From: Escherichia phage vB-Eco-KMB22
Direction: 5' to 3' (one strand)
DNA length: 64,000 nt
Sequence record: OR539217.1
In this document: in pieces, positions 1 through 64,000 of the stretch
Position numbering within the stretch: the stretch's first letter is position 1
Layout of the letters: the number at the start of each line of letters is the position of its first letter
The notes under the pieces: generated by a model
What the model saw: only the letters and a program-made list of their open reading frames with translations
Told to the model about the DNA's origin: nothing
The model's database searches: none
Made by a program: the position numbers and the translations under genes

Positions 1-1307
1 CAGTAACTCAGATTGGCCCAGCTGTTATGGGTATGGTACGTCGTGCTATTCCTAACCTGATTGCTTTCGATATTTGTGGTGTTCAGCCGATGAACAGCCC
101 AACCGGTCAGGTATTCGCACTCCGCGCGGTATATGGTAAAGATCCGATCGCTGCCGGTGCTAAAGAAGCATTCCACCCAATGTATGGTCCAGATGCAATG
201 TTCTCTGGTCAGGGTGCTGCTAAGAAATTCCCAGCTCTGGCTGCTAGCACAGAAACCACAGTAGGTGATATCTATACTCACTTCTTCCAGGACACTGGTA
301 CTGTGTATCTGCAAGCTTCTGCTCAAGTAACAATTAGTGCAAGCGCAACTGATGCAGATAAATTAGATGCTGAAATTAAGAAACAAATGGAAGCTGGTGC
401 ACTGGTAGAAATCGCTGAAGGTATGGCTACTTCTATCGCTGAACTCCAGGAAGGTTTCAACGGTTCTACCGATAACCCATGGAATGAAATGGGCTTCCGT
501 ATCGATAAACAAGTTATCGAAGCTAAATCTCGCCAGCTGAAAGCTGCTTACTCTATCGAATTAGCACAAGACCTCCGCGCTGTTCACGGTATGGATGCTG
601 ACGCTGAACTGTCTGGTATTCTGGCTACAGAAATTATGCTGGAAATCAACCGTGAAGTTGTTGATTGGATTAACTACTCAGCTCAGGTTGGTAAATCTGG
701 TATGACTCTGACTCCGGGTTCTAAAGCTGGTGTATTTGACTTCCAGGACCCAATCGATATTCGTGGTGCTCGCTGGGCGGGTGAATCCTTTAAAGCTCTG
801 TTGTTCCAGATTGACAAAGAAGCAGTTGAAATTGCTCGTCAAACCGGTCGCGGCGAAGGTAACTTCATTATCGCTTCTCGTAACGTAGTTAACGTACTGG
901 CTTCTGTTGATACTGGCATTTCTTATGCTGCTCAAGGTTTGGCAACCGGTTTTAATACTGATACTACTAAGTCAGTATTTGCAGGTGTTCTGGGTGGTAA
1001 ATACCGTGTATATATCGACCAGTATGCTAAACAGGATTATTTCACTGTAGGTTATAAAGGTCCGAACGAAATGGATGCTGGTATTTACTATGCTCCATAT
1101 GTAGCTCTGACTCCGCTGCGTGGTTCCGATCCGAAGAACTTCCAACCAGTAATGGGATTCAAAACTCGTTACGGTATCGGTATCAACCCATTTGCAGAAT
1201 CCGCTGCTCAGGCTCCGGCTTCTCGCATTCAGAGTGGTATGCCTTCTATCCTGAACAGCCTTGGTAAGAACGCTTACTTCCGCCGTGTATATGTTAAAGG
1301 TATCTAA
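1..1307 (+). CDS. 23: major capsid protein gp23, 5'-truncated by window edge
   Basis: ORF open to window start; translated sequence matches recalled T4 gp23 C-terminal region nearly residue for residue; followed by hairpin terminator and gene 24. Confidence 0.95.
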   Translation, partial: VTQIGPAVMGMVRRAIPNLIAFDICGVQPMNSPTGQVFALRAVYGKDPIAAGAKEAFHPMYGPDAMFSGQGAAKKFPALAASTETTVGDIYTHFFQDTGTVYLQASAQVTISASATDADKLDAEIKKQMEAGALVEIAEGMATSIAELQEGFNGSTDNPWNEMGFRIDKQVIEAKSRQLKAAYSIELAQDLRAVHGMDADAELSGILATEIMLEINREVVDWINYSAQVGKSGMTLTPGSKAGVFDFQDPIDIRGARWAGESFKALLFQIDKEAVEIARQTGRGEGNFIIASRNVVNVLASVDTGISYAAQGLATGFNTDTTKSVFAGVLGGKYRVYIDQYAKQDYFTVGYKGPNEMDAGIYYAPYVALTPLRGSDPKNFQPVMGFKTRYGIGINPFAESAAQAPASRIQSGMPSILNSLGKNAYFRRVYVKGI

Positions 1308-1320
1308 TCTTTGACGATTT

Positions 1321-1350
1321 AAGGGACCTTCGGGTCCCTTTAGTTGTTTT
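1321..1350 (+). terminator. GGGACC-UUCG-GGUCCC hairpin plus U-run after gene 23
   Basis: perfect stem with UUCG loop followed by T-rich run. Confidence 0.8.
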
Positions 1351-1355
1351 TATGG

Positions 1356-1363
1356 TATAAATA
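1356..1363 (+). promoter_or_regulatory. late promoter TATAAATA for gene 24
   Basis: exact TATAAATA 28 nt upstream of ATG. Confidence 0.7.
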
Positions 1364-1390
1364 AATCATATAAACTGAAAGGAAAGCGCA

Positions 1391-2674
1391 ATGGCTAAAA
1401 TCAACGAACTTCTGCGCGAATCAACCACAACGAATAGCAACTCAATCGGTCGCCCAAATCTCGTTGCTTTGACTCGCGCTACCACTAAATTAATATATTC
1501 TGACATTGTAGCAACGCAAAGAACTAATCAACCTGTTGCTGCTTTTTATGGTATCAAATACCTTAACCCAGACAATGAATTTACATTTAAAACTGGTGCT
1601 ACTTACGCTGGCGAAGCTGGATATGTAGACCGAGAACAAATCACAGAATTGACAGAAGAGTCTAAATTAACTCTCAATAAAGGCGATTTATTCAAATATA
1701 ATAATATCGTTTATAAAGTATTAGAAGATACTCCATTTGCTGATATTGAAGAAAGCGATTTAGAATTAGCTCTTCAGATTGCAATTGTTCTTTTAAAGGT
1801 TCGTCTATTTTCTGACGCAGCATCAACAAGCAAATTTGAAAGCTCTGATAGTGAAATTGCGGATGCTAGATTCCAGATTAATAAATGGCAAACCGCCGTT
1901 AAATCTCGTAAACTTAAAACTGGCATCACAGTTGAATTAGCACAAGATTTAGAAGCAAATGGATTCGATGCTCCTAATTTCTTGGAAGATTTGCTTGCAA
2001 CCGAAATGGCGGATGAAATCAATAAAGATATTCTGCAGTCTTTGATTACAGTGTCAAAACGCTATAAAGTTACAGGAATTACTGATAGTGGATTCATCGA
2101 TTTGAGTTATGCATCTGCACCTGAAGCGGGTCGTTCATTATATCGAATGGTATGTGAAATGGTTTCACATATCCAAAAAGAATCAACTTATACAGCAACA
2201 TTTTGTGTAGCTTCAGCTCGTGCTGCTGCGATTCTTGCTGCATCAGGTTGGTTAAAACATAAACCGGAAGATGATAAATATCTTTCACAAAATGCCTACG
2301 GGTTCTTAGCTAATGGTTTACCGCTTTATTGCGATACTAACAGCCCATTAGATTATGTAATCGTTGGCGTAGTAGAAAATATCGGTGAAAAAGAAATTGT
2401 TGGATCAATTTTCTATGCTCCGTATACAGAAGGTCTCGACTTAGATGACCCTGAACATGTAGGTGCATTTAAAGTTGTAGTTGATCCAGAAAGTTTGCAG
2501 CCATCTATCGGTTTATTAGTTAGATATGCTTTATCAGCAAATCCTTACACCGTAGCAAAAGATGAAAAAGAAGCAAGAGTAATTGATGGTGGAGACATGG
2601 ATAAAATGGCGGGTCGTTCAGATTTGTCTGTTTTATTAGGTGTTAAATTACCAAAAATTATTATTGATGAATAA
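1391..2674 (+). CDS. 24: head vertex protein gp24
   Basis: 427 aa, gp23 paralog fold signature, position directly after 23, late promoter TATAAATA upstream. Confidence 0.9.
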   Translation: MAKINELLRESTTTNSNSIGRPNLVALTRATTKLIYSDIVATQRTNQPVAAFYGIKYLNPDNEFTFKTGATYAGEAGYVDREQITELTEESKLTLNKGDLFKYNNIVYKVLEDTPFADIEESDLELALQIAIVLLKVRLFSDAASTSKFESSDSEIADARFQINKWQTAVKSRKLKTGITVELAQDLEANGFDAPNFLEDLLATEMADEINKDILQSLITVSKRYKVTGITDSGFIDLSYASAPEAGRSLYRMVCEMVSHIQKESTYTATFCVASARAAAILAASGWLKHKPEDDKYLSQNAYGFLANGLPLYCDTNSPLDYVIVGVVENIGEKEIVGSIFYAPYTEGLDLDDPEHVGAFKVVVDPESLQPSIGLLVRYALSANPYTVAKDEKEARVIDGGDMDKMAGRSDLSVLLGVKLPKIIIDE

Positions 2675-2677
2675 AAC

Positions 2678-2702
2678 AAAGGGACCTTTCGGTCCCTTTT
2701 TA
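2678..2702. terminator. bidirectional hairpin between gene 24 and rnlB
   Basis: gggacc-tttc-ggtccc flanked by A-run and T-run. Confidence 0.75.
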
Positions 2703-2703
2703 T

Positions 2704-3708
2704 TTAACTTACCAATTCAATCCAAGCCGGACGAAGTACATCTTGTACCATTTTAACTAATTCCTTCTTAATCAAAGAAGGATTATCCGCTTGAGTTAGA
2801 GTAATACCTTCACGAGAAGTTTCTTCCAAAATATCTTGAACAGTTAGTCCCATCACCTTTCCAAAATCTTTAGGACCAATTTCGCCAATTTTAGAAATAA
2901 CGTTATTTACCCGGTTCAGTGTAACGTAACAAGCTAAAATCCCCACCAATTTGTTATCAGCTTCTGACAGTTCAACTTTAGCTTTAATAGGCTTATCAGA
3001 CTTTTTCTTTTCACTAAATTTAGAATTCTTGCATTTGATGGCTACACGATTGCGATTAGGCAGCCAAGAAGGATAACAAGGTTTCAATACATATCCTTCA
3101 GCAGTAAATACTTCGCCTTTGGCTTCAGCTTTCCAAACACATTTGTTAGCGTCAATTAAACCTGCATTATCTACGGTAAAATTATAAGACGGAACAACAG
3201 AATCCAAATCATTTGGAAGTTTAATAAGATCTTCAAATTTACCACGACCCAAAAGTGGAGCGATTTTAAACCCAAATGAATTACAAAACGATTCCATCAT
3301 GTAATCATCAACATAAGTTACATCACCACTTTCGGTAGTGACAATAATGTCAAATACATAAAAATCTTTATCGCCATAATCAACATTCTTCTGAATGCCA
3401 GGTCCAGCGAATTCGCCAAAAACTTGATAAGTCACAACAGCTGAAGTTTCCATAATTTCTTGTACTGCTTTAATGGAATCAGCGTAATTCTTTAAAATAA
3501 TTTCATACCCAAAGAAATCTTCAGCAGGAAGAATCGGTCCAGTACGTTTAGCGCAAGTTACTTTATCACGCTCAATAATCAATGAGAAATTTGTGCCGTG
3601 AATCTTTTCACGAGCTACCCATTCGCCGCCAGTCAATCCCAAGCTATAAAGTTTTTCAATAAATTTAGAGTTGTAATGATTTTCAAGACTGCTATACTTT
3701 TTAAACAT
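2704..3708 (-). CDS. rnlB: RNA ligase 2
   Basis: 334 aa; N-terminal KIHG nucleotidyltransferase lysine motif ([10 protein letters not shown]); position after gene 24 as in T4. Confidence 0.9.
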
Positions 3709-3717
3709 AATTAATCC

Positions 3718-3996
3718 TCAAAATGTAATTTCTAACCAATCACCATCACGCTGATCACTATTAACTTTAAAGCTGAATCCTTCTTTTCTCAGCCAATCAC
3801 CAATTTCTTCAGTAATCAATTTATCGCGAGCAGTACAATAATAACTAAAATATGTTTTACCTTGTTCAGCTGCTTTATTAGCAAGTTCTGAAAAATCTTT
3901 AATAAAACACTCTAGCTTAAACTGTTTACTTTTTAATGCTTTTTCACGTAATTGATTAGCAAAAGATTCATTTTCATAAAGATCATACTGTTCCAT
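3718..3996 (-). CDS. hypothetical protein (T4 24.2-position)
   Basis: 92-aa ORF, compact arrangement between rnlB and hoc. Confidence 0.6.
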   Translation of the reverse strand: MEQYDLYENESFANQLREKALKSKQFKLECFIKDFSELANKAAEQGKTYFSYYCTARDKLITEEIGDWLRKEGFSFKVNSDQRDGDWLEITF

Positions 3997-4198
3997 TTTT
4001 CACCTTTTTATTAATATGTCTTTTTCTATAGACAACTTTTTCTCGAGTTTCAAATCTATTCTTAGCAGTCATAGCTCGAGCCCATAATACAGCCACTTCT
4101 TTTGCCTGTAAGTTCAATTCACGAGCAATTTCAATGAATGACTTTCCAGACTCATGAAGCGTAAACACCACAACCTCAGTTCTCATAATCAATCTCAT
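3983..4198 (-). CDS. hypothetical small protein (T4 24.3-position); start codon uncertain
   Basis: 71-aa ORF, no clear SD at first ATG. Confidence 0.45.
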   Translation of the reverse strand: MRLIMRTEVVVFTLHESGKSFIEIARELNLQAKEVAVLWARAMTAKNRFETREKVVYRKRHINKKVKNGTV

Positions 4199-4287
4199 GT
4201 TATCGAGTTGGTGCCATTATATACATCATTTTCTGATTGTGTTTTGTGTGCTTTCAAAATGAAGAAAGGGGCCGAAGCCCCTTATGA

Positions 4288-5418
4288 TTATGGATAGGTA
4301 TAGATGATACCAGTTTCTAAAGCAGTTTTATGAATGATGTATCCATTACGTGATTCTTGAACATCAACTTCTGGATAGTCTTTCATCATCTTCTGAAGAG
4401 TATAACGATGCAGATAGTATTTACTATCTGGGTCTTCAGTTTTCCAATCTTTACCTTCTTCGGTCATTTTTTGGATTTCATCCATAACCCACCAACCGCA
4501 CCAGATGTAAGCTGAAGTACGATGTGGAAGAGGATGAACATAAGGCAATTCACCTTCTGGTTCTGGAGCAACTTTATCAGTTACCTGAACTTGACCTTCT
4601 GCTGTAATAGTTTTGCTATCATAATCAGCAGCAGTAACAGTTGCAGTAACTTCAATAGTTTGACTTCCAATAGATGAGGTATCAACGGTATATACATTAG
4701 TTGACCCTTCTACAGGAGAAGAATCTTTCTTCCATGAGTATTCGATTTGTGCTTCTTCTGGAGCATCAGTGACATTAGCAGTAAATGTAGCCAAAGCATC
4801 TTGTTGAACGTCAATAGAAGGAGGAGTCAATGTAACCTGTGGATTCATTGTCTTCTTATTAACCGTTAATGATACTTCATTCGAAGTAACTTCCTTTGCA
4901 TCATAATCTGCCGCGGTTACTTGAGCCACACACTTAATTGTTTTAACTCCGCTTGCGGTAGGAGTGTAATTGAATGTAGCAGAAGTTGCTTCGCCCACAG
5001 GAGAATCATCTACATACCATTGATAAGTAGCGTTTGCGCCTGATGGCTGCGAAGCTAAAGTAGCGGTAAATTCAACAGCTGTTCCGATTACTCCAGCCGC
5101 AGGACTATCAGGAGTTACTGCCAAGGTAGTCGTCTGAGTCTTGTTTTTGACTGTGATAGTTGTACTAATTTCAGCTGTTTCAGCTTCAGAATCAGGAATA
5201 GTATTTGTTGCAACTACCTTAATAGTCTTTTGACCGGCAGGTCCTTTTAATACATAATCAAAAGTTGCGGCTGATCCTTCTTGGGGAGCATTATTTACAC
5301 TCCATGCATAGGTAATAGTTCCACCTTCAGCCTGACCACTAGGTGCAGCAGTAAACTGTTTGGTTTCATCAATAACCCCTGTTGGTGTTTTAGGAGTTAT
5401 ATCAACTGTAAAAGCCAT
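4288..5418 (-). CDS. hoc: highly immunogenic outer capsid protein Hoc
   Basis: 376 aa, Thr/Ser-rich Ig-like repeats, conserved C-terminal capsid-binding region, position. Confidence 0.9.
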   Translation of the reverse strand: MAFTVDITPKTPTGVIDETKQFTAAPSGQAEGGTITYAWSVNNAPQEGSAATFDYVLKGPAGQKTIKVVATNTIPDSEAETAEISTTITVKNKTQTTTLAVTPDSPAAGVIGTAVEFTATLASQPSGANATYQWYVDDSPVGEATSATFNYTPTASGVKTIKCVAQVTAADYDAKEVTSNEVSLTVNKKTMNPQVTLTPPSIDVQQDALATFTANVTDAPEEAQIEYSWKKDSSPVEGSTNVYTVDTSSIGSQTIEVTATVTAADYDSKTITAEGQVQVTDKVAPEPEGELPYVHPLPHRTSAYIWCGWWVMDEIQKMTEEGKDWKTEDPDSKYYLHRYTLQKMMKDYPEVDVQESRNGYIIHKTALETGIIYTYP

Positions 5419-5427
5419 AAGTTATCC

Positions 5428-6108
5428 TTATTTTAATGTTACGAAAGAAGAATTGCGTGTTTCACGAATTAGAACTGATCCGTCGCGATTAATGTAATAA
5501 ATTAAGCTAAATAAAGTTTGGTGCGCCGACGCGTGTTCAAAACTAGTTGGGTGAGATTTCCAATCCGGAGTTTCAGCAATCCACTGGTAAATCCACCAAG
5601 GAACGGTGCAGAATCCTGGATTTTTTCCAATCAGCTGAAGATTCGGACTAAAGTTTTCCGGAAGAGTAAATACAGACAGCTTTTCAGATTCAATAATCTC
5701 AGCTACAGCCTGCTCGAATTTTTCTTCAACAAAAGGAGTATCTTCAATCAAAACATCGGTATTTTCAGGAATTTTATCCGTTTCTACTACTTCAATTTTA
5801 ATGTCAGATTTAACCGGAGAATCAATCAGAAGTGCTGCCTCTGGATTGACTTCTTCATCGTCATATTTTAATCCGTCTGCAGCATCAGCAGCATCAATTA
5901 AGTCTTTAATAGATAACCCATCAGTCTCTGGCATAGGTTCACTAGCGAGCTTCTGGAGGGCTTCTTCAATATCATTAACGATATTATCAAAAGATTTATT
6001 CTTTTTGACTTTTATACCAAACTGTTCAGCATATTCAGCTAATTTAGCTTTAGCTTCTTTATTATCATCAAGAGCCTTCAGCTCTGCAATATAATCTTTA
6101 TCTATCAT
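5428..6108 (-). CDS. inh: Inh, inhibitor of prohead protease
   Basis: 226-aa acidic protein directly downstream of hoc on same strand, as in T4. Confidence 0.75.
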   Translation of the reverse strand: MIDKDYIAELKALDDNKEAKAKLAEYAEQFGIKVKKNKSFDNIVNDIEEALQKLASEPMPETDGLSIKDLIDAADAADGLKYDDEEVNPEAALLIDSPVKSDIKIEVVETDKIPENTDVLIEDTPFVEEKFEQAVAEIIESEKLSVFTLPENFSPNLQLIGKNPGFCTVPWWIYQWIAETPDWKSHPTSFEHASAHQTLFSLIYYINRDGSVLIRETRNSSFVTLK

Positions 6109-6121
6109 AATATTTCCTCAG

Positions 6122-6129
6122 TATAAATA
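6122..6129 (+). promoter_or_regulatory. late promoter TATAAATA upstream of uvsW
   Basis: exact TATAAATA. Confidence 0.6.
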
Positions 6130-6158
6130 TAGATATATTTATTACATGGTATTTAGAC

Positions 6159-7670
6159 ATGACTGACATTAAAGTACATTTTTATGATTTTAGTCACGTG
6201 AGAATTGATTGTGAAGAAAGTACATTTCATGAACTCCGTGATTTCTTTAGCTTTGAAGCTGATGGATATCGTTTTAATCCGAAATACAAATATGGTCACT
6301 GGGATGGACGAATCCGTCTTTTAGATTATAATCGCCTTCTTCCATTCGGCTTGGTCGGGCAAATTAAAAAGTTCTGCGATAACTTTGGCTATAAATCCTG
6401 GATTGACCCACAGATTAACGAAAAAGAAGAATTATCAAGAAAAGATTTTGATGAATGGCTTTCTAAATTAGAAATCTATTCAGGAAATAAAAGAATTGAA
6501 CCGCACTGGTATCAAAAAGATGCAGTGTTCGAAGGATTAGTTAATCGTCGTAGAATTCTTAATCTTCCAACATCTGCAGGTAAATCTTTAATTCAAGCTT
6601 TGCTTGCTCGATATTATTTGGAAAATTATGAAGGTAAAATTCTTATCATTGTTCCAACGACTGCTCTGACAACTCAGATGGCTGATGACTTTGTTGACTA
6701 TCGTTTATTCAGTCATGCAATGATAAAGAAAATCGGTGGTGGAGCATCAAAAGATGATAAATATAAAAATGATGCGCCAGTCGTTGTTGGTACATGGCAA
6801 ACTGTAGTAAAACAGCCGAAAGAATGGTTCTCACAGTTTGGAATGATGATGAATGATGAATGCCATCTTGCTACAGGAAAAAGTATTTCATCTATCATAT
6901 CAGGTTTAAATAACTGCATGTTCAAATTCGGTTTGTCTGGTTCATTACGCGATGGCAAAGCCAATATCATGCAGTATGTTGGAATGTTCGGTGAAATATT
7001 TAAGCCAGTAACGACCTCTAAATTAATGGAAGATGGACAAGTAACTGAGTTAAAAATTAATAGTATTTTTCTTCGCTATCCCGATGAGTTCACTACTAAA
7101 TTAAAGGGAAAAACTTACCAAGAAGAAATAAAAATTATTACTGGGCTCAGTAAAAGAAATAAATGGATCGCTAAATTAGCTATTAAGCTTGCGCAAAAAG
7201 ATGAAAACGCTTTTGTCATGTTTAAACACGTATCACACGGTAAAGCTATTTTCGATTTAATTAAAAATGAATACGATAAAGTTTATTACGTATCAGGGGA
7301 AGTTGATACCGAAACACGCAATATAATGAAAACCTTAGCTGAAAACGGTAAAGGAATAATTATAGTAGCTAGTTATGGTGTATTTTCTACTGGTATTTCA
7401 GTTAAAAATCTGCATCACGTTGTTTTAGCACACGGTGTTAAATCTAAAATTATTGTATTGCAAACAATAGGTCGCGTATTACGTAAGCATGGTTCTAAAA
7501 CAATCGCAACAGTCTGGGACCTCATAGATGATTGCGGTGTTAAGCCAAAATCTGCTAATACGAAAAAGAAATACGTTCATTTGAACTATCTTTTAAAACA
7601 TGGCATTGATCGTATTCAGCGCTACGCAGATGAAAAATTTAATTACGTAATGAAAACAGTTAATTTATAA
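6159..7670 (+). CDS. uvsW: UvsW ATP-dependent DNA/RNA helicase
   Basis: 503 aa; SF2 helicase motifs (GKS Walker A, DECH box); late promoter upstream. Confidence 0.9.
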   Translation: MTDIKVHFYDFSHVRIDCEESTFHELRDFFSFEADGYRFNPKYKYGHWDGRIRLLDYNRLLPFGLVGQIKKFCDNFGYKSWIDPQINEKEELSRKDFDEWLSKLEIYSGNKRIEPHWYQKDAVFEGLVNRRRILNLPTSAGKSLIQALLARYYLENYEGKILIIVPTTALTTQMADDFVDYRLFSHAMIKKIGGGASKDDKYKNDAPVVVGTWQTVVKQPKEWFSQFGMMMNDECHLATGKSISSIISGLNNCMFKFGLSGSLRDGKANIMQYVGMFGEIFKPVTTSKLMEDGQVTELKINSIFLRYPDEFTTKLKGKTYQEEIKIITGLSKRNKWIAKLAIKLAQKDENAFVMFKHVSHGKAIFDLIKNEYDKVYYVSGEVDTETRNIMKTLAENGKGIIIVASYGVFSTGISVKNLHHVVLAHGVKSKIIVLQTIGRVLRKHGSKTIATVWDLIDDCGVKPKSANTKKKYVHLNYLLKHGIDRIQRYADEKFNYVMKTVNL

Positions 7671-7695
7671 GGGCTTCGGCCCTTTGGAGAAAAAG

Positions 7696-7926
7696 ATGTT
7701 ACTAGAATTTAAACAATTTCTTTATGAAGCTTCTATTGATGAATTTATGGGTAAAATTGCCTCTTGTCAAACGATAGAAGGTCTAGAAGAACTTGAAGCT
7801 TATTATAAGAAAAGAGTTAAAGAAACTGAATTAAAAGATACTGATGACATCTCTGTGAGAGATGCTTTGGCAGGAAAAAGAGCTGAATTAGAAGATTCAG
7901 ACGATGAAGTAGAAGAAAGCTTTTAA
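7696..7926 (+). CDS. uvsW.1: UvsW.1 small acidic protein
   Basis: 76 aa from internal ATG preceded by GGAGAAAAAG SD; ORF-track start at 7684 lacks SD. Confidence 0.7.
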   Translation: MLLEFKQFLYEASIDEFMGKIASCQTIEGLEELEAYYKKRVKETELKDTDDISVRDALAGKRAELEDSDDEVEESF

Positions 7927-7981
7927 ATTAAAAAAGGCCCAACCAAAAAGGAAGGGCCAAAACTATAGACTAAAGGTCACA

Positions 7982-8149
7982 CTATAGCAAAAGTTGTGTT
8001 TCATTTAATTGTTCTTCCGAACTTTCTGAAACTGGTAGTTCTTTAATGTAATTATAGCAAGGCCCAGGATGTACAGGACCTTTGTCTGTTTCAACAACCA
8101 ATGCAGAATCGATTGGAGTTTTACAGACAACGCAAATCTTATCTGACAT
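7982..8149 (-). CDS. small Cys-containing protein (uvsY.-2 position)
   Basis: 55-codon ORF translated by hand (MSDKICVVCKTPIDS...), below ORF-track length cutoff. Confidence 0.5.
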   Translation of the reverse strand: MSDKICVVCKTPIDSALVVETDKGPVHPGPCYNYIKELPVSESSEEQLNETQLLL

Positions 8150-8177
8150 GATTGTCTCCTCTAAATTATATATCTAT

Positions 8178-8402
8178 TTATATAACTCTCATATGCATAT
8201 CAATGCCCATATCTTTAGAATAAAAATATTCATCAAGATATCCGGCAAATTTTCCTTTAATATAAAGGACATCTTCACCACACGGGTGGTCGGCCAGGAT
8301 ACGAATATCCTGACGCTTAAGATTATACTTTTTCATTAAGAATTGAATCTCAGTTTCAAATTCTTCTTCATAATTAAAAGCATCATCAATGCTATATCTC
8401 AT
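8178..8402 (-). CDS. hypothetical protein (uvsY.-1 position)
   Basis: 74-aa ORF, start overlaps uvsY stop. Confidence 0.6.
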   Translation of the reverse strand: MRYSIDDAFNYEEEFETEIQFLMKKYNLKRQDIRILADHPCGEDVLYIKGKFAGYLDEYFYSKDMGIDMHMRVI

Positions 8403-8815
8403 TATTTTCCAGCCTCAAATGCTCGCATGTCTTGAATATGCTTAATAGCAAATCCACGTGATTTAATAGCATCAAGAGCTCCGCTACAGAAATCCAATAA
8501 AATTCCCCAATATTGCAATGAAGTATCAACTTTTAAAACATCCTTATCAGCTGATAGAACTGTCTTCATTTCTGATTTCTCATAACGGTCCATACTAAAT
8601 TCATCACCATCTCCTCGTCCCGAGTAGTAGTCTAATTTAGCTTTAAGAGCAACTTTTTTCTGTGCATCAATTCTAAGCATTTCCTTTTTAATACTTGAAT
8701 GCTTATTAAGCCATTTACTATATAACATCACATTATTAGCTGCTTCATACTGTAATTTAGTCGAATCTATAAACACATCTTTCTTCAATTCTTCTTGAAG
8801 ATCTTCTAATTTCAT
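8402..8815 (-). CDS. uvsY: UvsY recombination mediator
   Basis: 137 aa, matches recalled T4 UvsY length/sequence and position next to gene 25. Confidence 0.9.
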   Translation of the reverse strand: MKLEDLQEELKKDVFIDSTKLQYEAANNVMLYSKWLNKHSSIKKEMLRIDAQKKVALKAKLDYYSGRGDGDEFSMDRYEKSEMKTVLSADKDVLKVDTSLQYWGILLDFCSGALDAIKSRGFAIKHIQDMRAFEAGK

Positions 8816-8881
8816 ATTGTTCTCTATTCAATTGTTATTGGATGGACTTAGATTCATTATACCACGTTTATACGTGAAGCA

Positions 8882-9280
8882 TTATACTCTGTTACTGGAA
8901 GCCAGTTGTAGTTTTATCTGCTCAATATCATCAGGGTTATCGATGACTGAAAAGCGTATTTCTACTATCAGAGTATAATCATCATAAACTGGTATTACAT
9001 TAACTGCTAATTTATCAATACGTGGCTCGTAGTTTCTTACTGCGCTTTCAATGTTACGCTCAACAGTATCAGCAGTAAGAGGAGTCATATTCTCAAAAAG
9101 CTGATCAGATAAATCGCATCCAAACTCTGGGTCAAATGGCCTTGACCCTTTCCTGGTTGTAATAATTCCTAAAAGGCTATTTTTAATTGACCTTAATCCA
9201 AGAGATCTGGAAACGTCTTTGTCCCAATCCATTTTCATTTCTGGGTCAATGTCAGAATAAAGCTTATTAATATTTGCCAT
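8882..9280 (-). CDS. 25: baseplate wedge protein gp25
   Basis: 132 aa, gpW/gp25 family, position. Confidence 0.9.
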   Translation of the reverse strand: MANINKLYSDIDPEMKMDWDKDVSRSLGLRSIKNSLLGIITTRKGSRPFDPEFGCDLSDQLFENMTPLTADTVERNIESAVRNYEPRIDKLAVNVIPVYDDYTLIVEIRFSVIDNPDDIEQIKLQLASSNRV

Positions 9281-9906
9281 TACAATAGCTCAAAGAATTC
9301 TTTGAGTCCTCTTATTACATGAGCGTGAGTTTTTCCACACTCTGGACACTTAATTGGAACAGCCAAATAAACAGTAGGCTTTAAAAGCATATCTTTTATA
9401 GCTACAATATCTGACTCTGTGATGATAGAATATAAATCTTCCAACTCTTTTTCATTTAAGTCTTCAATTGGAATGCTTTCACCGTTAGCATGAATCGTTT
9501 CTATACATGATACTATCATGTGGGCTATATTTTTATCATCAAAAATTTTAGGGTAATGGAACTTAATTTTAATGTCACCCAGTGTATACCAGAGGTCTTC
9601 TGGTGCATCTATTTGTGTATGTAATAGATTTATATGGGTTGGTATTTCAGTTCCACAGGTGCACTTCCAGGAGTTTTCGTGATTAACTTCTCCAAGAGAA
9701 TGCGCCCATAAATGAATCAACAGTAGTTCTGATTCTTGGCGGTTTAAATCTTTTGCATTTGTACAGTCTTTGATTAGCTTTTTAACGATCTCTTCTACTG
9801 AACCGTTCTTTTTAGCAGTAATAAGCTCTAGATATTCTTTAAGAGTAAATGCGCGACAGTTGATTATTTTAGAACCAACTCTCACATCAAATTTGTATTC
9901 ATACAT
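9280..9906 (-). CDS. 26: baseplate hub protein gp26
   Basis: 208 aa, position between 25 and 51; divergent late promoters in 9928-9939. Confidence 0.85.
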
Positions 9907-9927
9907 ATTTAGCTCCTTTATTTATCA

Positions 9928-9939
9928 TATTTATAAATA
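9928..9939. promoter_or_regulatory. overlapping divergent late promoters for 26/25 (-) and 51 (+)
   Basis: tatttataaata contains TATAAATA on both strands. Confidence 0.65.
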
Positions 9940-9956
9940 GAATAAAAGGAGCATCT

Positions 9957-10706
9957 ATGGCAAACATTATTCGTTGTAAATTACCAGATGGTGTTCATCG
10001 TTTTAAACCATTTACGGTAGAAGATTATCGAGATTTTTTGTTAGTTCGAAACGATATAGAACATCGGTCACCACAAGAACAAAAAGAAATAATTGCTGAT
10101 TTAATTGCCGATTATTTTGGAGACTATCCGAAGACTTGGCAACCATTTATATTTTTGCAGGTATTTGTAGGGTCAATAGGTAAAACTAAAGTACCGGTCA
10201 CATTTGTATGTCCAAAATGTAAAAAAGAAAAGACGGTTCCATTTGAAATATATCAAAAAGAATTAAAGGAACCTGTTTTTGATGTAGCTAATGTTAAAAT
10301 TAAATTAAAGTTTCCTTCTGAGTTTTACGAAAATAAAGCAAAGATGATTACTGAAAATATTCATTCTGTTCAAGTAGATGAAATATGGTATGATTGGAAG
10401 GAAATTAGTGAATCAAGTCAAATAGAACTTGTTGATGCCATCGAGATAGAAACATTAGAAAAAATTCTCGATGCAATGAATCCTATTAATTTAACATTGC
10501 ATATGTCATGTTGTAATAAGTATGTAAAAAAATACACTGATATAGTAGATGTGTTTAAGCTATTAGTTAACCCAGATGAAATATTTACTTTTTATCAAAT
10601 CAATCACACGCTCGTAAAAAGTAATTATAGCTTAAATTCAATAATGAAAATGATTCCTGCTGAGCGCGGATTCGTATTAAAACTGATTGAGAAGGATAAA
10701 CAATAA
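9957..10706 (+). CDS. 51: baseplate hub assembly catalyst gp51
   Basis: 249 aa, position, late promoter TATAAATA at 9932-9939. Confidence 0.85.
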
Positions 10707-11881
10707 TGAGTATGTTGCAACGCCCAGGATATCCAAATCTCAGCGTTAAATTATTTGATAGCTACGACGCTTGGAGTAATAATAGATTTGTTGAATTAGC
10801 TGCTACTATTACCACATTAACTATGCGGGATTCTCTTTATGGCCGAAATGAAGGAATGCTGCAGTTTTATGATTCTAAAAATATCCATACAAAAATGGAT
10901 GGAAATGAAATAATTCAGATTTCTGTAGCTAATGCAAACGATATTAATAATGTTAAAACACGAATTTATGGATGTAAGCATTTTTCAGTGTCAGTAGATT
11001 CAAAGGGTGATAACATCATTGCTATTGAATTGGGAACTATTCATTCTATAGAAAATCTTAAATTTGGCAGACCGTTTTTTTCTGATGCAGGTGAATCTAT
11101 AAAGGAAATGCTTGGTGTCATTTATCAGGATCGCACGTTATTAACTCCAGCAATAAATGCTATAAATGCTTATGTTCCTGATATTCCATGGACTAGCACA
11201 TTTGAAAACTATTTGTCGTATGTCAGGGAAGTTGCTCTAGCTGTAGGAAGTGACAAATTTGTATTTGTGTGGCAAGACATCATGGGAGTTAACATGATGG
11301 ACTATGATATGATGATAAATCAAGAACCGTATCCAATGATTGTCGGTGAGCCATCTTTAATAGGTCAATTCATCCAAGAATTAAAATATCCATTAGCATA
11401 TGATTTCGTTTGGTTGACTAAATCGAATCCTCATAAACGTGACCCAATGAAAAACGCTACTATCTATGCGCATTCATTTTTGGATTCTTCATTGCCAATG
11501 ATTACTACAGGAAAGGGAGAAAACTCTATTGTAGTGTCAAGGTCAGGTGCTTATTCTGAAATGACTTATAGGAATGGATATGAAGAAGCTATTCGTCTTC
11601 AAACTATGGCACAATACGATGGTTATGCTAAATGTTCTACTGTCGGTAATTTTAACTTGACTCCTGGCGTTAAAATTATTTTTAATGATAGTAAAAACCA
11701 ATTTAAAACAGAATTTTACGTTGATGAAGTTATCCACGAATTATCTAATAATAATTCAGTAACTCATCTATATATGTTCACTAATGCAACGAAACTGGAA
11801 ACAATAGACCCAGTTAAGGTTAAAAATGAATTTAAATCTGATACTACCACTGAAGAAAGTAGTTCTTCCAATAAGCAATAA
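10706..11881 (+). CDS. 27: baseplate hub protein gp27
   Basis: 391 aa, position and length as T4 gp27. Confidence 0.9.
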
Positions 11882-12359
11882 AGAAGTTTCTATTCCTAAA
11901 ATGGGTCTTAAACATTATAACATTTTAAAAGATGTTAAAGGTCCTGATGAAAATTTAAAACTTCTTATTGATTCTATTTGTCCGAATTTATCACCAGCAG
12001 AAGTTGATTTCGTTTCCATTCATTTATTGGAATTTAATGGAAAGATTAAATCTCGTAAAGAAATAGATGGTTATACTTATGACATTAATGATGTTTATGT
12101 ATGCCAAAGATTGGAATTTCAATACCAAGGAAATACATTTTATTTTAGACCGCCTGGAAAATTTGAACAATTTTTAACTGTGAGCGATATGTTATCCAAA
12201 TGCTTGCTTAAGGTCAATGATGAAGTTAAAGAAATTAATTTTCTTGAGATGCCAGCATTCGTTTTAAAATGGGCAAATGATATTTTTACAACTTTAGCAA
12301 TTCCTGGCCCTAATGGTCCAATAACTGGAATTGGTAATATTATTGGATTATTTGAATGA
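11826..12359 (+). CDS. 28: baseplate hub distal subunit gp28
   Basis: 177 aa, overlaps end of 27. Confidence 0.85.
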
Positions 12360-14128
12360 AAAAGCCACAAGAAATGCAAACGATGCGTAGAAAAGTTATT
12401 TCAGATAATAAACCAACACAGGAAGCGGCTAAATCCGCTTCCAACACTTTATCTGGACTTAACGATATATCTACGAAATTGGATGATGCTCAAGCTGCTT
12501 CTGAATTAATTGCTCAAACTGTCGAAGAAAAATCAAATGAAATAATTGGAGCAATTGACGGTGTAGAAAGCGCAGTGAGTGATACTACTGCTGGTTCTGA
12601 GTTAATTGCCGAAACTGTCGAAATTGGCAATAATATTAATAAAGAAATCGGTGAATCGCTCGGAAGTAAATTAGATAAATTAACGAGTTTACTCGAGCAA
12701 AAAATTCAGACAGCTGGAATTCAACAAACAGGAACTAGTTTAGCTACGGTTGAAAGCGCTATTCCTGTTAAAGTTGTTGAGGACGATACAGCTGAATCTG
12801 TGGGTCCTTTATTACCGGCTCCTGAAGCAGTTAATAATGATCCTGATGCTGATTTTTTCCCTACCCCTCAGCCAGTTGAACCTAAACAAGAATCGCCAGA
12901 AGAAAAACAGAAAAAAGACGCATTTAACTTAAAATTATCTCAAGCTTTAGATAAATTAACAAAGACTGTTGATTTCGGATTTAAGAAATCTATTTCAATT
13001 ACTGATAAAATATCAAGCATGCTATTTAAGTATACCGTCAGTGCTGCTATTGAAGCTGCTAAAATGACAGCAATGATATTGGCTGTTGTTGTCGGAATAG
13101 ACCTGTTGATGGTTCATTTCAAATATTGGTCAGATAAATTTTCACAGGCTTGGGATTTGTTTAGTTCAAACTTTACTAAATTCTCTAGTGAAACAGGAAC
13201 ATGGGGTCCTTTATTACAGAGCATCTTTAGTTCTATTGATGAAATTAAAAAATTCTGGGAAGAGGGAGATTGGGGCGGTTTGACGGTAGCTATTGTAGAA
13301 GGGCTTGGAAAGGTTCTTTATAATTTAGGAGAACTTATTCAGCTTGGAATGGCTAAATTATCTGCTGCAATTCTTCGAGTCATTCCTGGCATGAAGGATA
13401 CCGCTGATGAAGTAGAAGGAAGAGCACTAGAAAATTTCCAAAATTCTACTGGAGCATCTCTCAATAAAGAAGACCAGGAAAAAGTTGCAAATTATCAAGA
13501 TAAACGAATGAACGGAGACCTTGGTCCGATAGCAAAAGGATTAGATAAAATTGCTAATTGGAAAACTCGTGCATCTAACTGGATTCGTGGCGTTGATAAT
13601 AAAGAAGCACTAACTACCGACGAAGAACGTGCAGCAGAAGAAGAAAAATTAAAGCAACTTTCACCAGAAGAAAGAAAAAATGCTTTAATGAAGGCTAATG
13701 AAGCTCGGGCCGCGATGATTCGTTTTGAAAAATATGCTGATTCAGCTGATATGAGTAAAGACTCAACGGTTAAATCAGTTGAAGCTGCCTATGAAGACCT
13801 TAAAAAACGGATGGATGACCCGGATTTAAATAATTCACCGGCAGTTAAAAAAGAACTTGCTGCTAGATTTTCTAAAATTGATGCTACTTATCAAGAGCTC
13901 AAGAAAAATCAGCCTAATGCCAAACCTGAAACTTCTGCTAAATCGCCAGAAGCAAAACAAGTCCAGGTAATAGAAAAGAACAAAGCACAGCAAGCTCCTG
14001 TTCAACAAGCATCTCCTTCGATCAATAATACTAATAATGTTATTAAGAAAAATACTGTCGTTCATAATATGACACCCGTAACGAGCACGACTGCTCCTGG
14101 TGTATTTGATGCGACTGGAGTTAATTAA
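12356..14128 (+). CDS. 29: tail tube initiator / tape measure protein gp29
   Basis: 590 aa, position and length. Confidence 0.9.
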   Translation: MKKPQEMQTMRRKVISDNKPTQEAAKSASNTLSGLNDISTKLDDAQAASELIAQTVEEKSNEIIGAIDGVESAVSDTTAGSELIAETVEIGNNINKEIGESLGSKLDKLTSLLEQKIQTAGIQQTGTSLATVESAIPVKVVEDDTAESVGPLLPAPEAVNNDPDADFFPTPQPVEPKQESPEEKQKKDAFNLKLSQALDKLTKTVDFGFKKSISITDKISSMLFKYTVSAAIEAAKMTAMILAVVVGIDLLMVHFKYWSDKFSQAWDLFSSNFTKFSSETGTWGPLLQSIFSSIDEIKKFWEEGDWGGLTVAIVEGLGKVLYNLGELIQLGMAKLSAAILRVIPGMKDTADEVEGRALENFQNSTGASLNKEDQEKVANYQDKRMNGDLGPIAKGLDKIANWKTRASNWIRGVDNKEALTTDEERAAEEEKLKQLSPEERKNALMKANEARAAMIRFEKYADSADMSKDSTVKSVEAAYEDLKKRMDDPDLNNSPAVKKELAARFSKIDATYQELKKNQPNAKPETSAKSPEAKQVQVIEKNKAQQAPVQQASPSINNTNNVIKKNTVVHNMTPVTSTTAPGVFDATGVN

Positions 14129-14136
14129 GGAATAAT

Positions 14137-15231
14137 ATGGCAATTGTTAAAGAAATAACTGCTGATTTAATTAAAAAGTCCGGTGAGAAAATTTCAGCCG
14201 GACAGAGTACTAAATCAGAAGTAGCAACTAAAACATACACTGCCCAGTTTCCAACTGGGCGTGCTAGTGGTAATGACACTACAGGGGACTTCCAGGTAAC
14301 AGATCTATATAAGAATGGATTATTATTTACTGCATACAATATGTCATCTAGGGATTCTGGAAGTCTTAGATCGATGAGATCTAACTACTCTTCTTCATCT
14401 TCGAGTATTTTAAGTACAGCTAGAAACACTATTAGTAGTACAGTATCAAAACTATCAAATGGATTAATATCAAATAATAATTCAGGAACAATAAGTAAAG
14501 CTCCTGTCGCAAACATTCTTTTACCGAGATCTAAATCTGATGTTGATACATCATCACATAGATTTAATGATGTTCAAGAAAGTCTTATCAGTAGAGGTGG
14601 AGGCACTGCTACCGGTGTGCTAAGTAATATTGCTTCAACTGCAGTATTTGGGGCATTGGAAAGTATAACACAAGGTATAATGGCTGATAATAATGAACAG
14701 ATTTATACGACAGCCAGAAGTATGTATGGTGGTGCCGAAAATAGAACTAAAGTGTTTACATGGGATTTGACTCCACGTTCAACAGAAGATTTAATGGCTA
14801 TTATTAATATCTATCAATATTTTAACTATTTTTCTTATGGTGAAACGGGTAAATCTCAATATGCTGCTGAAATAAAGGGGTATTTAGATGATTGGTATCG
14901 TTCTACGTTAATTGAACCTTTATCTCCGGAAGACGCAGCTAAAAATAAAACACTATTTGAGAAAATGACATCGAGTTTAACTAACGTTCTAGTGGTTTCA
15001 AACCCGACAATTTGGATGGTGAAAAACTTTGGTGCAACATCTAAGTTTGATGGAAAAACGGAAATATTTGGCCCATGCCAAATACAAAGCATCAGATTTG
15101 ATAAAACACCTAATGGTAACTTTAACGGATTAGCTATTGCTCCAAACCTCCCTAGTACATTTACTCTCGAGATTACTATGAGAGAAATTATTACGTTAAA
15201 CCGTGCTTCTTTATATGCGGGGACTTTTTAA
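14137..15231 (+). CDS. 48: baseplate-tail tube junction protein gp48
   Basis: 364 aa, position. Confidence 0.9.
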   Translation: MAIVKEITADLIKKSGEKISAGQSTKSEVATKTYTAQFPTGRASGNDTTGDFQVTDLYKNGLLFTAYNMSSRDSGSLRSMRSNYSSSSSSILSTARNTISSTVSKLSNGLISNNNSGTISKAPVANILLPRSKSDVDTSSHRFNDVQESLISRGGGTATGVLSNIASTAVFGALESITQGIMADNNEQIYTTARSMYGGAENRTKVFTWDLTPRSTEDLMAIINIYQYFNYFSYGETGKSQYAAEIKGYLDDWYRSTLIEPLSPEDAAKNKTLFEKMTSSLTNVLVVSNPTIWMVKNFGATSKFDGKTEIFGPCQIQSIRFDKTPNGNFNGLAIAPNLPSTFTLEITMREIITLNRASLYAGTF

Positions 15232-16196
15232 TGTATTCTTTAGAGGAATTTAATAATCAAGCAATAAACGCAGATTTCCAACGTAATAATATGTTTAGCT
15301 GCGTTTTTGCGACAACTCCATCAACTAAAAGCTCTTCGTTGATAAGTTCAATTAGCAACTTTTCTTATAATAACTTGGGCCTAAATTCAGATTGGCTAGG
15401 ATTAACTCAAGGTGATATTAATCAGGGAATTACCACGCTAATTACAGCTGGCACACAAAAACTGATAAGAAAATCAGGGGTTAGTAAATATCTTATTGGT
15501 GCCATGAGTCAACGTACAGTTCAAAGTTTATTGGGCTCATTTACAGTTGGTACATATTTAATTGACTTCTTTAACATGGCATATAACTCATCTGGATTGA
15601 TGATATACTCTGTAAAAATGCCAGAGAATAGATTATCCTATGAAACTGATTGGAACTATAATTCTCCTAATATTCGTATAACTGGGAGAGAATTAGACCC
15701 TTTGGTTATTTCATTTAGAATGGATTCAGAAGCTTGTAACTATCGTGCAATGCAAGACTGGGTTAACTCCGTTCAAGACCCAGTAACTGGACTGCGTGCT
15801 TTGCCACAAGATGTCGAGGCAGATATTCAGGTTAATCTTCATTCTCGCAATGGATTACCTCATACTGCGGTGATGTTCACAGGATGCATTCCAATATCAG
15901 TGAGCGCTCCTGAGTTATCATATGATGGAGATAACCAAATAACTACATTTGATGTTACTTTTGCGTACAGAGTGATGCAGGCTGGAGCAGTTGATAGGCA
16001 AGCTGCGCTTGAATGGCTTGAATCTGCTGCTATAAATGGTATTCAAAGCGTTCTCGGAAATAGTGGAGGTGTTACTGGACTATCTAATTCGCTTTCACGA
16101 CTTAGTAGATTAGGAGGGACTGCTGGAAGCATTTCAAACATTAATACTATGACAGGAATTGTTAATTCGCAGAGTAAAATATTAGGAGCAATATAA
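15231..16196 (+). CDS. 54: baseplate-tail tube initiator gp54
   Basis: 321 aa, gp48/gp54 paralog pair, followed by strong hairpin. Confidence 0.9.
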   Translation: MYSLEEFNNQAINADFQRNNMFSCVFATTPSTKSSSLISSISNFSYNNLGLNSDWLGLTQGDINQGITTLITAGTQKLIRKSGVSKYLIGAMSQRTVQSLLGSFTVGTYLIDFFNMAYNSSGLMIYSVKMPENRLSYETDWNYNSPNIRITGRELDPLVISFRMDSEACNYRAMQDWVNSVQDPVTGLRALPQDVEADIQVNLHSRNGLPHTAVMFTGCIPISVSAPELSYDGDNQITTFDVTFAYRVMQAGAVDRQAALEWLESAAINGIQSVLGNSGGVTGLSNSLSRLSRLGGTAGSISNINTMTGIVNSQSKILGAI

Positions 16197-16198
16197 CA

Positions 16199-16222
16199 AT
16201 GGGGACCTTTCGGTCCCCATAT
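16199..16222. terminator. bidirectional hairpin after gene 54
   Basis: ggggacc-tttc-ggtcccc between convergent genes. Confidence 0.75.
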
Positions 16223-16224
16223 TT

Positions 16225-16515
16225 TTATTTACGGAATGAAATGAAAGCAGAAACTGAAGCAACTAAACTGTCTTCAATATAAACTTCAATTTTTACCGGA
16301 GCTTCTGACTCGAATTTACCTGTTACTACACCTTGGAAAATACTTTCAGTTTGTTCTGGCTTTGAAAAATTTTCAGAAGGAAAAATTCCGAACTTTTTAT
16401 CTGTTCCAAAAATTTTGATAAATTCATCATAAACTGCTTCATTAAAAGCATTATCAGCAGGAATAACGCCTTCAACTACAAGTTCTTGACCTAAAAAGCG
16501 CAAAGAAGATTTCAT
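16225..16515 (-). CDS. hypothetical early protein
   Basis: 96-aa ORF with GAGGAA SD; early promoter immediately upstream (16547-16576). Confidence 0.6.
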   Translation of the reverse strand: MKSSLRFLGQELVVEGVIPADNAFNEAVYDEFIKIFGTDKKFGIFPSENFSKPEQTESIFQGVVTGKFESEAPVKIEVYIEDSLVASVSAFISFRK

Positions 16516-16546
16516 TTTGTGTTCCTCATGTTATGTCAGTAAGACT

Positions 16547-16576
16547 ACTATAACACAACACGAGGGACTTGTAAAC
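16547..16576 (-). promoter_or_regulatory. early (sigma70-type) promoter GTTTACA-17-TATAGT
   Basis: -35/-10 spacing and 54-bp near-identity with 32333-32386. Confidence 0.7.
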
Positions 16577-18633
16577 TACATCTTGAACTTTTTAGACATT
16601 CCGTTGATGTTAACCAAAGAAGCCAAGATTTGAGAAACTTCGTTTTCCTCTTCTTTTGATTCTTCTACAAGGAATTGATTAAATCCAGCCATTGGACGAA
16701 CTTCACCAGTTTCCATTAAATGGTCGCCATCATATACTGATTCTTCTAATTGTTCAGAAGGAGGAACGATTGTACCTTCTATTAGATACTTGTTATAAGC
16801 AGTTTCTTTCATAAAGTACGTACTTACTTTATTAATCTTCAGTAAAATTCCACGCGGTAGAATAACTTCAGCTTCTGATGGAAATCCTGATAAATGACCT
16901 GGAACGATAACTTTGATTCGCTCAGCTCCTTTAATTACCATACCCACGCTAGTTTCAGCATCTTCAATGGCATATGTAGAATGACTACCCATATGCATTA
17001 AATCTTCTGCATCAACGGAACCTTCTCCTTCGCCAGAAAATACTGCGCCGGAATCATCTAGAGCCATATAGTTTTTACCATGCTCACCGAAGATATTTGG
17101 TTTAAGTGATGTCGATACGAAGTTCTTGAAATAGAACATTTTGTTTTCAATGTTATGACGCAAAGTTTTAAAGGTAACTTCTTGTCCACGGTAAAGTGTA
17201 GTTCCTGGAGGAAGAACTGATCCTTTGGCAAAGGCAGAATCCAACGTCTCGATGTGCTTAATAGCTCGTTCCATATATTCTTCACGGGTAGAATCTGGTT
17301 TACCCAAAAGGAACGAGTTCATTTCAACATATGAATCTGCACAATAATCTTCAATTACATCAGATTCAGCTTGGGTTAATCCTTTTGGAGTTACTTCGGT
17401 GCTTGCGTATTCATATGCCTGGGCAGCAGATTCATTAATCAATTTATAAATGCCATTCATGACAAATTGAATAATAGCTGTCTTTTCATCTGGCGTAGCT
17501 TTAGAACCTTTAACTAAATCATTAATAATTTTCTTAATAACATCAAAGCTATTAGAAATATTAATGTCAGCAAGATCGCTTAAAATTTTATCAGTTTTAT
17601 AATCAAAGAATTCTTTATTCTTTAAATATTCTTGAGAACCTTGATATGTTATATCGCTCTGCAACTTGATAGATGGATCACGTAAACGTGCATGGGCTAA
17701 TGCAATATGATTTCGGAAGTTTTCTAGTTCATAATCGTTAGATTTAAAACGAGAAGCACTTCTCATACCACCGATAGCTCCTTTGCTAAAGTTTGAACCA
17801 ATCTGGATAACCCCGGAGTTCATCGGACCTTCTGCTTTATATACCGGAACTTTAGATTCAAACTCTTGATATTTCTTGACAGCGAAGCTATCACCCTGGA
17901 GTGAAGCATCAACAGTAGAATATTGAGCTTGTGCTGCTAATCGACGACTAATTTTAGTTTTCTGAATAACAGCTTGATCCGTGCGCTTATCATTTTCTAA
18001 AGCAATAGAAGCAGCAACAGCAACAGCTTTAGGAACAGCATTACCTGTTTTAACGTCTACATAAACATCACCAACCTTTGATTCAACTTTTGTGAATAAC
18101 TCAGTTGAAATAGGAGGTACACCTGGAATGTCTTCTAAATTGGCATTTTTACGGTAAACCATAATATATGCATATTTCTTATCATAGTCCCAGATTTCCT
18201 TTAAGAGAACATATCGACCTGCTCCTTTAGTACGTACTAAACGGTCAGCAATAACTTGCATTTGACGAGCTGCGCCATTTGTTTTACTCTTTAGTACGCG
18301 GAATAGGCATGCGTCGATTTTATACTGTTTCATTGTTTGAAGAGCAGTATCAAAAACAGCATTAATGACGCCAATTGGATTTCCACCCAAGTTTCTAAGC
18401 TTAACCAGCGATAATTTCTCGTTGACACCTATCATTACGATATGCATCATTTTATCGCCCGGCTTAACGTTTTTATTTGTATCACCGCCAGAGGTGTATG
18501 TACAAAATCTAAATCCAGGAAGCACGCTTTCTTCACCGGCTTGAATAGCAAAAATTTGAGGTATTTTATGCTTAGGATTTAAGTTAACAACCGGCGCCGA
18601 AGCGCCGTCAAATAATTCTGTAATAAGTTCCAT
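16576..18633 (-). CDS. Alt-family mono-ADP-ribosyltransferase paralog
   Basis: 685 aa; N-terminal ~235 aa closely parallel the downstream Alt (MELITELFD...); C-terminal region has ART R / STS / EAE motifs (LYRGQ, FVSTSL, EAEVILPRG). Confidence 0.8.
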   Translation of the reverse strand: MELITELFDGASAPVVNLNPKHKIPQIFAIQAGEESVLPGFRFCTYTSGGDTNKNVKPGDKMMHIVMIGVNEKLSLVKLRNLGGNPIGVINAVFDTALQTMKQYKIDACLFRVLKSKTNGAARQMQVIADRLVRTKGAGRYVLLKEIWDYDKKYAYIMVYRKNANLEDIPGVPPISTELFTKVESKVGDVYVDVKTGNAVPKAVAVAASIALENDKRTDQAVIQKTKISRRLAAQAQYSTVDASLQGDSFAVKKYQEFESKVPVYKAEGPMNSGVIQIGSNFSKGAIGGMRSASRFKSNDYELENFRNHIALAHARLRDPSIKLQSDITYQGSQEYLKNKEFFDYKTDKILSDLADINISNSFDVIKKIINDLVKGSKATPDEKTAIIQFVMNGIYKLINESAAQAYEYASTEVTPKGLTQAESDVIEDYCADSYVEMNSFLLGKPDSTREEYMERAIKHIETLDSAFAKGSVLPPGTTLYRGQEVTFKTLRHNIENKMFYFKNFVSTSLKPNIFGEHGKNYMALDDSGAVFSGEGEGSVDAEDLMHMGSHSTYAIEDAETSVGMVIKGAERIKVIVPGHLSGFPSEAEVILPRGILLKINKVSTYFMKETAYNKYLIEGTIVPPSEQLEESVYDGDHLMETGEVRPMAGFNQFLVEESKEEENEVSQILASLVNINGMSKKFKM

Positions 18634-18636
18634 GAT

Positions 18637-20733
18637 TTATCCTTGAACGAACTTGTAAGGCATGTTTGTAATATCTATGCAAGACGCAATAATTCCAAGA
18701 GATGATTCTACTTTCTGTTTAACATTTGATGAAACAAATGATGCAAAGTCAACTCTGTCTTCTATTTCAATATCACCTGTCATTGCAACTACTTCACCGG
18801 TTTCCATTAAATGGTCTCCGTCATAGATTACCGATTCGGTGAGCTCTTCCGTGGTCATAACTTCAGCTTGAATGAGTTTTGTATTATTAGATGTTGTTCC
18901 GTCATTATTAGAAGCATCAGTTATTTTATTAACTTTGACCATCAATCCACGCGGTAGAATAACTTCAGCTTCTGTTGCTATTCCGAGACTTCCTGGATAT
19001 ACAACATTAACTTTATGAGCTCCATCAATTGCCCATCCTATTTGAACTTTAACGTATTCAGGATTTTCTTTATACGCTCTTATTTCGTTTGGATTAATAG
19101 TTATTCCTTCTTCATTTTTATCAACTGTTAATTCATTGCGAGCTTCTGGTTCTAAAAGACCAATACCAGCATGTGTGATTCCAAAACGTCCAAAAATGAT
19201 AGGAGTTAAAGAAGTAGATACAAAATTTCTGAAGTAGAACACTTTATTTTTAACTAACGCTTCATATATAGGAGCAGTCATACTTTGAGCACGATAAACT
19301 GTAATGCCTTCTGGTATACGGTCACCATTTTCAAAAGCTGAATCTAAGTTATTTATAGCAGATTCAATTTCTTTTTCACTCATTACATCATATCGTTCTG
19401 GATTGTAACGACCTAAAAGAAGATTATTGATGTCAGTATATCCTGAACCGCAATATTCTCTAATGCCACGCTTTTGTGATGGAGTATATTTAGAACCATC
19501 GCGGGCAATAGTAATATCAATCATTGGACCAGCACCAATTCCAGAAAAACTGTAAATCATTCGTTTGAGGAATTTAGTTTTTGCTGCGTTCCAGGAATTT
19601 TTAGTCATTTCTTCCCAGACTTCATCTGGCTGCCCTTTACGAGTTTTATTATGTTTATCAAGCCAATTATCTTTATATTCTTCAAAGAGTTGATTAACAG
19701 CTGCTGCGTATTTCTCTAAACATTTTATTGAAGTAGTTGGTTCATTTTTAATCGCATTAAGAATTACATCTTTAATTTTTTCAGAAACTTCATTAACCTC
19801 ACTTTTTGAAAAGAATTTATAGTCATAATGAAGTTCATCTGCGGTTCCTTCGGCAATAATTTTTGCTGCCTTAGTTTTAGAAGCTAATGAATTAATTCCA
19901 AGTTTCATTTCTTCTGCTTCGGGAATTAAAGGAGCGGTAGCAGGTTTATTGAAATTAGCTGCGGTAGATTCATATTTCTGGAATAATTCACTTTCAAATC
20001 TAGAAGATTCCAATGACTGACTTTGTGCAATTGCTCTACGGGAAATTTTAACTTTAACGATTACAGCTTGGTCAGAACGTTTATCATTTTCTTGTGCAAT
20101 AGATGCAGCAATTGCCTCATTTTTAGTTACTTGAGCTCCAGTATCTTTATTGATATAAACATCACCGACCTTCGATTCAACTTTAGTAAAGAGCTCGGTG
20201 CTAATTTCCGGAACTCCTGGAATGTCTTCTAGTGATACATTTTTGCGATGTATAAGAATATATGCATACTTTTTATCGTAATCCCAGAGTTCCTTAAGAA
20301 GGACGTATCTGCCACCTGAACGACTGCGGATAAGTCTATCAGCAATAAGTTGAATTTGACGAGCTTGACCAGCAGTTTTAGACTTAAGAATACGGAGCAT
20401 ACAGGCATCAATTTTATACTGACGCATCGTCTGCATCGCAACAGTAAAAACTGAATTGATGTAATTAATTGGGCTTGGACCGAGACCTTTTAATTTAGCA
20501 ATTGAACCTTTAGCAGTTAATGTAAAAGGAACAATATGCATCATTTTATCGCCCATCTTTAAATCGCGATTAGTATCACCTCCAGATGTATAGGTACATA
20601 AACGAAAGCCTGGTTGTTCAATTGCGTCATCAACACGAACTGAAAAAATTTGCGGTATTTTCTTCTTTGGATTTAAGTTTGTAATCGGAAGAGTAGTATC
20701 TTCGTCAAATAATTCTGTAATAAGTTCCATCAT
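18637..20733 (-). CDS. alt: Alt ADP-ribosyltransferase (head-packaged, injected)
   Basis: 698 aa; MELITE N-terminal propeptide; R-STS-EXE motifs; late promoter TATAAATA upstream at 20754-20761. Confidence 0.85.
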   Translation of the reverse strand: MMELITELFDEDTTLPITNLNPKKKIPQIFSVRVDDAIEQPGFRLCTYTSGGDTNRDLKMGDKMMHIVPFTLTAKGSIAKLKGLGPSPINYINSVFTVAMQTMRQYKIDACMLRILKSKTAGQARQIQLIADRLIRSRSGGRYVLLKELWDYDKKYAYILIHRKNVSLEDIPGVPEISTELFTKVESKVGDVYINKDTGAQVTKNEAIAASIAQENDKRSDQAVIVKVKISRRAIAQSQSLESSRFESELFQKYESTAANFNKPATAPLIPEAEEMKLGINSLASKTKAAKIIAEGTADELHYDYKFFSKSEVNEVSEKIKDVILNAIKNEPTTSIKCLEKYAAAVNQLFEEYKDNWLDKHNKTRKGQPDEVWEEMTKNSWNAAKTKFLKRMIYSFSGIGAGPMIDITIARDGSKYTPSQKRGIREYCGSGYTDINNLLLGRYNPERYDVMSEKEIESAINNLDSAFENGDRIPEGITVYRAQSMTAPIYEALVKNKVFYFRNFVSTSLTPIIFGRFGITHAGIGLLEPEARNELTVDKNEEGITINPNEIRAYKENPEYVKVQIGWAIDGAHKVNVVYPGSLGIATEAEVILPRGLMVKVNKITDASNNDGTTSNNTKLIQAEVMTTEELTESVIYDGDHLMETGEVVAMTGDIEIEDRVDFASFVSSNVKQKVESSLGIIASCIDITNMPYKFVQG

Positions 20734-20753
20734 AGCCTCTCTAGTGTTTATTC

Positions 20754-20761
20754 TATTTATA
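20754..20761 (-). promoter_or_regulatory. late promoter TATAAATA for alt
   Basis: exact match on - strand upstream of alt ATG. Confidence 0.65.
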
Positions 20762-20765
20762 AAAT

Positions 20766-20787
20766 TAAAGGCCCGAAGGCCTTTAAT
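20766..20787 (-). terminator. CUUCGG hairpin upstream of alt late promoter
   Basis: aaaggcc-cgaa-ggccttt (UUCG on - strand). Confidence 0.6.
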
Positions 20788-20971
20788 AATCTATTGGTAA
20801 GAGAGTACGATATATTTCAAACTTTGGGCCTTTTTCATAAGCATCAAAAGTTTCTGTGAATTTATTATAAGCATATGCATCTATAAATTCAATCATGATT
20901 TGTGATACAGAAGTAGAAACATCTCCACCTTCTTTTTGAGCCACGACAATTGTTTCTAAGTAAGCTTTCAT
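20783..20971 (-). CDS. hypothetical small protein
   Basis: 62-aa ORF between ligase and alt. Confidence 0.5.
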   Translation of the reverse strand: MKAYLETIVVAQKEGGDVSTSVSQIMIEFIDAYAYNKFTETFDAYEKGPKFEIYRTLLPIDY

Positions 20972-22431
20972 AGACCAGTTACCTCATGAAAATCACCAAA
21001 TACATCCTCGAATGTATTAGCTTTAGTTTTATCTTCACGTAAACGAATCGCAATCGGAAGAAATAATTTAACGTAATCAGTGCGTCCATCAGATTTTAAC
21101 CAACCGTTGCATTCGCACTCTAGAATTTTTCCAATATAATAATTTTGGTTTTCCATGATGCGAGTACGGTCAAGTTCATGCGATTTTACACCGGCTTTAT
21201 CTTTTAAGCCTGAACCAGCATTTACTTTAATTTTTCCACATTCTGATTCAAGAATAAATCCACCCGCTTTAGTAGGGTCTTTACGGTGAGGATAAATTCC
21301 TACAATTTTTAAATCAACATCAATTACTTCTTTAAATTTATAGAGATTTTTTGAACGAGCATTTTCCCATAATCCATCGATATTTTTGAGAATAATACCT
21401 TCAAGACCTTGGTCAATATACTTTTTATAAATTACCTTAGCTTCATCTAGGTTATTTACTACTTGGTTTTCAATTAAAATTACTTTATCATATCCTGATG
21501 TCATTTGTTCTAGTTTAGAAAAACGTACATCATATTTTAAACGAAACGCAGGAAGACCGTATATTTCTACCAACGGGACATAATCCCAGACCTGAAACTT
21601 CATGCATTGAGCTTCTTTTTCAGAAATGGTTCCTTTTAAGGATTTATTGGCGATTCCATTAGAAGTAGTACGAGATTCCGCTACTTCGGCGAATTCTTTA
21701 GCTTTACTAATTTCAGGATAAGCATCAAAAAGAAAATCTAGGCCTTCTGGTTCCTTTTTAACTTGCTCATGGTATACCAATTCGCCATCAATTAACACGC
21801 CTTCTGGATGAATCTGGCGGGCTTCAGCAGTCATTTTGATTAACTCTTCCTTAAGAAGATCTAATCCTAGATATTCATTACCAGCTCGTGATAAAAGACG
21901 AACATCATCTAATTCATCACCTCTAACTTCAGCAAAACACCGAGCTCCATCTGCTTTTAACTGCGCAAAGGCTGGAAACTTGATATTTTTACTAATGCCT
22001 TTTTCATCATAAGAACTTGCCAACATTTGAGGTTGTTCAGGAATTAAACCTGGCCAAACTTTGTTTGCAATAGATACTGAAGCACCGCATTCAAGGTCTC
22101 GCATCATCACTCGACGCAAAACTTCAACATCATCCTTTTTACCATCAGTGATATATCCAGTTAATTCCTCAATTGCCGCATTTCCAGTCAATTTCCGAGT
22201 AGCCAACGTGAATTCAATGAAGTCGAGCATATCTGTAATAGTCAGCATCCCAAAACTCTGGGTAGCAATACCAGGTTTAGGCCATTTCTTGATATAATAC
22301 TGTAACCCACGAGAATAAGTCAGACGATATACTCGTTTAAGCAATTCGTTATCTTTATTCTTTTCAAGAATTGCTTGCTTCTGCTTAGTTGATCCAATAG
22401 ATGCTATTTCATTCAGAATTTTAAGAATCAT
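20968..22431 (-). CDS. 30: ATP-dependent DNA ligase gp30
   Basis: 487 aa; ligase adenylation motifs (KADGAR lysine motif); length as T4 ligase. Confidence 0.95.
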   Translation of the reverse strand: MILKILNEIASIGSTKQKQAILEKNKDNELLKRVYRLTYSRGLQYYIKKWPKPGIATQSFGMLTITDMLDFIEFTLATRKLTGNAAIEELTGYITDGKKDDVEVLRRVMMRDLECGASVSIANKVWPGLIPEQPQMLASSYDEKGISKNIKFPAFAQLKADGARCFAEVRGDELDDVRLLSRAGNEYLGLDLLKEELIKMTAEARQIHPEGVLIDGELVYHEQVKKEPEGLDFLFDAYPEISKAKEFAEVAESRTTSNGIANKSLKGTISEKEAQCMKFQVWDYVPLVEIYGLPAFRLKYDVRFSKLEQMTSGYDKVILIENQVVNNLDEAKVIYKKYIDQGLEGIILKNIDGLWENARSKNLYKFKEVIDVDLKIVGIYPHRKDPTKAGGFILESECGKIKVNAGSGLKDKAGVKSHELDRTRIMENQNYYIGKILECECNGWLKSDGRTDYVKLFLPIAIRLREDKTKANTFEDVFGDFHEVTGL

Positions 22432-22697
22432 TGTTCATCCTTTAGAGTTTGATTTACAGCTCTATTATAAATCAATTCATCATTAAGCTCAGGCAAAGAC
22501 TTATGATATGTAGTTCTAACTTTATTTCCTTGCATCCAGTGCTTGACGTAAATGAAACCTTGCTCTACGCATTTTTTAAAAATTCGTTCGTCTTTTTGAG
22601 CTCGGAATTCTGGATTGCATCTAAAAAATTGATTTACGTGACCGTAATCACGTGTAGTATTACCTTCATTTTCATAAATAGTGTGAACGACAAACAT
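22428..22697 (-). CDS. hypothetical protein (30.1 position)
   Basis: 89-aa ORF, start/stop coupled to neighbours. Confidence 0.6.
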   Translation of the reverse strand: MFVVHTIYENEGNTTRDYGHVNQFFRCNPEFRAQKDERIFKKCVEQGFIYVKHWMQGNKVRTTYHKSLPELNDELIYNRAVNQTLKDEQ

Positions 22698-23560
22698 TAG
22701 AATGCTCCTTGGAAAATATTATCACCACTAGTAAATCTATTAAAATACCCTGCATCACCAGGCTTAGTATAACTCCACGTATGGAATGGATTCATATGAT
22801 ACGGGTGTGTATAATATGGATTATATGGATGTGTATAATATGGATTATACGGATTAAATCCAGGAGTTCTCCAGGTAGTGTTCCAACGAAAAGAATCATT
22901 TTTAATCATCTTTTCAATTACATCTTTTATAGCTTTTTCACTATCAAAACTTTCTTTATTTTCCTTCGGTGAAAAAAGCTTATTTTCTACATCATTCCAT
23001 GTATAAACTCGCTGCGCAGTTTTTGGAATATTGTCACGCTCTCCTCGAGCCATCCAATAAACAGGAACATTTAATATTTCACTCGCATGATCGCAGTGGT
23101 GAGCAAGATCGTCAATATAACAAATTACGTTATATTTCTCTTTTGCCTTTTTGAATAACTCTTCTTTTGAAGAATCATGACCACACATCATTACTTCTGA
23201 GAAGGCACCAGGAAAAAGAGCATTCAAATTAAATTGACGATTCAACAAAGCATCAATAGAATCACCCAATGCTGTAACAGCTACAAAATTATAATCTTCT
23301 TTTAGTTTGTTAATTACACACAGGGCATCTTTATATGGAGACAAATAGCGAATAAAATCTGAACGATTATACTTTTCGATTAATTTAACACCGAGTTCTT
23401 CATCGCAATTAAAGAGCTTACCAGGAGAAATAAATTTTTCGTCCTGAATCATTTTTAAAATATGTTCTAATGGAAGATTATATTTTTGGGCAAAATAAGG
23501 AAGACCTGATTGCCAGCTTAAACATACACCATCAATATCAGTCAAAATAGTAGGCTTCAT
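22697..23560 (-). CDS. HAD-like hydrolase with Pro/Tyr-rich C-terminal repeat (30.2 position)
   Basis: 287 aa; N-terminal DIDGV HAD motif I; C-terminal NPYNPYYTHPY repeats encoded by 24-bp tandem repeat. Confidence 0.65.
   Translation of the reverse strand: MKPTILTDIDGVCLSWQSGLPYFAQKYNLPLEHILKMIQDEKFISPGKLFNCDEELGVKLIEKYNRSDFIRYLSPYKDALCVINKLKEDYNFVAVTALGDSIDALLNRQFNLNALFPGAFSEVMMCGHDSSKEELFKKAKEKYNVICYIDDLAHHCDHASEILNVPVYWMARGERDNIPKTAQRVYTWNDVENKLFSPKENKESFDSEKAIKDVIEKMIKNDSFRWNTTWRTPGFNPYNPYYTHPYNPYYTHPYHMNPFHTWSYTKPGDAGYFNRFTSGDNIFQGAF
22805..22852. repeat. 24-bp in-frame tandem repeat (2 units, 22/24 identical) in HAD-like gene
   Basis: encodes repeated NPYYTHPY on - strand. Confidence 0.85.
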
Positions 23561-24021
23561 AGAGAGTCTCTTAGTAGGTTTAACACATCAATAAATTCAG
23601 CTTCGGTTAGTATTGTATCATCTTTTGTTAGACCACTAGCCATGCTGTGCTTCAAAACTTTTCCTTTTGAGGCTTGTAAGGCATCACGAAACCCCTTGTT
23701 TTGAATCGCTGCTTCAAAATATGCATTTGTATACAACTCTTTCCACGCTGGAGAGTATCTTGAAAATGGAACTCCCAGCCAGAAGAGGGTCCCACGGTCC
23801 TGAGCTCTTGCATAAGACCTTCCAGCTTGTTGGGCGGCAACCCCGGATAACCCAAATATACGTCTTTGCTGCTCAACATTTTTCACCTTGCATCCTTGGA
23901 GGAATCCTTCGAGACCTCCAAATTGAATACCATCCATGACGAAAGGCCATTGGGCGAAATTACTTAATGCACATGATGGCCACCTAAAATTGCTTCTAAT
24001 CTCTAACTCAGACATTTTCAA
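23557..24021 (-). CDS. NADAR (YbiA-like) domain protein (30.3 position)
   Basis: 154 aa; SNFAQWPFVMDG...Q..K segment resembles the YbiA/NADAR core motif (recalled). Confidence 0.55.
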   Translation of the reverse strand: MKMSELEIRSNFRWPSCALSNFAQWPFVMDGIQFGGLEGFLQGCKVKNVEQQRRIFGLSGVAAQQAGRSYARAQDRGTLFWLGVPFSRYSPAWKELYTNAYFEAAIQNKGFRDALQASKGKVLKHSMASGLTKDDTILTEAEFIDVLNLLRDSL

Positions 24022-24214
24022 TGCTTATAATTTCAACATCAGCCCAATGACCATAGCAAGGAAGACGAAATTCAACTGGCCAGTTAGGGTCCTTTTCTAA
24101 TATAATAGACTTAACTTGTGGTTCTTCATGTTCATCTGTATACGGATTTTTATCTGTTACTTTATATGTGACCTTAATGTACTGAATTCCAAAAATCTTA
24201 TTAATTATATTCAT
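24008..24214 (-). CDS. hypothetical protein
   Basis: 68-aa ORF. Confidence 0.5.
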   Translation of the reverse strand: MNIINKIFGIQYIKVTYKVTDKNPYTDEHEEPQVKSIILEKDPNWPVEFRLPCYGHWADVEIISIENV

Positions 24215-24408
24215 ACTAATTCCTTTAATCCATAGATAGGAGATAATTCATCACCCATACGAAGGTCTTCATTTCCATCTACCCAGGAAACAATATAAGC
24301 ATCTTTTACTTGAACATCTCCCAATTTAAATGCAGGTAAAACCTTAGAAATTAATCCAGGTATACCAATTCCCTTTAATTCAACAGTTTGACCTAAAAAG
24401 AATTTCAT
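24211..24408 (-). CDS. hypothetical protein
   Basis: 65-aa ORF. Confidence 0.5.
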   Translation of the reverse strand: MKFFLGQTVELKGIGIPGLISKVLPAFKLGDVQVKDAYIVSWVDGNEDLRMGDELSPIYGLKELV

Positions 24409-24695
24409 TAGAACCTCATCTGAAAACCATGCGATTTAACATTACCACCACCAATATCAGAGATATTAATTTCGCGCGCAATTGAAGGGTCAATGTCAAT
24501 TTCGCGATTGAGTTTAGTGATAGCTAAAGTATCACGCCAATTTACTGTACGGAATTCTAAAGGACAAACCACATCAACGTAATTTTTAATCGATTCACTG
24601 GTAGGTTGCAAATGAGCAGGAAGGTCTTTGGGCGCCTTTGAGAAAACCACTTCACAGAAATTTTTGCGGGTGTCAAAATAAGTAGTCATAAACAT
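24408..24695 (-). CDS. hypothetical protein; start moved to internal ATG with SD
   Basis: ORF-track start 24731 lies inside a GC hairpin; internal ATG at 24695 has GAGGA SD. Confidence 0.55.
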   Translation of the reverse strand: MFMTTYFDTRKNFCEVVFSKAPKDLPAHLQPTSESIKNYVDVVCPLEFRTVNWRDTLAITKLNREIDIDPSIAREINISDIGGGNVKSHGFQMRF

Positions 24696-24736
24696 AATAT
24701 TTTCCTCAGTAAGGGGGCCAAAGCCCCTCATTTATT

Positions 24737-25102
24737 TTAAATATCAAATTCGTTAAGAACTACATCAAAGATTGCTTCAAGATGCTCAGGTTTAGCTCTG
24801 TTACTCAGAATATGACGAATCCAAGTTTTAACCAGAAGCTTGCGATTAACGCCATTCCAGCAAGGATGAGTCCCTAAATCGCGTTGACGAAAATCATCAT
24901 CCAATGCGATTTTAAAAGAAGAACCTTCTTTCGTGATTGAAACCGTGATGCCATTTTCAAATCGCATATAAACGTAGTTAGGAGTCATATACTGCTCAAT
25001 TTCGCATACTGATCCATTTTGATGTTTCCAAAGGCAGATAGTATCAATAGAACCTGCAATACCGTTAGAAACATATTTACGTTCAAAGTTGATGTAATTC
25101 AT
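24737..25102 (-). CDS. hypothetical protein
   Basis: 121-aa ORF. Confidence 0.55.
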   Translation of the reverse strand: MNYINFERKYVSNGIAGSIDTICLWKHQNGSVCEIEQYMTPNYVYMRFENGITVSITKEGSSFKIALDDDFRQRDLGTHPCWNGVNRKLLVKTWIRHILSNRAKPEHLEAIFDVVLNEFDI

Positions 25103-25172
25103 TTTTATTCTCCGAGATGTTTAATTGCGGTACAGGTATATAATATCATATCCTGTACCAAAGTAAACTATT

Positions 25173-25541
25173 TTATGCAACTTTAATCCAATTATCTAAA
25201 TTTAATTCACCTTTGGCTTTCATTTTTTCAATCAAGAGGTCAGCGGTAATACGACCATTTTGATACCACGTAACATCTTCAGAGTAACCAGTTTCTTTAT
25301 CTTCATAAGTCTCACAGCGAATTTTACCAAGAATCAAAGTTTTTAATTCGTATGTATCTCCAGTAAAAAAGTTAGTTAACATTATTTTCCAAGAGAAATC
25401 ATCAGAAGGACCTTCAGGAGTCATGCAACCTACAAATTCAAATTGTTCTTTGTATAAGTGCCACTGAAGTTCTTTAGTTTCGATAGCTTTATAGCCGTCG
25501 TGGTCTTTACCTTTGATGTATGAGTTAAGATTGATTTTCAT
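25173..25541 (-). CDS. hypothetical early protein
   Basis: 122-aa ORF with early promoter 25569-25598 upstream. Confidence 0.6.
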   Translation of the reverse strand: MKINLNSYIKGKDHDGYKAIETKELQWHLYKEQFEFVGCMTPEGPSDDFSWKIMLTNFFTGDTYELKTLILGKIRCETYEDKETGYSEDVTWYQNGRITADLLIEKMKAKGELNLDNWIKVA

Positions 25542-25568
25542 TTTATTCTCCTTTGTTTGTGTAAGATA

Positions 25569-25598
25569 ATACTATCACAAAGGAGCCATACTGTAAAC
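25569..25598 (-). promoter_or_regulatory. early promoter GTTTACA-17-TAGTAT
   Basis: motif and spacing. Confidence 0.6.
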
Positions 25599-25651
25599 AA
25601 CTTTGTGCAATCTTTGGAAAATAAAAAAGGACTCCCGAAGGAGTCCTTAAC

Positions 25652-25828
25652 TTATGCTTTCTGCTTACCAAAACGAGAAGCATCATCTCGAAGAACCGCA
25701 CGTGCTCGGCGCATGATCTTCTCAACAGTTTGATTGATACGAGAGTTCGACCCACGCTTGTAACCAGCGCGTTTAGAATCACCAACTTTCTTTTCAACTG
25801 CTTTCTTTGCTTTAGCTTGTTTTGCCAT
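25652..25828 (-). CDS. small highly basic protein (Lys/Arg-rich), possible nucleic-acid binder
   Basis: 58 aa from internal ATG (ORF-track 25652..25870); composition. Confidence 0.45.
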   Translation of the reverse strand: MAKQAKAKKAVEKKVGDSKRAGYKRGSNSRINQTVEKIMRRARAVLRDDASRFGKQKA

Positions 25829-26022
25829 TATAAATTCTCTTTTAAATGAAAATGCAGGACTTATTGGCATTGCCTGCGCAAGCCCTCAAGGGGTACTTAG
25901 GTTTTGAATATTTACCGACAGGATAACCATAAACCTCGTCAACATTCAAGAGGTACACCGTAAAACAAAGTTCGACGGCTCCTCGTTTTAACTTCACACT
26001 AAGGCAGTGACTCTCCAATAAA

Positions 26023-26271
26023 TTACTTCAGTGTTACCACAAAGTGACGAACTGCTTTTCGTGCGGCAGAAGCCAGAGGCTTAGCATATTTAAGTTCATC
26101 TTTTTCCTGAAGCTCAGCAGCTAATGCAGTTTGAGCAGGATTCAGATGTTTGAAATAACGCAGGATTTCAAGAGCTTCGGCTTCAACATCAATAGATGCG
26201 CCATAGTTTTCGTGACCATTATTCCATGCGTTTCGTTGCAGTTCAAGAGCGTGTTGTAATTGTTTAATCAT
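26023..26271 (-). CDS. rIII: rIII lysis inhibition accessory protein
   Basis: 82 aa, matches recalled T4 rIII; position upstream of gene 31. Confidence 0.85.
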   Translation of the reverse strand: MIKQLQHALELQRNAWNNGHENYGASIDVEAEALEILRYFKHLNPAQTALAAELQEKDELKYAKPLASAARKAVRHFVVTLK

Positions 26272-26397
26272 TTAAAAATTCTCGTTAGAGATTAAAACTC
26301 GGTAGTCACGTTCTTCTGAATTTCATCTTCTTTCGACAGATCTCTCAGTTGTAGACTACCACATAGAATTGAAACTCAATTCATATTATTATTTATA

Positions 26398-26733
26398 TCA
26401 CTTATAAAGACACGGAATAGCTTTATAGTGACAGGTAACAAATTTTTGTTTAATTTCTTTTGGCTGCTTAAGACCTAGAGCTACAAAAGGATGCGGAACG
26501 TTTCGAATTTGACCAACTGGAAGAGAAGTCAAATCACCAACTTCGCAGAAACCTTCAGGAACATCAGGACCAACAGAGTGAACTACACACAGTTCAGGAA
26601 CTTCACCTTGGACACGTTTACCAATAATAAGTCCTGATTCTGTAACTTCTTCATCACCGGCTTGCGCAGGTTCAGAAACTAAAATAACATATTCACCGAC
26701 AGCACGAATTGGTAGCTGTTGTACTTCAGACAT
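26398..26733 (-). CDS. 31: co-chaperonin gp31 (GroES analogue)
   Basis: 111 aa, matches recalled T4 gp31. Confidence 0.9.
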
Positions 26734-26763
26734 CGTTTTTCCTTTTTGTTAACAGATGAATTA

Positions 26764-26790
26764 ATAATAACAAATAATTCTTAAAGCATT
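26764..26790 (-). promoter_or_regulatory. candidate middle promoter (MotA box AATGCTTTA then TATTAT) for gene 31
   Basis: MotA-box-like element ~12 nt upstream of -10-like hexamer. Confidence 0.4.
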
Positions 26791-27098
26791 TATTTACCAA
26801 TAAATTGAAGCAAATGCTCAACTTTCATGCCATTAACGGAAATCAATTTGTCAATAGAAAAACCTCGCCATGCACCGAGTTCAACATCAAATATCGGAAT
26901 CATATCAGTAGATTCTTTCCGAGTAGATTCAGTCAATTTACCGGTTTGCATAGTTGGCATAAAGTCAGCATCACGGGTGCCTTTCATAGTACGAATAGTA
27001 CCATCAGACTTTTCAAAAACCACGTTTGAAATACCCATGGACAATTTAGTTTTCAAAATTTCACGAATTGCTACTTTCTGTTCAGTTGTCAGTTTCAT
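26790..27098 (-). CDS. hypothetical protein (31.1 position)
   Basis: 102-aa ORF. Confidence 0.55.
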   Translation of the reverse strand: MKLTTEQKVAIREILKTKLSMGISNVVFEKSDGTIRTMKGTRDADFMPTMQTGKLTESTRKESTDMIPIFDVELGAWRGFSIDKLISVNGMKVEHLLQFIGK

Positions 27099-27335
27099 TT
27101 ATTTACCTATTACAGTTTTAATATGAGTTGTTCCACGTTCTTTAAGAGTGGAAAGCAACTTTTGGCATTTTTCTAAATCAGATTTCCAACTATACGGCCT
27201 ATCAATACAAACCCATTCTGACTTATAATACTGTTTCCATTTAGAGAAAAAATATTTCTTATACTCTACAGCAAATGAAATGTTCTCGTTAGAATAAGAA
27301 CTAATTGCTGTGAGCTGTACCAAACGAAATTTCAT
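27099..27335 (-). CDS. hypothetical protein (31.2 position)
   Basis: 78-aa ORF. Confidence 0.55.
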   Translation of the reverse strand: MKFRLVQLTAISSYSNENISFAVEYKKYFFSKWKQYYKSEWVCIDRPYSWKSDLEKCQKLLSTLKERGTTHIKTVIGK

Positions 27336-27916
27336 TATTCACCACAGAATTCGTTGATATTTTCCCAATTTAACTTATTCAAGTTTTTCTTAGGAACATT
27401 AAACACTTCAATACCTGCATTTCGCAGAATATCATCCCAGCCAGGTTTATTTTTATCGTATGTTTCGCAATAAACCAGTTTTTTAATTCCAGATTGAGCT
27501 ATGGCTTTTGCACAATCCGGACAAGGAGAAAGTGTTACATACATAGTAGCACCTTCAATTGAAGAACCGTTTCGTGCAGCAAACAAAATCGCATTTAGTT
27601 CAGCATGAATTTCATTTTTAGACGACCATTCAGAGTGAGCATTACGATGTTCTTTCGCCAAGACAAAACGATCAGTTGAACCAAATGATACACATTCAGG
27701 CTTATGACCTTGAATGATAGTATGTTTAGGTTTATTCAACAACCAACCTTGCTCGGCAGCATAATCGCAGCAATTCACACCACCTGCCGGAGAACCGTTA
27801 TATCCGGTAGAAATAATACGTCCATTCTTTTCAATTACTGCTCCTACCTTCCAGGAGCAACATTTTGATTCTTGTGATACTAAATATGCAATTTGAAGTA
27901 CTGTACTCGCTTTCAT
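27335..27916 (-). CDS. cd: dCMP deaminase
   Basis: 193 aa; zinc-binding HAE...PCxxC deaminase motifs (HAELNAI, PCPDCAKAI). Confidence 0.9.
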   Translation of the reverse strand: MKASTVLQIAYLVSQESKCCSWKVGAVIEKNGRIISTGYNGSPAGGVNCCDYAAEQGWLLNKPKHTIIQGHKPECVSFGSTDRFVLAKEHRNAHSEWSSKNEIHAELNAILFAARNGSSIEGATMYVTLSPCPDCAKAIAQSGIKKLVYCETYDKNKPGWDDILRNAGIEVFNVPKKNLNKLNWENINEFCGE

Positions 27917-28251
27917 TTCATAATCACCAGATAAGCAGATTTAGCAGTTTCAACACGATAAATTTCGTGACGAAGTTTAGTTATACTTTTAATAACAGAA
28001 CTAATTATATTCTGCCCATCTTTAAAGCGGTTTTTCTTATCAATAAAAATTGCACCAGCCATCTTTTTGTGAAGCTCAACTGGATATTTCGTCACAATAA
28101 TAGCATCATACACAGAAGGATGAATACTATTCACTAGAGTATCATTCATTAAAGTTATTCTAATGAACTGTGCTGTTTCAGAATCAAGCGCTCTATGATC
28201 GCCAGTATCATTTTCAAGACAATTATCAATTATATCAGTTAAATTCATCAT
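27913..28251 (-). CDS. hypothetical protein (cd.x cluster)
   Basis: 112-aa ORF. Confidence 0.5.
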   Translation of the reverse strand: MMNLTDIIDNCLENDTGDHRALDSETAQFIRITLMNDTLVNSIHPSVYDAIIVTKYPVELHKKMAGAIFIDKKNRFKDGQNIISSVIKSITKLRHEIYRVETAKSAYLVIMK

Positions 28252-28484
28252 AGTACGCCATACACCCTTTGTGCTTCAACTAATCCATCAAAATCCAGTT
28301 TAAGATGTGTTATTTGGTCACCATCACCTGGATTCACAATTACTAATACTGAACGAGGAGTTTCGGTAATAACACGAACCGATGTTTCTGGAAATCGTTC
28401 AGAAACCTTATTTACCAATTCCTGAGCAAATAGTTTAACTTTTTCTTGGAATTCTTTAACAGTAATTGGTTTTTCACTTAGCAT
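28248..28484 (-). CDS. hypothetical protein (cd.x cluster)
   Basis: 78-aa ORF. Confidence 0.5.
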   Translation of the reverse strand: MLSEKPITVKEFQEKVKLFAQELVNKVSERFPETSVRVITETPRSVLVIVNPGDGDQITHLKLDFDGLVEAQRVYGVL

Positions 28485-29005
28485 GTTGATCCCAGCTCCT
28501 TACTTTCAACGTTTTTAACTAATTTGACAGAAACTAATTCGGCATCTTGAGTAATCATTACCGGGCCTTCTTCATACTCTTCAAGATATTCTAGAGCTTT
28601 CTTTTTAGCTTCTTCCTTCGTATCAGTTTGAGCATAGATATAAAACATACAACCAGTAATACCTACTACTTTCCACTTAATTTCTTTATCAGTTTTAATT
28701 TCAAATTTACTGATAGAGTCATCTTTTTGAACTTCTTCGAAAAAATAATATTCTGACATATAAGTAATTGAAAATAGCGGGCTATCTTTATAAGATTCGC
28801 CCATTACATCAACAGCTTTATACCAGCAATCGTCAATTTCGCGTTTAATGCTAATAACATTTTTCGCAGGATCTATTTTTACTTTAAATGAATTTTCCCC
28901 AATAAACTGAGAAATTCGTTTATTAGCCCCGCAAGTTTCATTAAAAATATCTTTATATCCAGCTTTAAAGTGATAAACCTTATCTTCTTCAAACCATTTG
29001 CTCAT
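28478..29005 (-). CDS. hypothetical early protein (cd.x cluster)
   Basis: 175-aa ORF; early promoter 29036-29065 upstream. Confidence 0.55.
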   Translation of the reverse strand: MSKWFEEDKVYHFKAGYKDIFNETCGANKRISQFIGENSFKVKIDPAKNVISIKREIDDCWYKAVDVMGESYKDSPLFSITYMSEYYFFEEVQKDDSISKFEIKTDKEIKWKVVGITGCMFYIYAQTDTKEEAKKKALEYLEEYEEGPVMITQDAELVSVKLVKNVESKELGSTC

Positions 29006-29035
29006 TTCAATTTCCTCATTTGTTTTGGTAGAGCT

Positions 29036-29065
29036 ATAATATCACAACTCTACCGTAAAGTAAAC
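29036..29065 (-). promoter_or_regulatory. early promoter GTTTAC-n-TATTAT
   Basis: motif. Confidence 0.55.
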
Positions 29066-29067
29066 TG

Positions 29068-29343
29068 TTAAATTGCCTTGAATTCTGATGTCTGTGATTC
29101 AAAGCGAATATCGCCTTTGATGACTAGCTCAGCATCAAGACCAAATACGACAATGATATGCGCAGAACCTGGATACAGCGTAATGGCAATAGAATCCACC
29201 TGGTCTGGAAGCAAAGTGTTCAATACATGAGTCACTTGAGCATGAATTCGAAGCTCAGCTGCGTTATCAAGCTTTTCAAACATATTATTAGCAATAATTT
29301 GACTAAACACTACTTCTACGATTTTAGAATAAGTCGGAAACAT
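29068..29343 (-). CDS. hypothetical protein
   Basis: 91-aa ORF. Confidence 0.5.
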   Translation of the reverse strand: MFPTYSKIVEVVFSQIIANNMFEKLDNAAELRIHAQVTHVLNTLLPDQVDSIAITLYPGSAHIIVVFGLDAELVIKGDIRFESQTSEFKAI

Positions 29344-29345
29344 AT

Positions 29346-29538
29346 TTACCTCACATAATTTTCTTCAAGCCAATCAATAACATCCAACGCATTATCAAAA
29401 GTTGAACCATCTACTTTGTCTTCTGTTTCATAATCAAGAACATCTAAGCCTACTCTTCCATCAACAATAGGCCATAAACAAAATAGATATTTCTTTTCTT
29501 TTTCAATTTTATCACAAAGACGATAAATCTTTTCTATA

Positions 29539-29546
<8 letters not shown>
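29346..29546 (-). CDS. hypothetical protein
   Basis: 66-aa ORF. Confidence 0.5.
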
Positions 29547-30957
<1,411 letters not shown>

Positions 30958-30961
<4 letters not shown>

Positions 30962-31188
30962 TTATTTTTCTCAACCAATGATTGAATATAATCATGTAGG
31001 TCTTTAGATGCTTTACCCCACTTATTTTGGTATTCATTTTTAAGATTAGCACGTGATTGAGCTAATAAAACATCATTAGTTGGAGGTAAAGATTCTAACC
31101 GCTGAATCTGGCGTCCGTAAATCATTGCAGCCATCTCGGATTCATAAATCAATCCTTTGAGATGTTCAAATTGATGCCATGAAATCAT
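30958..31188 (-). CDS. hypothetical protein
   Basis: 76-aa ORF. Confidence 0.5.
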
Positions 31189-31481
31189 TTACATTTATCC
31201 TCTTTTAACTCTTGGCGATAATAACATATCATAGTTTTCTGGTCATGTATATATCGTTTTACATCATTAAGCCAAATACGAAATTCCTGAGAATCTTCAA
31301 ATGGCATACCGACCCAAGCTTTACCATCAATAACTTTAACTTGCCAGGATAGTTTAGCTTCATATGACTTTATTTGTACTGGCCAATTAGGATGAACTGT
31401 TTCTTTCTTTACTTCTAGAGGCTTTGTCGAACAACCAACTAGAAGACCAATAGATAATATTACTGCTGATAGTCTAATCAT
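31185..31481 (-). CDS. outer-membrane spanin lipoprotein (o-spanin, Rz1 equivalent)
   Basis: 98 aa; signal peptide with lipobox LLVGC; follows i-spanin on same strand. Confidence 0.7.
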   Translation of the reverse strand: MIRLSAVILSIGLLVGCSTKPLEVKKETVHPNWPVQIKSYEAKLSWQVKVIDGKAWVGMPFEDSQEFRIWLNDVKRYIHDQKTMICYYRQELKEDKCK

Positions 31482-31831
31482 TTAGAAAGGTCCTGGATGT
31501 CTTCTGCGAACTTGTTGAAGGAGTTGTTGATTTGTTTTTCAACCAATCCTGGCTTATGAGCCACCACATCCGCCTTCTTTGCGTCTTTGCGCAGTTTTTC
31601 ATTTTCACGCTCAATAGCAGCAATTGCCTCACGATTTTTATTATTCATCGCATCAATATAATTATACTGAATTCGCAAATTATTTAATGCTAAAGCGTTT
31701 TCATTGGCCGTTTTTGTAATTTCTACAACAGACGTTTCTAATCTTTCAATTTTATTTTTTAAAATTAAAGAAGTTCCGCCCAATGCAATTACAATTAATA
31801 GCAAGCCTGTTGTCGTATTACTTAATTGCAT
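31478..31831 (-). CDS. inner-membrane spanin (i-spanin, Rz equivalent)
   Basis: 117 aa; N-terminal TM helix then coiled-coil-like region. Confidence 0.7.
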   Translation of the reverse strand: MQLSNTTTGLLLIVIALGGTSLILKNKIERLETSVVEITKTANENALALNNLRIQYNYIDAMNNKNREAIAAIERENEKLRKDAKKADVVAHKPGLVEKQINNSFNKFAEDIQDLSK

Positions 31832-32328
31832 AAAGTTTTAATAACCTCTATAATATCGTCTTGAGAAAGACCGTTAATTAAAATATGATGTTCAGCCGGA
31901 GATTTAGAAATTTTAAAGCATGCCTCAACATCTTCTGCCATATCCGATGCGCTACGATTTGGATTACTAATTCCAAGACGATGTTTTCCCGTTAAAGGAT
32001 TAACGATGATATAGCATTTACAGTTGTTAATATGAACATTAGGTTGAGTCTGATTAATGAACACATCACAATCATATTTCGCAAGCTGATTTTCTAAAAA
32101 GACTTTCATCTCCTCAACCGCATCAGGAAGCATATCACGGGCTTGCTCAAGACGACGATTTCGATATTCTTTAATGGTCGTTTTCCGCTTGACTTGCTTA
32201 GCTAAATCTTTCTTAAGATCGGTGATATATCCAACTCGACGATTTCCTTTAAATACAGAAATCCCATCTGTAGTATCACCGTATGCTTCAACGACCATTT
32301 CAGTAGTAATAAGCTGTAAATCCATCAT
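31822..32328 (-). CDS. alc: Alc transcription terminator for dC-DNA
   Basis: 168 aa, matches recalled T4 Alc; early promoter 32357-32386. Confidence 0.85.
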   Translation of the reverse strand: MMDLQLITTEMVVEAYGDTTDGISVFKGNRRVGYITDLKKDLAKQVKRKTTIKEYRNRRLEQARDMLPDAVEEMKVFLENQLAKYDCDVFINQTQPNVHINNCKCYIIVNPLTGKHRLGISNPNRSASDMAEDVEACFKISKSPAEHHILINGLSQDDIIEVIKTLCN

Positions 32329-32356
32329 AAAGTCCTCATGTTATGTCAGTAAGACT

Positions 32357-32386
32357 ACTGTAACACAACACGAGGGACTTGTAAAC
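32357..32386 (-). promoter_or_regulatory. early promoter for alc (GTTTACA-17-TACAGT)
   Basis: copy of the 16547-16576 cassette with one substitution in -10. Confidence 0.65.
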
Positions 32387-32389
32387 AGC

Positions 32390-33977
<1,588 letters not shown>

Positions 33978-34004
33978 AATAAAATGGGCCTTGCGGCCCA
34001 CTCC

Positions 34005-35183
34005 TTAAAAATATTTTTTAAAACTCATCATAACTTTATCATCAACGTCATTATCAATCTGTGCTACAAGATAAGATGACAGTTCTACTTCTTGTGGCGC
34101 GGATTGAACATTATCAGAATTAAGATACTCACGAATCCAAGGATATGGATGTTTAACCGGAGCATCGGTAATTGGGCATGGAAGACCACACTGTTTCATA
34201 CGAGATACAGTTAAGTAATCAATAAAGCTCCACATGCTATTTGTATTTAATCCAGGAACATCGCCATCTTTAAATAAATGAACTGCCCAATCTTTTTCTT
34301 GGCGGTTAACTTCCATGAAAATATCAACTGCTTCTTGTTCACACTCTTGAGCAATTTTAACCCATTCATCGCCATCAGTGCCAAGTTGAAGTTGACGAAT
34401 AATATATTGGGTGCCTTTAAGGTGAAGCTGCTCATCACGTGCAATGAACTTCATAATCTTGGCATTACCTTCCATGATTTCCATATTCTTATGGAAGTTA
34501 AAGGTACATGCAAAAGATACATAAAAACGAATAGCTTCTAGGGCATTAATAACGTGCAAACAGAGGTAAAGAGATTTCATTAAAGCACGTTTAGCTTCGG
34601 CTTCTTGTTTAATAGCTCGGTTTAAACGAAAGTCAGCATCAGGAGATTCTTTAGCTAGTTCTACAAATTCTTTAGCATTTTCCCATTCACGGGTTTTAAT
34701 CAGAACATCATCATAATAACGTCCAATTGATTCAGCACGTTTCATAATAGCTTCATCCAATACAATTTCATCAAATACCTTCGATGGATCAGTATAAAGA
34801 TTTCGCATGATATGAGTATATGAACGGCTGTGAATAGTTTCACTAAAAGTCCATGTAGCAACCCATGTATCAAGACTTGGGTCTGAAATTAATGACATAA
34901 GTACAGCAGATGGCGCACGACCCTGAATGCTATCCAAAAGTGATTGATACTTCAAGTTATTAGTAAAAATGTTTTGCTGATACTGAGGAAGCTTATTAAA
35001 CTGTGCAGCATCCATCATTAAGTTTACTTCTTCAGGCCGCCAGAAAAATGATAATTGCTTTTCGGTCAAATCTTCAAAAACTTTATGACGTTGAATATCA
35101 TAACGCGCAATACCAAGACCTGAACCAAAAAACATGGGTTCTTTTAAAACATCAACTGGATTTGTATTAAAAACTGTGCTCAT
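34005..35183 (-). CDS. nrdB: ribonucleotide reductase small subunit, uninterrupted
   Basis: 392 aa continuous; no intron. Confidence 0.9.
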   Translation of the reverse strand: MSTVFNTNPVDVLKEPMFFGSGLGIARYDIQRHKVFEDLTEKQLSFFWRPEEVNLMMDAAQFNKLPQYQQNIFTNNLKYQSLLDSIQGRAPSAVLMSLISDPSLDTWVATWTFSETIHSRSYTHIMRNLYTDPSKVFDEIVLDEAIMKRAESIGRYYDDVLIKTREWENAKEFVELAKESPDADFRLNRAIKQEAEAKRALMKSLYLCLHVINALEAIRFYVSFACTFNFHKNMEIMEGNAKIMKFIARDEQLHLKGTQYIIRQLQLGTDGDEWVKIAQECEQEAVDIFMEVNRQEKDWAVHLFKDGDVPGLNTNSMWSFIDYLTVSRMKQCGLPCPITDAPVKHPYPWIREYLNSDNVQSAPQEVELSSYLVAQIDNDVDDKVMMSFKKYF

Positions 35184-35234
35184 AAATTTTCCACTTAGTT
35201 AATAGTTGGTGACTCGTCCATGAGTCAAATTATA

Positions 35235-37499
35235 TCATAATTTACAGGATGAACAATCTTCAGCTTTTGGAGTTTCTATTTCATAATCATCAGTACCAGA
35301 ACCATCGCGGGTATTATGATAATAGAAATTTTTTCCGCCAAAATACCAAAAATACAAAAGGTCATCAATCATTATTGACATTGGAACCTTTCCTTTTGGA
35401 AAAATCTGCGGGTCATAGTATGTATTCGCCGAAGCTGATTGACAAACCCATTTCAGCATAATAGCTACCTGCGTAAGATAAGGTTTATTACCTTTCTTAG
35501 CTAATTTCCATGTATAATCATAGAGGTCTATGTTATGCTCAATATTGGGCACGACTTGATTAAAGGAACCCTCTTTTGATTCTTTAACAGAGACTGGTCC
35601 ACGTGGAGGCTCGATACCGTTTGTACTGTTAGAAACTTGGGAAGATGACTCACATGGCATAAGTGCTGATAATGTGCTATTACGGATGCCAAAGAGCTTA
35701 AGGTCTTCCCGCAGCGACGACCAGTCACAAACGTATTTTGGAGCTGCGATTTGGTCAATCTTTTTATTGTACCAGTCGATAGGTAATTCGCCTCGAGACC
35801 AACGAGTGTCTGAATAATATTCGCAAGGTCCTTTTTCTTTGGCGAGCTTAATGGATGCTTTAATGAGTCCATACTGTAATCTCTCAAATAGTTCATGTGT
35901 TAAATCGTTAGCATCTTCATAAGAAGCAAAGTTACTTGCCAGCCAAGCTGCATAGTTGGTAACACCTACACCGAGGTTACGACGCTTTTTAGCTTTTTCT
36001 GCTTCAGGAACTGGATATCCTTGGTAATCCAAAAGATTATCAAGAGCACGAACTTGAACTTCTGCCAATTCATTAATTTTATCTTGGTCTTGCCAGTCAA
36101 AATTATCTAGTACGAATGCAGAAAGAGTACACAATCCAATTTCAGCATCAGGGCTATTCACATCATTTGTTGGAATAGCAATTTCACAGCACAAGTTACT
36201 CTGACGAATAGGTGCCTTTTCACGAATAAACGGAGTGTAGTTATTCGTATTATCAATGAACTGCACATAAATCCTTGCTGTTCCTGAACGTTCAGTCATG
36301 AGCAATTCAAATAGTTCACGGGCTTTAATACGCTTTTTGCGAATATTAGGGTCTTTTTCTGCTGCTTCGTATAATTCACGGAAACGGTCTTGGTCTTTAA
36401 AATAAGAATAATAAAGCTCGCCACCCATTTCATGCGGACTGAACAAAGTAATGTAATCGTTCTTTCCGAATCGTTCCATCATCAAATCATTCAGTTGAAC
36501 ACCATAATCCATATGACGAATGCGGTTTTCTTCTACGCCTTTGTTATTTTTCAAAACGAGAAGATTTTCAACTTCCAAATGCCAAATAGGATAATAAGCA
36601 GTAGCAGCGCCGCCACGAATTCCACCCTGTGAACATGATTTAACTGCAGTCTGAAAATGTTTCCAAAAAGGAATAACACCAGTATGACGTACTTCACCCA
36701 TGCCAATCTTAGAACCTTCGGCACGAATCATACCAACGTTAATACCAATTCCAGCACGTTTGGAGATATATTCAACAATCGAAGCGGAAGCCTTATTGAT
36801 AGACTTCAATGAATCACCTGCCTCAATAACAACGCATGAACTAAACTGTCGAGTCGGAGTACGGCAACCAGCCATAATAGGAGTTGGCAATGAAATCTGT
36901 CGAGTAGATACTGCTTCATAAAAACGGATAACATGTTTTAATCTATCAACAGGTTCATCTTGATGCAATGCCATTCCAATAGCCATAAATGCAAACTGTG
37001 GAGTTTCATAAATTTGACCAGTGGTTTTATCTTTAACTAGATATTTTTCTTTTAATTGCATCGCCCCGGAATAAGTAAATTCCATATCCCGTTCGTGCTT
37101 AATTTTTGATTCTAAAAATGTAATTTCTTCTGCTGAATATTTTGACAATAATTCAGGGTCATATTTACCTTCATTTACGCAGTAAGAAATATGGTCAATA
37201 AATGAACGTGGTTCATACTGCCCATAAACATGCTTACGAAGAGCAAACATTAAACAGCGGGCAGCTACATATTGGTAATCAGGCTCTTCAACCGAAATAG
37301 AATTCGCAGCAGCCTTAATGACAATAGTCTGAATATCATCAGTTGTCATTCCATCACGGAGATAAGATTTAATGTTTTCATATAATTCATAAGGATCTAC
37401 TGATGTTCCTTCAGCTGCCCAAGATAAAACTTTAATAATTTTTTGTGGGTCAAAGCTCTGAGAAACACCACTACTTTTGATAACATTAATTAATTGCAT
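35235..37499 (-). CDS. nrdA: ribonucleotide reductase large subunit
   Basis: 754 aa; class Ia RNR catalytic cysteines region. Confidence 0.95.
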   Translation of the reverse strand: MQLINVIKSSGVSQSFDPQKIIKVLSWAAEGTSVDPYELYENIKSYLRDGMTTDDIQTIVIKAAANSISVEEPDYQYVAARCLMFALRKHVYGQYEPRSFIDHISYCVNEGKYDPELLSKYSAEEITFLESKIKHERDMEFTYSGAMQLKEKYLVKDKTTGQIYETPQFAFMAIGMALHQDEPVDRLKHVIRFYEAVSTRQISLPTPIMAGCRTPTRQFSSCVVIEAGDSLKSINKASASIVEYISKRAGIGINVGMIRAEGSKIGMGEVRHTGVIPFWKHFQTAVKSCSQGGIRGGAATAYYPIWHLEVENLLVLKNNKGVEENRIRHMDYGVQLNDLMMERFGKNDYITLFSPHEMGGELYYSYFKDQDRFRELYEAAEKDPNIRKKRIKARELFELLMTERSGTARIYVQFIDNTNNYTPFIREKAPIRQSNLCCEIAIPTNDVNSPDAEIGLCTLSAFVLDNFDWQDQDKINELAEVQVRALDNLLDYQGYPVPEAEKAKKRRNLGVGVTNYAAWLASNFASYEDANDLTHELFERLQYGLIKASIKLAKEKGPCEYYSDTRWSRGELPIDWYNKKIDQIAAPKYVCDWSSLREDLKLFGIRNSTLSALMPCESSSQVSNSTNGIEPPRGPVSVKESKEGSFNQVVPNIEHNIDLYDYTWKLAKKGNKPYLTQVAIMLKWVCQSASANTYYDPQIFPKGKVPMSIMIDDLLYFWYFGGKNFYYHNTRDGSGTDDYEIETPKAEDCSSCKL

Positions 37500-37816
37500 A
37501 AGTCCTCAACTTGAAAATCGTCTTTAAACAATCGGTTAACTATATGAGCTATTATATCACCATGACACGGCTTTGGTTTACATGTGCATCCTAGCCTCAT
37601 TCCACGTAAAGGCTCTAAATGTGCTTTAGTTATTTCTCCGGATTTAATTCGACGTATAAAATCTTTTTTGAATAATTCAATGGCAGCCTCCCGGCTGCCA
37701 GCATCTTTACCGACGTAATTTCCCCAAAATGTACCGCGGTGAATATTAACATCAAAGTCGGATTTATATTTATTCACTACCCGGCATAGACGGCCCACGC
37801 TGGAATAATTCGTCAT
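37490..37816 (-). CDS. hypothetical protein with [11 protein letters not shown] motif (nrdA.1 position)
   Basis: 108-aa ORF, Cys/His cluster. Confidence 0.55.
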
Positions 37817-38033
37817 ATTGTTTTTCCGTTAATACAGTAATATCATAGTAACAATCGGAAGAAGTTTTAACTGTGGAAATTTTATTATCAAAATACTCAC
37901 GAGTCATTTTATGAGTATAATATTTTTTACCATAAATGATAATAGGCTGTTCTGGTCCTGGAACTTCTAACTCGCTTGGGTTAGGAAGTGTAAAAAGAAC
38001 AACGCCAGAAGTATCTTTAAATCGTAAAATCAT
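37770..38033 (-). CDS. hypothetical protein (nrdA.2 position)
   Basis: 87-aa ORF. Confidence 0.5.
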
Positions 38034-38890
38034 ATTGCCATTTTCCCTTTAATTGCTGGATGCGATTCATAATTTTCAAGGATAAAATCTTTCGGTTTCA
38101 TGTATTCAGTTAACCAGTAAAGCTGTGTTTCGGTGTCACAATTTCCAAACTCTATAGGCCAATCAATTTTAAGTTCACATAGTTCTTTAGGCTCACGACG
38201 TAAAATTTCTTTACATTGCTCAGTATGATTCATATAGATGTGAGTATTACCACCAGAAAATATCAAATCTCCTGGGATAAGATTACACATCTTAGCCACA
38301 ATATGTGTCAAGGCAGCGTACGAGGCAATGTTGAATGGCAATCCCAAGAAAACATCTACACTTCTTTGGTACCATTGTAAATCAAGATAACCATTACGCA
38401 CATTAAACTGATAGAACATATGACAGGGCGGTAATGCCATTTGATTGATTTCAGCTGGATTCCATGCTGAAACGATTTGACGTCGATCAGTTGGTAATTT
38501 TTTAATACGATCAATAGTTTCAACTAATTGATCCACACCACCGAAATCACGCCATTGTTTACCGTATATAGGACCAAGTTCACCACTATGATATCCTAGG
38601 TCTTTAGCCTGGTTTTCATAGTTATCGTCCCAAATAGTTTTACCTTGAATAAGACTACCATGAGTGCGAAGACGTAAATCATTAACATTGGTAGAACCGG
38701 AAATAAACCATAGAAGCTCAGCAATGCATGCATTCCAGGCGAGCTTCTTAGTTGTTACTGCAGGAAAACCTTTAGTTAAATCCCAACGCAATTTAGTACC
38801 GAACAAAGCAATTGTTCCTGTGCCTGTTCGGTCATCGGTTTCATAACCATTTTCAAAAATGTCTTTAATTAAATCTTGGTATTGTTTCAT
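38030..38890 (-). CDS. td: thymidylate synthase, intron-less
   Basis: 286 aa continuous ORF; catalytic PPCH motif; no group I intron. Confidence 0.95.
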
Positions 38891-38934
38891 TTAGTACCTT
38901 ATATAAATTATAATACATTTTATGAAGCTAATAA

Positions 38935-39282
38935 TCAATACGGTTTAGCATCAAATTTTCTTTCAATTTCAGGCGTAAAATACAATTCTTTACCACGCTT
39001 GGAAAAGCGACCAATAATATGATAATTATTCTCATCAAACGTGATATTGCCGATATCCATAGCTTTCAACCAAATATCGATATTTCTGTCAAGCTTTATA
39101 TCAAAATTCCAATATGGAGAACTATTACCAAAAATACTACAAGCGGATTCAGTGAAACAACTGCTATAAATCTTGTCTTTAGGAACTACTAATTGATAGA
39201 CACCTTTAATAAACTGAGGACCCTGCCATTTTGGTTGTTTCGCGTCTTTTTCTAATAGAATAGGGTAATAATTAAAATTCAT
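38935..39282 (-). CDS. hypothetical protein inserted between frd and td
   Basis: 115-aa ORF, no recognisable motif. Confidence 0.55.
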   Translation of the reverse strand: MNFNYYPILLEKDAKQPKWQGPQFIKGVYQLVVPKDKIYSSCFTESACSIFGNSSPYWNFDIKLDRNIDIWLKAMDIGNITFDENNYHIIGRFSKRGKELYFTPEIERKFDAKPY

Positions 39283-39301
39283 ATTTTCCGCCAGTGTTAT
39301 T

Positions 39302-40128
<827 letters not shown>

Positions 40129-40139
40129 ATTATCTCCTA

Positions 40140-40472
40140 TTAAAAAGGATCAGGAACATATCCGCTAGCTTTAATCATTTTAATTAACGTTAACATTCCT
40201 TTGTTAACTGCTCGTGAGATTTCATCAAAAACTTCATCACTAAAAAGTTCTAACACGCCCTTCTGAACTTTTAATTTACAGCCAACAATTTCTTCATCGC
40301 CTATAGTAAATTCATTACCACCAATTCCACCGAAAAACTTAATTACACCAGTTAACTGTCTTCCACGAGAATATGGGTCGTGTGATAAAGTAATATGAGT
40401 CACCCCGGGTACAGTTTTAAATTGGCAGCGAATATTTACTTGTGAAATTCCAGTTACATGAATGTCAGACAT
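40140..40472 (-). CDS. hypothetical protein (frd.x)
   Basis: 110-aa ORF. Confidence 0.5.
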   Translation of the reverse strand: MSDIHVTGISQVNIRCQFKTVPGVTHITLSHDPYSRGRQLTGVIKFFGGIGGNEFTIGDEEIVGCKLKVQKGVLELFSDEVFDEISRAVNKGMLTLIKMIKASGYVPDPF

Positions 40473-40482
40473 AATATTTTCC

Positions 40483-40725
40483 TCAAATAGACTTTTTCAC
40501 AATTTTCCAATCAGCTTTAAACTGCTCGACGTCAGAATGGTAAATCCAGAATCCTGCGCTTTCTCCGTCTTCATAAAGAGGACATCTATCACATTCATCT
40601 TCCCATCCCATGTCACGTAAAAGATGTTCAGCTTTTTCAACAAGTTCAGAATCTTTACCGATGATATTAAAATACCATTTACCTCTAACTTCTGAATCTT
40701 TGATGCTTTGGCGTTGTAATCTCAT
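40483..40725 (-). CDS. hypothetical protein (frd.x)
   Basis: 80-aa ORF. Confidence 0.5.
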   Translation of the reverse strand: MRLQRQSIKDSEVRGKWYFNIIGKDSELVEKAEHLLRDMGWEDECDRCPLYEDGESAGFWIYHSDVEQFKADWKIVKKSI

Positions 40726-40782
40726 TTTATTCTCCTCAGTGGTTAATAGGGTAATAGTATCACACTACTACCCTGTTGTAAA

Positions 40783-41163
40783 CTACTTTTTGAAAGTTTT
40801 TCGCAAAAGTTCAATGATTTCGTCTACATTGTTTTCATCTACAATGCAGTGAATTTTTGTTACGCCAGAAACCGGGTCTTTGACTTCATCTTTTTCAGAA
40901 GTCGGTTCTTTATACTCACGAAAACAATGAAATTCGTCTTCGCAAATTTCTAAAAGTCTATCTTTGAGGTAAAAATGCTTTCCATTTGCGCATTCAATGT
41001 GTTTTACTGCTTTATATCCGTTAGCGACGGAAACTTCTTTAACTTCAAACCATCCGCCATTATCTCGAATGGCTTTAACTATTGATGAATTAGAACGTGG
41101 GCTATAATTAATAAATGTATCAATAAGTCTTGGAACAAGTTCATACTTTTTACCAGTATACAT
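40783..41163 (-). CDS. hypothetical protein
   Basis: 126-aa ORF. Confidence 0.5.
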   Translation of the reverse strand: MYTGKKYELVPRLIDTFINYSPRSNSSIVKAIRDNGGWFEVKEVSVANGYKAVKHIECANGKHFYLKDRLLEICEDEFHCFREYKEPTSEKDEVKDPVSGVTKIHCIVDENNVDEIIELLRKTFKK

Positions 41164-41207
41164 TACGGTTTCCTCATTTTAATAGGGGCTTGATAGCCCC
41201 TTGATAA

Positions 41208-41459
41208 TTATTGTTCAATCAGTCCCATGTAAAATTCTGCGTCTTCAGAATCCATGCCATCACAATATTCATTAGCCATAAAGCGGGTGAGGTCTTCAAG
41301 AGGACCTTCAATGACAATAGAAAAATTGCAATAATTGGGATCATCGTGAATACTTGTGATGCTAAGTTCAGGATAACGATTACGAATAATTTCTTCGATA
41401 TATTCAAAATCAACGATGTCAATATCAACTTTAGCCATATTATTTTCCTCTTTAATCAT
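41208..41459 (-). CDS. hypothetical acidic protein
   Basis: 83-aa ORF; early-type promoter 41476-41510. Confidence 0.5.
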
Positions 41460-41475
41460 CAGCAGTATTGCTGAT

Positions 41476-41510
41476 AGTTGTATAGTACCATGGAAGAACA
41501 GGGATGTAAA
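41476..41510 (-). promoter_or_regulatory. early-type promoter (ATTTACA-17-TACTAT)
   Basis: shares leader motif with 58453 and 62150 cassettes. Confidence 0.5.
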
Positions 41511-41520
41511 TAGTTTTGTG

Positions 41521-41566
41521 AAAAAAAAAATTTTTTAAAATAAAAAAGGGGACCCTAGAGGTCCCC
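41521..41566 (-). terminator. hairpin plus long U-run after gene 32
   Basis: 7-bp GC stem followed on - strand by >20 T/A-rich run. Confidence 0.8.
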
Positions 41567-41588
41567 AATTAATTAGTAATATAATCTA

Positions 41589-42494
41589 TTAAAGGTCATT
41601 CAAAAGGTCATCCAGGTCCGTGTCATCAGCACTAGATGAACTGCCAGAGCTTGAGCTCATAAAATCATCTTCAGTTTTTGTATTGAAGTCATCAACATTG
41701 AATGCATCCAAATCATCAGCAACTTTATCAGCTTTCTTAGCAGCAGTTGCTGCGGCACCACCCATAGCAGCAGTTCCCATAACTTGACTGAACTTAGTGC
41801 TCAGTTCTTCAAACGATTTGAATTTATCTTTAGAAGTCATTTCAGAAAGGTCAACCATTTGTTCGAACAGTTCTTTCTGGAAAGATTCATCATCAATGTT
41901 TGGAATCGCAGATTGATTCAGGAATTTAGATTCGTCGTAGTTACTAAAACCAGAAACTTGTTTAACTTTCAGTACAAAATTAGCACCTTCCCACGGACAA
42001 GTTACATCAACCGGAGTTTCACCCATTTCAACATCAACCGCAATCATCGCGTTGATTTTATCCCAGATTTTCTTACCGAAACGATATTTAAATACTTTAC
42101 CTTCATTTTCTGGAGCAGCTGGGTCTTTTACAACAAGAATATTAGCCCAGTAAGAAGTTTTACGTTTAACAAGACTGTACTCTTTATTGTCAGTGTTGTA
42201 CAAATCATTTTTACTGATGTACTGACATACTGGGCAAGAATCGTAATCACCGTGGGTAGATGAACATGTTTCAATATACCATTTACCATTTTTCTTGAAA
42301 CCGTGATTTACAAGAATTGCGAATGGTGCTTGTTCATCATTTTTAGACGGAAGAAAACGAATTACTGCTTGACCGTTACCCGCATTGTCGAGTTTCAGTT
42401 TCCACTCGCCTTTATCTTCAGAAGAAAAACCTTTATTGCCATTCAGTTTAGCCATTTGTGCAGCAAGTTCAGCAGTAGATTTACGTTTAAACAT
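41589..42494 (-). CDS. 32: ssDNA-binding protein gp32
   Basis: 301 aa; zinc-finger region and acidic Ser/Asp-rich C-terminus. Confidence 0.95.
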
Positions 42495-42543
42495 TTTATT
42501 TCCTTTTTAATTTAATTAACAGTTGGTGCTATGACACTTTACC

Positions 42544-43176
42544 TCATAGCTGGCATAATTTGCAATACTCTGGGTCTTCGAGAGGTATCCAACCTGAGTT
42601 GAAATACTTTACCATCGATTTAGCAGTTGTATCAGTTATATTTATATTACCTTTAACTCTTCGCCATCCAGGAGTTTTACCGTACAGATTAGAGGATAAT
42701 AATAACACATAATTCTCGTAAGCAATATGAGATAATTTCCAAGACTCTATATTAGCTCGTGATGTTTTCCAAGGTCTAAAATCGTCACGGTTCATATAAT
42801 TAGCCAATCTCATATGCTCTCTAACTTCCGGGTCTTTGGCTGGATGAGTTTCACCACTCACACCAAATCCACCACCAGCATATACCAGATTAAAATAGTC
42901 TGGATTATCTCTGGCATTTACTTCAAGTTGGTATTTTCGTTCTGCTTCAATAACATCCAAGTCATCATCAATTTGAATTATTTTAACGCTCGGTTTTTGA
43001 AGCATTACCGCATTCAAAAATCTTTTTTGTTTACATGAACTCCAGTATTCCTTTCCGGAAGAGTCATATATTATTCCGTTCTCAAATGAGCAATTTAATT
43101 TACTACCGATATAGTAGTATGGCGGAGTCTTATTTTTGATACGGTCTTCAAATGTAAACCAATATACTATATTCAT
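42544..43176 (-). CDS. segG: GIY-YIG homing endonuclease (SegG-like)
   Basis: 210 aa; N-terminal IVYWFTF...PYYYIGS GIY-YIG motif; located between 32 and 59. Confidence 0.65.
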   Translation of the reverse strand: MNIVYWFTFEDRIKNKTPPYYYIGSKLNCSFENGIIYDSSGKEYWSSCKQKRFLNAVMLQKPSVKIIQIDDDLDVIEAERKYQLEVNARDNPDYFNLVYAGGGFGVSGETHPAKDPEVREHMRLANYMNRDDFRPWKTSRANIESWKLSHIAYENYVLLLSSNLYGKTPGWRRVKGNINITDTTAKSMVKYFNSGWIPLEDPEYCKLCQL

Positions 43177-43177
43177 A

Positions 43178-43831
43178 TCAATACTTGCAAGATTTCACAG
43201 TTTCAATGAAAACATTTTTAGCTTTCTGTGAATCAATATTTAAAATTTTTCTATAAGCCTTTAACTTTATAGAATAATTATTCCAGACTAAATTATCAGT
43301 CTGTTCATCATGTTTATCAATTATATTTAAAAATGAATCAAGCAAAATAAACGTCTCAAACGAAATTATGTTCGATTGCAGAAGTTTAAAAATATAACTT
43401 GACTGGACCTTTGGATTATATTCAAAGATTTCTTTAAAAGCAGAAACTTCAACTTTTTTACTAAAATAATAAATGTTGCGAATATCTTCTTCAAACTTAA
43501 ATTTAATTTGCTTTAAGCGTCCGATATATTCACGATAAAACACAAGTGCATCAGCGTCAGAGATGTCACCAATCCAAGCATCTTGGTTAGCAACCAAATT
43601 ACTTATAAAAATTAAAGCAAGTTCCTTTAATTTATATTTTTCTGATAACTTCTGGAAAAAATACTTATCCCTTCGCTTTTGATAAGCGGCATCAGACACC
43701 CGCATGCACCAATTATACTTAATAACATCATACTTTCCATTCATATGTTGTTTTATCATTAAGTATAATTTATAAACTGATTTACCATCAATGTATCTTT
43801 CACCACCAGCAGGCATGCGGAGTTTAATCAT
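43178..43831 (-). CDS. 59: helicase loader gp59
   Basis: 217 aa, position and length. Confidence 0.9.
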   Translation of the reverse strand: MIKLRMPAGGERYIDGKSVYKLYLMIKQHMNGKYDVIKYNWCMRVSDAAYQKRRDKYFFQKLSEKYKLKELALIFISNLVANQDAWIGDISDADALVFYREYIGRLKQIKFKFEEDIRNIYYFSKKVEVSAFKEIFEYNPKVQSSYIFKLLQSNIISFETFILLDSFLNIIDKHDEQTDNLVWNNYSIKLKAYRKILNIDSQKAKNVFIETVKSCKY

Positions 43832-44166
43832 AGTAGAAAATCTAATGTATTAGTTTTTTCACAACGAACAACAGAAGGACGTAAAAGATTTTCGTCAATA
43901 GCTTCTGACTGAATTTTTTCAATTATACCCGAAGGAATAAATTTAGCAAATTGAGTTTCAGGAATAGAATTTTCTTCCAAGAATGCTGTCGTAGCTTCAA
44001 GATAACTCATTCCAAACTCTTCTACCATTTTTTCAATAATAAATCCATTTTCTTGACGATCAAGAAGCTTTGCTATTTCATCCTTTTCTTTCTTAATTGA
44101 AAGTTCTTTTTCTGAAAGACCGGTCTCATCGACCGGACGAATATCATTTAGAGAAAACTGTGTCAT
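43828..44166 (-). CDS. 33: late transcription co-activator gp33
   Basis: 112 aa from MTQFSLND. Confidence 0.85.
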   Translation of the reverse strand: MTQFSLNDIRPVDETGLSEKELSIKKEKDEIAKLLDRQENGFIIEKMVEEFGMSYLEATTAFLEENSIPETQFAKFIPSGIIEKIQSEAIDENLLRPSVVRCEKTNTLDFLL

Positions 44167-44413
44167 AAAGTTCAACTACCTCTTCAGTTTCAGCTTCAAA
44201 CACATCACGGTTATCTTTATGATACAAAGCTAATAGACGATTAAACATCTTACCATCAACGCCAAGTTCATCTTTGGCACGAATTCGAATATCTTTAATC
44301 AGTTCATTATAACCGGAAATTTTCAGTTTATGATCAGATGCTTCTTTAATAAATTTAGCCAAGTCTTCGCCATGGATAGCTTCATCAAATTCAACCATTT
44401 CTTTTTTAGCCAT
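44144..44413 (-). CDS. dsbA: DsbA dsDNA-binding protein
   Basis: 89 aa, position between rnh and 33. Confidence 0.8.
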   Translation of the reverse strand: MAKKEMVEFDEAIHGEDLAKFIKEASDHKLKISGYNELIKDIRIRAKDELGVDGKMFNRLLALYHKDNRDVFEAETEEVVELYDTVFSK

Positions 44414-44421
44414 TATTCACC

Positions 44422-45339
44422 TCAAAATTCATTAATGCTATTAGTTAATTTAGAAAGACCCGCTTTTACAAAATATGAATAAATTTTGCCACGCGGTGGT
44501 AATTTATATGAATTATAGTAATTCACAATGTTTGAAGCAATATTATCAGGAATATAATCAAAATCAATTAGAACTAAATTTTCTTTATAACGATTATATT
44601 CAGATTCTGTGAGAAGCACCTTAGCTTGCTCACGGTCATTAGCAATAGCTTCAACGATTGAAGTTTTCATTGAAGGAGTTCGTTCACCTTCAACTCTGGT
44701 AAACCAAAAGTCAGATCGTACTTTAACTGAAGCAACGTTATCCTTTTTGTCGCCTTTAAGGATTTTAGTCATGCAATCAATTTCAGCAGAACCGCTTTTA
44801 ATTTTAACCCATTTCTTATGCATCGGTGACCATTGCTTAACATTTGGATATTTGTGAAGCTGTGTAAAGTCACCATCCGATGAAATGATTAAAATCTTGT
44901 GTCCTTCTAAAGAGAACTTTTTAACAAGAACAGCAATGTGGTCATCCGCTTCATACTTATCAATATCCATAACAATGTATGGCATATAAGCTTTCAATTC
45001 ATCTATAACTTTATGGCTGGATTCAAAATAACCTTCCCAGTCCCAAGTAGATTCTTCTCGTGCTTTTCCACGGTTTTTCTTATAATAATAAGCGAAATCA
45101 CGACGCCAGTATCCAGATTTCGCGTTATCAATACACAGTACAATTTTAGTGTATCCAAGCGTTTTTGCTTTTTTGACATTAAACTTAATTGAGTTCAATA
45201 TCAAATGACGAACCATTGATAAATTAATTTTTTCTTTATCTGGGAAGTTTACTAAAGCAGTTGAAAGCGCAATTTGACTAAAGTCAATAAAGCAAATTCC
45301 TTCTTTGTAATCTTCATCCAACATCATTTCTAAATCCAT
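44422..45339 (-). CDS. rnh: RNase H (5'-3' exonuclease, FEN family)
   Basis: 305 aa from internal ATG with GAGG SD. Confidence 0.9.
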   Translation of the reverse strand: MDLEMMLDEDYKEGICFIDFSQIALSTALVNFPDKEKINLSMVRHLILNSIKFNVKKAKTLGYTKIVLCIDNAKSGYWRRDFAYYYKKNRGKAREESTWDWEGYFESSHKVIDELKAYMPYIVMDIDKYEADDHIAVLVKKFSLEGHKILIISSDGDFTQLHKYPNVKQWSPMHKKWVKIKSGSAEIDCMTKILKGDKKDNVASVKVRSDFWFTRVEGERTPSMKTSIVEAIANDREQAKVLLTESEYNRYKENLVLIDFDYIPDNIASNIVNYYNSYKLPPRGKIYSYFVKAGLSKLTNSINEF

Positions 45340-45368
45340 ATGAACCTCGTTCAATTAGTGAGATTTCT

Positions 45369-45398
45369 ATTATATACCATCCAAATCTTAAAGTAAAC
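45369..45398 (-). promoter_or_regulatory. early promoter for rnh (GTTTAC-n-TATATAAT), divergent from gene 34 late promoter
   Basis: motif and spacing. Confidence 0.6.
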
Positions 45399-45401
45399 AA
45401 G

Positions 45402-45409
45402 TATAAATA
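45402..45409 (+). promoter_or_regulatory. late promoter TATAAATA for gene 34
   Basis: exact match. Confidence 0.7.
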
Positions 45410-45443
45410 CTTATTATTGAAAACACAATAGGAGCCCGGGAGA

Positions 45444-48400
45444 ATGGCCGAGATTAAAAGAAAGTTCAGAGCAGAAGACGGTCTGGACGCAGGTGGCGAT
45501 AAAATAATCAACGTAGCTTTAGCTGATCGTACCGTAGGAACTGACGGTGTTAACGTTGATTACTTAATTCAAGAAAACACAGTTCAACAATATGATCCAA
45601 CTCGTGGATATTTAAAAGATTTTGTAATCATTTATGATAACCGCTTTTGGGCTGCTATAAATGATATTCCAAAACCGGCAGGAGCTTTTAATAGCGGGCG
45701 CTGGAGAGCATTACGTACAGACGCAAACTGGATTACGGTTTCATCTGGTTCATATCAATTAAAATCCGGTGAAGCTATTTCGGTTAATACTGCAACTGGA
45801 AATGACATCACGTTTACTTTACCATCTTCTCCAATTGATGGAGATACTATCGTTCTCCAAGATATTGGAGGAAAACCTGGAGTTAACCAAGTTTTAATTG
45901 TAGCTCCAGTGCAAAGTATTGTAAACTTTAGAGGTGAACAGGTACGTTCAGTACTAATGACTCATCCAAAGTCACAGCTAGTTTTAATTTTTAGTAATCG
46001 TCTGTGGCAAATGTATGTAGCTGATTATAGTAGAGAAGCTGTAGTTGTAACACCAGCGAATACTTATCAAGCGCAATCTAATGATTTTATCGTGCGTAGA
46101 TTTACTTCTGCTGCACCAATTAATGTCAAACTTCCAAGATTTGCTAATCATGGCGATATTATTAATTTCGTTGATTTAGATAAACTGAATCCACTTTATC
46201 ATACAATTGTTACTACATACGATGAAACGACTTCAGTACAAGAAGTTGGAACTCATTCCATTGAAGGCCGTACATCGATTGACGGTTTCTTGATGTTTGA
46301 TGATAATGAGAAATTGTGGAGATTGTTTGACGGGGATAGTAAAGCACGTTTACGCATTATAACGACTAATTCTAATATTCGTCCAAACGAAGAAGTTATG
46401 GTATTTGGTGCGAATAACGGAACAACCCAAACAATTGAGCTTCAGCTTCCTACTGATATTTCTGTTGGTGATACTGTTAAAATTTCCATGAATTACATGA
46501 GAAAAGGACAAACAGTTAAAATCAAAGCTGCCGGTGAAGATAAAATTGCTTCTTCAGTTCAATTGCTGCAATTCCCAAAACGCTCAGAATATCCGCCTGA
46601 AGCTGAATGGGTTACAGTCCAAGAATTAGTTTTTAATGGTGAAACTAATTATGTTCCAGTTTTACAGCTCGCTTATATTGAAGATTCTGATGGAAAATAC
46701 TGGGTTGTACAGCAAAATGTTCCAACTGTAGAAAGAGTAGATTCTTTAAATGATTCTACTAGAGCAAGATTAGGCGTAATTGCTTTAGCTACACAAGCTC
46801 AAGCTAATGTCGATTTAGAAAATTCTCCACAAAAAGAATTAGCAATTACTCCAGAAACGTTAGCTAATCGTACTGCTACAGAAACTCGCAGAGGTATTGC
46901 AAGAATAGCAACTACCGCTCAAGTAAATCAGAACACCACATTCTCTTTTGCAGATGACCTTATCATTACTCCTAAAAAGCTGAATGAAAGAACTGCTACA
47001 GAAACTCGTAGAGGTGTTGCTGAAATTGCTACGCAGCAAGAAACTAATACAGGTACTGATGATACTACAATCATCACTCCTAAAAAGCTTCAAGCTCGCC
47101 AAGGTTCTGAATCATTATCTGGTATTGTAACTTTTGTATCTACTGCAGGTGCTACTCCAGCTTCTAGTCGTGAATTAAATGGTACGAATGTTTATAATAA
47201 AAACACTAATAATTTAGTTGTTTCACCTAAAGCTTTGGATCAGTATAAAGCTACTCCAACACAGCAAGGTGCAGTAATTTTAGCAGTTGAAAGTGAAGTA
47301 ATTGCTGGACAAAGTCAGGAAGGATGGGCAAATGCTGTTGTAACGCCAGAAACGTTACATAAAAAGACATCAACTGATGGAAGAATTGGTTTAATTGAAA
47401 TTGCTACACAAAGTGAAGTTAATACAGGAACTGATTATACTCGTGCAGTCACTCCTAAAACTTTAAATGACCGTAGAGCAACTGAAAGTTTAAGTGGTAT
47501 AGCTGAAATTGCTACACAAGTTGAATTCGACGCAGGCGTCGACGATACTCGTATCTCTACACCATTAAAAATTAAAACTAGATTTAATAGTACTGATCGT
47601 ACTTCTGTTGTTGCTCTATCTGGATTAGTTGAATCAGGAACTCTCTGGGACCATTATACCCTTAATATTCTTGAAGCAAATGAGACACAGCGTGGTACAC
47701 TTCGTGTAGCTACACAGGTTGAAGCTGCTGCAGGAACATTAGATAATGTTTTAATAACTCCTAAAAAGCTTTTAGGTACTAAATCTACCGAATCGCAAGA
47801 AGGTGTTATTAAAGTTGCAACTCAGTCTGAAACTGTGACTGGAACATCAGCAAATACTGCTGTATCTCCAAAAAATTTAAAATGGATTGTGCAGAGTGAA
47901 CCTACCTGGGCAGCTACTACTGCGATAAGAGGTTTTGTTAAAACTTCATCTGGTTCAATTACATTCGTTGGTAATGATACAGTCGGTTCTACCCAAGATT
48001 TAGAACTGTATGAGAAAAATAGCTATGCGGTATCACCATATGAATTAAACCGTGTATTAGCAAATTATTTGCCGTTAAAAGCAAAAGCTGTAGATAGTAA
48101 TTTATTGGATGGTCTAGATTCATCTCAGTTCATTCGTAGGGACATTGCGCAGACAGTTAATGGTTCACTAACCTTAACCCAACAAACGAATCTGAGTGCC
48201 CCTCTTGTATCATCTAGTACTGCTGCGTTTGGTGGTTCAGTTTCGGCAAATAGTACATTAACTATTTCTAATACTGGAACGGCAACTCGTCTGATTTTTG
48301 AGAAAGGACCTCAAACTGGAACTAACCCAGCGCAGACGATGACTATCAGAGTTTGGGGAAATCAGTTTGGTGGTGGATCAGATACAACACGTTCTACTGT

Positions 48401-49313
48401 ATTTGAAGTTGGTGATGAAACATCTAATCACTTTTATTCTCAACGTAATAAAGCTGGTAATATTACGTTTAGCATTAATGGTACTGTGATGCCAATAAAT
48501 GTTAACGCTTCCGGTTCATTGAATGCGAATGGCGTAGCAACATTTGGTAGTTCAGTTACAGCCAATGGTGAATTCATTAGCAAGTCTGCAAATGCTTTCA
48601 GAGCAATAAACGGTGATTATGGATTCTTTATCAGGAATGATGGCGGCAGTACATATTTTATGCTTACTGCATCTGGTGATCAGACCGGTGGATTTAATGG
48701 ATTACGTCCATTATCAATTAATAATCAATCCGGTCAAGTCACAATTGGTGAAAGCTTAATCATTGCCAAAGGTGCTACTATAAATTCAGGCGGTTTAACT
48801 GTTAACTCGAGAATTCGTTCTCAGGGTACTAAAACATCTGATTTATATACCCGTGCGCCAACATCTGATACGGTAGGATTCTGGTCAATTGATATTAACG
48901 ATTCAGCCACTTATAACCAATTCCCGGGTTATTTTAAAATGGTTGAAAAAACTAATGAAGTGACTGGGCTTCCATACTTAGAACGTGGAGAAGAAGTTAA
49001 ATCTCCTGGTACACTGACTCAGTTTGGTAATACACTTGATTCACTTTACCAAGATTGGATTACTTATCCAACGACGTCAGACGCGCGTACCACTCGCTGG
49101 ACACGTACATGGCAGAAAACCAAAAACTCTTGGTCAAGTTTTGTTCAGGTATTTGATGGAGGTAACCCTCCTCAACCATCTGATATCGGTGCTTTACCAT
49201 CTGATAATGCCACAATGGGTAATCTTACTATTCGTGATTTCTTACGAATTGGTAATGTTCGCATTATTCCTGACCCAGTGAATAAAACGGTTAAATTTGA
49301 ATGGGTTGAATAA
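45444..49313 (+). CDS. 34: long tail fibre proximal subunit gp34
   Basis: 1289 aa; about ten ~40-aa internal repeats; late promoter 45402-45409. Confidence 0.95.
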   Translation: MAEIKRKFRAEDGLDAGGDKIINVALADRTVGTDGVNVDYLIQENTVQQYDPTRGYLKDFVIIYDNRFWAAINDIPKPAGAFNSGRWRALRTDANWITVSSGSYQLKSGEAISVNTATGNDITFTLPSSPIDGDTIVLQDIGGKPGVNQVLIVAPVQSIVNFRGEQVRSVLMTHPKSQLVLIFSNRLWQMYVADYSREAVVVTPANTYQAQSNDFIVRRFTSAAPINVKLPRFANHGDIINFVDLDKLNPLYHTIVTTYDETTSVQEVGTHSIEGRTSIDGFLMFDDNEKLWRLFDGDSKARLRIITTNSNIRPNEEVMVFGANNGTTQTIELQLPTDISVGDTVKISMNYMRKGQTVKIKAAGEDKIASSVQLLQFPKRSEYPPEAEWVTVQELVFNGETNYVPVLQLAYIEDSDGKYWVVQQNVPTVERVDSLNDSTRARLGVIALATQAQANVDLENSPQKELAITPETLANRTATETRRGIARIATTAQVNQNTTFSFADDLIITPKKLNERTATETRRGVAEIATQQETNTGTDDTTIITPKKLQARQGSESLSGIVTFVSTAGATPASSRELNGTNVYNKNTNNLVVSPKALDQYKATPTQQGAVILAVESEVIAGQSQEGWANAVVTPETLHKKTSTDGRIGLIEIATQSEVNTGTDYTRAVTPKTLNDRRATESLSGIAEIATQVEFDAGVDDTRISTPLKIKTRFNSTDRTSVVALSGLVESGTLWDHYTLNILEANETQRGTLRVATQVEAAAGTLDNVLITPKKLLGTKSTESQEGVIKVATQSETVTGTSANTAVSPKNLKWIVQSEPTWAATTAIRGFVKTSSGSITFVGNDTVGSTQDLELYEKNSYAVSPYELNRVLANYLPLKAKAVDSNLLDGLDSSQFIRRDIAQTVNGSLTLTQQTNLSAPLVSSSTAAFGGSVSANSTLTISNTGTATRLIFEKGPQTGTNPAQTMTIRVWGNQFGGGSDTTRSTVFEVGDETSNHFYSQRNKAGNITFSINGTVMPINVNASGSLNANGVATFGSSVTANGEFISKSANAFRAINGDYGFFIRNDGGSTYFMLTASGDQTGGFNGLRPLSINNQSGQVTIGESLIIAKGATINSGGLTVNSRIRSQGTKTSDLYTRAPTSDTVGFWSIDINDSATYNQFPGYFKMVEKTNEVTGLPYLERGEEVKSPGTLTQFGNTLDSLYQDWITYPTTSDARTTRWTRTWQKTKNSWSSFVQVFDGGNPPQPSDIGALPSDNATMGNLTIRDFLRIGNVRIIPDPVNKTVKFEWVE

Positions 49314-49321
49314 GAGGTATT

Positions 49322-50437
49322 ATGGAAAAATTTATGGCAGAGTTTGGACAAGGATATGTCCAAACGCCATTTTTATCGGAAAGTAATTCAGTAAGATACA
49401 AAATAAGTATAGCGGGTTCTTGCCCGCTTTCTACAGCAGGACCATACGTTAAATTTCAGGATAATCCTGTAGGAAGTCAAACATTTAGCGCAGGTCTTCA
49501 TTTAAGAGTTTTTGACCCTTCCACCGGAGCATTAGTTGATAGTAAGTCATATGCTTTTTCGACTTCAAATGATACTACATCAGCTGCTTTTGTTAGTTTC
49601 ATGAATTCTTTGACGAATAATCGAATTGTCGCTATATTAACTAGTGGAAAGGTTAATTTTCCTCCTGAAGTAGTATCTTGGTTAAGAACCGCCGGAACGT
49701 CTGCTTTTCCATCTGATTCTATATTGTCAAGATTCGACGTATCATATGCTGCTTTTTATACTTCTTCTAAAAGAGCTATTGCATTAGAGCATGTTAAATT
49801 AAGTAATAGAAAAAGCACAGATGATTATCAAACTATTTTAGATGTTGTATTTGACAGTTTAGAAGACGTCGGAGCTACCGGGTTTCCAAGAAGAACGTAT
49901 GAAAGCGTTGAGCAATTCATGTCAGCGGTTGGTGGAACTAATAACGAAATTGCGCGTCTACCAACTTCAGCTACTATAAGTAAATTATCTGATTATAATT
50001 TAATTCCTGGCGATGTTCTTTATCTTAAAGCTCAGTTATATGCTGATGCCGATTTACTTGCTCTTGGAACTACAAATATATCTATCCGTTTTTATAATGC
50101 ATCAAATGGATATATTTCCTCGACACAAGCTGAATTTACCGGACAAGCTGGGTCATGGGAATTAAAGGAAGATTATGTAGTTGTTCCAGAAAACGCTGTA
50201 GGATTTACGATATATGCACAAAGAACTGCTAAAGCTGGCCAAGGTGGCATGAGAAATTTAAGCTTTTCTGAAGTATCAAGAAACGGTGGTATTTCAAAAC
50301 CTGCTGAATTTGGCGTCAACGGTATTCGTGTTAATTATATCTGTGAATCCGCTTCACCTCCGGATATAATGGTACTTCCTACGCAAGCATCATCTAAAAC
50401 TGGTAAAGTGTTTGGGCAAGAATTTAGAGAAGTATAA
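49322..50437 (+). CDS. 35: long tail fibre hinge gp35
   Basis: 371 aa, position. Confidence 0.9.
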   Translation: MEKFMAEFGQGYVQTPFLSESNSVRYKISIAGSCPLSTAGPYVKFQDNPVGSQTFSAGLHLRVFDPSTGALVDSKSYAFSTSNDTTSAAFVSFMNSLTNNRIVAILTSGKVNFPPEVVSWLRTAGTSAFPSDSILSRFDVSYAAFYTSSKRAIALEHVKLSNRKSTDDYQTILDVVFDSLEDVGATGFPRRTYESVEQFMSAVGGTNNEIARLPTSATISKLSDYNLIPGDVLYLKAQLYADADLLALGTTNISIRFYNASNGYISSTQAEFTGQAGSWELKEDYVVVPENAVGFTIYAQRTAKAGQGGMRNLSFSEVSRNGGISKPAEFGVNGIRVNYICESASPPDIMVLPTQASSKTGKVFGQEFREV

Positions 50438-50440
50438 ATT

Positions 50441-50468
50441 GAGGGAGCCTTCGGGTTCCCTTTTTCTT
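50441..50468 (+). terminator. hairpin plus U-run after gene 35
   Basis: gggagcc-ttcg-ggttccc then ttttt. Confidence 0.75.
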
Positions 50469-50476
50469 TATAAATA
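50469..50476 (+). promoter_or_regulatory. late promoter TATAAATA for gene 36
   Basis: exact match. Confidence 0.7.
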
Positions 50477-50499
50477 CTATTAAAATAAAGGGGCATACA

Positions 50500-51165
50500 A
50501 TGGCTGATTTAAAAGTAGGTTCAACAACCGGAGGCTCTGTCATTTGGCATCAAGGAAATTTTCCATTGAATCCAGCCGGTGACGATGTACTCTATAAATC
50601 ATTTAAAATATATTCAGAATATAATAAACCACAAGCTGCTGATAACGATTTCGTTTCTAAAGCTAATGGTGGTACTTATGCATCAAAGGTAACATTTAAC
50701 GGTGGAATTCAAGTTCCGTATGCTGTAAACAACACAAACCCATGCGGTGTTTATCCAGGTAACGGTGATAATGCTACTTTTGCTGTAGCAAATATCGATA
50801 TTGTTTCGTGGAATGGTATTGGTTTTAAATCATCACAAGGTTCAGCAGCTCGAACTGTTGTAATTAATGCACGTAATGGTGATATTAGTACAAAAGGCGT
50901 TGTGTCGGCAGCAGTTCAAGTAAGAAGTGATGCGGCTGCTCCTATAGCAGCGAATGACCTTACTAGAAAGGACTATGTTGATGGAGCAATAAATACTGTT
51001 ACGGCAAATGCAAACTCTAGGGTGCTACGGTCTGGTGACACCATGATAGGTAATTTAACAGCGCCAAACTTTTTCTCGCAGAATCCTGCATCTCAACCTT
51101 CACACGTTCCACGATTTGACCAAATCGTAATTAAGGATTCTGTTCAAGATTTCGGCTATTATTAA
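50500..51165 (+). CDS. 36: long tail fibre distal connector gp36
   Basis: 221 aa; late promoter 50469-50476. Confidence 0.9.
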
Positions 51166-51173
51166 GAGGACTT

Positions 51174-54100
51174 ATGGCTACTTTAAAACAAATACAATTT
51201 AAAAGAAGCAAAACCGCAGGTGCACGTCCTGCTGCTTCAGTATTAGCCGAAGGTGAATTGGCTATAAACTTAAAAGATAGAACAATTTTTACTAAAGATG
51301 ATTCAGGAAATATCATCGATTTAAGCATTTCTACTGGCGGTAATATCAGTGGTAATATCACTCAAACTGGTGATTATACACAGACTGGAAAATTTAATTT
51401 AATTGGTCCGCAAATTGTAGCAAGCGGTGGATATATTGAGTTTAATTATCGTACTACTGGAAGTGGGGCTTGGTCCGGTCAACATACTGCGAAAGCTCCA
51501 ATTTTTGTAGATTTAAGCTCAGCTACTTCCACATCTGAATATAATCCTATAATTAAACAGCGCTTTAAAGATGGAACTTTTTCATTAGGTACTTTAGTTT
51601 CTAAAGGTTCGTTGAAGATTCATTATATCAATGAATCTGGCGATTCGAAATATTGGACGTTTCGACGTGACGGCGGATTTACTGTTGACGGTGGAGGTTT
51701 AGCAGTATCAGGAGGTAGTATAACTACATCTGGAAATATTGCAGCTATTGGAAATATTACTTCGCCTCAGATTAATACTAAAAATATTATTTTAGATACA
51801 AAAGCATTTGGACAATACGATTCGCAATCATTAGTTCAATATGTTTATCCTGGAACAGGCGAAGAAAATGGTATAAACTATCTTCGTAAAGTTCGAGCTA
51901 AATCAGGCGGTACAATTTATCATGAATTAGCTTCTGCGCAAACCGGAAAAAGTGATGAACTTTCTTGGTGGACTGGTAATACAGCCGTTAATAAACAAAT
52001 GGGTCTTCGTAATGATGGGGCTTTAGTATTACGACGCTCACTCGCAATTGGTACAATTACAACAGATGAAAACATTAATAACTACGGCTCCGCTGGAGCA
52101 ATGGGCGAATGTTATATAGTTATCGGTGATGCATCAACAGGCTTATCATACAAAAAAACTGGAGTATATGATTTAGTTGCTAGTGGTCTTTCTTTAGCAT
52201 CTATTACTCCTGATAGTTTCCGTAGTACCCGTAAAGCGATTTTTGGTCGTTCCGAGGACCAAGGTACAACATGGATTATGCCTGGAACCAACGCCGCGTT
52301 TTTATCGGTTCAAACACAAGCTGATGAAAACACTGCTGGAGACGGCCAGACGCATATTGGCTATAACTCAGGCGGAAAAATGAACCACTATTTCCGTGGT
52401 AAAGGCAAAACTAATATTAATACTCAAGAAGGCATGGAAGTTAACCCGGGTATTTTGAAATTGGTAACTGGCTCTAATAATGTAATGTTTTATGCTGATG
52501 GCGGTATTACATCTGTTAAGCAGCTTTCAATATATAATGGCATATATTTAGCAGCTAATAATTCTACTGCTGGGCTAACATTCGCTCCAACTACTACAAT
52601 TGATGGCACTAAGCAAATTTTGTGGGAAGGCGGTACTCGTGCTGGTCAGAATAAAAGCTATGTAACTGTTAAAGCATGGGGTAATTCATTTAACGCATCT
52701 GGCGATCGTAATCGTGAAACGGTTTTTGAAGTAGCTGATGGACAAGGATATTATTTTTATTCACAGCGTGTGGCTCCAAGTGGCTCTGAAACTACTGGGC
52801 CTGTTGTAACCCAGTTCAATGGACAAGTTAATGCTAGAGGAAGTATTATTACTGACGGAAGTTTTAAAGTTAATGGATTAAGCACTTTAGTCGGTAATGT
52901 TACCATGTCTAATGGTTTGTTTGTCCAAGGTGGTTCTTCTATTACTGGACAAGTAAAAATTGGTGGAACTGCTGATGCATTAAGAATTTGGAATGCCGAA
53001 TACGGTGCTATTTTCCGTCGCTCAGAAACAGCATTACATATTATCCCGACTCCTAAAGATGCCGGTGAAAGTGGTGGAATAAGTAATCTCCGCCCACTTA
53101 GTATTAGTCTTAATAATGGTATGGTACAAATGCGCCATTCTGTTACGTTAGGCGATGATGGCGCTGGCGGTAATATGATTACTGTGGACAACGATACCAA
53201 ACTTGTTGTTGTTACTAGTAATAGTCGCATTTCTCCTAATTACCGTATGCAGGTAGGACAAGCAGCTTATATTGATGCTGAATGTACTGACACAGTTCGC
53301 CCGGCTGGTGCAGGGTCTTTTGCTTCACAAAATAATGAAAACGTTCGTGCTCCATTCTATATGAATATTAATCGTACAGATACAAGTACTTACGTTCCTA
53401 TTTTGAAACAACGATATGTCCAAGGAAACAGTTGTTATTCTCTGGGAACTCTAATTAACGGCGGTAACTTCAGAGTTCATTATCATGAAGGCGGCGATGG
53501 CGGTTCGACTGGCGCTATTATAAAGGATTTAGGTTGGGAATTTAACAAAAATGGTGATTTTATATCTCCTAAGCGTGTTTCTGCTGGTGGTTCAGTTTAT
53601 TTAGGTACAGACGGCAATATTACAGGTGGTTCTGGCAATTTTGCTAATTTAAACAGTACAATTGAATCACTTAAAACCGATATTGTATCGAGTTACCCAA
53701 TCGGTGCTCCTATTCCATGGCCAACGGATACTCCTCCTGACGGTTACGCTATTATGGAAGGCCAGACTTTTGATAAGTCTGCATACCCAAAATTGGCTAT
53801 GGCTTACCCATCTGGCGTAATTCCAGATATGCGCGGGCAAACTATTAAAGGTAAACCAAGTGGTCGAGCTGTATTAAGCGCAGAAGCCGATGGTGTTAAG
53901 GCTCATAGCCATAGTGCATCGGCTTCAAGTACTGACTTGGGTACTAAAACTACGTCGAGTTTTGATTATGGTACTAAGACGACAAGTAGCTTTGACTATG
54001 GCACTAAGACTAGCAATACCACAGGTAACCACTCTCATACTGTAAGCGGTACTACGAGTTCTGCTGGTGCACACCAACATGCGCGCTCAGGTCCTCAGAT

Positions 54101-54449
54101 ACAAGCCGGCATACCCAATAACATATTCTATGACGGATATAATAGTGTAGGTGCAAACGCCAACGCTAAATTCACTGGAACCGTGAACGGTGCTACTGCA
54201 GGGTCGAATATAGCCAAAACTTCTTCAGACGGTGCTCATACTCATACTTGGTCTGGTACTACAAGCACTACAGGTAACCATGCTCACACAGTAGGTATTG
54301 GTGCTCATACCCATACTGTAGGTATCGGTGCTCATACCCACACGGTAGCAATTGGCTCGCATGGTCATACTATCACTGTAAATAGTACAGGTAATACAGA
54401 AAACACGGTTAAAAACATTGCTTTTAACTATATCGTTCGTTTAGCATAA
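51174..54449 (+). CDS. 37: long tail fibre distal subunit gp37 (receptor-binding tip)
   Basis: 1091 aa; C-terminal His-x-His repeats and [11 protein letters not shown] terminus. Confidence 0.95.
54291..54371 (+). repeat. three 27-bp tandem units encoding His-x-His nonapeptides in gp37 tip
   Basis: units 1 and 2 differ only at 3 synonymous positions; unit 3 diverged. Confidence 0.85.
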
Positions 54450-54451
54450 GG

Positions 54452-54470
54452 AGAGGGGCTTCGGCCCCTT
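54452..54470 (+). other. intercistronic CUUCGG hairpin between 37 and 38 (no U-run)
   Basis: aggggc-ttcg-gcccct. Confidence 0.5.
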
Positions 54471-54476
54471 CTAAAT

Positions 54477-55028
54477 ATGAAAATATATCATTATTATTTT
54501 GACACTAAAGAATTTTACAAAGAAGAAAATTACAAACCGGTTAAAGGCCTCGGTCTTCCTGCTCATTCAACAATTAAAAAACCTTTAGAACCTAAAGAAG
54601 GATATGCAGTTGTATTTGATGAACGTACTCAGGATTGGATTTATGAAGAAGACCATCGCGGAAAACGAGCATGGACTTTTAATAAAGAAGAAATTTTTAT
54701 AAGTGAAATTGGAAGCCCGGTTGGTATAACTTTTGATGAGCCTGGCGAATTTGATATATGGACTGATGACGGTTGGAAAGAAGACGAAACATATAAGCGA
54801 GTTTTAATTCGTAATAGAAAAATTGAAGAATTATATAAAGAGTTCCAAGTTTTAAATAATATGATTGAAGCTTCTGTCGCCAATAAAAAGGAAAAATTTT
54901 ATTATAAAAACCTTAAGCGGTTCTTTGCTCTTTTAGAAAAGCATGAGCATTTAGGTGGTGAATTCCCTTCATGGCCTGAAAAAGAACGGAAACCTTGGTA
55001 TAAGCGTTTATTCAAGCATTACGTATAA
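54477..55028 (+). CDS. 38: gp38 tail-fibre assembly chaperone (T4-type, not T2-type adhesin)
   Basis: 183 aa, Lys/Glu-rich, no glycine-rich adhesin segments. Confidence 0.85.
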   Translation: MKIYHYYFDTKEFYKEENYKPVKGLGLPAHSTIKKPLEPKEGYAVVFDERTQDWIYEEDHRGKRAWTFNKEEIFISEIGSPVGITFDEPGEFDIWTDDGWKEDETYKRVLIRNRKIEELYKEFQVLNNMIEASVANKKEKFYYKNLKRFFALLEKHEHLGGEFPSWPEKERKPWYKRLFKHYV

Positions 55029-55048
55029 ATATCTTAAAAGGAGGGTCT

Positions 55049-55705
55049 ATGGCAGCACCTAGAATATCATTTTCGCCCTCTGATATTCTGTTTGGTGTTC
55101 TAGATCGCTTGTTCAAAGATAACGCTACTGGGAAGGTTCTTGCTTCCCGGGTAGCTGTCGTAATTCTTTTATTTATGATGGCGATTGTTTGGTATAGGGG
55201 AGATAGTTTCTTTGAGTACTATAAGCAATCAAAGTATGAAACATACAGTGAAATTATTGAAAAGGAAAGAAATGCACGCTTTGAATCTGTCGCCCTGGAA
55301 CAACTCCAGATAGTTCATATATCATCTGAGGCAGACTTTAGTGCGGTGTATTCTTTCCGCCCTAAAAACTTAAACTATTTTGTTGATATTATAGCATACG
55401 AAGGAAGATTACCTTCAACAATAACTGAAAAATCACTTGGAGGATATCCTGTTGATAAAACTATGGATGAATATACAGTTCATTTAAATGGACGTCATTA
55501 TTATTCTGACTCAAAATTTGCTTTTTTACCAACTAAAAAGCCTACTCCCGAAATAAACTACATGTACAGTTGTCCATATTTTAATTTGGATAATATCTAT
55601 GCTGGAACGATAACCATGTACTGGTATAGAAATGATCATATAAGTAATGACCGCCTTGAATCAATATGTGCTCAGGCGGCCAGAATATTAGGAAGGGCTA
55701 AATAA
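55049..55705 (+). CDS. t: holin T
   Basis: 218 aa; single N-terminal TM segment and large periplasmic domain. Confidence 0.9.
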   Translation: MAAPRISFSPSDILFGVLDRLFKDNATGKVLASRVAVVILLFMMAIVWYRGDSFFEYYKQSKYETYSEIIEKERNARFESVALEQLQIVHISSEADFSAVYSFRPKNLNYFVDIIAYEGRLPSTITEKSLGGYPVDKTMDEYTVHLNGRHYYSDSKFAFLPTKKPTPEINYMYSCPYFNLDNIYAGTITMYWYRNDHISNDRLESICAQAARILGRAK

Positions 55706-55978
55706 TTATTTGTTCGTATACATCTCTAGATATCGATATACACCCTCAAAACCCTCGTTGAATTCGTCGATGAGGGTTTTCTTATCTTCTTGAGTTAATT
55801 CAGAAACAATTTTACGGAATGAATTCTGATTTAATTTTCTACCTTCATGCGTTACTCCAATCTCATTCAGAAATGCAATAAAATTAGCACGATTTTCAAC
55901 AATATCTTCTCTGGAAAATTTAATCAAAATAGACGCAACAGTAATAATTTCACGAACTGTATCAATGTTTTTATTCAT
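55706..55978 (-). CDS. asiA: anti-sigma70 factor AsiA
   Basis: 90 aa, matches recalled AsiA. Confidence 0.9.
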   Translation of the reverse strand: MNKNIDTVREIITVASILIKFSREDIVENRANFIAFLNEIGVTHEGRKLNQNSFRKIVSELTQEDKKTLIDEFNEGFEGVYRYLEMYTNK

Positions 55979-55990
55979 TAACTATACCAC

Positions 55991-56143
55991 TCAATTAGTT
56001 GACTTTGTTATAATATCATCAGACGCTTGATTTGTAAACTGGTCTGTGTTATTTTCTTCAAAAATTTTTTCTACGAATTCCTTGAACGACTTACGTTCCT
56101 GAGCTACATTATGCTCGATTACCTTTTCAAGATTATGACTCAT
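55991..56143 (-). CDS. small hypothetical protein
   Basis: 50-codon ORF translated by hand; ATGA coupling with arn stop. Confidence 0.45.
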   Translation of the reverse strand: MSHNLEKVIEHNVAQERKSFKEFVEKIFEENNTDQFTNQASDDIITKSTN

Positions 56144-56418
56144 TCGAAATAATCTTCAATTTCATAATCATGGACATAAATCATTATAGTTTTTAATACA
56201 TCATCAATACTTTTTCCTGGAGCTGGAATTACGTAAAAATACCCTGCTTTTGAGAGGTCTTTATAAGTTCCAATCAAGAAATCATTATTCTCAAGATGTA
56301 GTTCTTCAACTAATTCATTAACAATTGAGTGGTATAAATTTGGTAGAAACTTATATAGCTTTTCTAGAATATCAATTTTGATTGTGTATTGAACCACAGA
56401 CTGAGAATCAATAATCAT
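56140..56418 (-). CDS. arn: Arn anti-restriction (McrBC inhibitor)
   Basis: 92-aa acidic protein, matches recalled T4 Arn. Confidence 0.8.
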   Translation of the reverse strand: MIIDSQSVVQYTIKIDILEKLYKFLPNLYHSIVNELVEELHLENNDFLIGTYKDLSKAGYFYVIPAPGKSIDDVLKTIMIYVHDYEIEDYFE

Positions 56419-56501
56419 AGACCTTCCCCTTATGTTTCTGTTTGCGATTAGATTCTTTAAACGCTTTCTTCTTATCCTTATGAACAGAAGCTTTATTGAA
56501 A

Positions 56502-56720
56502 TTATGTTTTGCGACTAAATTGTTCATAGTGCTGAATTACCTCTCTCAAACATTTGCATGTGAATGAAAACTTTTTAGCTACACCACATTCAAATATATG
56601 TTCTCTTAAATCGCGTGTATCGGTATATCCCATCTCAACAATAAAATGCCGTATTAGATTTTTATCTTTATCATTGAGAGAATTAAAATAATCAGATTTT
56701 GAATTAATTTCCCTGGCCAA
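56502..56720 (-). CDS. hypothetical protein (arn.x)
   Basis: 72-aa ORF. Confidence 0.5.
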   Translation of the reverse strand: MAREINSKSDYFNSLNDKDKNLIRHFIVEMGYTDTRDLREHIFECGVAKKFSFTCKCLREVIQHYEQFSRKT

Positions 56721-57000
56721 ATTGAATCACCTTCAGTTGACGTTTTAATTCTTTTATCATTTCTTCGTTCATCGCAATATAAAGATCGCGTAAAGCAGGT
56801 TTTAGCATTCCATTTACTGGAGAACTAAATGGACATACATAATCTTTTCCTACAAGCTTTTTGGCAAATTCCATATCACAAAATTTAAATGCCGGCTCAT
56901 TCGCATAAATTCCCCAATTAGTTGACATCATTTTATTGGCATATTCCAGTGCCTGGATTTGATTCATAATTCCATCGATTTGAAACTTTTTAATATTCAT
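56704..57000 (-). CDS. hypothetical protein (arn.x)
   Basis: 98-aa ORF. Confidence 0.5.
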   Translation of the reverse strand: MNIKKFQIDGIMNQIQALEYANKMMSTNWGIYANEPAFKFCDMEFAKKLVGKDYVCPFSSPVNGMLKPALRDLYIAMNEEMIKELKRQLKVIQFGQGN

Positions 57001-57461
57001 TAGTAAAGGTCCTCAGAGTAAAGTTCTTTTTCACTACCACCACGTTCAATACGTACTTGTCCAGCGTAAGTTGCAATAATCATTGCTTCTTCACGTGTCC
57101 AATAATTACTGTATTGGTCAATAAACCCTTGGTCATCATCACAAACTTGTTGAGTAACTAATTGAGGTTTAACTACATCTAAAACTTCGGCCATATCTTT
57201 AGAATAATGACGAGCACCTGGAATAATAAGAGTTCGTCCATCTTTTAATTTAAAACGGTTGGCTGCACAGACAATTCGTCGTTGATACTTTTGGTTTTCA
57301 TCCCAGTACGCAGTCTGCCAACAGATTTCAGGAACTTCTTTCAGAATATCTTCTTCGGTACATTTATAACCATGCGCTTTAAATTTTTCAACAAGACTTT
57401 CTGGAGTTTCACGAGATAAAGGAACATTCAGCATTTTTAAACGATTAATAAATGGGTTCAT
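57000..57461 (-). CDS. hypothetical protein (arn.x)
   Basis: 153-aa ORF. Confidence 0.55.
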
Positions 57462-57787
57462 TTAAACCATCCTTTAATACGTTGCCACAAAGTTTTCTGC
57501 TGAGCTCTGTTAACACCAATTGAACGAATAACCGGTTGAGATTCCTGGAATTCTTTATAATCAGCAAGGTAAATTTCGTAAGCTGCATCCGTAAATGAAC
57601 TTATCGCTGCCATAAAATTATTACGAATACCTACTGGAGCATCTTTACTTTCACGAATAATCATGTATTTACCAGTCTTAATCTTTACGATAGTTCCAAG
57701 ATAAGCTCCATGATACCAGATGTCCCAACCCTCTTGTGTAGGTTCTGCACAACGACGAAGTTCATTAACAATTTCTAACTTGTTCAT
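57458..57787 (-). CDS. hypothetical protein (arn.x)
   Basis: 109-aa ORF. Confidence 0.5.
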
Positions 57788-57797
57788 TATTTATTCC

Positions 57798-58433
57798 TCA
57801 CAGTTCAGATGCTACAGTGATTACTGCTTCAATGTTTTCTGCTGAGCGTTTAATGTCAAGATACACATTACCGTTTTTAGCGATTTTACATGACATTCCG
57901 ATATCAGTAAATTTCTGAATATGATGTTCCATCATTTTGTATCCAAAAATTCGCATATTTCCATTGTTGTTAATTTCAAAATTGCGAATTCCATGAGTAC
58001 GTTTTTCTAAAATGGCAAGATAATTACTACGATAAGTTTCAACCTTTTTAAGAACAAATCCATTTTCATCTAGCAGTTTTAACATGAGGTCTTTATCTTC
58101 TTCCATATCAGAAGTAATCTCACGAGCTTTACGAGTTGCTCGTTTTTTCAGAAGTTCTGGAGCATTTTCCTGTGCATATAAAGTTGCTGCATTTGAAATA
58201 ATATCTTGTGCTTCACCCGTGATGATTAATCCATCACCTGATTTCTCTACCAGGCCTTTTTTAATTAATACCCCAATATTACTATTAACTACTGCGTTAC
58301 CTAAATCTGGATGCACCTCACGAACTTCTGCAGCTGTAATGAAATCTTTCTTAGCAATGGTAATTAAAATCGCAGCGGTTTTTTCATTCAGAACATCGTT
58401 AGAAGCTTTGATGATGTAAGTTACTTTAGACAT
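57798..58433 (-). CDS. motA: MotA middle-transcription activator
   Basis: 211 aa, matches recalled MotA; early promoter 58474-58503. Confidence 0.9.
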   Translation of the reverse strand: MSKVTYIIKASNDVLNEKTAAILITIAKKDFITAAEVREVHPDLGNAVVNSNIGVLIKKGLVEKSGDGLIITGEAQDIISNAATLYAQENAPELLKKRATRKAREITSDMEEDKDLMLKLLDENGFVLKKVETYRSNYLAILEKRTHGIRNFEINNNGNMRIFGYKMMEHHIQKFTDIGMSCKIAKNGNVYLDIKRSAENIEAVITVASEL

Positions 58434-58473
58434 TTTCTAATCTCCGTAATTCTGTATCAGTAGTTGATAGTTG

Positions 58474-58503
58474 TATAGTACCACAGTATGCTTTGGTTGT
58501 AAA
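58474..58503 (-). promoter_or_regulatory. early promoter for motA (TTTACA-17-TACTAT)
   Basis: motif; 31-bp leader identical to 62150-62180. Confidence 0.7.
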
Positions 58504-58520
58504 CCGTTTTGTGAAAAAAT

Positions 58521-58556
58521 TTTTGAAATAAAAAAGGGAGAGCCTCGGCTCTCCCT
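58521..58556 (-). terminator. hairpin plus U-run after gene 52 region, before motA promoter
   Basis: gggagagcc-tc-ggctctccc with A-run on + strand. Confidence 0.7.
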
Positions 58557-58560
58557 AAAA

Positions 58561-58765
58561 TTACTGCATGACTGTGATAACTGTCATGATAACACGTTGA
58601 ATGCCGAACGCAAGAAGACCTCCTGCTACGGCTGGAACAACACCTAAACCCGCCAGTAAAATGCTAAAGAAGACCTCCTGCTACGGCTGGAACAACACCT
58701 AAACCCGCCAGTAAAATGCTACCGGATACTAATGCAGCGCTTGTAATACCTATGAATGGACTCAT
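58561..58765 (-). pseudogene. small hydrophobic protein ORF truncated by 55-bp tandem duplication
   Basis: Hand translation: reads MSPFIGITSAALVSGSILLAGLGVVPAVAGGLL then stop at 58664; removing one repeat copy restores a 49-aa ORF ending at 58561. Confidence 0.6.
58612..58721. repeat. perfect 55-bp tandem direct duplication (2 copies)
   Basis: 58612-58666 identical to 58667-58721 base for base. Confidence 0.95.
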
Positions 58766-60090
58766 TTGATTTCCTCTAAATCTTTGGTGTATTCTGTAAC
58801 TACATCAGTAGTTTTCCAATATTCGTTTTCTTCTTTTTTAGCTTTAGCTTCTTCAGCAAGTTTCTTTGCTTCATCAGAAGTCATATGAAAAATATTCATA
58901 CCAACTAGTTTATCAACATAAGAAGAATACATCTCAATTTTAGAAAGTTCTTCGGTCAGTTCTTTACGAGTTTTACCCTGTACAACAATTTCACCTGAAA
59001 TTACTTTCTTAATGAAATGCGCCTTGGCAAAGGCTAAACGAAAAGCTGATTCAGTTTCTTTGATTTTGTTATCAATTCGTTTTTGGACATAAGTTTTACG
59101 AACTTCAACAAAGTCTTTAATTAAATCGACTACGTTATCGTAAACTTGTAGTTTTCCTTTCTCATTAATAACCGTAATATTCTGAGAACGACGCTCAATC
59201 AACCCGAAGTCTTTCATAATTTTTGCATGGCGTTCTTCTTCATTATCGCTCAAAGAATATTCTTTACGGAATTTAACTTTAAAGCCAAAACCATGCTCAC
59301 CACAAGCATCATCCCATGTAATGAAGCCTTTATCTTCAAGTGGGTCTAAGATTTTACTCACATAAGTTTCACGATCATACTTATACGGAATCTCAGTGAT
59401 ATGCATTTGAGTTCGTGAAGTAAACTTATATGTTCCACGAATTTCATATTGCCCATCAATTTCAACGACTTCACCACGAAATTCTGGGAATTCTACCTTC
59501 GGTTTAGTTACTTTCTTTCCTTGAAGAGCTTGCAGTACAGCTTTCTTGACAGAAGAAACACTATGAGGAAGAATGTAAGTTGCATAACCAGTTGCAATAC
59601 CGGAAACGCCATTAAGAAGAACAGTAGGAATAATAGGTAAATAGAAAGCAGGCGGAATGTGTTCTTTATCTTGATGTACCGGAGCATATTCAGTATCTTT
59701 ATATACGTTATAGAAATTTTTACTTACACGAGCAAAAATATAACGACTTGCTGCTGCTTTTTGGACGGTACGAGAACCAAAGTTTCCTTGACCATCTAAC
59801 AGAGGAAAATTATTATTCCAAGTGTTAGCCATCAAAGCACCTGCATCTTGTGCAGAGTTTTCACCATGATGATATCCAAGGTCAGCTACACCACCTGCAA
59901 TAGAAGCAAGTTTGTGAAACTTATCTTTATTTCCTCGTGCCAAATCAAGAGCTCGAGCAATAACAAATCGTTGGACTGGCTTAAATCCGTCAATCATATT
60001 TGGGATAGCACGATTTTCAACCGTGTACATAGCATAAGCCAATGCTTCATTATCAATGATACTTTTTAAATCGCGATTATTCAGTTGCAT
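58762..60090 (-). CDS. 52: DNA topoisomerase II medium subunit gp52
   Basis: 442 aa, position and length. Confidence 0.9.
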   Translation of the reverse strand: MQLNNRDLKSIIDNEALAYAMYTVENRAIPNMIDGFKPVQRFVIARALDLARGNKDKFHKLASIAGGVADLGYHHGENSAQDAGALMANTWNNNFPLLDGQGNFGSRTVQKAAASRYIFARVSKNFYNVYKDTEYAPVHQDKEHIPPAFYLPIIPTVLLNGVSGIATGYATYILPHSVSSVKKAVLQALQGKKVTKPKVEFPEFRGEVVEIDGQYEIRGTYKFTSRTQMHITEIPYKYDRETYVSKILDPLEDKGFITWDDACGEHGFGFKVKFRKEYSLSDNEEERHAKIMKDFGLIERRSQNITVINEKGKLQVYDNVVDLIKDFVEVRKTYVQKRIDNKIKETESAFRLAFAKAHFIKKVISGEIVVQGKTRKELTEELSKIEMYSSYVDKLVGMNIFHMTSDEAKKLAEEAKAKKEENEYWKTTDVVTEYTKDLEEIK

Positions 60091-60094
60091 AAAT

Positions 60095-60235
60095 TTACCA
60101 TACTAGTGAATGTAGTGCCATAATAACATCAGAAATGAAAAGCACGACTTGAATTAATCCGAACATTATTCCGTAATATAACGCTACCAATAAAGTAGCA
60201 AGGGCTAGTGAATAGCCCAAGATTTTCTTAATCAT
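60095..60235 (-). CDS. small membrane protein (52.1 position)
   Basis: 46-aa hydrophobic ORF translated by hand. Confidence 0.5.
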   Translation of the reverse strand: MIKKILGYSLALATLLVALYYGIMFGLIQVVLFISDVIMALHSLVW

Positions 60236-60386
60236 TAGTAGATAACAACACAAATGTTAAATATGCACACATACCCTGGGCTAAAGCTTGTGAAAACACA
60301 CTGCTGGCATCAATACAGATAGTTAAAACACATGCTACTATCCAACAAATAAATGAAATAACTCCTAATAATTTTGCGATATTCAT
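60228..60386 (-). CDS. ac: Ac small membrane protein (acridine sensitivity)
   Basis: 52-aa hydrophobic ORF between stp and 52.1; GAGGAA SD. Confidence 0.6.
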   Translation of the reverse strand: MNIAKLLGVISFICWIVACVLTICIDASSVFSQALAQGMCAYLTFVLLSTND

Positions 60387-60393
60387 ATTTTCC

Positions 60394-60474
60394 TCACTGG
60401 CGTCCGAAGACGCCTTTAGTTTTAAGATTGTTACGATAAAACTGCATCACATGTTCGTTGTGGAAATTACTCAT
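60394..60474 (-). CDS. stp: Stp peptide (activator of host PrrC anticodon nuclease)
   Basis: 26-aa [29 protein letters not shown], matches recalled Stp; start overlaps ndd stop. Confidence 0.8.
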
Positions 60475-60917
60475 TAATATGCCTGCAAAACGAATTTAAA
60501 GTTATCAGCCAACATACGGTTCATTTCTTCAAGTGTTTGATACTCAGAATGATGATTACGAGTAAACGCCAAAGCTAACTGACCTTTACCAAATCCTGTC
60601 GTCAGAGGTTTCATCTTAGAAGCAGGCAGATAAAATACTGTGTATGGAACATTGTTATTTACAATAGTACGCGCAAGTTGAGACCGGCGTTGACGAATAT
60701 GACTTAGAACTGCGCTGAATCCTTGCTTAGAACGCTGATTACCCACATAAAATCGTGCGGATACGCATGAACCATCGAATTCATTTACTAAAAAGTAAAA
60801 TCCAGGTTTAGATAAAATATCTTTATGCGGAGTTCCCAAAAACCACTTACCACCCTTGATTGTACCAATAACAGTAGCGCCTGCGTTGTTCAGATCAGTA
60901 ACAGTCATGTATTTCAT
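60474..60917 (-). CDS. ndd: nucleoid disruption protein Ndd
   Basis: 147 aa, matches recalled Ndd. Confidence 0.85.
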
Positions 60918-60976
60918 TTTAATTTCCTCTAATTATTTTCTACTCCAAGGCCGCATGAATACACGCGGCCATTAAA

Positions 60977-61192
60977 TTAATCGTCGCAGTCGACGCTCAA
61001 TTCCCAGAATTCTTCTACGGTGTAAGTTTCAGTATCATTTTCAATACAGAAACGTTCATTACTATTATTTGCTAAAGTAGCATTAACTGTCGGTTTCTCG
61101 CTAGTGCTCTTAAGAGGTGAAATACGAATTAACTGATCACCATTATCTAAACAGAAAATTTCACCAACTTTTACATCTTTAAAACTTTTCAT
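60977..61192 (-). CDS. hypothetical protein (ndd.x)
   Basis: 71-aa ORF. Confidence 0.5.
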   Translation of the reverse strand: MKSFKDVKVGEIFCLDNGDQLIRISPLKSTSEKPTVNATLANNSNERFCIENDTETYTVEEFWELSVDCDD

Positions 61193-61200
61193 AATTCACC

Positions 61201-61311
61201 TCAAGGAGTATAAAATCCAAATGCAGTTGTTGACCATCCCATCCAATATGGGAAATTTGCGCCAATGTAAAACATAAGAATATAAAACCAAATGTTTAGT
61301 AAATTCATCAT
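61201..61311 (-). CDS. tiny hydrophobic peptide
   Basis: 36-codon ORF, ATGA-coupled to upstream ORF. Confidence 0.4.
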   Translation of the reverse strand: MMNLLNIWFYILMFYIGANFPYWMGWSTTAFGFYTP

Positions 61312-61526
61312 TTTACACCATTCCAAATTGTTTCAACTACGGATTTTAAACCATTTTGATGAATATCCATTCCGACTACCGCCATCAAATAGATTCCAAC
61401 TACAACTGAACCTAAGGCAAAAATCAGCATGAAAATGAATAAAGCCGGAAAAATATTATCGAAAAACCATTCAATAAATGTAAAAGCACTGCGTTTACGC
61501 TTCATATTTTCCTCACATAAATCCAA
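61308..61526 (-). CDS. small membrane protein (ndd.x)
   Basis: 72 aa with TM segment. Confidence 0.5.
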   Translation of the reverse strand: MDLCEENMKRKRSAFTFIEWFFDNIFPALFIFMLIFALGSVVVGIYLMAVVGMDIHQNGLKSVVETIWNGVK

Positions 61527-61626
61527 AGTAAGCGTTTAATACATCAATCATTAAAACGATTGGGAATATACTCAAAACTATTAATATTATAACTACATTC
61601 CATATAGCTTTAATAATCTTTTTCAT
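61513..61626 (-). CDS. tiny membrane peptide
   Basis: 37 aa from ATG with GGAGGAA SD; early promoter 61651-61685 lies inside the longer ORF-track call. Confidence 0.5.
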   Translation of the reverse strand: MKKIIKAIWNVVIILIVLSIFPIVLMIDVLNAYFGFM

Positions 61627-61650
61627 TTTCTGTTCCTCCGTAGTTGATAG

Positions 61651-61685
61651 AGTAATAATACCACGGAAGAACAGTCTTGTAAACA
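61651..61685 (-). promoter_or_regulatory. early promoter (GTTTACA-17-TATTAT)
   Basis: motif. Confidence 0.6.
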
Positions 61686-61869
61686 ACTTTTTTAAAAATA
61701 TTCGTAATAAATGTGAATACCAACTACTACCGCTGAAACCTGTGCAACCCACCACGCGCAAGCAATAAGTACAGAATCCAAAATTTTCATAATAACCTCA
61801 TTACAAAAGTAAATGTTAAACAAATTACTGGAATACTAATTAACCAAATAAAACACCACCATAATGAAC

Positions 61870-62145
61870 TCATAGCTCAATCTCAGCGATTTTCATTTCA
61901 TTACTATTAATAGCCGCTTTAAGACTATCTGAAAGAATTACATTCCAGTGGTCATTCATATGACCATTAATTAAGCGTGTAATTTCTTCGGGAGTTGAAA
62001 AATAAGGCTGATCAGACTCCCAATGCGATAATCCTAAGCGAGTATAAATCATGCCTTCATCATCGCTAGAATATTCAACTGACACAAACTCATCAGTTAT
62101 TTTATGTTTAGCGTAATAAAATTTAAATTTCATTTTATTCTCCAA
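61870..62145 (-). CDS. hypothetical early protein (ndd.x)
   Basis: 91-aa ORF; early promoter 62166-62200. Confidence 0.55.
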   Translation of the reverse strand: MENKMKFKFYYAKHKITDEFVSVEYSSDDEGMIYTRLGLSHWESDQPYFSTPEEITRLINGHMNDHWNVILSDSLKAAINSNEMKIAEIEL

Positions 62146-62165
62146 ATCCGTATCAGTAGTTGATA

Positions 62166-62200
62166 GTTGTATAGTACCACGGTCCTTGTGGTATGTAAAC
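62166..62200 (-). promoter_or_regulatory. early promoter (GTTTACA-17-TACTAT)
   Basis: motif; leader identical to motA promoter leader. Confidence 0.7.
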
Positions 62201-62217
62201 TGTTTTGTGAAATTTTT

Positions 62218-62775
62218 TTAAATGGAAAGATACCATCCGTTGTAGTTGCTTTTTCTTACAACCTTACGAAGGTCTTCTCTGTCACCGATGAACTTCGGAG
62301 TGTACTGGATGACACCTGGATGAATTTCTTTAGTGTTGAATATAATTATACAGTCAGCGACTTGATGATTTAGAATGGGCCCTAAATTTATTCCAGAACC
62401 ATATGGATACTCTCCGCTGCATCCCGTTGTTACCGAAATCCAACGCGAGTCAGTTTGATGTGTTTTGACTTCTACACGAAGCCCGCAATATTTTGGATGC
62501 GCTAAAACATCCCATGCATACGTGTACGGATCATCGACATTTTCTTGGCCTTTATTGACATATCCGCTTAGCCAATCTGCCACAAAAAACTCTGCGTACA
62601 CAGCGATACGGCATCTTTCGATAACTTCTGCTTTATCCTGGTTCGGGTTTTGTTTTAAAGAGTATCTTGCTGTATCAGCAATTTTGACCTTCATTTCACT
62701 AGTCAAGTCACTGTTCGATAGGGTAAATGTCGGAATCTGAAATAGTCTCTGTAAACCCGGATTCGTTTTCTGCAT
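62218..62775 (-). CDS. denB: endonuclease IV
   Basis: 185 aa, matches recalled DenB. Confidence 0.85.
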   Translation of the reverse strand: MQKTNPGLQRLFQIPTFTLSNSDLTSEMKVKIADTARYSLKQNPNQDKAEVIERCRIAVYAEFFVADWLSGYVNKGQENVDDPYTYAWDVLAHPKYCGLRVEVKTHQTDSRWISVTTGCSGEYPYGSGINLGPILNHQVADCIIIFNTKEIHPGVIQYTPKFIGDREDLRKVVRKSNYNGWYLSI

Positions 62776-62807
62776 TTAAACTTTCCTTTATGTCGGAATC
62801 ATAATTT

Positions 62808-62836
62808 CTCTTAAAACAAAAGGGCCGAAGCCCTTA
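62808..62836 (-). terminator. CUUCGG hairpin plus U-run upstream of denB
   Basis: gggccgaagccc with flanking A/T runs. Confidence 0.6.
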
Positions 62837-62838
62837 TT

Positions 62839-63033
62839 TTATTTGAATTGTGCGATTCTTTTCTCTAGACACTCAGCATAAGATTTCATTGAGATGAACT
62901 GCGAAAGTAGCAGTTCTTGCTCAACTGCGTTAACTGTTAGAAACTTTGCGCTTTCTAAAAATTTACTCAGTGCATTAATTTTGAGCATTAATTGATCGTA
63001 TTCTTCTTTTACTCGTGCTTGATAACCTAACAT
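62839..63033 (-). CDS. hypothetical coiled-coil protein
   Basis: 64-aa ORF. Confidence 0.5.
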   Translation of the reverse strand: MLGYQARVKEEYDQLMLKINALSKFLESAKFLTVNAVEQELLLSQFISMKSYAECLEKRIAQFK

Positions 63034-63061
63034 AATTTTCCTTAGTTAAGGGCCGAAGCCC

Positions 63062-64000
63062 TTATTTAAATTGTTCAGTAACGTCTTCAACTACTTCGTA
63101 TTGGCAGGTACGCATTTTAGCATCGTTGTAATCAATCGGAATTGATACTACATCACGCGGATGTACTTTAACTTTTACAACTCGGCTAGTTGAACTGCCA
63201 AAGTGACGAATATAAGATTTAGAACACACATGCAGACCACGAGAACAAGTTTGTGTATCATCGTCATTCACACGAGTACGCGGCATTTTAACTACTTTAC
63301 CAGGACTGTTATCAAAGGTGTTTGAGTGACAGTCAAAGTAGTTGTCACGAACTACTTTCCAAGCATAGAAGTAACCATCTTCTGTAATTTCAATATCGTT
63401 TGCTACCAAGAAATCAAAGAGTCGAGATACCGCTTTCTGGCTTGGGTTTTCCAGCAGATTTTCCAAGAACGGAAAATAAAATTCAAAGTTTTCACCTTTT
63501 TCCATCGAATCGAGAATACGATCAACTAAACCAGACCGTAATTCGATATTTTGATAGAACAAGCTTCCGCCTTCAATTCGAACATCGCCGGAAATATATT
63601 TTTCAACAGCGCGACGAACATTAATTTTTTGTGCCGCTTCTTCCAACTTATCTGCTACAAGCAGATTAAGAATTTCCTGGAAGTTTGAATGAGTATTAGG
63701 AGTTGCGTTATAAGTTACACCGTCAACAGTAATTGAAATGAATTTTTTAGATGCATTCCAAATAATGTCAGATTTAGCAACTGGAGCAATAACTGCATCG
63801 CTATTAACTTTAATTGTAATATCACCGCTAATAGTAACTTTAGAGCGTTTAGCTTCTTCAGCATTTTTCAAAACACGACGAATTGTGTCAACCGATACAC
63901 CTTGCCAATCAGCCAATTCCTGTTGGGTGTAATTACCACTTGAATACAGTTTAACAATTTCAGCTTGTTCGTTTTTGGTCAGGCATTTAATATTGTACAT
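63062..64000 (-). CDS. rIIB: rIIB
   Basis: 312 aa; start codon at last base of window. Confidence 0.9.
   Translation of the reverse strand: MYNIKCLTKNEQAEIVKLYSSGNYTQQELADWQGVSVDTIRRVLKNAEEAKRSKVTISGDITIKVNSDAVIAPVAKSDIIWNASKKFISITVDGVTYNATPNTHSNFQEILNLLVADKLEEAAQKINVRRAVEKYISGDVRIEGGSLFYQNIELRSGLVDRILDSMEKGENFEFYFPFLENLLENPSQKAVSRLFDFLVANDIEITEDGYFYAWKVVRDNYFDCHSNTFDNSPGKVVKMPRTRVNDDDTQTCSRGLHVCSKSYIRHFGSSTSRVVKVKVHPRDVVSIPIDYNDAKMRTCQYEVVEDVTEQFK

Follow-up and report, generated by a model that had tools for sequence, protein, structure and literature searches.

Analysis of the distal long tail fibre of Escherichia phage vB-Eco-KMB22 (OR539217.1) has revealed that two short repeats in the tip of gp37 form a matched pair. 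In 185 distinct homologous tips, each number n of decapeptides is paired with n+1 His-x-His spacings of nine residues; there is a single true exception. The pairing is what is added here. The gene, the repeats, the His-x-His count and the receptor of a variant two residues away were already in GenBank or the literature. The pairing rule was not found stated in the literature searched, where papers note only that His-x-His counts vary and may be proportional to needle length. The window, the whole stretch of 64,000 nucleotides that was analysed, supplies all positions given below. Gene identities, repeat anatomy, homology to the T4 tip structure (PDB 2XGF; Bartual et al. 2010), the His-x-His count and the family-wide co-variation of the repeats were established in this analysis, and T4 structural details were taken second-hand from PMC6957217, PMC9659904 and PMC12609058. 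The region carries the genes of a T4-like coliphage for gp37, the distal subunit of the long tail fibre, and for gp38, the chaperone dedicated to its folding. As a whole, it is very probably best explained as a T4-type tip with its chaperone, in which the paired insertions amount to one added layer and the head chooses the receptor.

Anatomy of the gp37 tip

The gp37 protein shows no differences from the GenBank entry of the same phage. Across all 3855 nt the DNA is 99.7-99.9% identical to FelixPlatter/Bas40, teqhad, Ozark and R5505; over the gp37-gp38 region, R5505 stands at 99.7% and FelixPlatter, Ozark, teqhad and others at 99.9%. FelixPlatter/Bas40 gp37 differs by two residues (K144E and D941N, the latter within the second decapeptide) and teqhad gp37 by three. 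In these phages, as in Ozark and R5505, the repeats, the His-x-His count and the architecture are all as here. For R5505 and KAW1E185, Korf 2019 (PMC6563267) had already counted 7-9 His-x-His motifs and matched the fibre to 2XGF with HHpred. Minus-strand ORFs within gp37 (e.g., 52757-53230, 157 aa) were taken as frame shadows of this well-supported gene. Scans for sigma-70 promoters and terminators inside the genes gave no signal above shuffled expectation.

Features of the gp37 tip and its neighbourhood (positions in the window)
Feature	Position	Strand	Remarks
T4 late-promoter motif TATAAATA	50469..50476	+	24 nt upstream of gene 36
gp36, distal hinge connector binding the gp37 N-terminus, 221 aa	50500..51165	+	Pfam Phage_T4_gp36, E 4e-42
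gp37	51174..54449	+	1091 aa; exact match to WPJ70893.1
Collar domain core, residues 844-891	53703..53846	+	Pfam PF07484 Collar, E 2e-11, 43.9 bits vs cutoff 24
His-x-His site 1 (HSH, residues 911-913)	53904..53912	+	Needle base, outgoing arm
Outgoing-arm decapeptide repeat, two units and a degenerate third start (GTKT)	53940..54011	+	One full unit in T4
Outgoing-arm 14-residue module, sites 2 (HSH, residue 953) and 3 (HQH, residue 967)	54030..54080	+	
Head (tip) domain region, residues 970-1021	54081..54236	+	Presumed OmpC/LPS contact surface
Returning-arm 14-residue module, sites 4 (HTH, residue 1022) and 5 (HAH, residue 1036)	54237..54287	+	
Returning-arm nonapeptide repeat, three units, His-x-His sites 6-8	54291..54371	+	T4 lacks one VGIGAHTHT
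Conserved C-terminal tail, returning to the collar	54372..54449 (incl. stop codon)	+	100% identical to T4
Gene 38 translation-initiation region	54448..54468	+	Shine-Dalgarno AAGGAG 54448-54453; hairpin 54455-54468
gp38, T4-type tail-fibre assembly chaperone, 183 aa	54477..55028	+	181/183 identical to T4 gp38

Judged by homology to 2XGF, three gp37 chains would build a collar, a thin six-stranded needle and a small receptor-touching head from their last ~280 residues, each chain running out to the tip and then back within the needle. A phmmer search aligned gp37 residues 814-1091 with residues 2-242 of 2XGF (E 7.3e-96), and the alignment is broken by gaps only where the decapeptide, head domain and nonapeptide lie. 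The collar core aligns with the 2XGF collar and the first His-x-His site with T4 H883/H885. The Pfam phage tail fibre repeat PF03335, whose unit is 14 residues long, was matched in 6 stretches (30.3 bits vs cutoff 20). Eight His-x-His motifs are present, three on the outgoing arm (residues 911, 953 and 967) and five on the returning arm (1022, 1036, 1045, 1054 and 1063). An AlphaFold2 monomer model of residues 814-1091, built from a 41-sequence alignment, reached a mean pLDDT of 48.8 and a pTM of 0.19; it was left unused because the predictor folds a monomer, whereas the needle is an intertwined trimer.

The original prediction had described a decapeptide repeated with synonymous codon changes and three 27-bp units encoding VGIGAHTHT, VGIGAHTHT and VAIGSHGHT, and both descriptions were borne out. 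The full decapeptide units occupy residues 923-932 (nt 53940-53969) and 933-942 (nt 53970-53999). They differ at 8 of 30 nt, every difference being synonymous and one a serine codon-family switch (TCG to AGT), and their longest common exact run is 8 nt. The nonapeptides follow one another at 54291-54317, 54318-54344 and 54345-54371; the two VGIGAHTHT units share a 14-nt exact run and differ at 3 of 27 nt, all synonymously. DNA identity between units is thus 73% for the decapeptide and 89% for the nonapeptide. Tandem Repeats Finder reported period 30, 2.7 copies and score 83 for the first array, and period 27, 2.4 copies and score 100 for the second. In the GenBank record of teqhad, the nonapeptide stretch (27-bp repeat) is annotated as a repeat_region.

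Comparison with T4 and the T-even relatives

T4 gp37 has 1026 aa in NC_000866, in line with the figure in the original prediction, against 1091 aa here, and overall identity is 63%. Neither length nor repeat count is the same; T4 carries one decapeptide and one fewer nonapeptide. Both proteins follow the collar-needle-head plan. They agree fully or almost fully in the collar and over the last ~41 residues (100% over the last 41), and they share the 14- and 9-residue His-x-His modules. The gain of 65 aa is real, but about 28 of these residues lie in the shaft and not in the tip: 11 fall at residues 652-662 and a net ~17 between residues 60 and 185, a stretch of only 16-36% identity. In the tip, the second decapeptide adds 10 aa to the outgoing arm, a longer and unrelated-looking head adds 18 aa (~26-32% identity between the two heads), and the third nonapeptide adds 9 aa to the returning arm. 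The His-x-His spacings are [42,14,55,14,9,9,9] here and [32,14,37,14,9,9] in T4, so that eight predicted metal sites face seven.

In T4, every His-x-His motif provides two histidines from each chain, and the three chains together thus coordinate an axial iron ion octahedrally. Two contacts published for T4, G921-F970 and H929-G964, combined with the D11 limits (882-1009) (PMC6957217), lead to an antiparallel register of i+j ~1892, which sets the T4 decapeptide 895-904 opposite the nonapeptides 984-1001. By extension, the additional site in the present gp37 would be formed by an outgoing-arm decapeptide and the opposing returning-arm VGIGAHTHT, as one added needle layer that leaves the register of the arms undisturbed. 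A point against this is that every layer lengthens one arm by 10 residues but the other by 9, a mismatch of one residue that the register would have to take up each time. This apposition, read from the co-variation and the two T4 contacts, and the occupancy of the sites by iron are predicted features of this protein.

The repeat architecture is the same as here in all 11 other T-even relatives examined, which span 99.9% down to ~78% DNA identity and two genera. T4 is the short outlier beside them and the extra layer is the usual state; as a standard for the phages related to it, T4 is unusually short. The sole length change among near-identical genomes is a loss of 6 aa (18 bp) in teqdroes gp37. 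Its location in the repeats was ruled out, as it maps to shaft residues 559-564.

Matched repeats across the tip family

A protein search for homologues returned mostly prophage side tail fibres and not T-even gp37, and T-even sequences were gathered individually from a phage collection. Tips passing a C-terminal completeness filter (185 distinct) formed the co-variation set. A spacing of 32 residues on the outgoing arm occurs with two 9-spacings on the returning arm in 95 of the 185, a spacing of 42 with three 9-spacings in 82, a spacing of 41 likewise in 2, and a spacing of 52 with four 9-spacings in 4. The arms are matched in 183 tips. Tips that failed the filter extended the rule, a spacing of 62 residues going with five 9-spacings and one of 73 with six. 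The 14-residue module, a GxHxH unit, is found on both arms or on neither. The number of His-x-His motifs ranges from 5 to at least 10 across the family, in quantised steps of needle length.

The exception is a metagenomic contig (L005; IMG/VR 3300030021_000020) with two decapeptides and only two 9-spacings; either the pairing tolerates exceptions or a repeat was collapsed in that assembly. On a tree of the flanks, based on only 70 alignment columns and ignoring recombination, each character underwent ~28 changes and the joint state 29; the decapeptide and nonapeptide counts therefore change together, and repeatedly. The two repeats do not vary independently; the 185 tips show matched-pair change only, apart from the one exception.

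The pairing rule reaches beyond T4-like phages. Lambda Stf, prophage fibres related to it that come with Tfa chaperones, and those Felixounavirus fibres that end in T4-like needle tips have a homologous C-terminal collar-needle-head (60-66% identity) and pair decapeptide and nonapeptide as gp37 does, whereas their N-terminal shafts and virion attachment are unrelated to those of gp37, their head domains differ, and many are without the 14-residue module on either arm. The Bas63 fibres have been described as carrying 6-7 His-x-His motifs on a needle of six strands (PMC12609058). It may be that outgoing 'GTKxxSxFDY' units and returning 'VxIGxHxHT' units occur throughout as n and n+1, with n from 1 to at least 5, and the present gp37 may be an n=2 member. 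Tentatively, and with less than even confidence, the needle of the whole tip family (T-even gp37, lambda Stf and many prophage fibres) can be seen as quantised paired modules that change in matched steps, with cassette recombination as a likelier route than slippage. If such a paired-module reading is true, needle length and iron-site number change in matched steps only. For the engineering of T4-type or lambda-Stf-type tips, an outgoing decapeptide and a returning His-x-His nonapeptide should be added or removed together.

Receptor choice, repeat stability and the role of gp38

The quantised length of the needle in the family raises another reading, namely that length itself (eight layers against seven) is the functional variable, an adaptation of host range that reaches through thicker LPS or O-antigen or selects a different receptor. 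In the Bas63 cryo-EM paper, too, longer needles are suggested to go with proportionally more His-x-His motifs (PMC12609058). This is nevertheless unlikely. T4, with seven sites, and Bas40, with eight, both use OmpC on K-12, and for FelixPlatter/Bas40 this dependence was shown genetically, with complementation (PMC8594841). T4 receptor-specificity mutations all map to the head domain (PMC5221442, PMC6957217, PMC9603124), which has been the subject of mutational mapping (PMC5221442, PMC6957217). The 55-residue head spacing is found on both needle lengths, in P0069 and in the present gp37, whose heads look only distantly related when judged by eye. Nothing in the analysis pointed to the receptor being set by needle length, and with Bas40 dependent on OmpC as T4 is, the extra layer does not change it. 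Receptor choice would rest with the head domain, which differs from that of T4 and yet targets OmpC in the near-identical Bas40 fibre; by analogy with that fibre, two residues away, the present gp37 probably uses OmpC as well.

Still less probable is the view that both tandem repeats are active copy-number hotspots, where slippage or unequal recombination would shift needle length and host range on short timescales. T4 host-range mutants on Yersinia are reported to carry duplications in the adhesin region of gene 37 (Tetart et al. 1996, J Mol Biol 258:726, as cited in PMC7002106, PMC5221442 and PMC3157838), the VGIGAHTHT units are identical at 24 of 27 nt with their exact run of 14 nt, and one natural mismatched variant exists in the metagenomic contig. 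However, the divergence of the decapeptide units, with exact identity of at most 8 nt, makes them a poor slippage substrate. In view of the 183 matched tips, changes to one arm alone are evidently either not tolerated or lost again. Copy numbers are constant in the 11 other T-even phages, with no sign of ongoing change among them, and teqdroes alone among near-identical genomes has changed in length, in the shaft. The marks of a hypervariable, contingency-type locus, near-identical DNA units and a copy number that differs between close relatives, were looked for and not found, given the unit identities and this invariance. Of the proposal that repeat number alters the metal-binding needle and possibly host range, the first part stands, since the extra unit adds a predicted metal site. 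The second found no support, as the units have diverged synonymously and copy numbers are constant in the T-even relatives except T4.

The reading frame of gp38 begins 27 nt past the gp37 stop. The protein matches PHROG 105 'tail fiber assembly' (E 3.6e-45), and its score against Pfam Caudo_TAP (13.4 bits) is under the 22.1 cutoff. Roles of tail-fibre chaperones have been described (PMC3004832). Together with gp57A, encoded elsewhere, gp38 would help the gp37 trimer to fold and would not be a virion component; the folding role and absence from the virion are established for T4, and 99% identity suggests the same here. That gp38 is instead a T2/T6/S16-type adhesin (~260 aa) capping a cleaved gp37, with specificity outside gp37, was raised only because such a fibre is the rule among T-even relatives (PMC3157838), but it found no support and has practically no likelihood, being refuted by the length of 183 aa, the near-identity to the T4 chaperone, the PHROG match and the full T4-type needle and head in gp37. 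The chaperone type predicted for gp38 was therefore correct, and it supports the accompanying claim that receptor specificity resides in the gp37 C-terminus.

Upstream, TATAAATA at 50469 is the sole such motif preceding the gp36-gp37-gp38 block in the window. The motif is unenriched across the window (12 found vs 9.4 expected), and its function as a late promoter is for this reason proposed from position only. Equivalent motifs are similarly placed ahead of gp34 (45402) and t (55024). Between the Shine-Dalgarno sequence of gene 38 and its ATG at 54477 sits a GGGGC-UUCG-GCCCC hairpin; the initiation region folds with an MFE of -15.6 kcal/mol (z -2.0), and its sequence is the same in T4, with no differences.

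The fibre locus and its relatives

The long-tail-fibre genes of the window form the standard T4 block, wholly on the + strand. Their gp37 product is identical in sequence to GenBank WPJ70893.1, 'long tail fiber, distal subunit [Escherichia phage vB-Eco-KMB22]'. The gp38 protein is of the chaperone type, given its identity to T4 gp38 at 181 of 183 residues and a match to PHROG 105 'tail fiber assembly'; the T2/T6 adhesin type is ruled out on the same evidence. The original prediction was thus right to name gp37 and a T4-type gp38, and its description of the gp37 repeats agreed in every detail with the ORF, Tandem Repeats Finder and the in-frame reading. The full decapeptide units differ at 8 of 30 nucleotides, every change being synonymous and one a TCG to AGT serine switch, and are directly followed by a degenerate unit. 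The two identical VGIGAHTHT nonapeptides differ at 3 of 27.

Features of the fibre block in the window
Feature	Position	Strand	Remarks
gp34	45444-49313	+	1289 aa
gp35	49322-50437	+	
gp36	50500-51165	+	
gp37	51174-54449	+	1091 aa
gp38	54477-55028	+	183 aa
holin t	55049-55705	+	
T4 late-promoter motif TATAAATA	45402-45409		just 5' of gp34
T4 late-promoter motif TATAAATA	50469-50476		just 5' of gp36
T4 late-promoter motif TATAAATA	55024-55031		just 5' of t, within gp38 end
UUCG-loop terminator-like hairpin	50441-50462		between gp35 and gp36
N-terminal shaft	51324-51773		gp37 residues ~51-200; 16-36% identical to T4, flanks 96-99%
9-bp tandem repeat TGGAAATAT	51731-51758		3.1 copies, 68% matches
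11-aa mid-shaft insertion	53127-53159		residues 652-662
30-bp array	53933-54012		2.7 copies, Tandem Repeats Finder
Decapeptide, full units	53940-53969, 53970-53999		in-frame reading of 30-bp array
D941N codon	53994-53996		second decapeptide
27-bp array	54285-54348		2.4 copies, Tandem Repeats Finder
VGIGAHTHT	54291-54317, 54318-54344		in-frame reading of 27-bp array
VAIGSHGHT	54345-54371		in-frame reading
Gene 38 start	54448-54479		AAGGAG Shine-Dalgarno 23 nt 5' of ATG
GGGGC-UUCG-GCCCC tetraloop hairpin	54455-54468		between gene 38 Shine-Dalgarno and ATG

The 3855-nt region shares 99.9% identity with Escherichia phages FelixPlatter (Bas40), Ozark and vB_EcoM-101117BS1 and 99.5-99.8% with teqhad, R5505 and teqdroes; 722 phage records match it less closely. 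Among the near-identical genomes the sole length change is a loss of 6 aa in teqdroes (shaft residues 559-564). The 27-bp array is already a repeat_region in the GenBank records of teqhad and teqdroes. The locus is already known: sequenced, annotated, and phenotyped as a variant differing by two amino acids.

The tip and its additions relative to T4

Residues 814-1091 of gp37 match 2XGF, the solved T4 gp37 tip (E 7e-96), with gaps only at the decapeptide, head and nonapeptide, and Pfam recognizes a collar domain and PF03335, the phage fibre repeat of 14 residues. The T4 needle (D11, residues 882-1009) is inserted into the collar; its chain goes out to a small head (~residues 932-959) and then back, the needle of the trimer being therefore six-stranded, and its His-x-His motifs coordinate seven iron ions (PMC6957217, PMC9659904, PMC12609058). 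These motifs lie in T4 at residues 883, 915 and 929 of the outgoing arm and 966, 980, 989 and 998 of the returning arm, and the eight of the window at 911, 953 and 967 and at 1022, 1036, 1045, 1054 and 1063, respectively. An AlphaFold2 monomer model of the tip was uninformative (pLDDT 48.8), as expected for an intertwined trimer.

As predicted, gp37 is longer than its T4 counterpart of 1026 aa (63% identity), and global alignment distributes the net 65 additional residues over tip and shaft. The second decapeptide contributes 10, the extra His-x-His nonapeptide 9, and the head domain 15 and 3. The shaft mosaic blocks hold ~28 of the 65, with an insertion mid-shaft and a net gain of ~17 in residues 60-185, where identity drops to 16-36%. 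DNA identity to T4 is 98-100% up to ~51300 and again from ~54367 on (last nonapeptide, gp38, t); within gp37 it is a mosaic of 29-91%, a pattern well known from T-even fibre genes, which recombination shuffles (PMC3157838). The 9-bp tandem repeat in the N-terminal region that diverges from T4 is weak and probably mirrors a repetitive ...GNI..GNI... peptide.

Pairing of decapeptides and nonapeptides

Homologous tips were collected by a word-indexed protein search, from IMG/VR viral contigs and from 50%-identity cluster representatives (exhaustive search, best 150 of 1874 matches used), and spacings between consecutive His-x-His motifs were tabulated for 185 distinct complete C-termini among the matches listed. 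The first spacing, which holds the decapeptides, equals 22+10n for n decapeptides and is paired with n+1 terminal nine-residue spacings: 32 with two (95 of 185 tips), 42 with three (82, plus two with a spacing of 41) and 52 with four (4). P0213, a tip with a spacing of 69 and two nine-residue spacings, conforms only if one intermediate His-x-His motif was lost. The sole true mismatch is a metagenomic contig, L005 (IMG/VR UViG_3300030021_000020, match 1501-2331), with two decapeptides (spacing 42) yet just two nine-residue spacings; it could be a genuine unmatched variant or reflect a 27-bp repeat collapsed in assembly. The pairing extends to two tips that failed the C-terminal completeness filter and were left out of the 185 (62 with five, 73 with six). 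The 14-residue module is likewise present in both arms in 106 tips, doubled in both in 1 and absent from both in 76, with two near-misses of 15 or 16 residues.

Parsimony gave 28 changes per character and 29 for the joint state, so that decapeptide and nonapeptide counts change together many times, not once; the change count is rough, since the neighbour-joining tree of conserved flanks used 70 columns only and ignored recombination. In T4, contacts G921-F970 and H929-G964 and the D11 limits 882 and 1009 (PMC6957217) imply an antiparallel register of i+j ~1892, in which the decapeptide (895-904) directly faces the nonapeptides (984-1001). We infer that the two window repeats are one feature: the extra decapeptide and nonapeptide would jointly add one more needle layer and one more metal site.

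Variable His-x-His counts (7-9) have been reported for R5505 and KAW1E185 (Korf et al. 2019, PMC6563267), and a link between needle length and His-x-His number was suggested for Bas63 (PMC12609058). The paired-module rule was not found stated in the searchable literature; it is the sole addition here, a modest structural regularity and not a new kind of system. Much longer needles occur in some family members (P0167, P0212, P0180, P0193, P0198, P0235 and P0041). In these proteins the first spacing is 52, 62 or 73, with 4, 5 or 6 nonapeptide spacings, or the 14-residue module is doubled in both arms, and His-x-His motifs total 7 to 10.

Receptor, host range and expression signals

The architecture of the window (first spacing 42, then 9,9,9) recurs in 11 of 11 other T-even relatives compared, namely the Tequatrovirus members Bas40, Bas42, teqhad, teqdroes, KAW1E185, SHBML-50-1 and GiZh and the Mosigvirus members JK36, LH01, JS09 and O157 typing phage 3; several of them vary in the head domain. 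T4 is the short outlier in this comparison. The proposal that changes in repeat number might alter host range thus finds no support in natural variation. Laboratory duplications in T4 gene 37 reportedly widen host range to Yersinia (Tetart 1996, as cited in PMC7002106, PMC5221442 and PMC3157838).

Two substitutions, K144E and D941N, are all that separates Bas40 gp37 from the window protein, D941N being the sole tip difference (SSFDY in the window, SSFNY in Bas40). Bas40 needs OmpC, a dependence that was genetically complemented (PMC8594841); OmpC is also the receptor of T4 on K-12, and the T4 specificity mutations mapped all lie in the head domain (PMC5221442, PMC6957217, PMC9603124). The extra layer would therefore leave the receptor class unchanged.

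Among the T4 late-promoter motifs of the window, none stands directly before gp37. Folding of the tetraloop hairpin would bring the Shine-Dalgarno and ATG of gene 38 to normal spacing. The T4 initiation region is identical in sequence, and we take the hairpin to be the classic one of T4 gene 38.

Follow-up and report, generated by a model that had tools for sequence, protein, structure and literature searches.

The elements of T4 early promoters are said to be described in Liebig & Rueger 1989, Wilkens & Rueger 1996 and Miller et al. 2003, and Kammerer et al. 1986 reportedly recognised a 'downstream sequence region' in the early promoters of T5. Conservation in very strong sigma-70 phage promoters extends over the first ~20 transcribed bases, which exert their effect at the level of DNA and initiation. 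5′-terminal stem-loops can stabilise mRNA, e.g. in the ompA 5′ UTR. The T4 early promoters combine an UP element, a −35 GTTTAC, a TGn and a −10 box (PMC2988021), and the published early-promoter logos, in the part of the source available, end near the start site (PMC1524935). Promoter/terminator cassettes of the PeSL type are sites of exchange: in RB49 and phi1, mapped crossovers fall in the interval from the −10 box to the Shine-Dalgarno (SD)/ATG (PMC2839356), and the ndd.4/ndd.5 region is an example of PeSL exchange between T4 and PST (PMC4122927).

We analysed 64,000 nt (the window) of Escherichia phage vB-Eco-KMB22 (OR539217.1), a Tequatrovirus, in which a repeated block lies upstream of early genes. 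The feature is already known: these are classical T4 early promoters, ordinary for T4-like phages. All of the defining elements are present, the genes served are T4 early genes (motA, ndd.6, ndd.4, frd.3 and frd.1), and the very same sequences are in the T4 reference genome. Nothing essential differs from the T4 promoters; what is added here is a TACTAT −10 box tied to an ATCAAC start region. The concept matches that of the T5 downstream sequence region, but the sequences differ and the likeness may be drawn as an analogy only.

The block is a 31-bp sequence, GTGGTACTATACAACTATCAACTACTGATAC, identical on the minus strand at 58454–58484, in the motA early promoter, and at 62150–62180, in an early promoter of the T4 'ndd.6' type that lies just downstream of denB. 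The two copies are direct repeats separated by 3.7 kb. The original prediction had reported this identity with the first copy one base off (58453–58483); the exact 31-bp match is confirmed at the corrected position. None of 100 shuffles gave such a match and none is expected by chance. A repeat search extended the similarity to 76 nt (58448–58523 versus 62144–62219, 80%) and returned a third copy at 41455–41530 (61%). Alignment likewise bore out the two related versions that had been proposed, which are promoters at 41487, with TGGTACTATACAACTATCA in common with the block, and at 61660, with GTGGTA.TAT...CTATCAACTAC in common. A fifth relative at 40759, TACTATTACCCTATTAACCAC, was absent from the earlier list. 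All five copies precede minus-strand early genes. Single-mismatch matches to CTATCAACTAC at 15987, 49532 and 58282 lie in coding sequence and were taken as chance; the one at 15987 was inspected and has no promoter context.

Each copy reads as a T4-type early promoter, as had been suggested. The −35 is GTTTACA at 58498–58504, 62194–62200, 61678–61684 and 40777–40783, and ATTTACA at 41505–41511; all five promoters have a 17-bp spacer and a TGG or TGA followed by TACTAT or TATTAT. The 30 bases upstream are 70–90% A+T, including a recurrent TTTCACAAAAC, and form an UP-like tract (−40 to −60). A GGAG or GAGG and then an ATG follow at all copies, 25–40 nt or less from +1. The promoters are predicted to be transcribed by the unmodified host sigma-70 RNA polymerase, straight after infection. 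With +1 positions assigned from the −10 box by a 7-nt spacing rule (PMC2613000), the block consists of TGn, the −10 box TACTAT, six bases and then ~15 transcribed bases. The block includes the −10, as the original prediction stated, but would not cover the first ~25 transcribed nucleotides: in the motA copy, with the −10 at 58480–58475 and the predicted start at 58468, the transcribed part comes to only about 15 bases of the 31. Beyond about +9, the copies diverge by indels or pass directly into the SD. Two other readings of the same bases were set aside. The −10-like hexamer AACTAT at −4 to +2, considered as a sigma-dependent pause or second promoter, is without a TGn or −35 and is atypically positioned, making this speculation. 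The IHF consensus is WATCAANNNNTTR, to which TATCAACTACTGA has one mismatch, but the match is lost in relatives such as TATCAAAACAAAA.

The five loci, all on the minus strand, differ in their surroundings. At motA (57798–58433, 211 aa; ATG 58431–58433), a 9-bp G+C-rich terminator hairpin (58535–58556) lies directly upstream of the promoter in a PeSL-type layout, followed by the −35 (58498–58504), the −10 (58475–58480), a predicted +1 at the A at 58468, and a GGAG SD at 58442–58445 that forms part of a RegB-type site, GGAGATTAGAA. The ndd.6-type promoter (−35 62194–62200, −10 62171–62176, predicted +1 62164) leads to GGAGAATAAAA at 62133–62143, the last A of which begins the ATG of an 87-aa ORF of unknown function (61870–62133, phrog_2390) just downstream of denB. 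The ndd.4-type promoter (61635–61684; GTTTACA 61678–61684, −10 TATTAT 61655–61660), which would drive an ndd.4-like ORF of 37 aa (61513–61626), has ATCAACTAC at 61640–61648 and then GGAGG at 61635–61639, with no further leader. The frd.3-type promoter (41458–41511; ATTTACA 41505–41511, −10 TACTAT 41482–41487) precedes a frd.3-like ORF (41208–41438) and has the gene 32 terminator hairpin (41548–41566) directly upstream, again in a PeSL-type layout. The fifth family member is a frd.1-type promoter (40754–40783), with GTTTACA, 17 nt, TACTAT and then TACCCTATTAACCACTGAGGAG, ahead of a frd.1-like ORF (40483–40725).

Some of the leaders also carry RegB/S1-type sites. The RegB/S1 consensus is GGAGRAYARAA with cleavage at GG*AG (Durand et al. 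2006, as quoted in PMC3014915). GGAGAATAAAA, in the distal leader of the ndd.6-type and frd.1-type promoters, matches the full consensus (11/11 in the ndd.6-type leader), and GGAGATTAGAA at motA matches 10/11. Neither the ndd.4-type nor the frd.3 leader fits the consensus, and that of frd.3 is without a GGAG. The RegB motif falls beyond the 31-bp block, and the block is not explained by it.

In T4 itself, four early promoters (imm.1, e.8, motA and ndd.6) contain the identical 31-mer, with near-copies at nrdC.10, nrdC.8, ndd.4 and frd.3. More widely, the 31-mer was found at 1053 places in 506 phage records, all of them T4-type (Tequatrovirus-like) enterobacterial phages by organism name. A TACTAT −10 is present in 15 of the 35 T4 early promoters; all 15 have A+1 and T+2 and, by position count, 13 have C+3, the start being mostly ATCAAC(TAC). 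There is nearly no information past +1 in the other 20. Amongst clades with 52% MotA identity, the motA promoters have CTATCAA at the same offset and the rest of the leader is unrelated; in the clade with 67–69% identity, part have ACATCAA and the remainder TCATACC, the rest of the leader again being unrelated. Even motA genes encoding 99–100% identical MotA can carry an alternative promoter/leader allele, unrelated except for CTATCAA at the same offset (~138 records, versus ~347 with the T4 type). Promoters of the form TACTAT-N6-ATCAAC with the SD immediately after are numerous in JS98-like contigs. In IMG/VR scans with a 17-mer and a 14-base pattern, most matches were chance ones in unrelated contigs and only T4-like contigs were used. 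A literature search for the block sequence itself returned unrelated papers only.

The T4 copies also differ in how far they share their flanks: imm.1 and e.8 share −25 to +15, imm.1 and ndd.6 share −15 to +28, and e.8 and motA share −15 to +19. This mosaic implies crossovers inside the block. A nrdC.10-type cassette, including its spacer, precedes an unrelated 59-aa ORF in L114. In the window, by comparison with T4, codons 1–79 of the 87-aa ORF (61897–62133) form an in-frame insertion of 237 nt, placed exactly after the ATGAAA of the ndd.6-type cassette and with ATGAAA at both ends. The mosaic flanks and the insertion fit recombination between promoter cassettes. The likeness to PeSLs (PMC2839356, PMC4122927) extends to the order of parts (terminator hairpin, A/T-rich tract, −35, −10, SD and ATG amongst small ORFs) and to the indels and gene swaps that adjoin the cassettes, and the published crossover interval, from the −10 box to the SD/ATG, is exactly the shared block here. 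The difference from full PeSLs is that an upstream hairpin is present only at the motA (9 bp) and frd.3 copies; the ndd.6- and ndd.4-type copies, without an upstream stem-loop, are 'half' PeSLs. Separately, a study of T4 evolution (PMC9391042) describes 6–10 bp microhomologies in recombination, though not these cassettes.

The block is best read as the downstream portion of an early promoter cassette of the T4 type, and probably owes its identity to two forces. It would comprise the extended −10 (TGn + TACTAT), the six bases before the start and some 15 bases of transcribed sequence, and would belong to a paralogous, multi-copy early promoter class, TACTAT/ATCAAC; each promoter would yield a short unstructured 5′ UTR ending in a GGAG SD that doubles as a RegB/S1 cleavage site. 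One force would be purifying selection for promoter function, acting between about −16 and about +6/+9, a range that presumably takes in the choice of start site and, these being very strong promoters, the initially transcribed sequence. The other would be shared descent with repeated recombinational exchange, as in PeSL promoter/terminator cassettes, which would keep sub-families identical and place cassettes ahead of one gene or another. Identity of this extent is expected from PeSL promoter-cassette shuffling. Up to about +7/+9, the conserved bases are those of the TACTAT-class T4 early promoter consensus, which roughly amounts to the refutation named in the original prediction, an extended early-promoter consensus accounting for all of the conservation; the remaining 6–8 bases are confined to a sub-family, the sharing of which looks like that of paralogous, recombining copies. 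Bases +10 to +15 (TGATAC) are a hallmark of the sub-family with no demonstrated function of their own, and their identity in four T4 copies despite differing spacers could reflect an additional constraint.

The original prediction had instead read the block as a shared leader RNA element. Conservation does run past the sigma-70 core into the transcribed region, as it stated, but the view that this marks such an element is not supported. A 5′-terminal stem-loop or protein-binding leader RNA that stabilises the mRNA or controls translation seems very improbable to us, although a hairpin AUCA-ACUAC-UGAU would start exactly at the predicted +1, as a stabiliser like that of ompA might, and the isolated 15-mer folds better than its own shuffles. 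Only ~15 nucleotides of the block would be transcribed. The motA/ndd.6 hairpin has four A-U-rich pairs worth just −0.6 kcal/mol and, unlike the ompA-type stabilisers, is not conserved; over their full length, the leaders are no more stably folded than shuffled sequences (z = −0.39 for motA, +0.08 for the ndd.6-type and +0.79 for the ndd.4-type). The frd.3 leader of the window has a perfect 7-bp hairpin in the same position (AUCAGCA-AUAC-UGCUGAU, 41458–41475; −7.6 kcal/mol, 0/200 shuffles as good) and is the only leader to reach z = −1.47; in the T4 ortholog this hairpin is degraded, lost by non-compensatory changes (z = +0.07). Pairing is likewise destroyed in T4 nrdC.10, ATCAACTGATAC, which leaves a 2-nt loop, and in L117, ATCAACTAATAC, whilst ndd.4 and nrdC.8 pass directly to GGAGG, removing the hairpin. 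Amongst relatives we found no compensatory changes that preserve a leader structure, only variants that delete or break the pairing, and the leader is not retained among motA orthologs and alleles. An Rfam scan of 57000–63000 at E ≤ 1 gave no credible match; the sole match, to REN-SRE at 58080–58116 inside the motA coding region, scored 18.9 bits (E = 0.42), below the gathering score of 41.

The same bases might act as DNA rather than RNA, −6 to +15 being an operator for a phage or host factor involved in Alt-dependent stimulation or early shut-off. We regard this as very improbable. Overlap with +1 is typical of operators, TACTAT is strictly linked to ATCAAC in the 15 T4 promoters, and reviews (PMC2988021, PMC3014915) state that both the mechanism of early promoter shut-off, 2–4 min after infection, and the determinants of Alt-responsiveness are still unexplained. 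Set against this, the block has no dyad symmetry or known binding motif that we could find, conservation across clades is limited to −2 to +6, a short stretch that falls on the RNA polymerase start-site contacts, and more than half of the early promoters are without the motif, yet shut-off is described as class-wide (PMC2988021, PMC3014915). A very recent duplication, or a chance or low-complexity match with no shared function, has nothing in its favour beyond the short length of the block and practically no probability: the 0/100 shuffles and the same 31-mer at the same loci in T4 and hundreds of genomes refute chance, and −35/−10 spacers that differ wholly between copies show that the entire promoter was not simply duplicated in the recent past. 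Finally, the TACTAT/ATCAAC promoters (15 of 35 in T4) being a functionally distinct regulatory class, with a −6 to +9 module beyond the core elements, is a tentative idea that we hold to be unlikely; if true, the module may set promoter escape, the response to Alt ADP-ribosylation, or sensitivity to early shut-off.

The 31-mer, or the pattern TACTAT-N6-ATCAAC, is a reliable annotation marker for one class of early promoter in T4-like genomes, and also marks sites of gene-cassette exchange.

The 31-bp sequence GTGGTACTATACAACTATCAACTACTGATAC is present twice on the minus strand of the window, at 58454–58484 and 62150–62180, and had no match in 100 dinucleotide-preserving shuffles. This exact match bears out the identical repeat reported in the original prediction, although the first copy had been placed one base off. 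In a repeat search, the similarity of the two copies reached 76 nt at 80% identity and a weaker third copy appeared at 41455–41530. Alignment of the promoter regions confirmed the two related versions that had also been proposed, at 41487 and 61660, and revealed a fifth relative at 40759. The repeat is a promoter plus its start region.

The window is from a Tequatrovirus, with 99.4% identity to phage vB_EcoM_Ozark across 57000–63000, and its early genes are on the minus strand. The five promoters, all in this orientation and named here after T4 early genes, drive motA (-10 at 58480; gene at 57798–58433), an 87-aa ORF just downstream of denB in the T4 'ndd.6' position (-10 at 62176; 61870–62133), a 37-aa ndd.4-like ORF (-10 at 61660; 61513–61626), a frd.3-like ORF directly after the gene 32 terminator (-10 at 41487; 41208–41438) and a frd.1-like ORF (-10 at 40759; 40483–40725). 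All have GTTTACA (ATTTACA for frd.3), a 17-bp spacer, TGn, TACTAT or TATTAT, and an A/T-rich tract upstream, a layout that agrees with the T4 early-promoter architecture (PMC2988021).

The block itself consists of GTGG, TACTAT, ACAACT and ATCAACTACTGATAC. Since the preferred start is 7 nt past the -10 box (PMC2613000), +1 would be the A of ATCAAC, at 58468 and 62164, so that about 15 bases of the block would be transcribed instead of the ~25 originally proposed. Past the block the two leaders are unlike (AGAATTAC versus GGATTT); both close with a GGAG Shine-Dalgarno (SD) sequence that fits the consensus of the RegB/S1 cleavage site, GGAGRAYARAA (PMC3014915).

A scan of the early regions of the T4 reference genome recovered 35 early promoters, which were aligned on the -10 box. 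Above-background information covered the UP region, -35, TGn and -10 and continued to ~+7 (consensus CCTATCAACT). Among the 15 promoters with a TACTAT-type -10, A+1 and T+2 are invariant (15/15), C+3 and C-2 are each found in 13/15, and ATCAAC(TAC) is present in most. The remaining 20 (TATAAT, TATTAT, TATAGT) have a weak C at -3, T at -1 and a purine at +1, with no conservation past +1 in this alignment. Given this split, as far as ~+7/+9 the block is a promoter-class consensus; its last 6–8 bases (…TGATAC) are limited to one sub-family. The T4 early consensus and the early ribosome-binding-site consensus are reportedly defined in Liebig & Rueger 1989 and Miller et al. 2003. Published logos, as far as they are described in PMC1524935, stop close to the start site.

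In T4, the 31-mer is present without a change at motA and ndd.6 and, from the same scan, at imm.1 and e.8. Near-copies are found at nrdC.10 (a 3-nt deletion, ATCAACTGATAC), at nrdC.8 and ndd.4 (ATCAACTAC/T, with GGAGG immediately after) and at frd.3. A search of a public phage collection located the 31-mer 1053 times in 506 records, all of them T4-type (Tequatrovirus-like) phages of enterobacteria, each genome having 1–4 copies; 'promoter' is its annotation in a few of these. In JS98-like contigs, TACTAT-N6-ATCAAC promoters with an SD within a few bases are numerous; this set was fetched by motif and is therefore evidence of spread, not of independent conservation. Neither this phage nor these genes are special in having the block, which forms a multi-copy class among T4-like phages.

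The conserved block had been read as a possible leader RNA element. A hairpin can be drawn from +1 (AUCA-ACUAC-UGAU), with an energy of only -0.6 kcal/mol, and its pairing is lost in T4 nrdC.10, ndd.4 and nrdC.8 and in the imm.1-type variant of phage contig L117 (ATCAACTAATAC). Whole leaders folded no better than shuffles (z = -0.39, +0.08, +0.79 and +1.21). The frd.3 leader of the window (41458–41475, minus strand) has a perfect 7-bp hairpin from the inferred +1 (-7.6 kcal/mol); in the T4 ortholog, two non-compensatory changes (a C-A mismatch and a G-U pair) abolish it (z +0.07). An in-frame upstream ATG lies at 41457–41459, in the 3' arm of the frd.3 hairpin. Rfam gave no credible match across 57–63 kb, the one sub-threshold match at E <= 1 (E = 0.42) being inside the motA coding region. 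The leaders have no significant RNA structure; with weak folding, lost pairing and no credible Rfam match, the leader-element reading is unsupported.

We also gathered motA loci by protein homology, rather than by motif, and read their upstream regions. Two unrelated promoter/leader alleles precede MotA proteins that are 99–100% identical: that of the window (58434–58556) and that of the IMG/VR Tequatrovirus contigs L003 and L007 (1380–1500; …TACTATAGACCTATCAAATAAATGAACTGAAACGGAG), which is without the motA.1 terminator context. In the public collection, ~138 records have the full-length alternative allele, as against ~347 with the T4 type. In the clade with 67–69% MotA identity, loci L011 and L012 retain ACATCAA, equally distant from the -10 box, and L008–L010 have TCATACC; the 51–52% clade keeps CTATCAA. 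The remaining leader is unrelated in the alternative allele and in both clades, so this leader is dispensable for motA and the start-site motif alone is durable. Sequence past ~+9 is not conserved. Separately, motA.1, between gene 52 and the motA promoter, contains a perfect 55-bp tandem duplication (58612–58721, minus strand) that is missing from T4 and AR1. As 55 is not a multiple of 3 the frame is shifted, leaving a 33-aa ORF at 58664–58765; the duplication may be genuine variation or an artefact of assembly.

Compared in pairs, the four perfect copies in T4 differ in the extent of identity: -25 to +15 for imm.1/e.8, with a shared spacer; -15 to +28 for imm.1/ndd.6, with a shared distal leader and first codons (ATGAAAATCGCT); -15 to +19 for e.8/motA, with a shared distal leader; and -16 to +15, the block alone, for motA/ndd.6. 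Left and right flank types occur in every combination, which requires crossovers inside the block. T4 nrdC.10 and frd.3 have the entire upstream half in common, including the spacer, with different leaders, and a near-identical nrdC.10-type cassette, its spacer included, stands before an unrelated 59-aa ORF in a phage with an only 68% identical MotA. Compared with T4, the window has a 237-nt in-frame insertion (61897–62133, minus strand) exactly after the cassette's ATGAAA, with ATGAAA at both junctions; it yields the 87-aa ORF (phrog_2390, function not assigned) fused to the 8-codon mini-ORF MKIAEIEL, the upstream neighbour of ndd.6 in T4. The copies are thus mosaic and tied to gene exchange. 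This agrees with the promoter-early stem-loop (PeSL) model, in which composite terminator/early-promoter/SD cassettes recombine with one another, with crossovers mapped to the interval from the -10 box to the SD or ATG (PMC2839356); the ndd.4–ndd.5 region of T4/PST illustrates it (PMC4122927). At the motA and frd.3 copies the promoter is preceded by a terminator hairpin, as in a full PeSL; both ndd copies lack it.

Elsewhere, denB.1 is flanked by repeated G+C-rich hairpins (AAGGGCCGAAGCCCTT; 62820–62845 and 63048–63073), terminator-like on both strands, with a related copy at 24713–24738. A second minus-strand early-promoter pair (16523–16576 and 32333–32386; 54 nt at 98%) matches across -35, spacer, -10 (TATAGT), leader and SD. 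Its T4 counterparts are the promoters at 123069 and 136312, of which the second lies upstream of alc; the pair resembles a cassette duplication of more recent date, because even the spacer is common to both. Tandem full-length paralogs of 685 and 698 aa lie at 16576–18633 and 18637–20733 (minus strand), their DNA 72–82% identical in blocks 2094 nt apart. The two are matches to PF03496, an ADP-ribosyltransferase family, and this phage therefore has two alt-like genes, versus the one alt and the remnants alt.-1 and alt.-2 of T4.

Conservation of -6 to +9 may be due to selection acting on initiation or promoter escape where promoters are very strong, with sub-families presumably homogenised by recombination. 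It seems improbable that the TACTAT/ATCAAC module gives these promoters a regulatory property of their own, such as a response to Alt (the ADP-ribosyltransferase that modifies RNA polymerase) or early shut-off, both described as unexplained (PMC2988021, PMC3014915). The observation is real but ordinary: the element is of a known kind, the T4 early promoters and PeSL-type cassettes.

Follow-up and report, generated by a model that had tools for sequence, protein, structure and literature searches.

The deposited genome record of Escherichia phage vB-Eco-KMB22 (OR539217.1) is probably 55 bases too long and probably wrong in showing the motA.1 gene as truncated. The window examined here (the whole stretch of 64,000 nucleotides that was analysed) was found to contain a perfect 55-bp tandem duplication within this small gene, which lies directly downstream of gene 52. 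It is very likely that this duplication represents an assembler overlap (SPAdes, k = 55) that was left untrimmed and was made internal by the re-opening of the genome, rather than a biological feature of the phage.

The window was identified as belonging to a Tequatrovirus (T4-like), with phage Ozark as its best relative (99.1% identical across the final 19 kb). The features on which the following description relies are listed below, with positions being those of the window.

57798..58433, minus strand: motA, middle-transcription activator, 211 aa (open reading frame and T4 annotation; Pfam MotA_activ/MotCF in relatives)
58535..58556, minus strand: intrinsic terminator hairpin with T-run, closing the gene 52-motA.1 transcription unit (9-bp stem, 4 nt after the repaired stop)
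58561..58765, minus strand: motA.1 (T4p263 homologue) as recorded, a 150 nt gene plus the 55-nt extra copy (T4 annotation and translations)
58612..58666, no strand assigned: copy 1 of the 55-bp unit, identical to copy 2; the gapless Ozark alignment stops at 58666
58664..58765, minus strand: truncated ORF of 33 codons, ending at the junction TAG (ORF and translation)
58667..58721, no strand assigned: copy 2 of the 55-bp unit; the Ozark alignment resumes at 58667 with a step of 55 nt backwards in Ozark
58762..60090, minus strand: gene 52, DNA topoisomerase II medium subunit, 442 aa (ORF; T4 and Ozark annotation; Pfam PF00521)
63062..64000, minus strand: rIIB, the first base of its ATG being the last base of the window

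The two copies of the unit (58612-58666 and 58667-58721) were found to be identical at 55 of 55 positions and directly adjacent to each other with no spacer, just as the original prediction had described them. Analysis with TRF returned a period of 55, 2.0 copies, 100% matches and a score of 220, and this was the sole perfect tandem repeat detected within the 64-kb window; its origin by chance is excluded (approximately 4^-55 per position). Identity at a period of 55 was shown to cover exactly 110 nt, with not one base beyond at either end. Microhomology at the borders of the repeat is consequently 0 nt: the nucleotide preceding copy 1 does not match the final nucleotide of the unit, nor does the one following copy 2 match the initial nucleotide of the unit. 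The marks by which slipped mispairing is recognized, namely a short direct repeat at the border and period identity over more than one unit, were not found at this repeat. The 30-mer spanning the junction between the copies is GCAGGAGGTCTTCTTTAGCATTTTACTGGC, with the one-copy sequence across the locus running from ...CCGGTAGCATTTTACTGG... through ...GGTCTTCTTGCGTTCGGC....

A repeat located elsewhere in the genome was considered as a cause of the duplication and was rejected, the other similar sequences matching positions 58435-58538 only and not the 55-bp unit. The segment 58435-58529, situated upstream of motA and early-promoter-like, possesses copies of 77-82% identity at 62133-62223 and 41472-41550, and the occurrence of these copies in the window is the reason why megablast reported several places per record. 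Imperfect tandem repeats were also observed in the gene of the long tail fibre distal subunit gp37 (51174..54449), at 53933-54012 and 54285-54348; these are in frame, with periods of 30 and 27 and 74-86% matches.

On the minus strand, the ATG of the 33-aa ORF was found to overlap the TGA of gene 52 by 4 nt (ATGA), and this ORF stops at a TAG provided by the opening three bases of the second copy on that strand. As 55 equals 18 x 3 + 1, the reading frame is shifted by one base within the second copy, which produces this stop. Truncation after residue 33 would remove the C-terminal AFGIQRVIMTVITVMQ, and no plausible restart codon for the C-terminal part of MotA.1 was found. Deletion of one copy in silico yielded an ORF of 49 aa (MSPFIGITSAALVSGSILLAGLGVVPAVAGGLLAFGIQRVIMTVITVMQ) with its stop at 58561-58563. 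ORF analysis and translation bore out what had been proposed from the bare sequence, namely a repeat length that is not a multiple of three, a 33-codon ORF coupled to gene 52 through ATGA, a stop at the junction and, with a single copy deleted, a 49-aa peptide ending just before the terminator, the hairpin of which lies 4 nt further on. The additional description of this peptide as having a single transmembrane segment holds in approximation only: the repaired 49-aa product is hydrophobic along its whole length (GRAVY 1.60) and may possess either one or two membrane segments. The gene is GC-rich for T4, at 45% compared to 36% for the window.

The repaired ORF was found to be 100% identical to MotA.1 of T4 (NP_049874.1, T4p263), where the gene of 150 nt that separates 52 from motA is annotated as a ‘hypothetical predicted periplasmic protein’. 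It also matched PHROG 3487, a family of unknown function, across positions 1-49 of 49 (E = 2.2e-31), and the precomputed Pfam label PF26886 (Phage_T4_Y16H) was present on both the 33-aa and the 49-aa products. Searches of the 49-aa peptide against the local Pfam copy, NCBIfam and the PDB gave nothing significant. The gene order 52 - motA.1 - motA is set by the downstream neighbour motA, while 52.1, ac, stp and ndd are situated upstream beyond gene 52. In phage UFV13, the same hairpin as at 58535..58556 is given as the terminator of motA.1. Judged by sequence, the interrupted gene is T4 motA.1, which gives a name to the small hydrophobic gene, frameshifted and translationally coupled to gene 52, whose anatomy had been correctly predicted. 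Some relatives were observed to possess an extra 75-aa ORF between motA.1 and motA (L009, 3975-4444; L028, which is phage 107, 1717-1944), this ORF being missing in the window, T4 and Ozark.

Comparison with related phages showed this gene to be widely conserved in an uninterrupted form. A full-length, ungapped 49-aa MotA.1 was found to be encoded in one piece by 492 phage records, all with at least 80% identity (tblastn), and the 150-nt motA.1 was intact and in single copy in each of the 13 full-length relatives that were fetched. These results answer in the affirmative the question, raised along with the initial description, of whether the 49-aa ORF is intact in other T-even genomes. A look-up with gp37 found no recorded match, while those with gp52 and rIIB returned 20 places, all of them with the 49-aa gene and none belonging to the same phage; the closest among these was the metagenome contig L037, with 99.85% identity over positions 53.2-58.7 kb of the window. 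Phage 107 likewise possesses an intact 150-nt motA.1, its gene content being unlike that of the window. With a pN/pS of 0.15, and 11 of the 16 variable sites situated at third codon positions (nine distinct alleles), motA.1 behaves at the sequence level as a real gene under purifying selection.

Alignment of the locus itself indicated that relatives carry the unit once. The match to 58434-58800 amounted, in 515 related records, to approximately 312 nt compared to the 367 of the query and was in two pieces, as is expected for one copy. The alignments of all 21 relatives that were fetched broke at 58666/58667. When one copy was removed, the locus was 100% identical to that of phages G8, Ozark, teqhad and FriedrichMiescher. 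No match to a 48-mer centred on the junction was found among 50,697 phage records, and the exact junction patterns were not found in IMG/VR, GTDB genomes or JGI metagenomes, with the wild-type pattern, used as a positive control, retrieving phage G8 in IMG/VR. The two-copy junction was likewise not found across approximately 500 Tequatrovirus genomes. The idea that relatives might share the two-copy arrangement, with a different conserved reading frame, is clearly contradicted by these data, all relatives having one copy and an intact ORF.

Six public contigs (L003-L008), each ending 1-2 nt after codon 33, were returned when exact matches to the 33-aa product were sought. These were rejected as support for the duplication, since each is cut off by the end of its contig and has, after codon 33, the wild-type G or GC and not the T of the junction; the six matches arose because the query was exactly 33 residues long, a selection effect. 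It was observed that the six contigs derive from six different samples and several assemblers, with their ends at the border of the duplicated unit.

Alignment of the window to Ozark was gapless from 43177 to 58666, at which point it restarted 55 nt back in the subject. Across the last 20.8 kb, the only other indel was a 1-nt T-run difference at 62213, a position that falls in one of the early-promoter-like copies (62133-62223) described above.

Several further differences from Ozark were observed in other parts of the window. At 34507-34510, approximately 1.09 kb of Ozark (L020, 33904-34998) has no counterpart. This segment splits the ribonucleotide reductase beta subunit gene of Ozark into two CDSs around an 810-nt ORF and resembles a group I intron carrying a homing endonuclease; where the gene of Ozark is split, the window has an uninterrupted ORF of 392 aa (34005..35183). 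Comparison of window positions 37507-37808 with Ozark (L020, 37995-38783) identified an extra plus-strand ORF of 244 aa in Ozark beside nrdA, and at 28488-29011 (Ozark 28411-28413) it is the window that has approximately 520 bases extra, near 28.5-29.0 kb. These insertion and deletion differences look like typical T-even mobile-element mosaicism.

The end of the window bears on how the record was prepared. The Ozark record ends at the identical point, its rIIB CDS covering 166662..167600 of 167600, and the likelihood of a 64-kb slice ending on that exact base by chance is approximately 1 in 167,000. As the window ends on the rIIB ATG in the same manner as Ozark, the record appears to have been rotated to T4 synteny, so that the old contig ends must form an internal join somewhere. 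Judged from coordinates and not from metadata, the record thus appears to have been re-opened to T4 synteny, with the window being its last 64 kb.

T4-type DNA is circularly permuted, and a de Bruijn-graph assembler would close such a permuted genome into a cycle. On being printed as a linear contig, this cycle would have first k bases equal to its last k bases, which would amount to 55 bp for SPAdes with a final k of 55. If the submitter then rotated the contig to a T4-like start and end (the rIIB start codon) without prior trimming of the overlap, positions 58612-58666 (formerly the end of the contig) and 58667-58721 (formerly its start) would have been brought together as a perfect tandem duplication of 55 bp. 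By chance, both ends of the original contig would have lain within motA.1, which appears frameshifted since 55 is not divisible by three, and the phage itself would possess one copy of the unit and an intact 49-aa motA.1. Rotation without trimming is expected to leave a repeat that is perfect, adjacent, of length k, free of microhomology and at an arbitrary place, as was observed.

Descriptions of such overlaps have been published for related phages. The SPAdes 3.12 contig of phage 107 (OQ599309, T4-like) had a 55-bp terminal overlap that was removed by hand before the genome was reopened (PMC10281100), and the same assembler version, overlap length, manual removal and reopening were described for phage 55 of the Tevenvirinae (PMC10353447); the reopening was aimed at synteny with T4 or, for phage 55, with ST0 (PMC10281100, PMC10353447). 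It was also described in 2018 that contigs from circular or permuted genomes carry an identical prefix and suffix of length k (PMC5923482), while a 127-bp repeat of phage LucasX was reported as ‘direct terminal repeats’ (PMC9009655). The length of the present repeat matches the SPAdes overlap documented on T4-like phage contigs, and the assembler used for the present record was presumably the same. Three Tequatrovirus records that had not been rotated (ES26, PE37 and CAM-21) were inspected for leftover end overlaps, with none found in this sample, which is too small to provide a base rate.

The original prediction had placed a fresh loss-of-function lesion first, with an assembly artefact as the other option. 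Of these two, the artefact is favoured by the exact length of 55, the lack of microhomology, the junction being seen nowhere else and the end of the record on rIIB, and the lesion is disfavoured. These features, along with the repeat itself and the intactness of the gene in relatives, were observed directly, whereas the assembler, its k and the omission of trimming are what we infer.

Among the alternatives, the one to survive best is a genuine tandem duplication of 55 bp that arose very recently in the phage stock and truncates MotA.1 to 33 residues, and this is considered improbable. The resulting allele, of spontaneous origin, would be null or hypomorphic for a small, non-essential membrane protein, and either selection or the bottleneck of plaque purification would have fixed it. 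The duplication is present in the deposited sequence, and a genuine one would look the same in a finished sequence. Tandem duplications are also known from T4 genetics (rII duplications), but those that result from slipped mispairing normally form between short direct repeats, and 0 nt of microhomology was found at the borders here. While perfect copies fit a young event, and a neutral lesion could be fixed by a plaque-purification bottleneck, the match to the SPAdes overlap length of 55 would be left unexplained, and the junction was present in no other isolate or metagenome searched. Furthermore, the gene is constrained and was intact in 492 of 492 records. Homology of approximately 50 bp is enough for recombination in T4, so a 55-bp duplication is expected to be unstable in so highly recombinogenic a phage and should segregate to one copy unless selected. 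In the rather unlikely event that the duplication is real, the present isolate would carry a freshly arisen, recombinationally unstable 55-bp duplication switching off the conserved small membrane peptide MotA.1. This would point to a T4 gene of unknown function being selected against, either in nature or in the laboratory host, and possibly to a reversible on/off allele; as a natural knockout of a conserved gene of this kind, it would be modestly informative only.

Another type of join artefact, in which contigs overlapping by 55 bp (or a contig and a reference-guided patch) were concatenated unmerged, or in which polishing or scaffolding left a duplicate, would likewise leave two perfect, adjacent copies that lack microhomology, and neighbouring contigs of a de Bruijn graph also overlap by k, here 55. 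This explanation is considered highly improbable, being less parsimonious than a circular-contig overlap, which is documented for T4-like phages, and no further join scars were found in the rest of the window.

With an untrimmed circular-contig overlap as the preferred explanation, the main value of the observation is as a data-quality flag, with the length of the genome and the gene call of motA.1 in need of correction. A perfect tandem duplicate of length 55, 77, 99 or 127 could serve as a screening signature for phage genomes that have been re-opened.

Compared to motA.1 of T4, the gene described here has the same protein sequence once repaired, the same synteny of 52 - motA.1 - terminator - motA and the same ATGA overlap; it differs in that, in the present record, the additional 55 bp break the ORF after codon 33. 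The spontaneous tandem duplications of T4 (such as those of rII) are likewise T-even phage segments repeated head to tail. These arise by illegitimate recombination between short direct repeats, and whereas the classical duplications use such short border homologies, the present repeat has none and is of a length equal to an assembler parameter. The repeats of PMC5923482 and of LucasX share the proposed mechanism, with the differences that k was 127 and not 55 and that the overlap lay at the ends of the record and not internally. Phages 107 and 55 resemble the present case in having the same overlap length of 55 bp and the same re-opening step, with phage 107 also being a Tequatrovirus; in both of these the overlap was trimmed before re-opening, whereas in the record of vB-Eco-KMB22 it was apparently kept, resulting in an internal tandem duplication.

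Follow-up and report, generated by a model that had tools for sequence, protein, structure and literature searches.

The stretch of DNA analysed here (the window, 64,000 nt in all) belongs to a Tequatrovirus sharing 99.2–99.8% identity with vB_EcoM_Ozark, and its chain of micro-ORFs is the T4-type early cluster 52.1–ac–stp–ndd–ndd.1…ndd.6, a long-annotated, ordinary and already known set of genes. The T4 counterpart, which carries 52.1, ac, stp, ndd and ndd.1-ndd.6 at NC_000866 165209-166996, is one of several clusters of predicted membrane proteins in that phage; the whole chain is already present in the T4 reference annotation, which the original prediction understated. All of the micro-ORFs listed in that prediction are real and lie on the minus strand, as do all genes described below. 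Their coordinates were exact except for the start of a 32-aa ORF, which truly spans 61692–61790 and had been placed near 61762, about 70 nt away. Two further ORFs, of 65 aa (61308-61505) and 87 aa (61870-62133), belong to the same chain and were missing from its list.

Starting from topoisomerase gene 52, the first gene is 52.1 (60095-60235), encoding a very hydrophobic peptide of 46 aa that matches T4 gp52.1 at 44 of 46 residues, falls in phrog_3595 and passes the Pfam model DUF7396 (80.1 bits, cut-off 27). Only 4 nt separate its end from gene 52, immediately upstream of which 52.1 is likewise encoded in other genera, and the 52.1 start overlaps the ac stop in an 8-nt overlap. The acridine sensitivity gene ac (60228-60386) specifies 52 aa with two hydrophobic helices (phrog_2501, E = 3.7e-25), which comprise every one of the 51 residues of T4 Ac and an inserted Thr; a GAGG Shine-Dalgarno sequence stands 8 nt upstream of its start, and its position between stp and 52.1 is syntenic. 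The soluble 26-aa product of stp (60394-60474; phrog_6763) is identical to T4 Stp at 26 of 26 positions and aligns to positions 1-26 of 26 of Pfam PF08133 (Nuclease_act) at 75.3 bits (cut-off 25), so the names originally given to these three genes are correct. The stp gene comes directly after ndd, the start of the one overlapping the stop of the other as TAATG, and ndd itself (nucleoid disruption protein, 60474-60917, 147 aa, of which 139 residues equal those of T4 Ndd, with a 4-aa indel) is a member of the coupled chain though not a micro-ORF.

Beyond ndd lies ndd.1 (60977-61192), whose acidic, soluble product of 71 aa agrees with T4 Ndd.1 at 69 of 71 residues (phrog_2183). The aromatic-rich Ndd.2 (61201-61311, 36 aa, 33 of 36 as in T4, phrog_4135) has one weakly hydrophobic segment; its gene overlaps the upstream gene as ATGA and has homologues 42-46% identical in other genera. 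That upstream gene is the 65-aa ORF (61308-61505; Pfam DUF7248, phrog_2401), hereafter ndd.2a/3, whose product carries a KRKR motif in its N-terminal part, a single long TM segment and, at the C-terminal end, the conserved tail GLKSVVE-IWNG. Residues 6-63 align to DUF7248 profile positions 4-57 of 58 with 71.9 bits, and this nearly full-length match shows the family norm to be the 65-aa form rather than the 40-aa ndd.2a of T4; other genera have single ORFs of 66-71 aa at the same position. The pair 'ndd.3/ndd.2a' in the T4 reference is this one gene broken by a 1-nt deletion, found only in records of the reference lineage. Next are ndd.4 (61513-61626; 37 aa with a single TM segment and an N-terminal KK..K motif, 36 of 37 as in T4, phrog_3098), with a GGAGG Shine-Dalgarno sequence upstream of its start, and two single-TM peptides encoded by ndd.5 (61692-61790; 32 aa, 31 of 32 as in T4, phrog_5011) and ndd.6 (61787-61873; 28 aa, 27 of 28 as in T4, phrog_8851), which overlap each other as ATGA. 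Upstream of ndd.6, and again overlapping it as ATGA, is the 87-aa ORF, here called ORF X (61870-62133), which encodes a soluble protein (phrog_2390, E = 1.5e-46) and opens the chain behind the early promoter proximal to denB.

The window and the T4 block agree in gene order, strand, lengths and junction types, peptide identity is 92-100%, and the early promoters occupy matching positions. The peptides left unnamed in the original prediction are those of T4 ndd.2, ndd.4, ndd.5 and ndd.6 (92-97% identity, with the order between ndd.1 and denB conserved), and their PHROG E-values range from 2e-17 to 6e-24. The differences are these: in place of 'ndd.3' plus 'ndd.2a' of the T4 reference stands the unbroken 65-aa gene, Ndd.4 is 37 aa long as against 42 aa in T4, Ac carries the additional Thr, Ndd the 4-aa indel, and ORF X stands between ndd.6 and denB, where T4 has no such gene. 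ORF X, which T4 and RB3 lack, occurs in 11 of the 13 Tequatrovirus loci and has relatives of about 30% identity in other genera. While every listed micro-ORF matches a PHROG family and three Pfam matches fall in the block, the Pfam scan returned no match for Ac, Ndd.1, Ndd.2, Ndd.4, Ndd.5, Ndd.6 or ORF X, and the PHROGs that these match are all of unknown function.

We counted eleven junctions from ORF X down to gene 52. The original statement that most of them are ATGA-type overlaps was partly right: strict ATGA overlaps account for three (X/ndd.6, ndd.6/ndd.5 and ndd.2a3/ndd.2), and the rest are of other types, comprising the TAATG at ndd/stp, the 8-nt overlap at ac/52.1, three gaps of 7-8 nt in which the TGA stop lies within the GAGG Shine-Dalgarno sequence of the next gene (ndd.4/ndd.2a3, stp/ac and ndd.2/ndd.1), the 4-nt gap at 52.1/52, and two long gaps of 59 nt, with a stem-loop, and 65 nt, with a promoter. 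Each micro-ORF has an ATG together with either a GAGG- or GGAG-type Shine-Dalgarno sequence or an overlap with the preceding stop. Compared with 1000 dinucleotide shuffles, packing and coupling of ORFs are more than chance: 91.8% of the sense strand lies within ATG-ORFs of 26 aa or more (shuffle mean 30.7%, sd 11.7, maximum 69.4), as does 20% of the antisense strand, and seven junctions are coupled (shuffle mean 0.26, maximum 4).

The reading frames of the block are under protein-level purifying selection. Across 13 Tequatrovirus relatives, in almost all of which the frames are intact, the variable sites are distributed 26:10:69 over the three codon positions, and 69 changes are synonymous against 36 non-synonymous; the synonymous and non-synonymous counts are 7 and 1 for ac, 6 and 1 for stp, 21 and 5 for ndd.1, 19 and 7 for the 65-aa gene, and 10 and 4 for ndd.5. 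Homologues occupy the same positions in other T-even genera, where cross-genus dN/dS is 0-0.19 for stp, 0.16-0.24 for ndd.4 (58% identity, dS ~1.4) and about 0.08-0.10 for 52.1, while ndd.6 (44-52% identity) is weakly constrained at 0.3-0.7 and no ndd.5 was found outside Tequatrovirus by tblastn. The conservation of frames in related phages on which the original prediction staked its reading is present, with substitution patterns of the coding type. The gp52.1 protein is 85-91% identical in genera whose Ndd is about 62% identical, and is better conserved than the neighbouring essential topoisomerase subunit (70-83%); synonymous divergence across genera is anomalously low for 52.1, as it is for stp (dS 0.2-0.9 vs 1.4-2.5 in flanking genes). 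Separately, a hydrophobic 59-aa ORF in the +1 frame of gene 52 (59508-59687, minus strand) was rejected as a by-product of gp52 conservation: of 27 diverged loci, 17 have it open and 10 have it broken, and the rise in synonymous-codon identity over it (0.645 vs 0.522) is modest and inside a broad conserved zone.

Expression data come from T4, where the block is transcribed early (PMC9697503 Table S2). In a time-course LC-MS proteome, Ndd and Ndd.1 were detected as early proteins (PMC9697503 Table S2), whereas 52.1, Ac, Stp and Ndd.2-Ndd.6 were undetected (Class_P = NA; PMC9697503), a miss that is expected because the peptides are tiny and hydrophobic and offer few tryptic sites. Every gene of the block scored 'Not Fit' and gene 52 'Fit' by CRISPRi-ART (PMC11879866 supplement), and the sa-delta-9 deletion, which removes 52.1 through denB, is viable but loses stimulation of phosphatidylglycerol (PMC6071114). 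Literature searches found no relevant T4 ribosome-profiling study of small proteins, and by the names ndd.2 to ndd.6 nothing but papers on neurodevelopmental disorders; neither the HIDEN-SEQ preprint nor the main CRISPRi-ART text takes up the block genes.

One might suppose from the absence of these peptides in T4 LC-MS and of a knock-down fitness phenotype that some or all of ndd.2, ndd.4, ndd.5 and ndd.6 are not genes but open frames in an AT-rich spacer retained for the sake of promoters, RNA structure or recombination junctions; the weak constraint on ndd.6, the restriction of detectable ndd.5 to Tequatrovirus, and the fact that the T4 annotation includes at least one artefact frame among its micro-ORFs, ndd.3, all lean the same way. 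We regard this as highly unlikely, given that changes are mainly at third positions and mainly synonymous, that every ORF has its own start signals, that coverage and coupling exceed all 1000 shuffles, that frames are intact in almost all 13 relatives, and that ndd.4 keeps its frame and 58% identity at near-saturated synonymous sites.

The chain has two early promoters of T4 type, both on the minus strand and both with GTTTACA and a 17-nt spacer. The first (61655-61683, TG-TATTAT), in the 65-nt ndd.5/ndd.4 gap, scores highest among the promoter matches of the region, at 10/12 plus an extended -10, and hardly varies between T4, RB3 and KarlGJung; the second (62171-62199, TG-TACTAT) lies in the 84-nt denB/ORF X gap, and the two share a near-identical early-promoter repeat of 30 nt, placed at 61637-61666 and 62153-62182. 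These two sigma-70 early promoters each head a run of tightly packed cistrons, and with stop/start overlaps or spacings of at most 8 nt, often with the TGA inside the next GAGG, ribosomes can re-initiate on the next peptide. At the RNA level, a hairpin GGCGUC-UUCG-GACGCC (60399-60414, minus strand) falls within the last seven codons of stp and is directly followed by the junction GTGAGGAAAATATGAA, which bears the ac ribosome-binding site. It is kept in 12 of 12 stp 3′-end sequence variants among the fetched loci, one of them with a G-U pair, while the downstream gene varies among phages. In the 59-nt ndd.1/ndd gap, a stem-loop GGCCGCGUG-UAUU-CAUGCGGCC (60949-60970, minus strand) could be read from the sequence; the terminator scan did not call it, and its lack of a U-run points to a probable role in mRNA stability or processing, not in termination. 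Rfam had no match at E<=1 anywhere in 59900-62900.

This arrangement recalls the promoter-early stem-loop (PeSL) cassettes that are shuffled as modules in hyperplastic regions of T4-type phages (PMC2839356, PMC4122927) and in which a terminator-like stem-loop sits directly ahead of an early promoter; the likeness is that near-identical early-promoter cassettes are repeated here and that phages differ in the genes they carry at conserved junctions. No terminator-type stem-loop was called directly upstream of either promoter, and the stp hairpin/ribosome-binding-site junction, being inside a coding sequence, is not a PeSL.

Tight stop/start coupling throughout, the mere 4 nt between 52.1 and gene 52, and the conserved hairpin and ribosome-binding-site junction at stp/ac could also mean that the micro-ORFs serve only in cis, in the manner of leader peptides, their translation relaying ribosomes, protecting mRNA or setting expression of ndd or gene 52 while the peptides themselves are functionless. 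Selection acts on the amino acids, however (dN/dS 0.08-0.2), with patterns of hydrophobic segments and charge conserved across genera, and CRISPRi-ART guides on the 52.1 start caused no loss of fitness (PMC11879866 supplement); since gene 52 is itself 'Fit', its expression is independent of 52.1 translation. With plasmid-expressed Stp (PMC3014915) and Ac (10.1101/2025.06.30.662393) both producing trans-acting phenotypes, a purely cis-acting role is exceedingly unlikely.

Most of the peptides are hydrophobic by Kyte-Doolittle, in line with the original prediction of mostly single-TM peptides: the best 19-residue window scores 2.2-3.1 for 52.1, Ac, Ndd.2a/3, Ndd.4, Ndd.5 and Ndd.6, while Ndd.2 is borderline (1.29) and Stp soluble (-0.85). 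The single-pass description does not hold throughout, as Ac, perhaps together with 52.1, resembles a hairpin of two helices. Among the products of the cluster are Stp, a proven anti-restriction peptide, Ac, a predicted membrane peptide defined by genetics, and five further conserved peptides predicted to lie in the membrane.

Stp inhibits type Ic restriction (EcoprrI, EcoR124I) and activates the PrrC anticodon nuclease, which PseT and RnlA counter (PMC3014915); its activity resides in the first 18 residues, with loss-of-function mutations concentrated at positions 4-14 (PMC3014915). The Stp of the window equals T4 Stp throughout, those 18 residues included, and no difference from Stp or its 'Anticodon nuclease activator' family (PF08133) is detectable by sequence, from which we infer that it would act both as an EcoprrI/EcoR124I inhibitor and as a PrrC activator. 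The established mechanism is that Stp, by binding and inhibiting type Ic EcoprrI of the host, unmasks PrrC, the tRNA-Lys anticodon nuclease, whose damage is repaired by the PseT kinase/phosphatase and the RnlA ligase. Both repair genes are found in the window, pseT at 29739-30641 (minus strand, 96% identity to T4) and rnlA at 32393-33514 (minus strand, 98% identity to T4), and the original prediction described the relationship among the four proteins as the review gives it (PMC3014915). It understated that Stp is primarily a type Ic restriction inhibitor, PrrC activation being the counter-move of the host.

In T4, the phage for which the phenotype is known, Ac causes acridines to build up in infected cells, and infection is sensitive to acriflavine with ac and resistant upon its loss (10.1101/2025.06.30.662393, PMC13250531); blocking of AcrAB-TolC is the proposal of a preprint rather than a demonstrated interaction (10.1101/2025.06.30.662393). 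By extension from hydropathy, 52.1, Ac, Ndd.2, Ndd.2a/3, Ndd.4, Ndd.5 and Ndd.6 may enter the inner membrane only minutes after infection and act there as small modulators of host envelope machines, with Ac on AcrAB-TolC as the proposed paradigm. Escherichia coli AcrZ, a small inner-membrane transporter regulator of 49 aa, binds AcrB. The phage peptides resemble AcrZ-type regulators by functional analogy only, being 30-65 aa long with one or two hydrophobic helices, and the proposed target of Ac is AcrAB-TolC; unlike AcrZ they are phage-encoded, early-expressed and part of a coupled chain. One of the membrane peptides probably accounts for the stimulated phosphatidylglycerol synthesis that T4 sa-delta-9 no longer shows.

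The membrane peptides might instead control the phage's own hold on the envelope (superinfection exclusion, or lysis timing, as with Imm, Sp and RI) or counter membrane-based abortive-infection defences, rather than modulate transporters or lipid enzymes. Their early expression, predicted membrane location, dispensability on laboratory strains and phage-variable content, like that of other defence and counter-defence genes, would suit such a role, as would the neighbouring anti-restriction gene stp. Yet Pfam and PHROG scans gave no homology to Imm, Sp, RI or known anti-defence families, and the sole characterised member, Ac, has a drug-accumulation phenotype; we consider this alternative unlikely, if a good deal less so than the two weighed above. 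We instead read the block, with considerable confidence, as accessory early genes between topoisomerase gene 52 and denB of T4-type phages that would form a host-envelope peptide toolbox, whose membrane peptides would be exchangeable and vary in content between phages. More tentatively, and with distinct reservations, 52.1, Ndd.2, Ndd.2a/3 and Ndd.4-6 may each specifically inhibit or modulate a different host inner-membrane machine and be swapped as cassettes among T-even genera at the hairpin/ribosome-binding-site junctions. If that were true, the high protein conservation and low dS of gp52.1 would mark a recently exchanged effector under strong selection.

The block was rediscovered correctly from raw sequence and little of it is new. 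Its practical use is as a reminder that these micro-genes are left out of many automatic annotations of T4-like genomes and that, Stp and Ac apart, no product of theirs has ever been observed as a protein or assigned a function, despite their conservation and purifying selection. Small-protein proteomics, and screens on hosts that are rich in defences or mutant in efflux, would be sensible places to look for the peptides.

Every gene of the region is encoded on the minus strand, and a nucleotide search with the 2.4-kb stretch around the cluster matched 560 phage records, the best matches listed all being T4-type phages of enterobacteria, and Tequatrovirus where taxonomy was checked. The closest among the matches listed was vB_EcoM_Ozark (99.2% over 59900-62300 and 99.8% over the cluster itself), and the T4 reference annotation has the identical gene order from gene 52 to denB, with 52.1, ac, stp, ndd, ndd.1, ndd.2, ndd.2a, ndd.3, ndd.4, ndd.5 and ndd.6 lying in between. 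Pairwise alignment with T4 gave identities of 26/26 for Stp, 51/51 plus one inserted Thr for Ac, 44/46 for 52.1, 33/36 for Ndd.2, 36/37 for Ndd.4, 31/32 for Ndd.5, 27/28 for Ndd.6 and 69/71 for Ndd.1. PHROG families were matched by 10/10 small products of the cluster and Pfam entries by three: 52.1 (DUF7396), Stp (PF08133, "anticodon nuclease activator") and the 65-aa protein (DUF7248). The locus is the T4 52.1-ndd.6 early micro-gene cluster, already known gene by gene and as a class.

We rebuilt the chain from a listing of ORFs with a minimum length of 20 aa and determined ATG starts and stops anew, along with the sequences upstream and the junctions. In transcription order on the minus strand, denB (62218-62775, 185 aa) is followed by an 84-nt promoter-bearing gap (62134-62217), ORF X (61870-62133, 87 aa), ndd.6 (61787-61873, 28 aa), ndd.5 (61692-61790, 32 aa), a second gap with a promoter (61627-61691, 65 nt), ndd.4 (61513-61626, 37 aa), the 65-aa gene ndd.2a/3 (61308-61505), ndd.2 (61201-61311, 36 aa), ndd.1 (60977-61192, 71 aa), a 59-nt gap with a stem-loop (60918-60976), ndd (60474-60917, 147 aa), stp (60394-60474, 26 aa), ac (60228-60386, 52 aa), 52.1 (60095-60235, 46 aa) and gene 52 (58762-60090, 442 aa). 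The micro-ORF lengths and coordinates originally read by hand all stood, except that the 32-aa ORF (ndd.5) starts about 70 nt below where it had been placed. Junctions comprise three ATGA overlaps, one TAATG overlap and one of 8 nt; of the gaps, two are long, one is 4 nt and three are 7-8 nt, these three having the TGA stop embedded in the GAGG Shine-Dalgarno of the next gene. The ORFs occupy 91.8% of the sense strand and 20% of the antisense strand, and in 1000 dinucleotide shuffles the sense-strand figure was 30.7±11.7% (maximum 69.4%); seven coupled junctions were observed against a mean of 0.26 in the shuffles. This arrangement is far from chance.

ORF X, a soluble product of phrog_2390, is the first cistron downstream of the denB-proximal early promoter and is coupled to ndd.6 by an ATGA overlap; it is present in 11/13 Tequatrovirus loci and lacking in T4 and RB3. 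Within gene 52, a very hydrophobic 59-aa candidate in the +1 frame (59508-59687, minus strand) overlies the most conserved part of the gene. It is open in 17/27 diverged loci and broken in 10, with only a modest rise in synonymous-codon identity (0.645 vs 0.522), and we rejected it as a gene, regarding it as a probable by-product of the gp52 sequence.

The original prediction hinged on conservation of the reading frames in related phages, and this was found both as synonymous-biased substitution and as syntenic homologues in other genera. Comparing the window with 13 Tequatrovirus loci (T4, teqskov, five IMG/VR contigs and six GenBank phages), we counted 105 distinct substitutions in the seven micro-ORFs (52.1, ac, stp, ndd.2, ndd.4, ndd.5 and ndd.6) and the 65-aa gene, distributed 26:10:69 over codon positions 1:2:3, of which 69 were synonymous and 36 non-synonymous. 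Frames were intact in nearly all of these relatives, and most apparent exceptions were trivial, for example a start at a second Met or a changed stop codon. Those that are real comprise a frameshifted ndd.6 end in one metagenomic contig (L004) and, in Ec_YwIITB1 (L040), an ac with a frameshift together with a fusion of ndd to stp. In distant T-even genera with Ndd 55-65% identical, tblastn recovered homologues, all syntenic, of 52.1 (85-91%), Stp (80-100%), Ndd.4 (58%), Ndd.6 (44-52%), Ndd.2 (42-46%) and the 65-aa protein (37-51%), and around ndd each of these loci has a chain of its own, made up of hydrophobic ORFs of 25-70 aa with Shine-Dalgarno motifs. Cross-genus dN/dS (Nei-Gojobori) was 0.08-0.10 for 52.1, 0-0.19 for stp, 0.16-0.24 for ndd.4 and 0.3-0.7 for ndd.6. 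With T4 orthology and conserved frames, the overall reading of the micro-ORF chain is upheld, as observation and as interpretation.

Between the window and loci L007, L009, L010, L011 and L013, dS was 0.17-0.86 for 52.1 and stp vs 1.4-2.5 for gp52 and ndd, and cross-genus protein identity was 85-91% for gp52.1 vs 70-83% for gp52. The low dS suggests lateral exchange in the recent past or constraint at the nucleotide level, the estimates being noisy for such short ORFs.

Two differences from the T4 reference bear on its annotation. T4 "ndd.3" (26 aa) and "ndd.2a" (40 aa) form one 65-aa gene in the window (61308-61505, minus strand; 4433-4629 in the T4 locus, L001): the T4 reference lacks one G directly after the start (ATGAA-CGT vs ATGAAGCGT in the window), a 1-nt deletion that puts the first 25 codons out of frame. 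A 66-nt probe of the T4 version found only four records at 99% identity or above, and the three listed belong to the reference lineage (X75802, AF158101 and NC_000866); the next-best matches, including the re-sequenced T4 isolates OZ209023 and OZ209057 and T4T, carry the extra base (67-nt spans), with 458 records in the 95-99% identity band. In other genera the position is occupied by one ORF of 66-71 aa, and the Pfam DUF7248 profile spans the ndd.3/ndd.2a junction. T4 "Ndd.3" is therefore an artefact frame, and the split is likely a sequencing error in the reference or a laboratory mutation. The status of "Ndd.3" as a PHROG singleton (PMC11879866 supplement) fits an artefact frame. The annotated start of the 42-aa T4 Ndd.4 (MEEQKM...) is an ATG created by a T4-only C-to-T change, and alignment of window 61600-61700 (minus strand) with T4 (L001 4724-4824), RB3 and KarlGJung places an ACG there in the window and the latter two, with a downstream ATG behind GGAGG giving the 37-aa form. 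The T4 start annotation is probably too long.

Pipeline annotations of close relatives miss several micro-genes despite intact frames, often 52.1, stp, ndd.4 or ndd.6. Among the annotations compared (L002, L039, L040 and L041), that of teqskov RefSeq (L002) omits 52.1, stp and ndd.6, and that of EPIMRB01 (L039) omits 52.1, an Ac-like gene, stp, ndd.4 and ndd.6; genes below 50 aa appear to be systematically under-annotated in T4-like genomes.

Gene content of the cluster varies from phage to phage. In coordinates of the reverse-complemented loci, with ndd on the plus strand, EPIMRB01 has an Ac-like paralogue (MKFV.GIAFFCW...ITGETSVFLQA) in place of ac (L039 2101-2253), while in Ec_YwIITB1 the paralogue and the frameshifted ac coexist and a single 183-aa ORF joins ndd to stp (L040 2116-2271, 2282-2439 and 1557-2108). 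A family of 57-61-aa membrane ORFs (M..FF.MGYL...ERLCK.CGV.), absent from the window and T4, lies between ndd and stp (or 52.1) in ime09 (L042 973-1146, 57 aa, between ndd and stp) and most non-Tequatrovirus T-even genera; further members are at L010 2943-3116 and just downstream of ndd in L014, L021, L024, L029 and L032.

A promoter scan predicted two T4-early-type promoters (GTTTACA-17-TG-TA(T/C)TAT) on the minus strand at 61655-61683 and 62171-62199, both within a 30-nt repeat and nearly invariant among relatives, and transcription of the cluster most likely starts at them. In the ndd.1-ndd gap, an 8-bp stem-loop with one mismatch and no U-tract (GGCCGCGUG/CAUGCGGCC, 60949-60970, minus strand) could serve in mRNA processing or stability. 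A UUCG-tetraloop hairpin (GGCGUC-UUCG-GACGCC), formed by the last seven codons of stp, is followed by the 16-nt junction GTGAGGAAAATATGAA (60382-60414, minus strand). Hairpin and junction are kept in every stp-bearing locus, across genera, and the next gene differs, being ac, the Ac-like paralogue or unrelated hydrophobic ORFs. The junction recurs ahead of the 65-aa gene (61501-61516, minus strand), and the 13-mer TGAGGAAAATATG occurs in the window twice exactly and five times with at most one mismatch, against 0.23 expected by chance. This element appears to be a joint that can be reused for expression and recombination, a role that may explain why the Stp C-terminus is conserved though dispensable (PMC3014915).

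A dual-omics time course of T4 (PMC9697503, Table S2) put 52.1, ac, stp and ndd.2 to ndd.6 in the "early" transcript class, and their proteins went undetected (Class_P = NA), with Ndd and Ndd.1 detected as early proteins; tryptic LC-MS is expected to miss mostly hydrophobic peptides of 26-46 aa, and this is not strong negative evidence. Our search of the literature library found no T4 ribosome-profiling study. The sa-delta-9 deletion (52.1 through denB) is viable and abolishes phage-induced stimulation of phosphatidylglycerol synthesis (PMC6071114). By CRISPRi-ART, all genes from 52.1 to denB were "Not Fit" and gene 52 was "Fit" (PMC11879866 supplement), which argues that gene 52 expression is independent of 52.1 translation.

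Stp is the one well-understood member of the cluster. Its 26 residues inhibit the type Ic restriction enzyme EcoprrI, releasing the latent associated PrrC nuclease to cut tRNA-Lys, which T4 polynucleotide kinase (pseT) and RNA ligase 1 (rnlA) heal and seal (PMC3014915); the proposal that Stp triggers PrrC and that repair genes in the window counteract it agrees with this work, and we located both pseT (29739-30641, minus strand) and rnlA (32393-33514, minus strand). Ac confers acriflavine sensitivity, also on E. coli expressing it (10.1101/2025.06.30.662393, PMC13250531), and has been proposed to place two short helices in the membrane and block AcrAB-TolC (preprint 10.1101/2025.06.30.662393, echoed in PMC13250531). 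The best 19-residue hydropathy window scores 2.2-3.1 for 52.1, Ndd.2a/3, Ndd.4, Ndd.5 and Ndd.6 and 1.3 for Ndd.2, and the basic N-termini of Ndd.2a/3 and Ndd.4 fit the positive-inside rule. The T4 database labels "outer membrane" and "periplasmic" are not credible for these helical hydrophobic peptides and look like old localisation-predictor output. Judging from hydropathy and these N-termini, 52.1, Ndd.2, Ndd.2a/3 and Ndd.4-6 would insert rapidly into the inner membrane and may modulate host envelope functions. Tentatively, and with rather less than even confidence, the five uncharacterised membrane peptides may be exchangeable modulators, each specific to its target among the inner-membrane machines of the host, and gp52.1 may be under unusually strong constraint.
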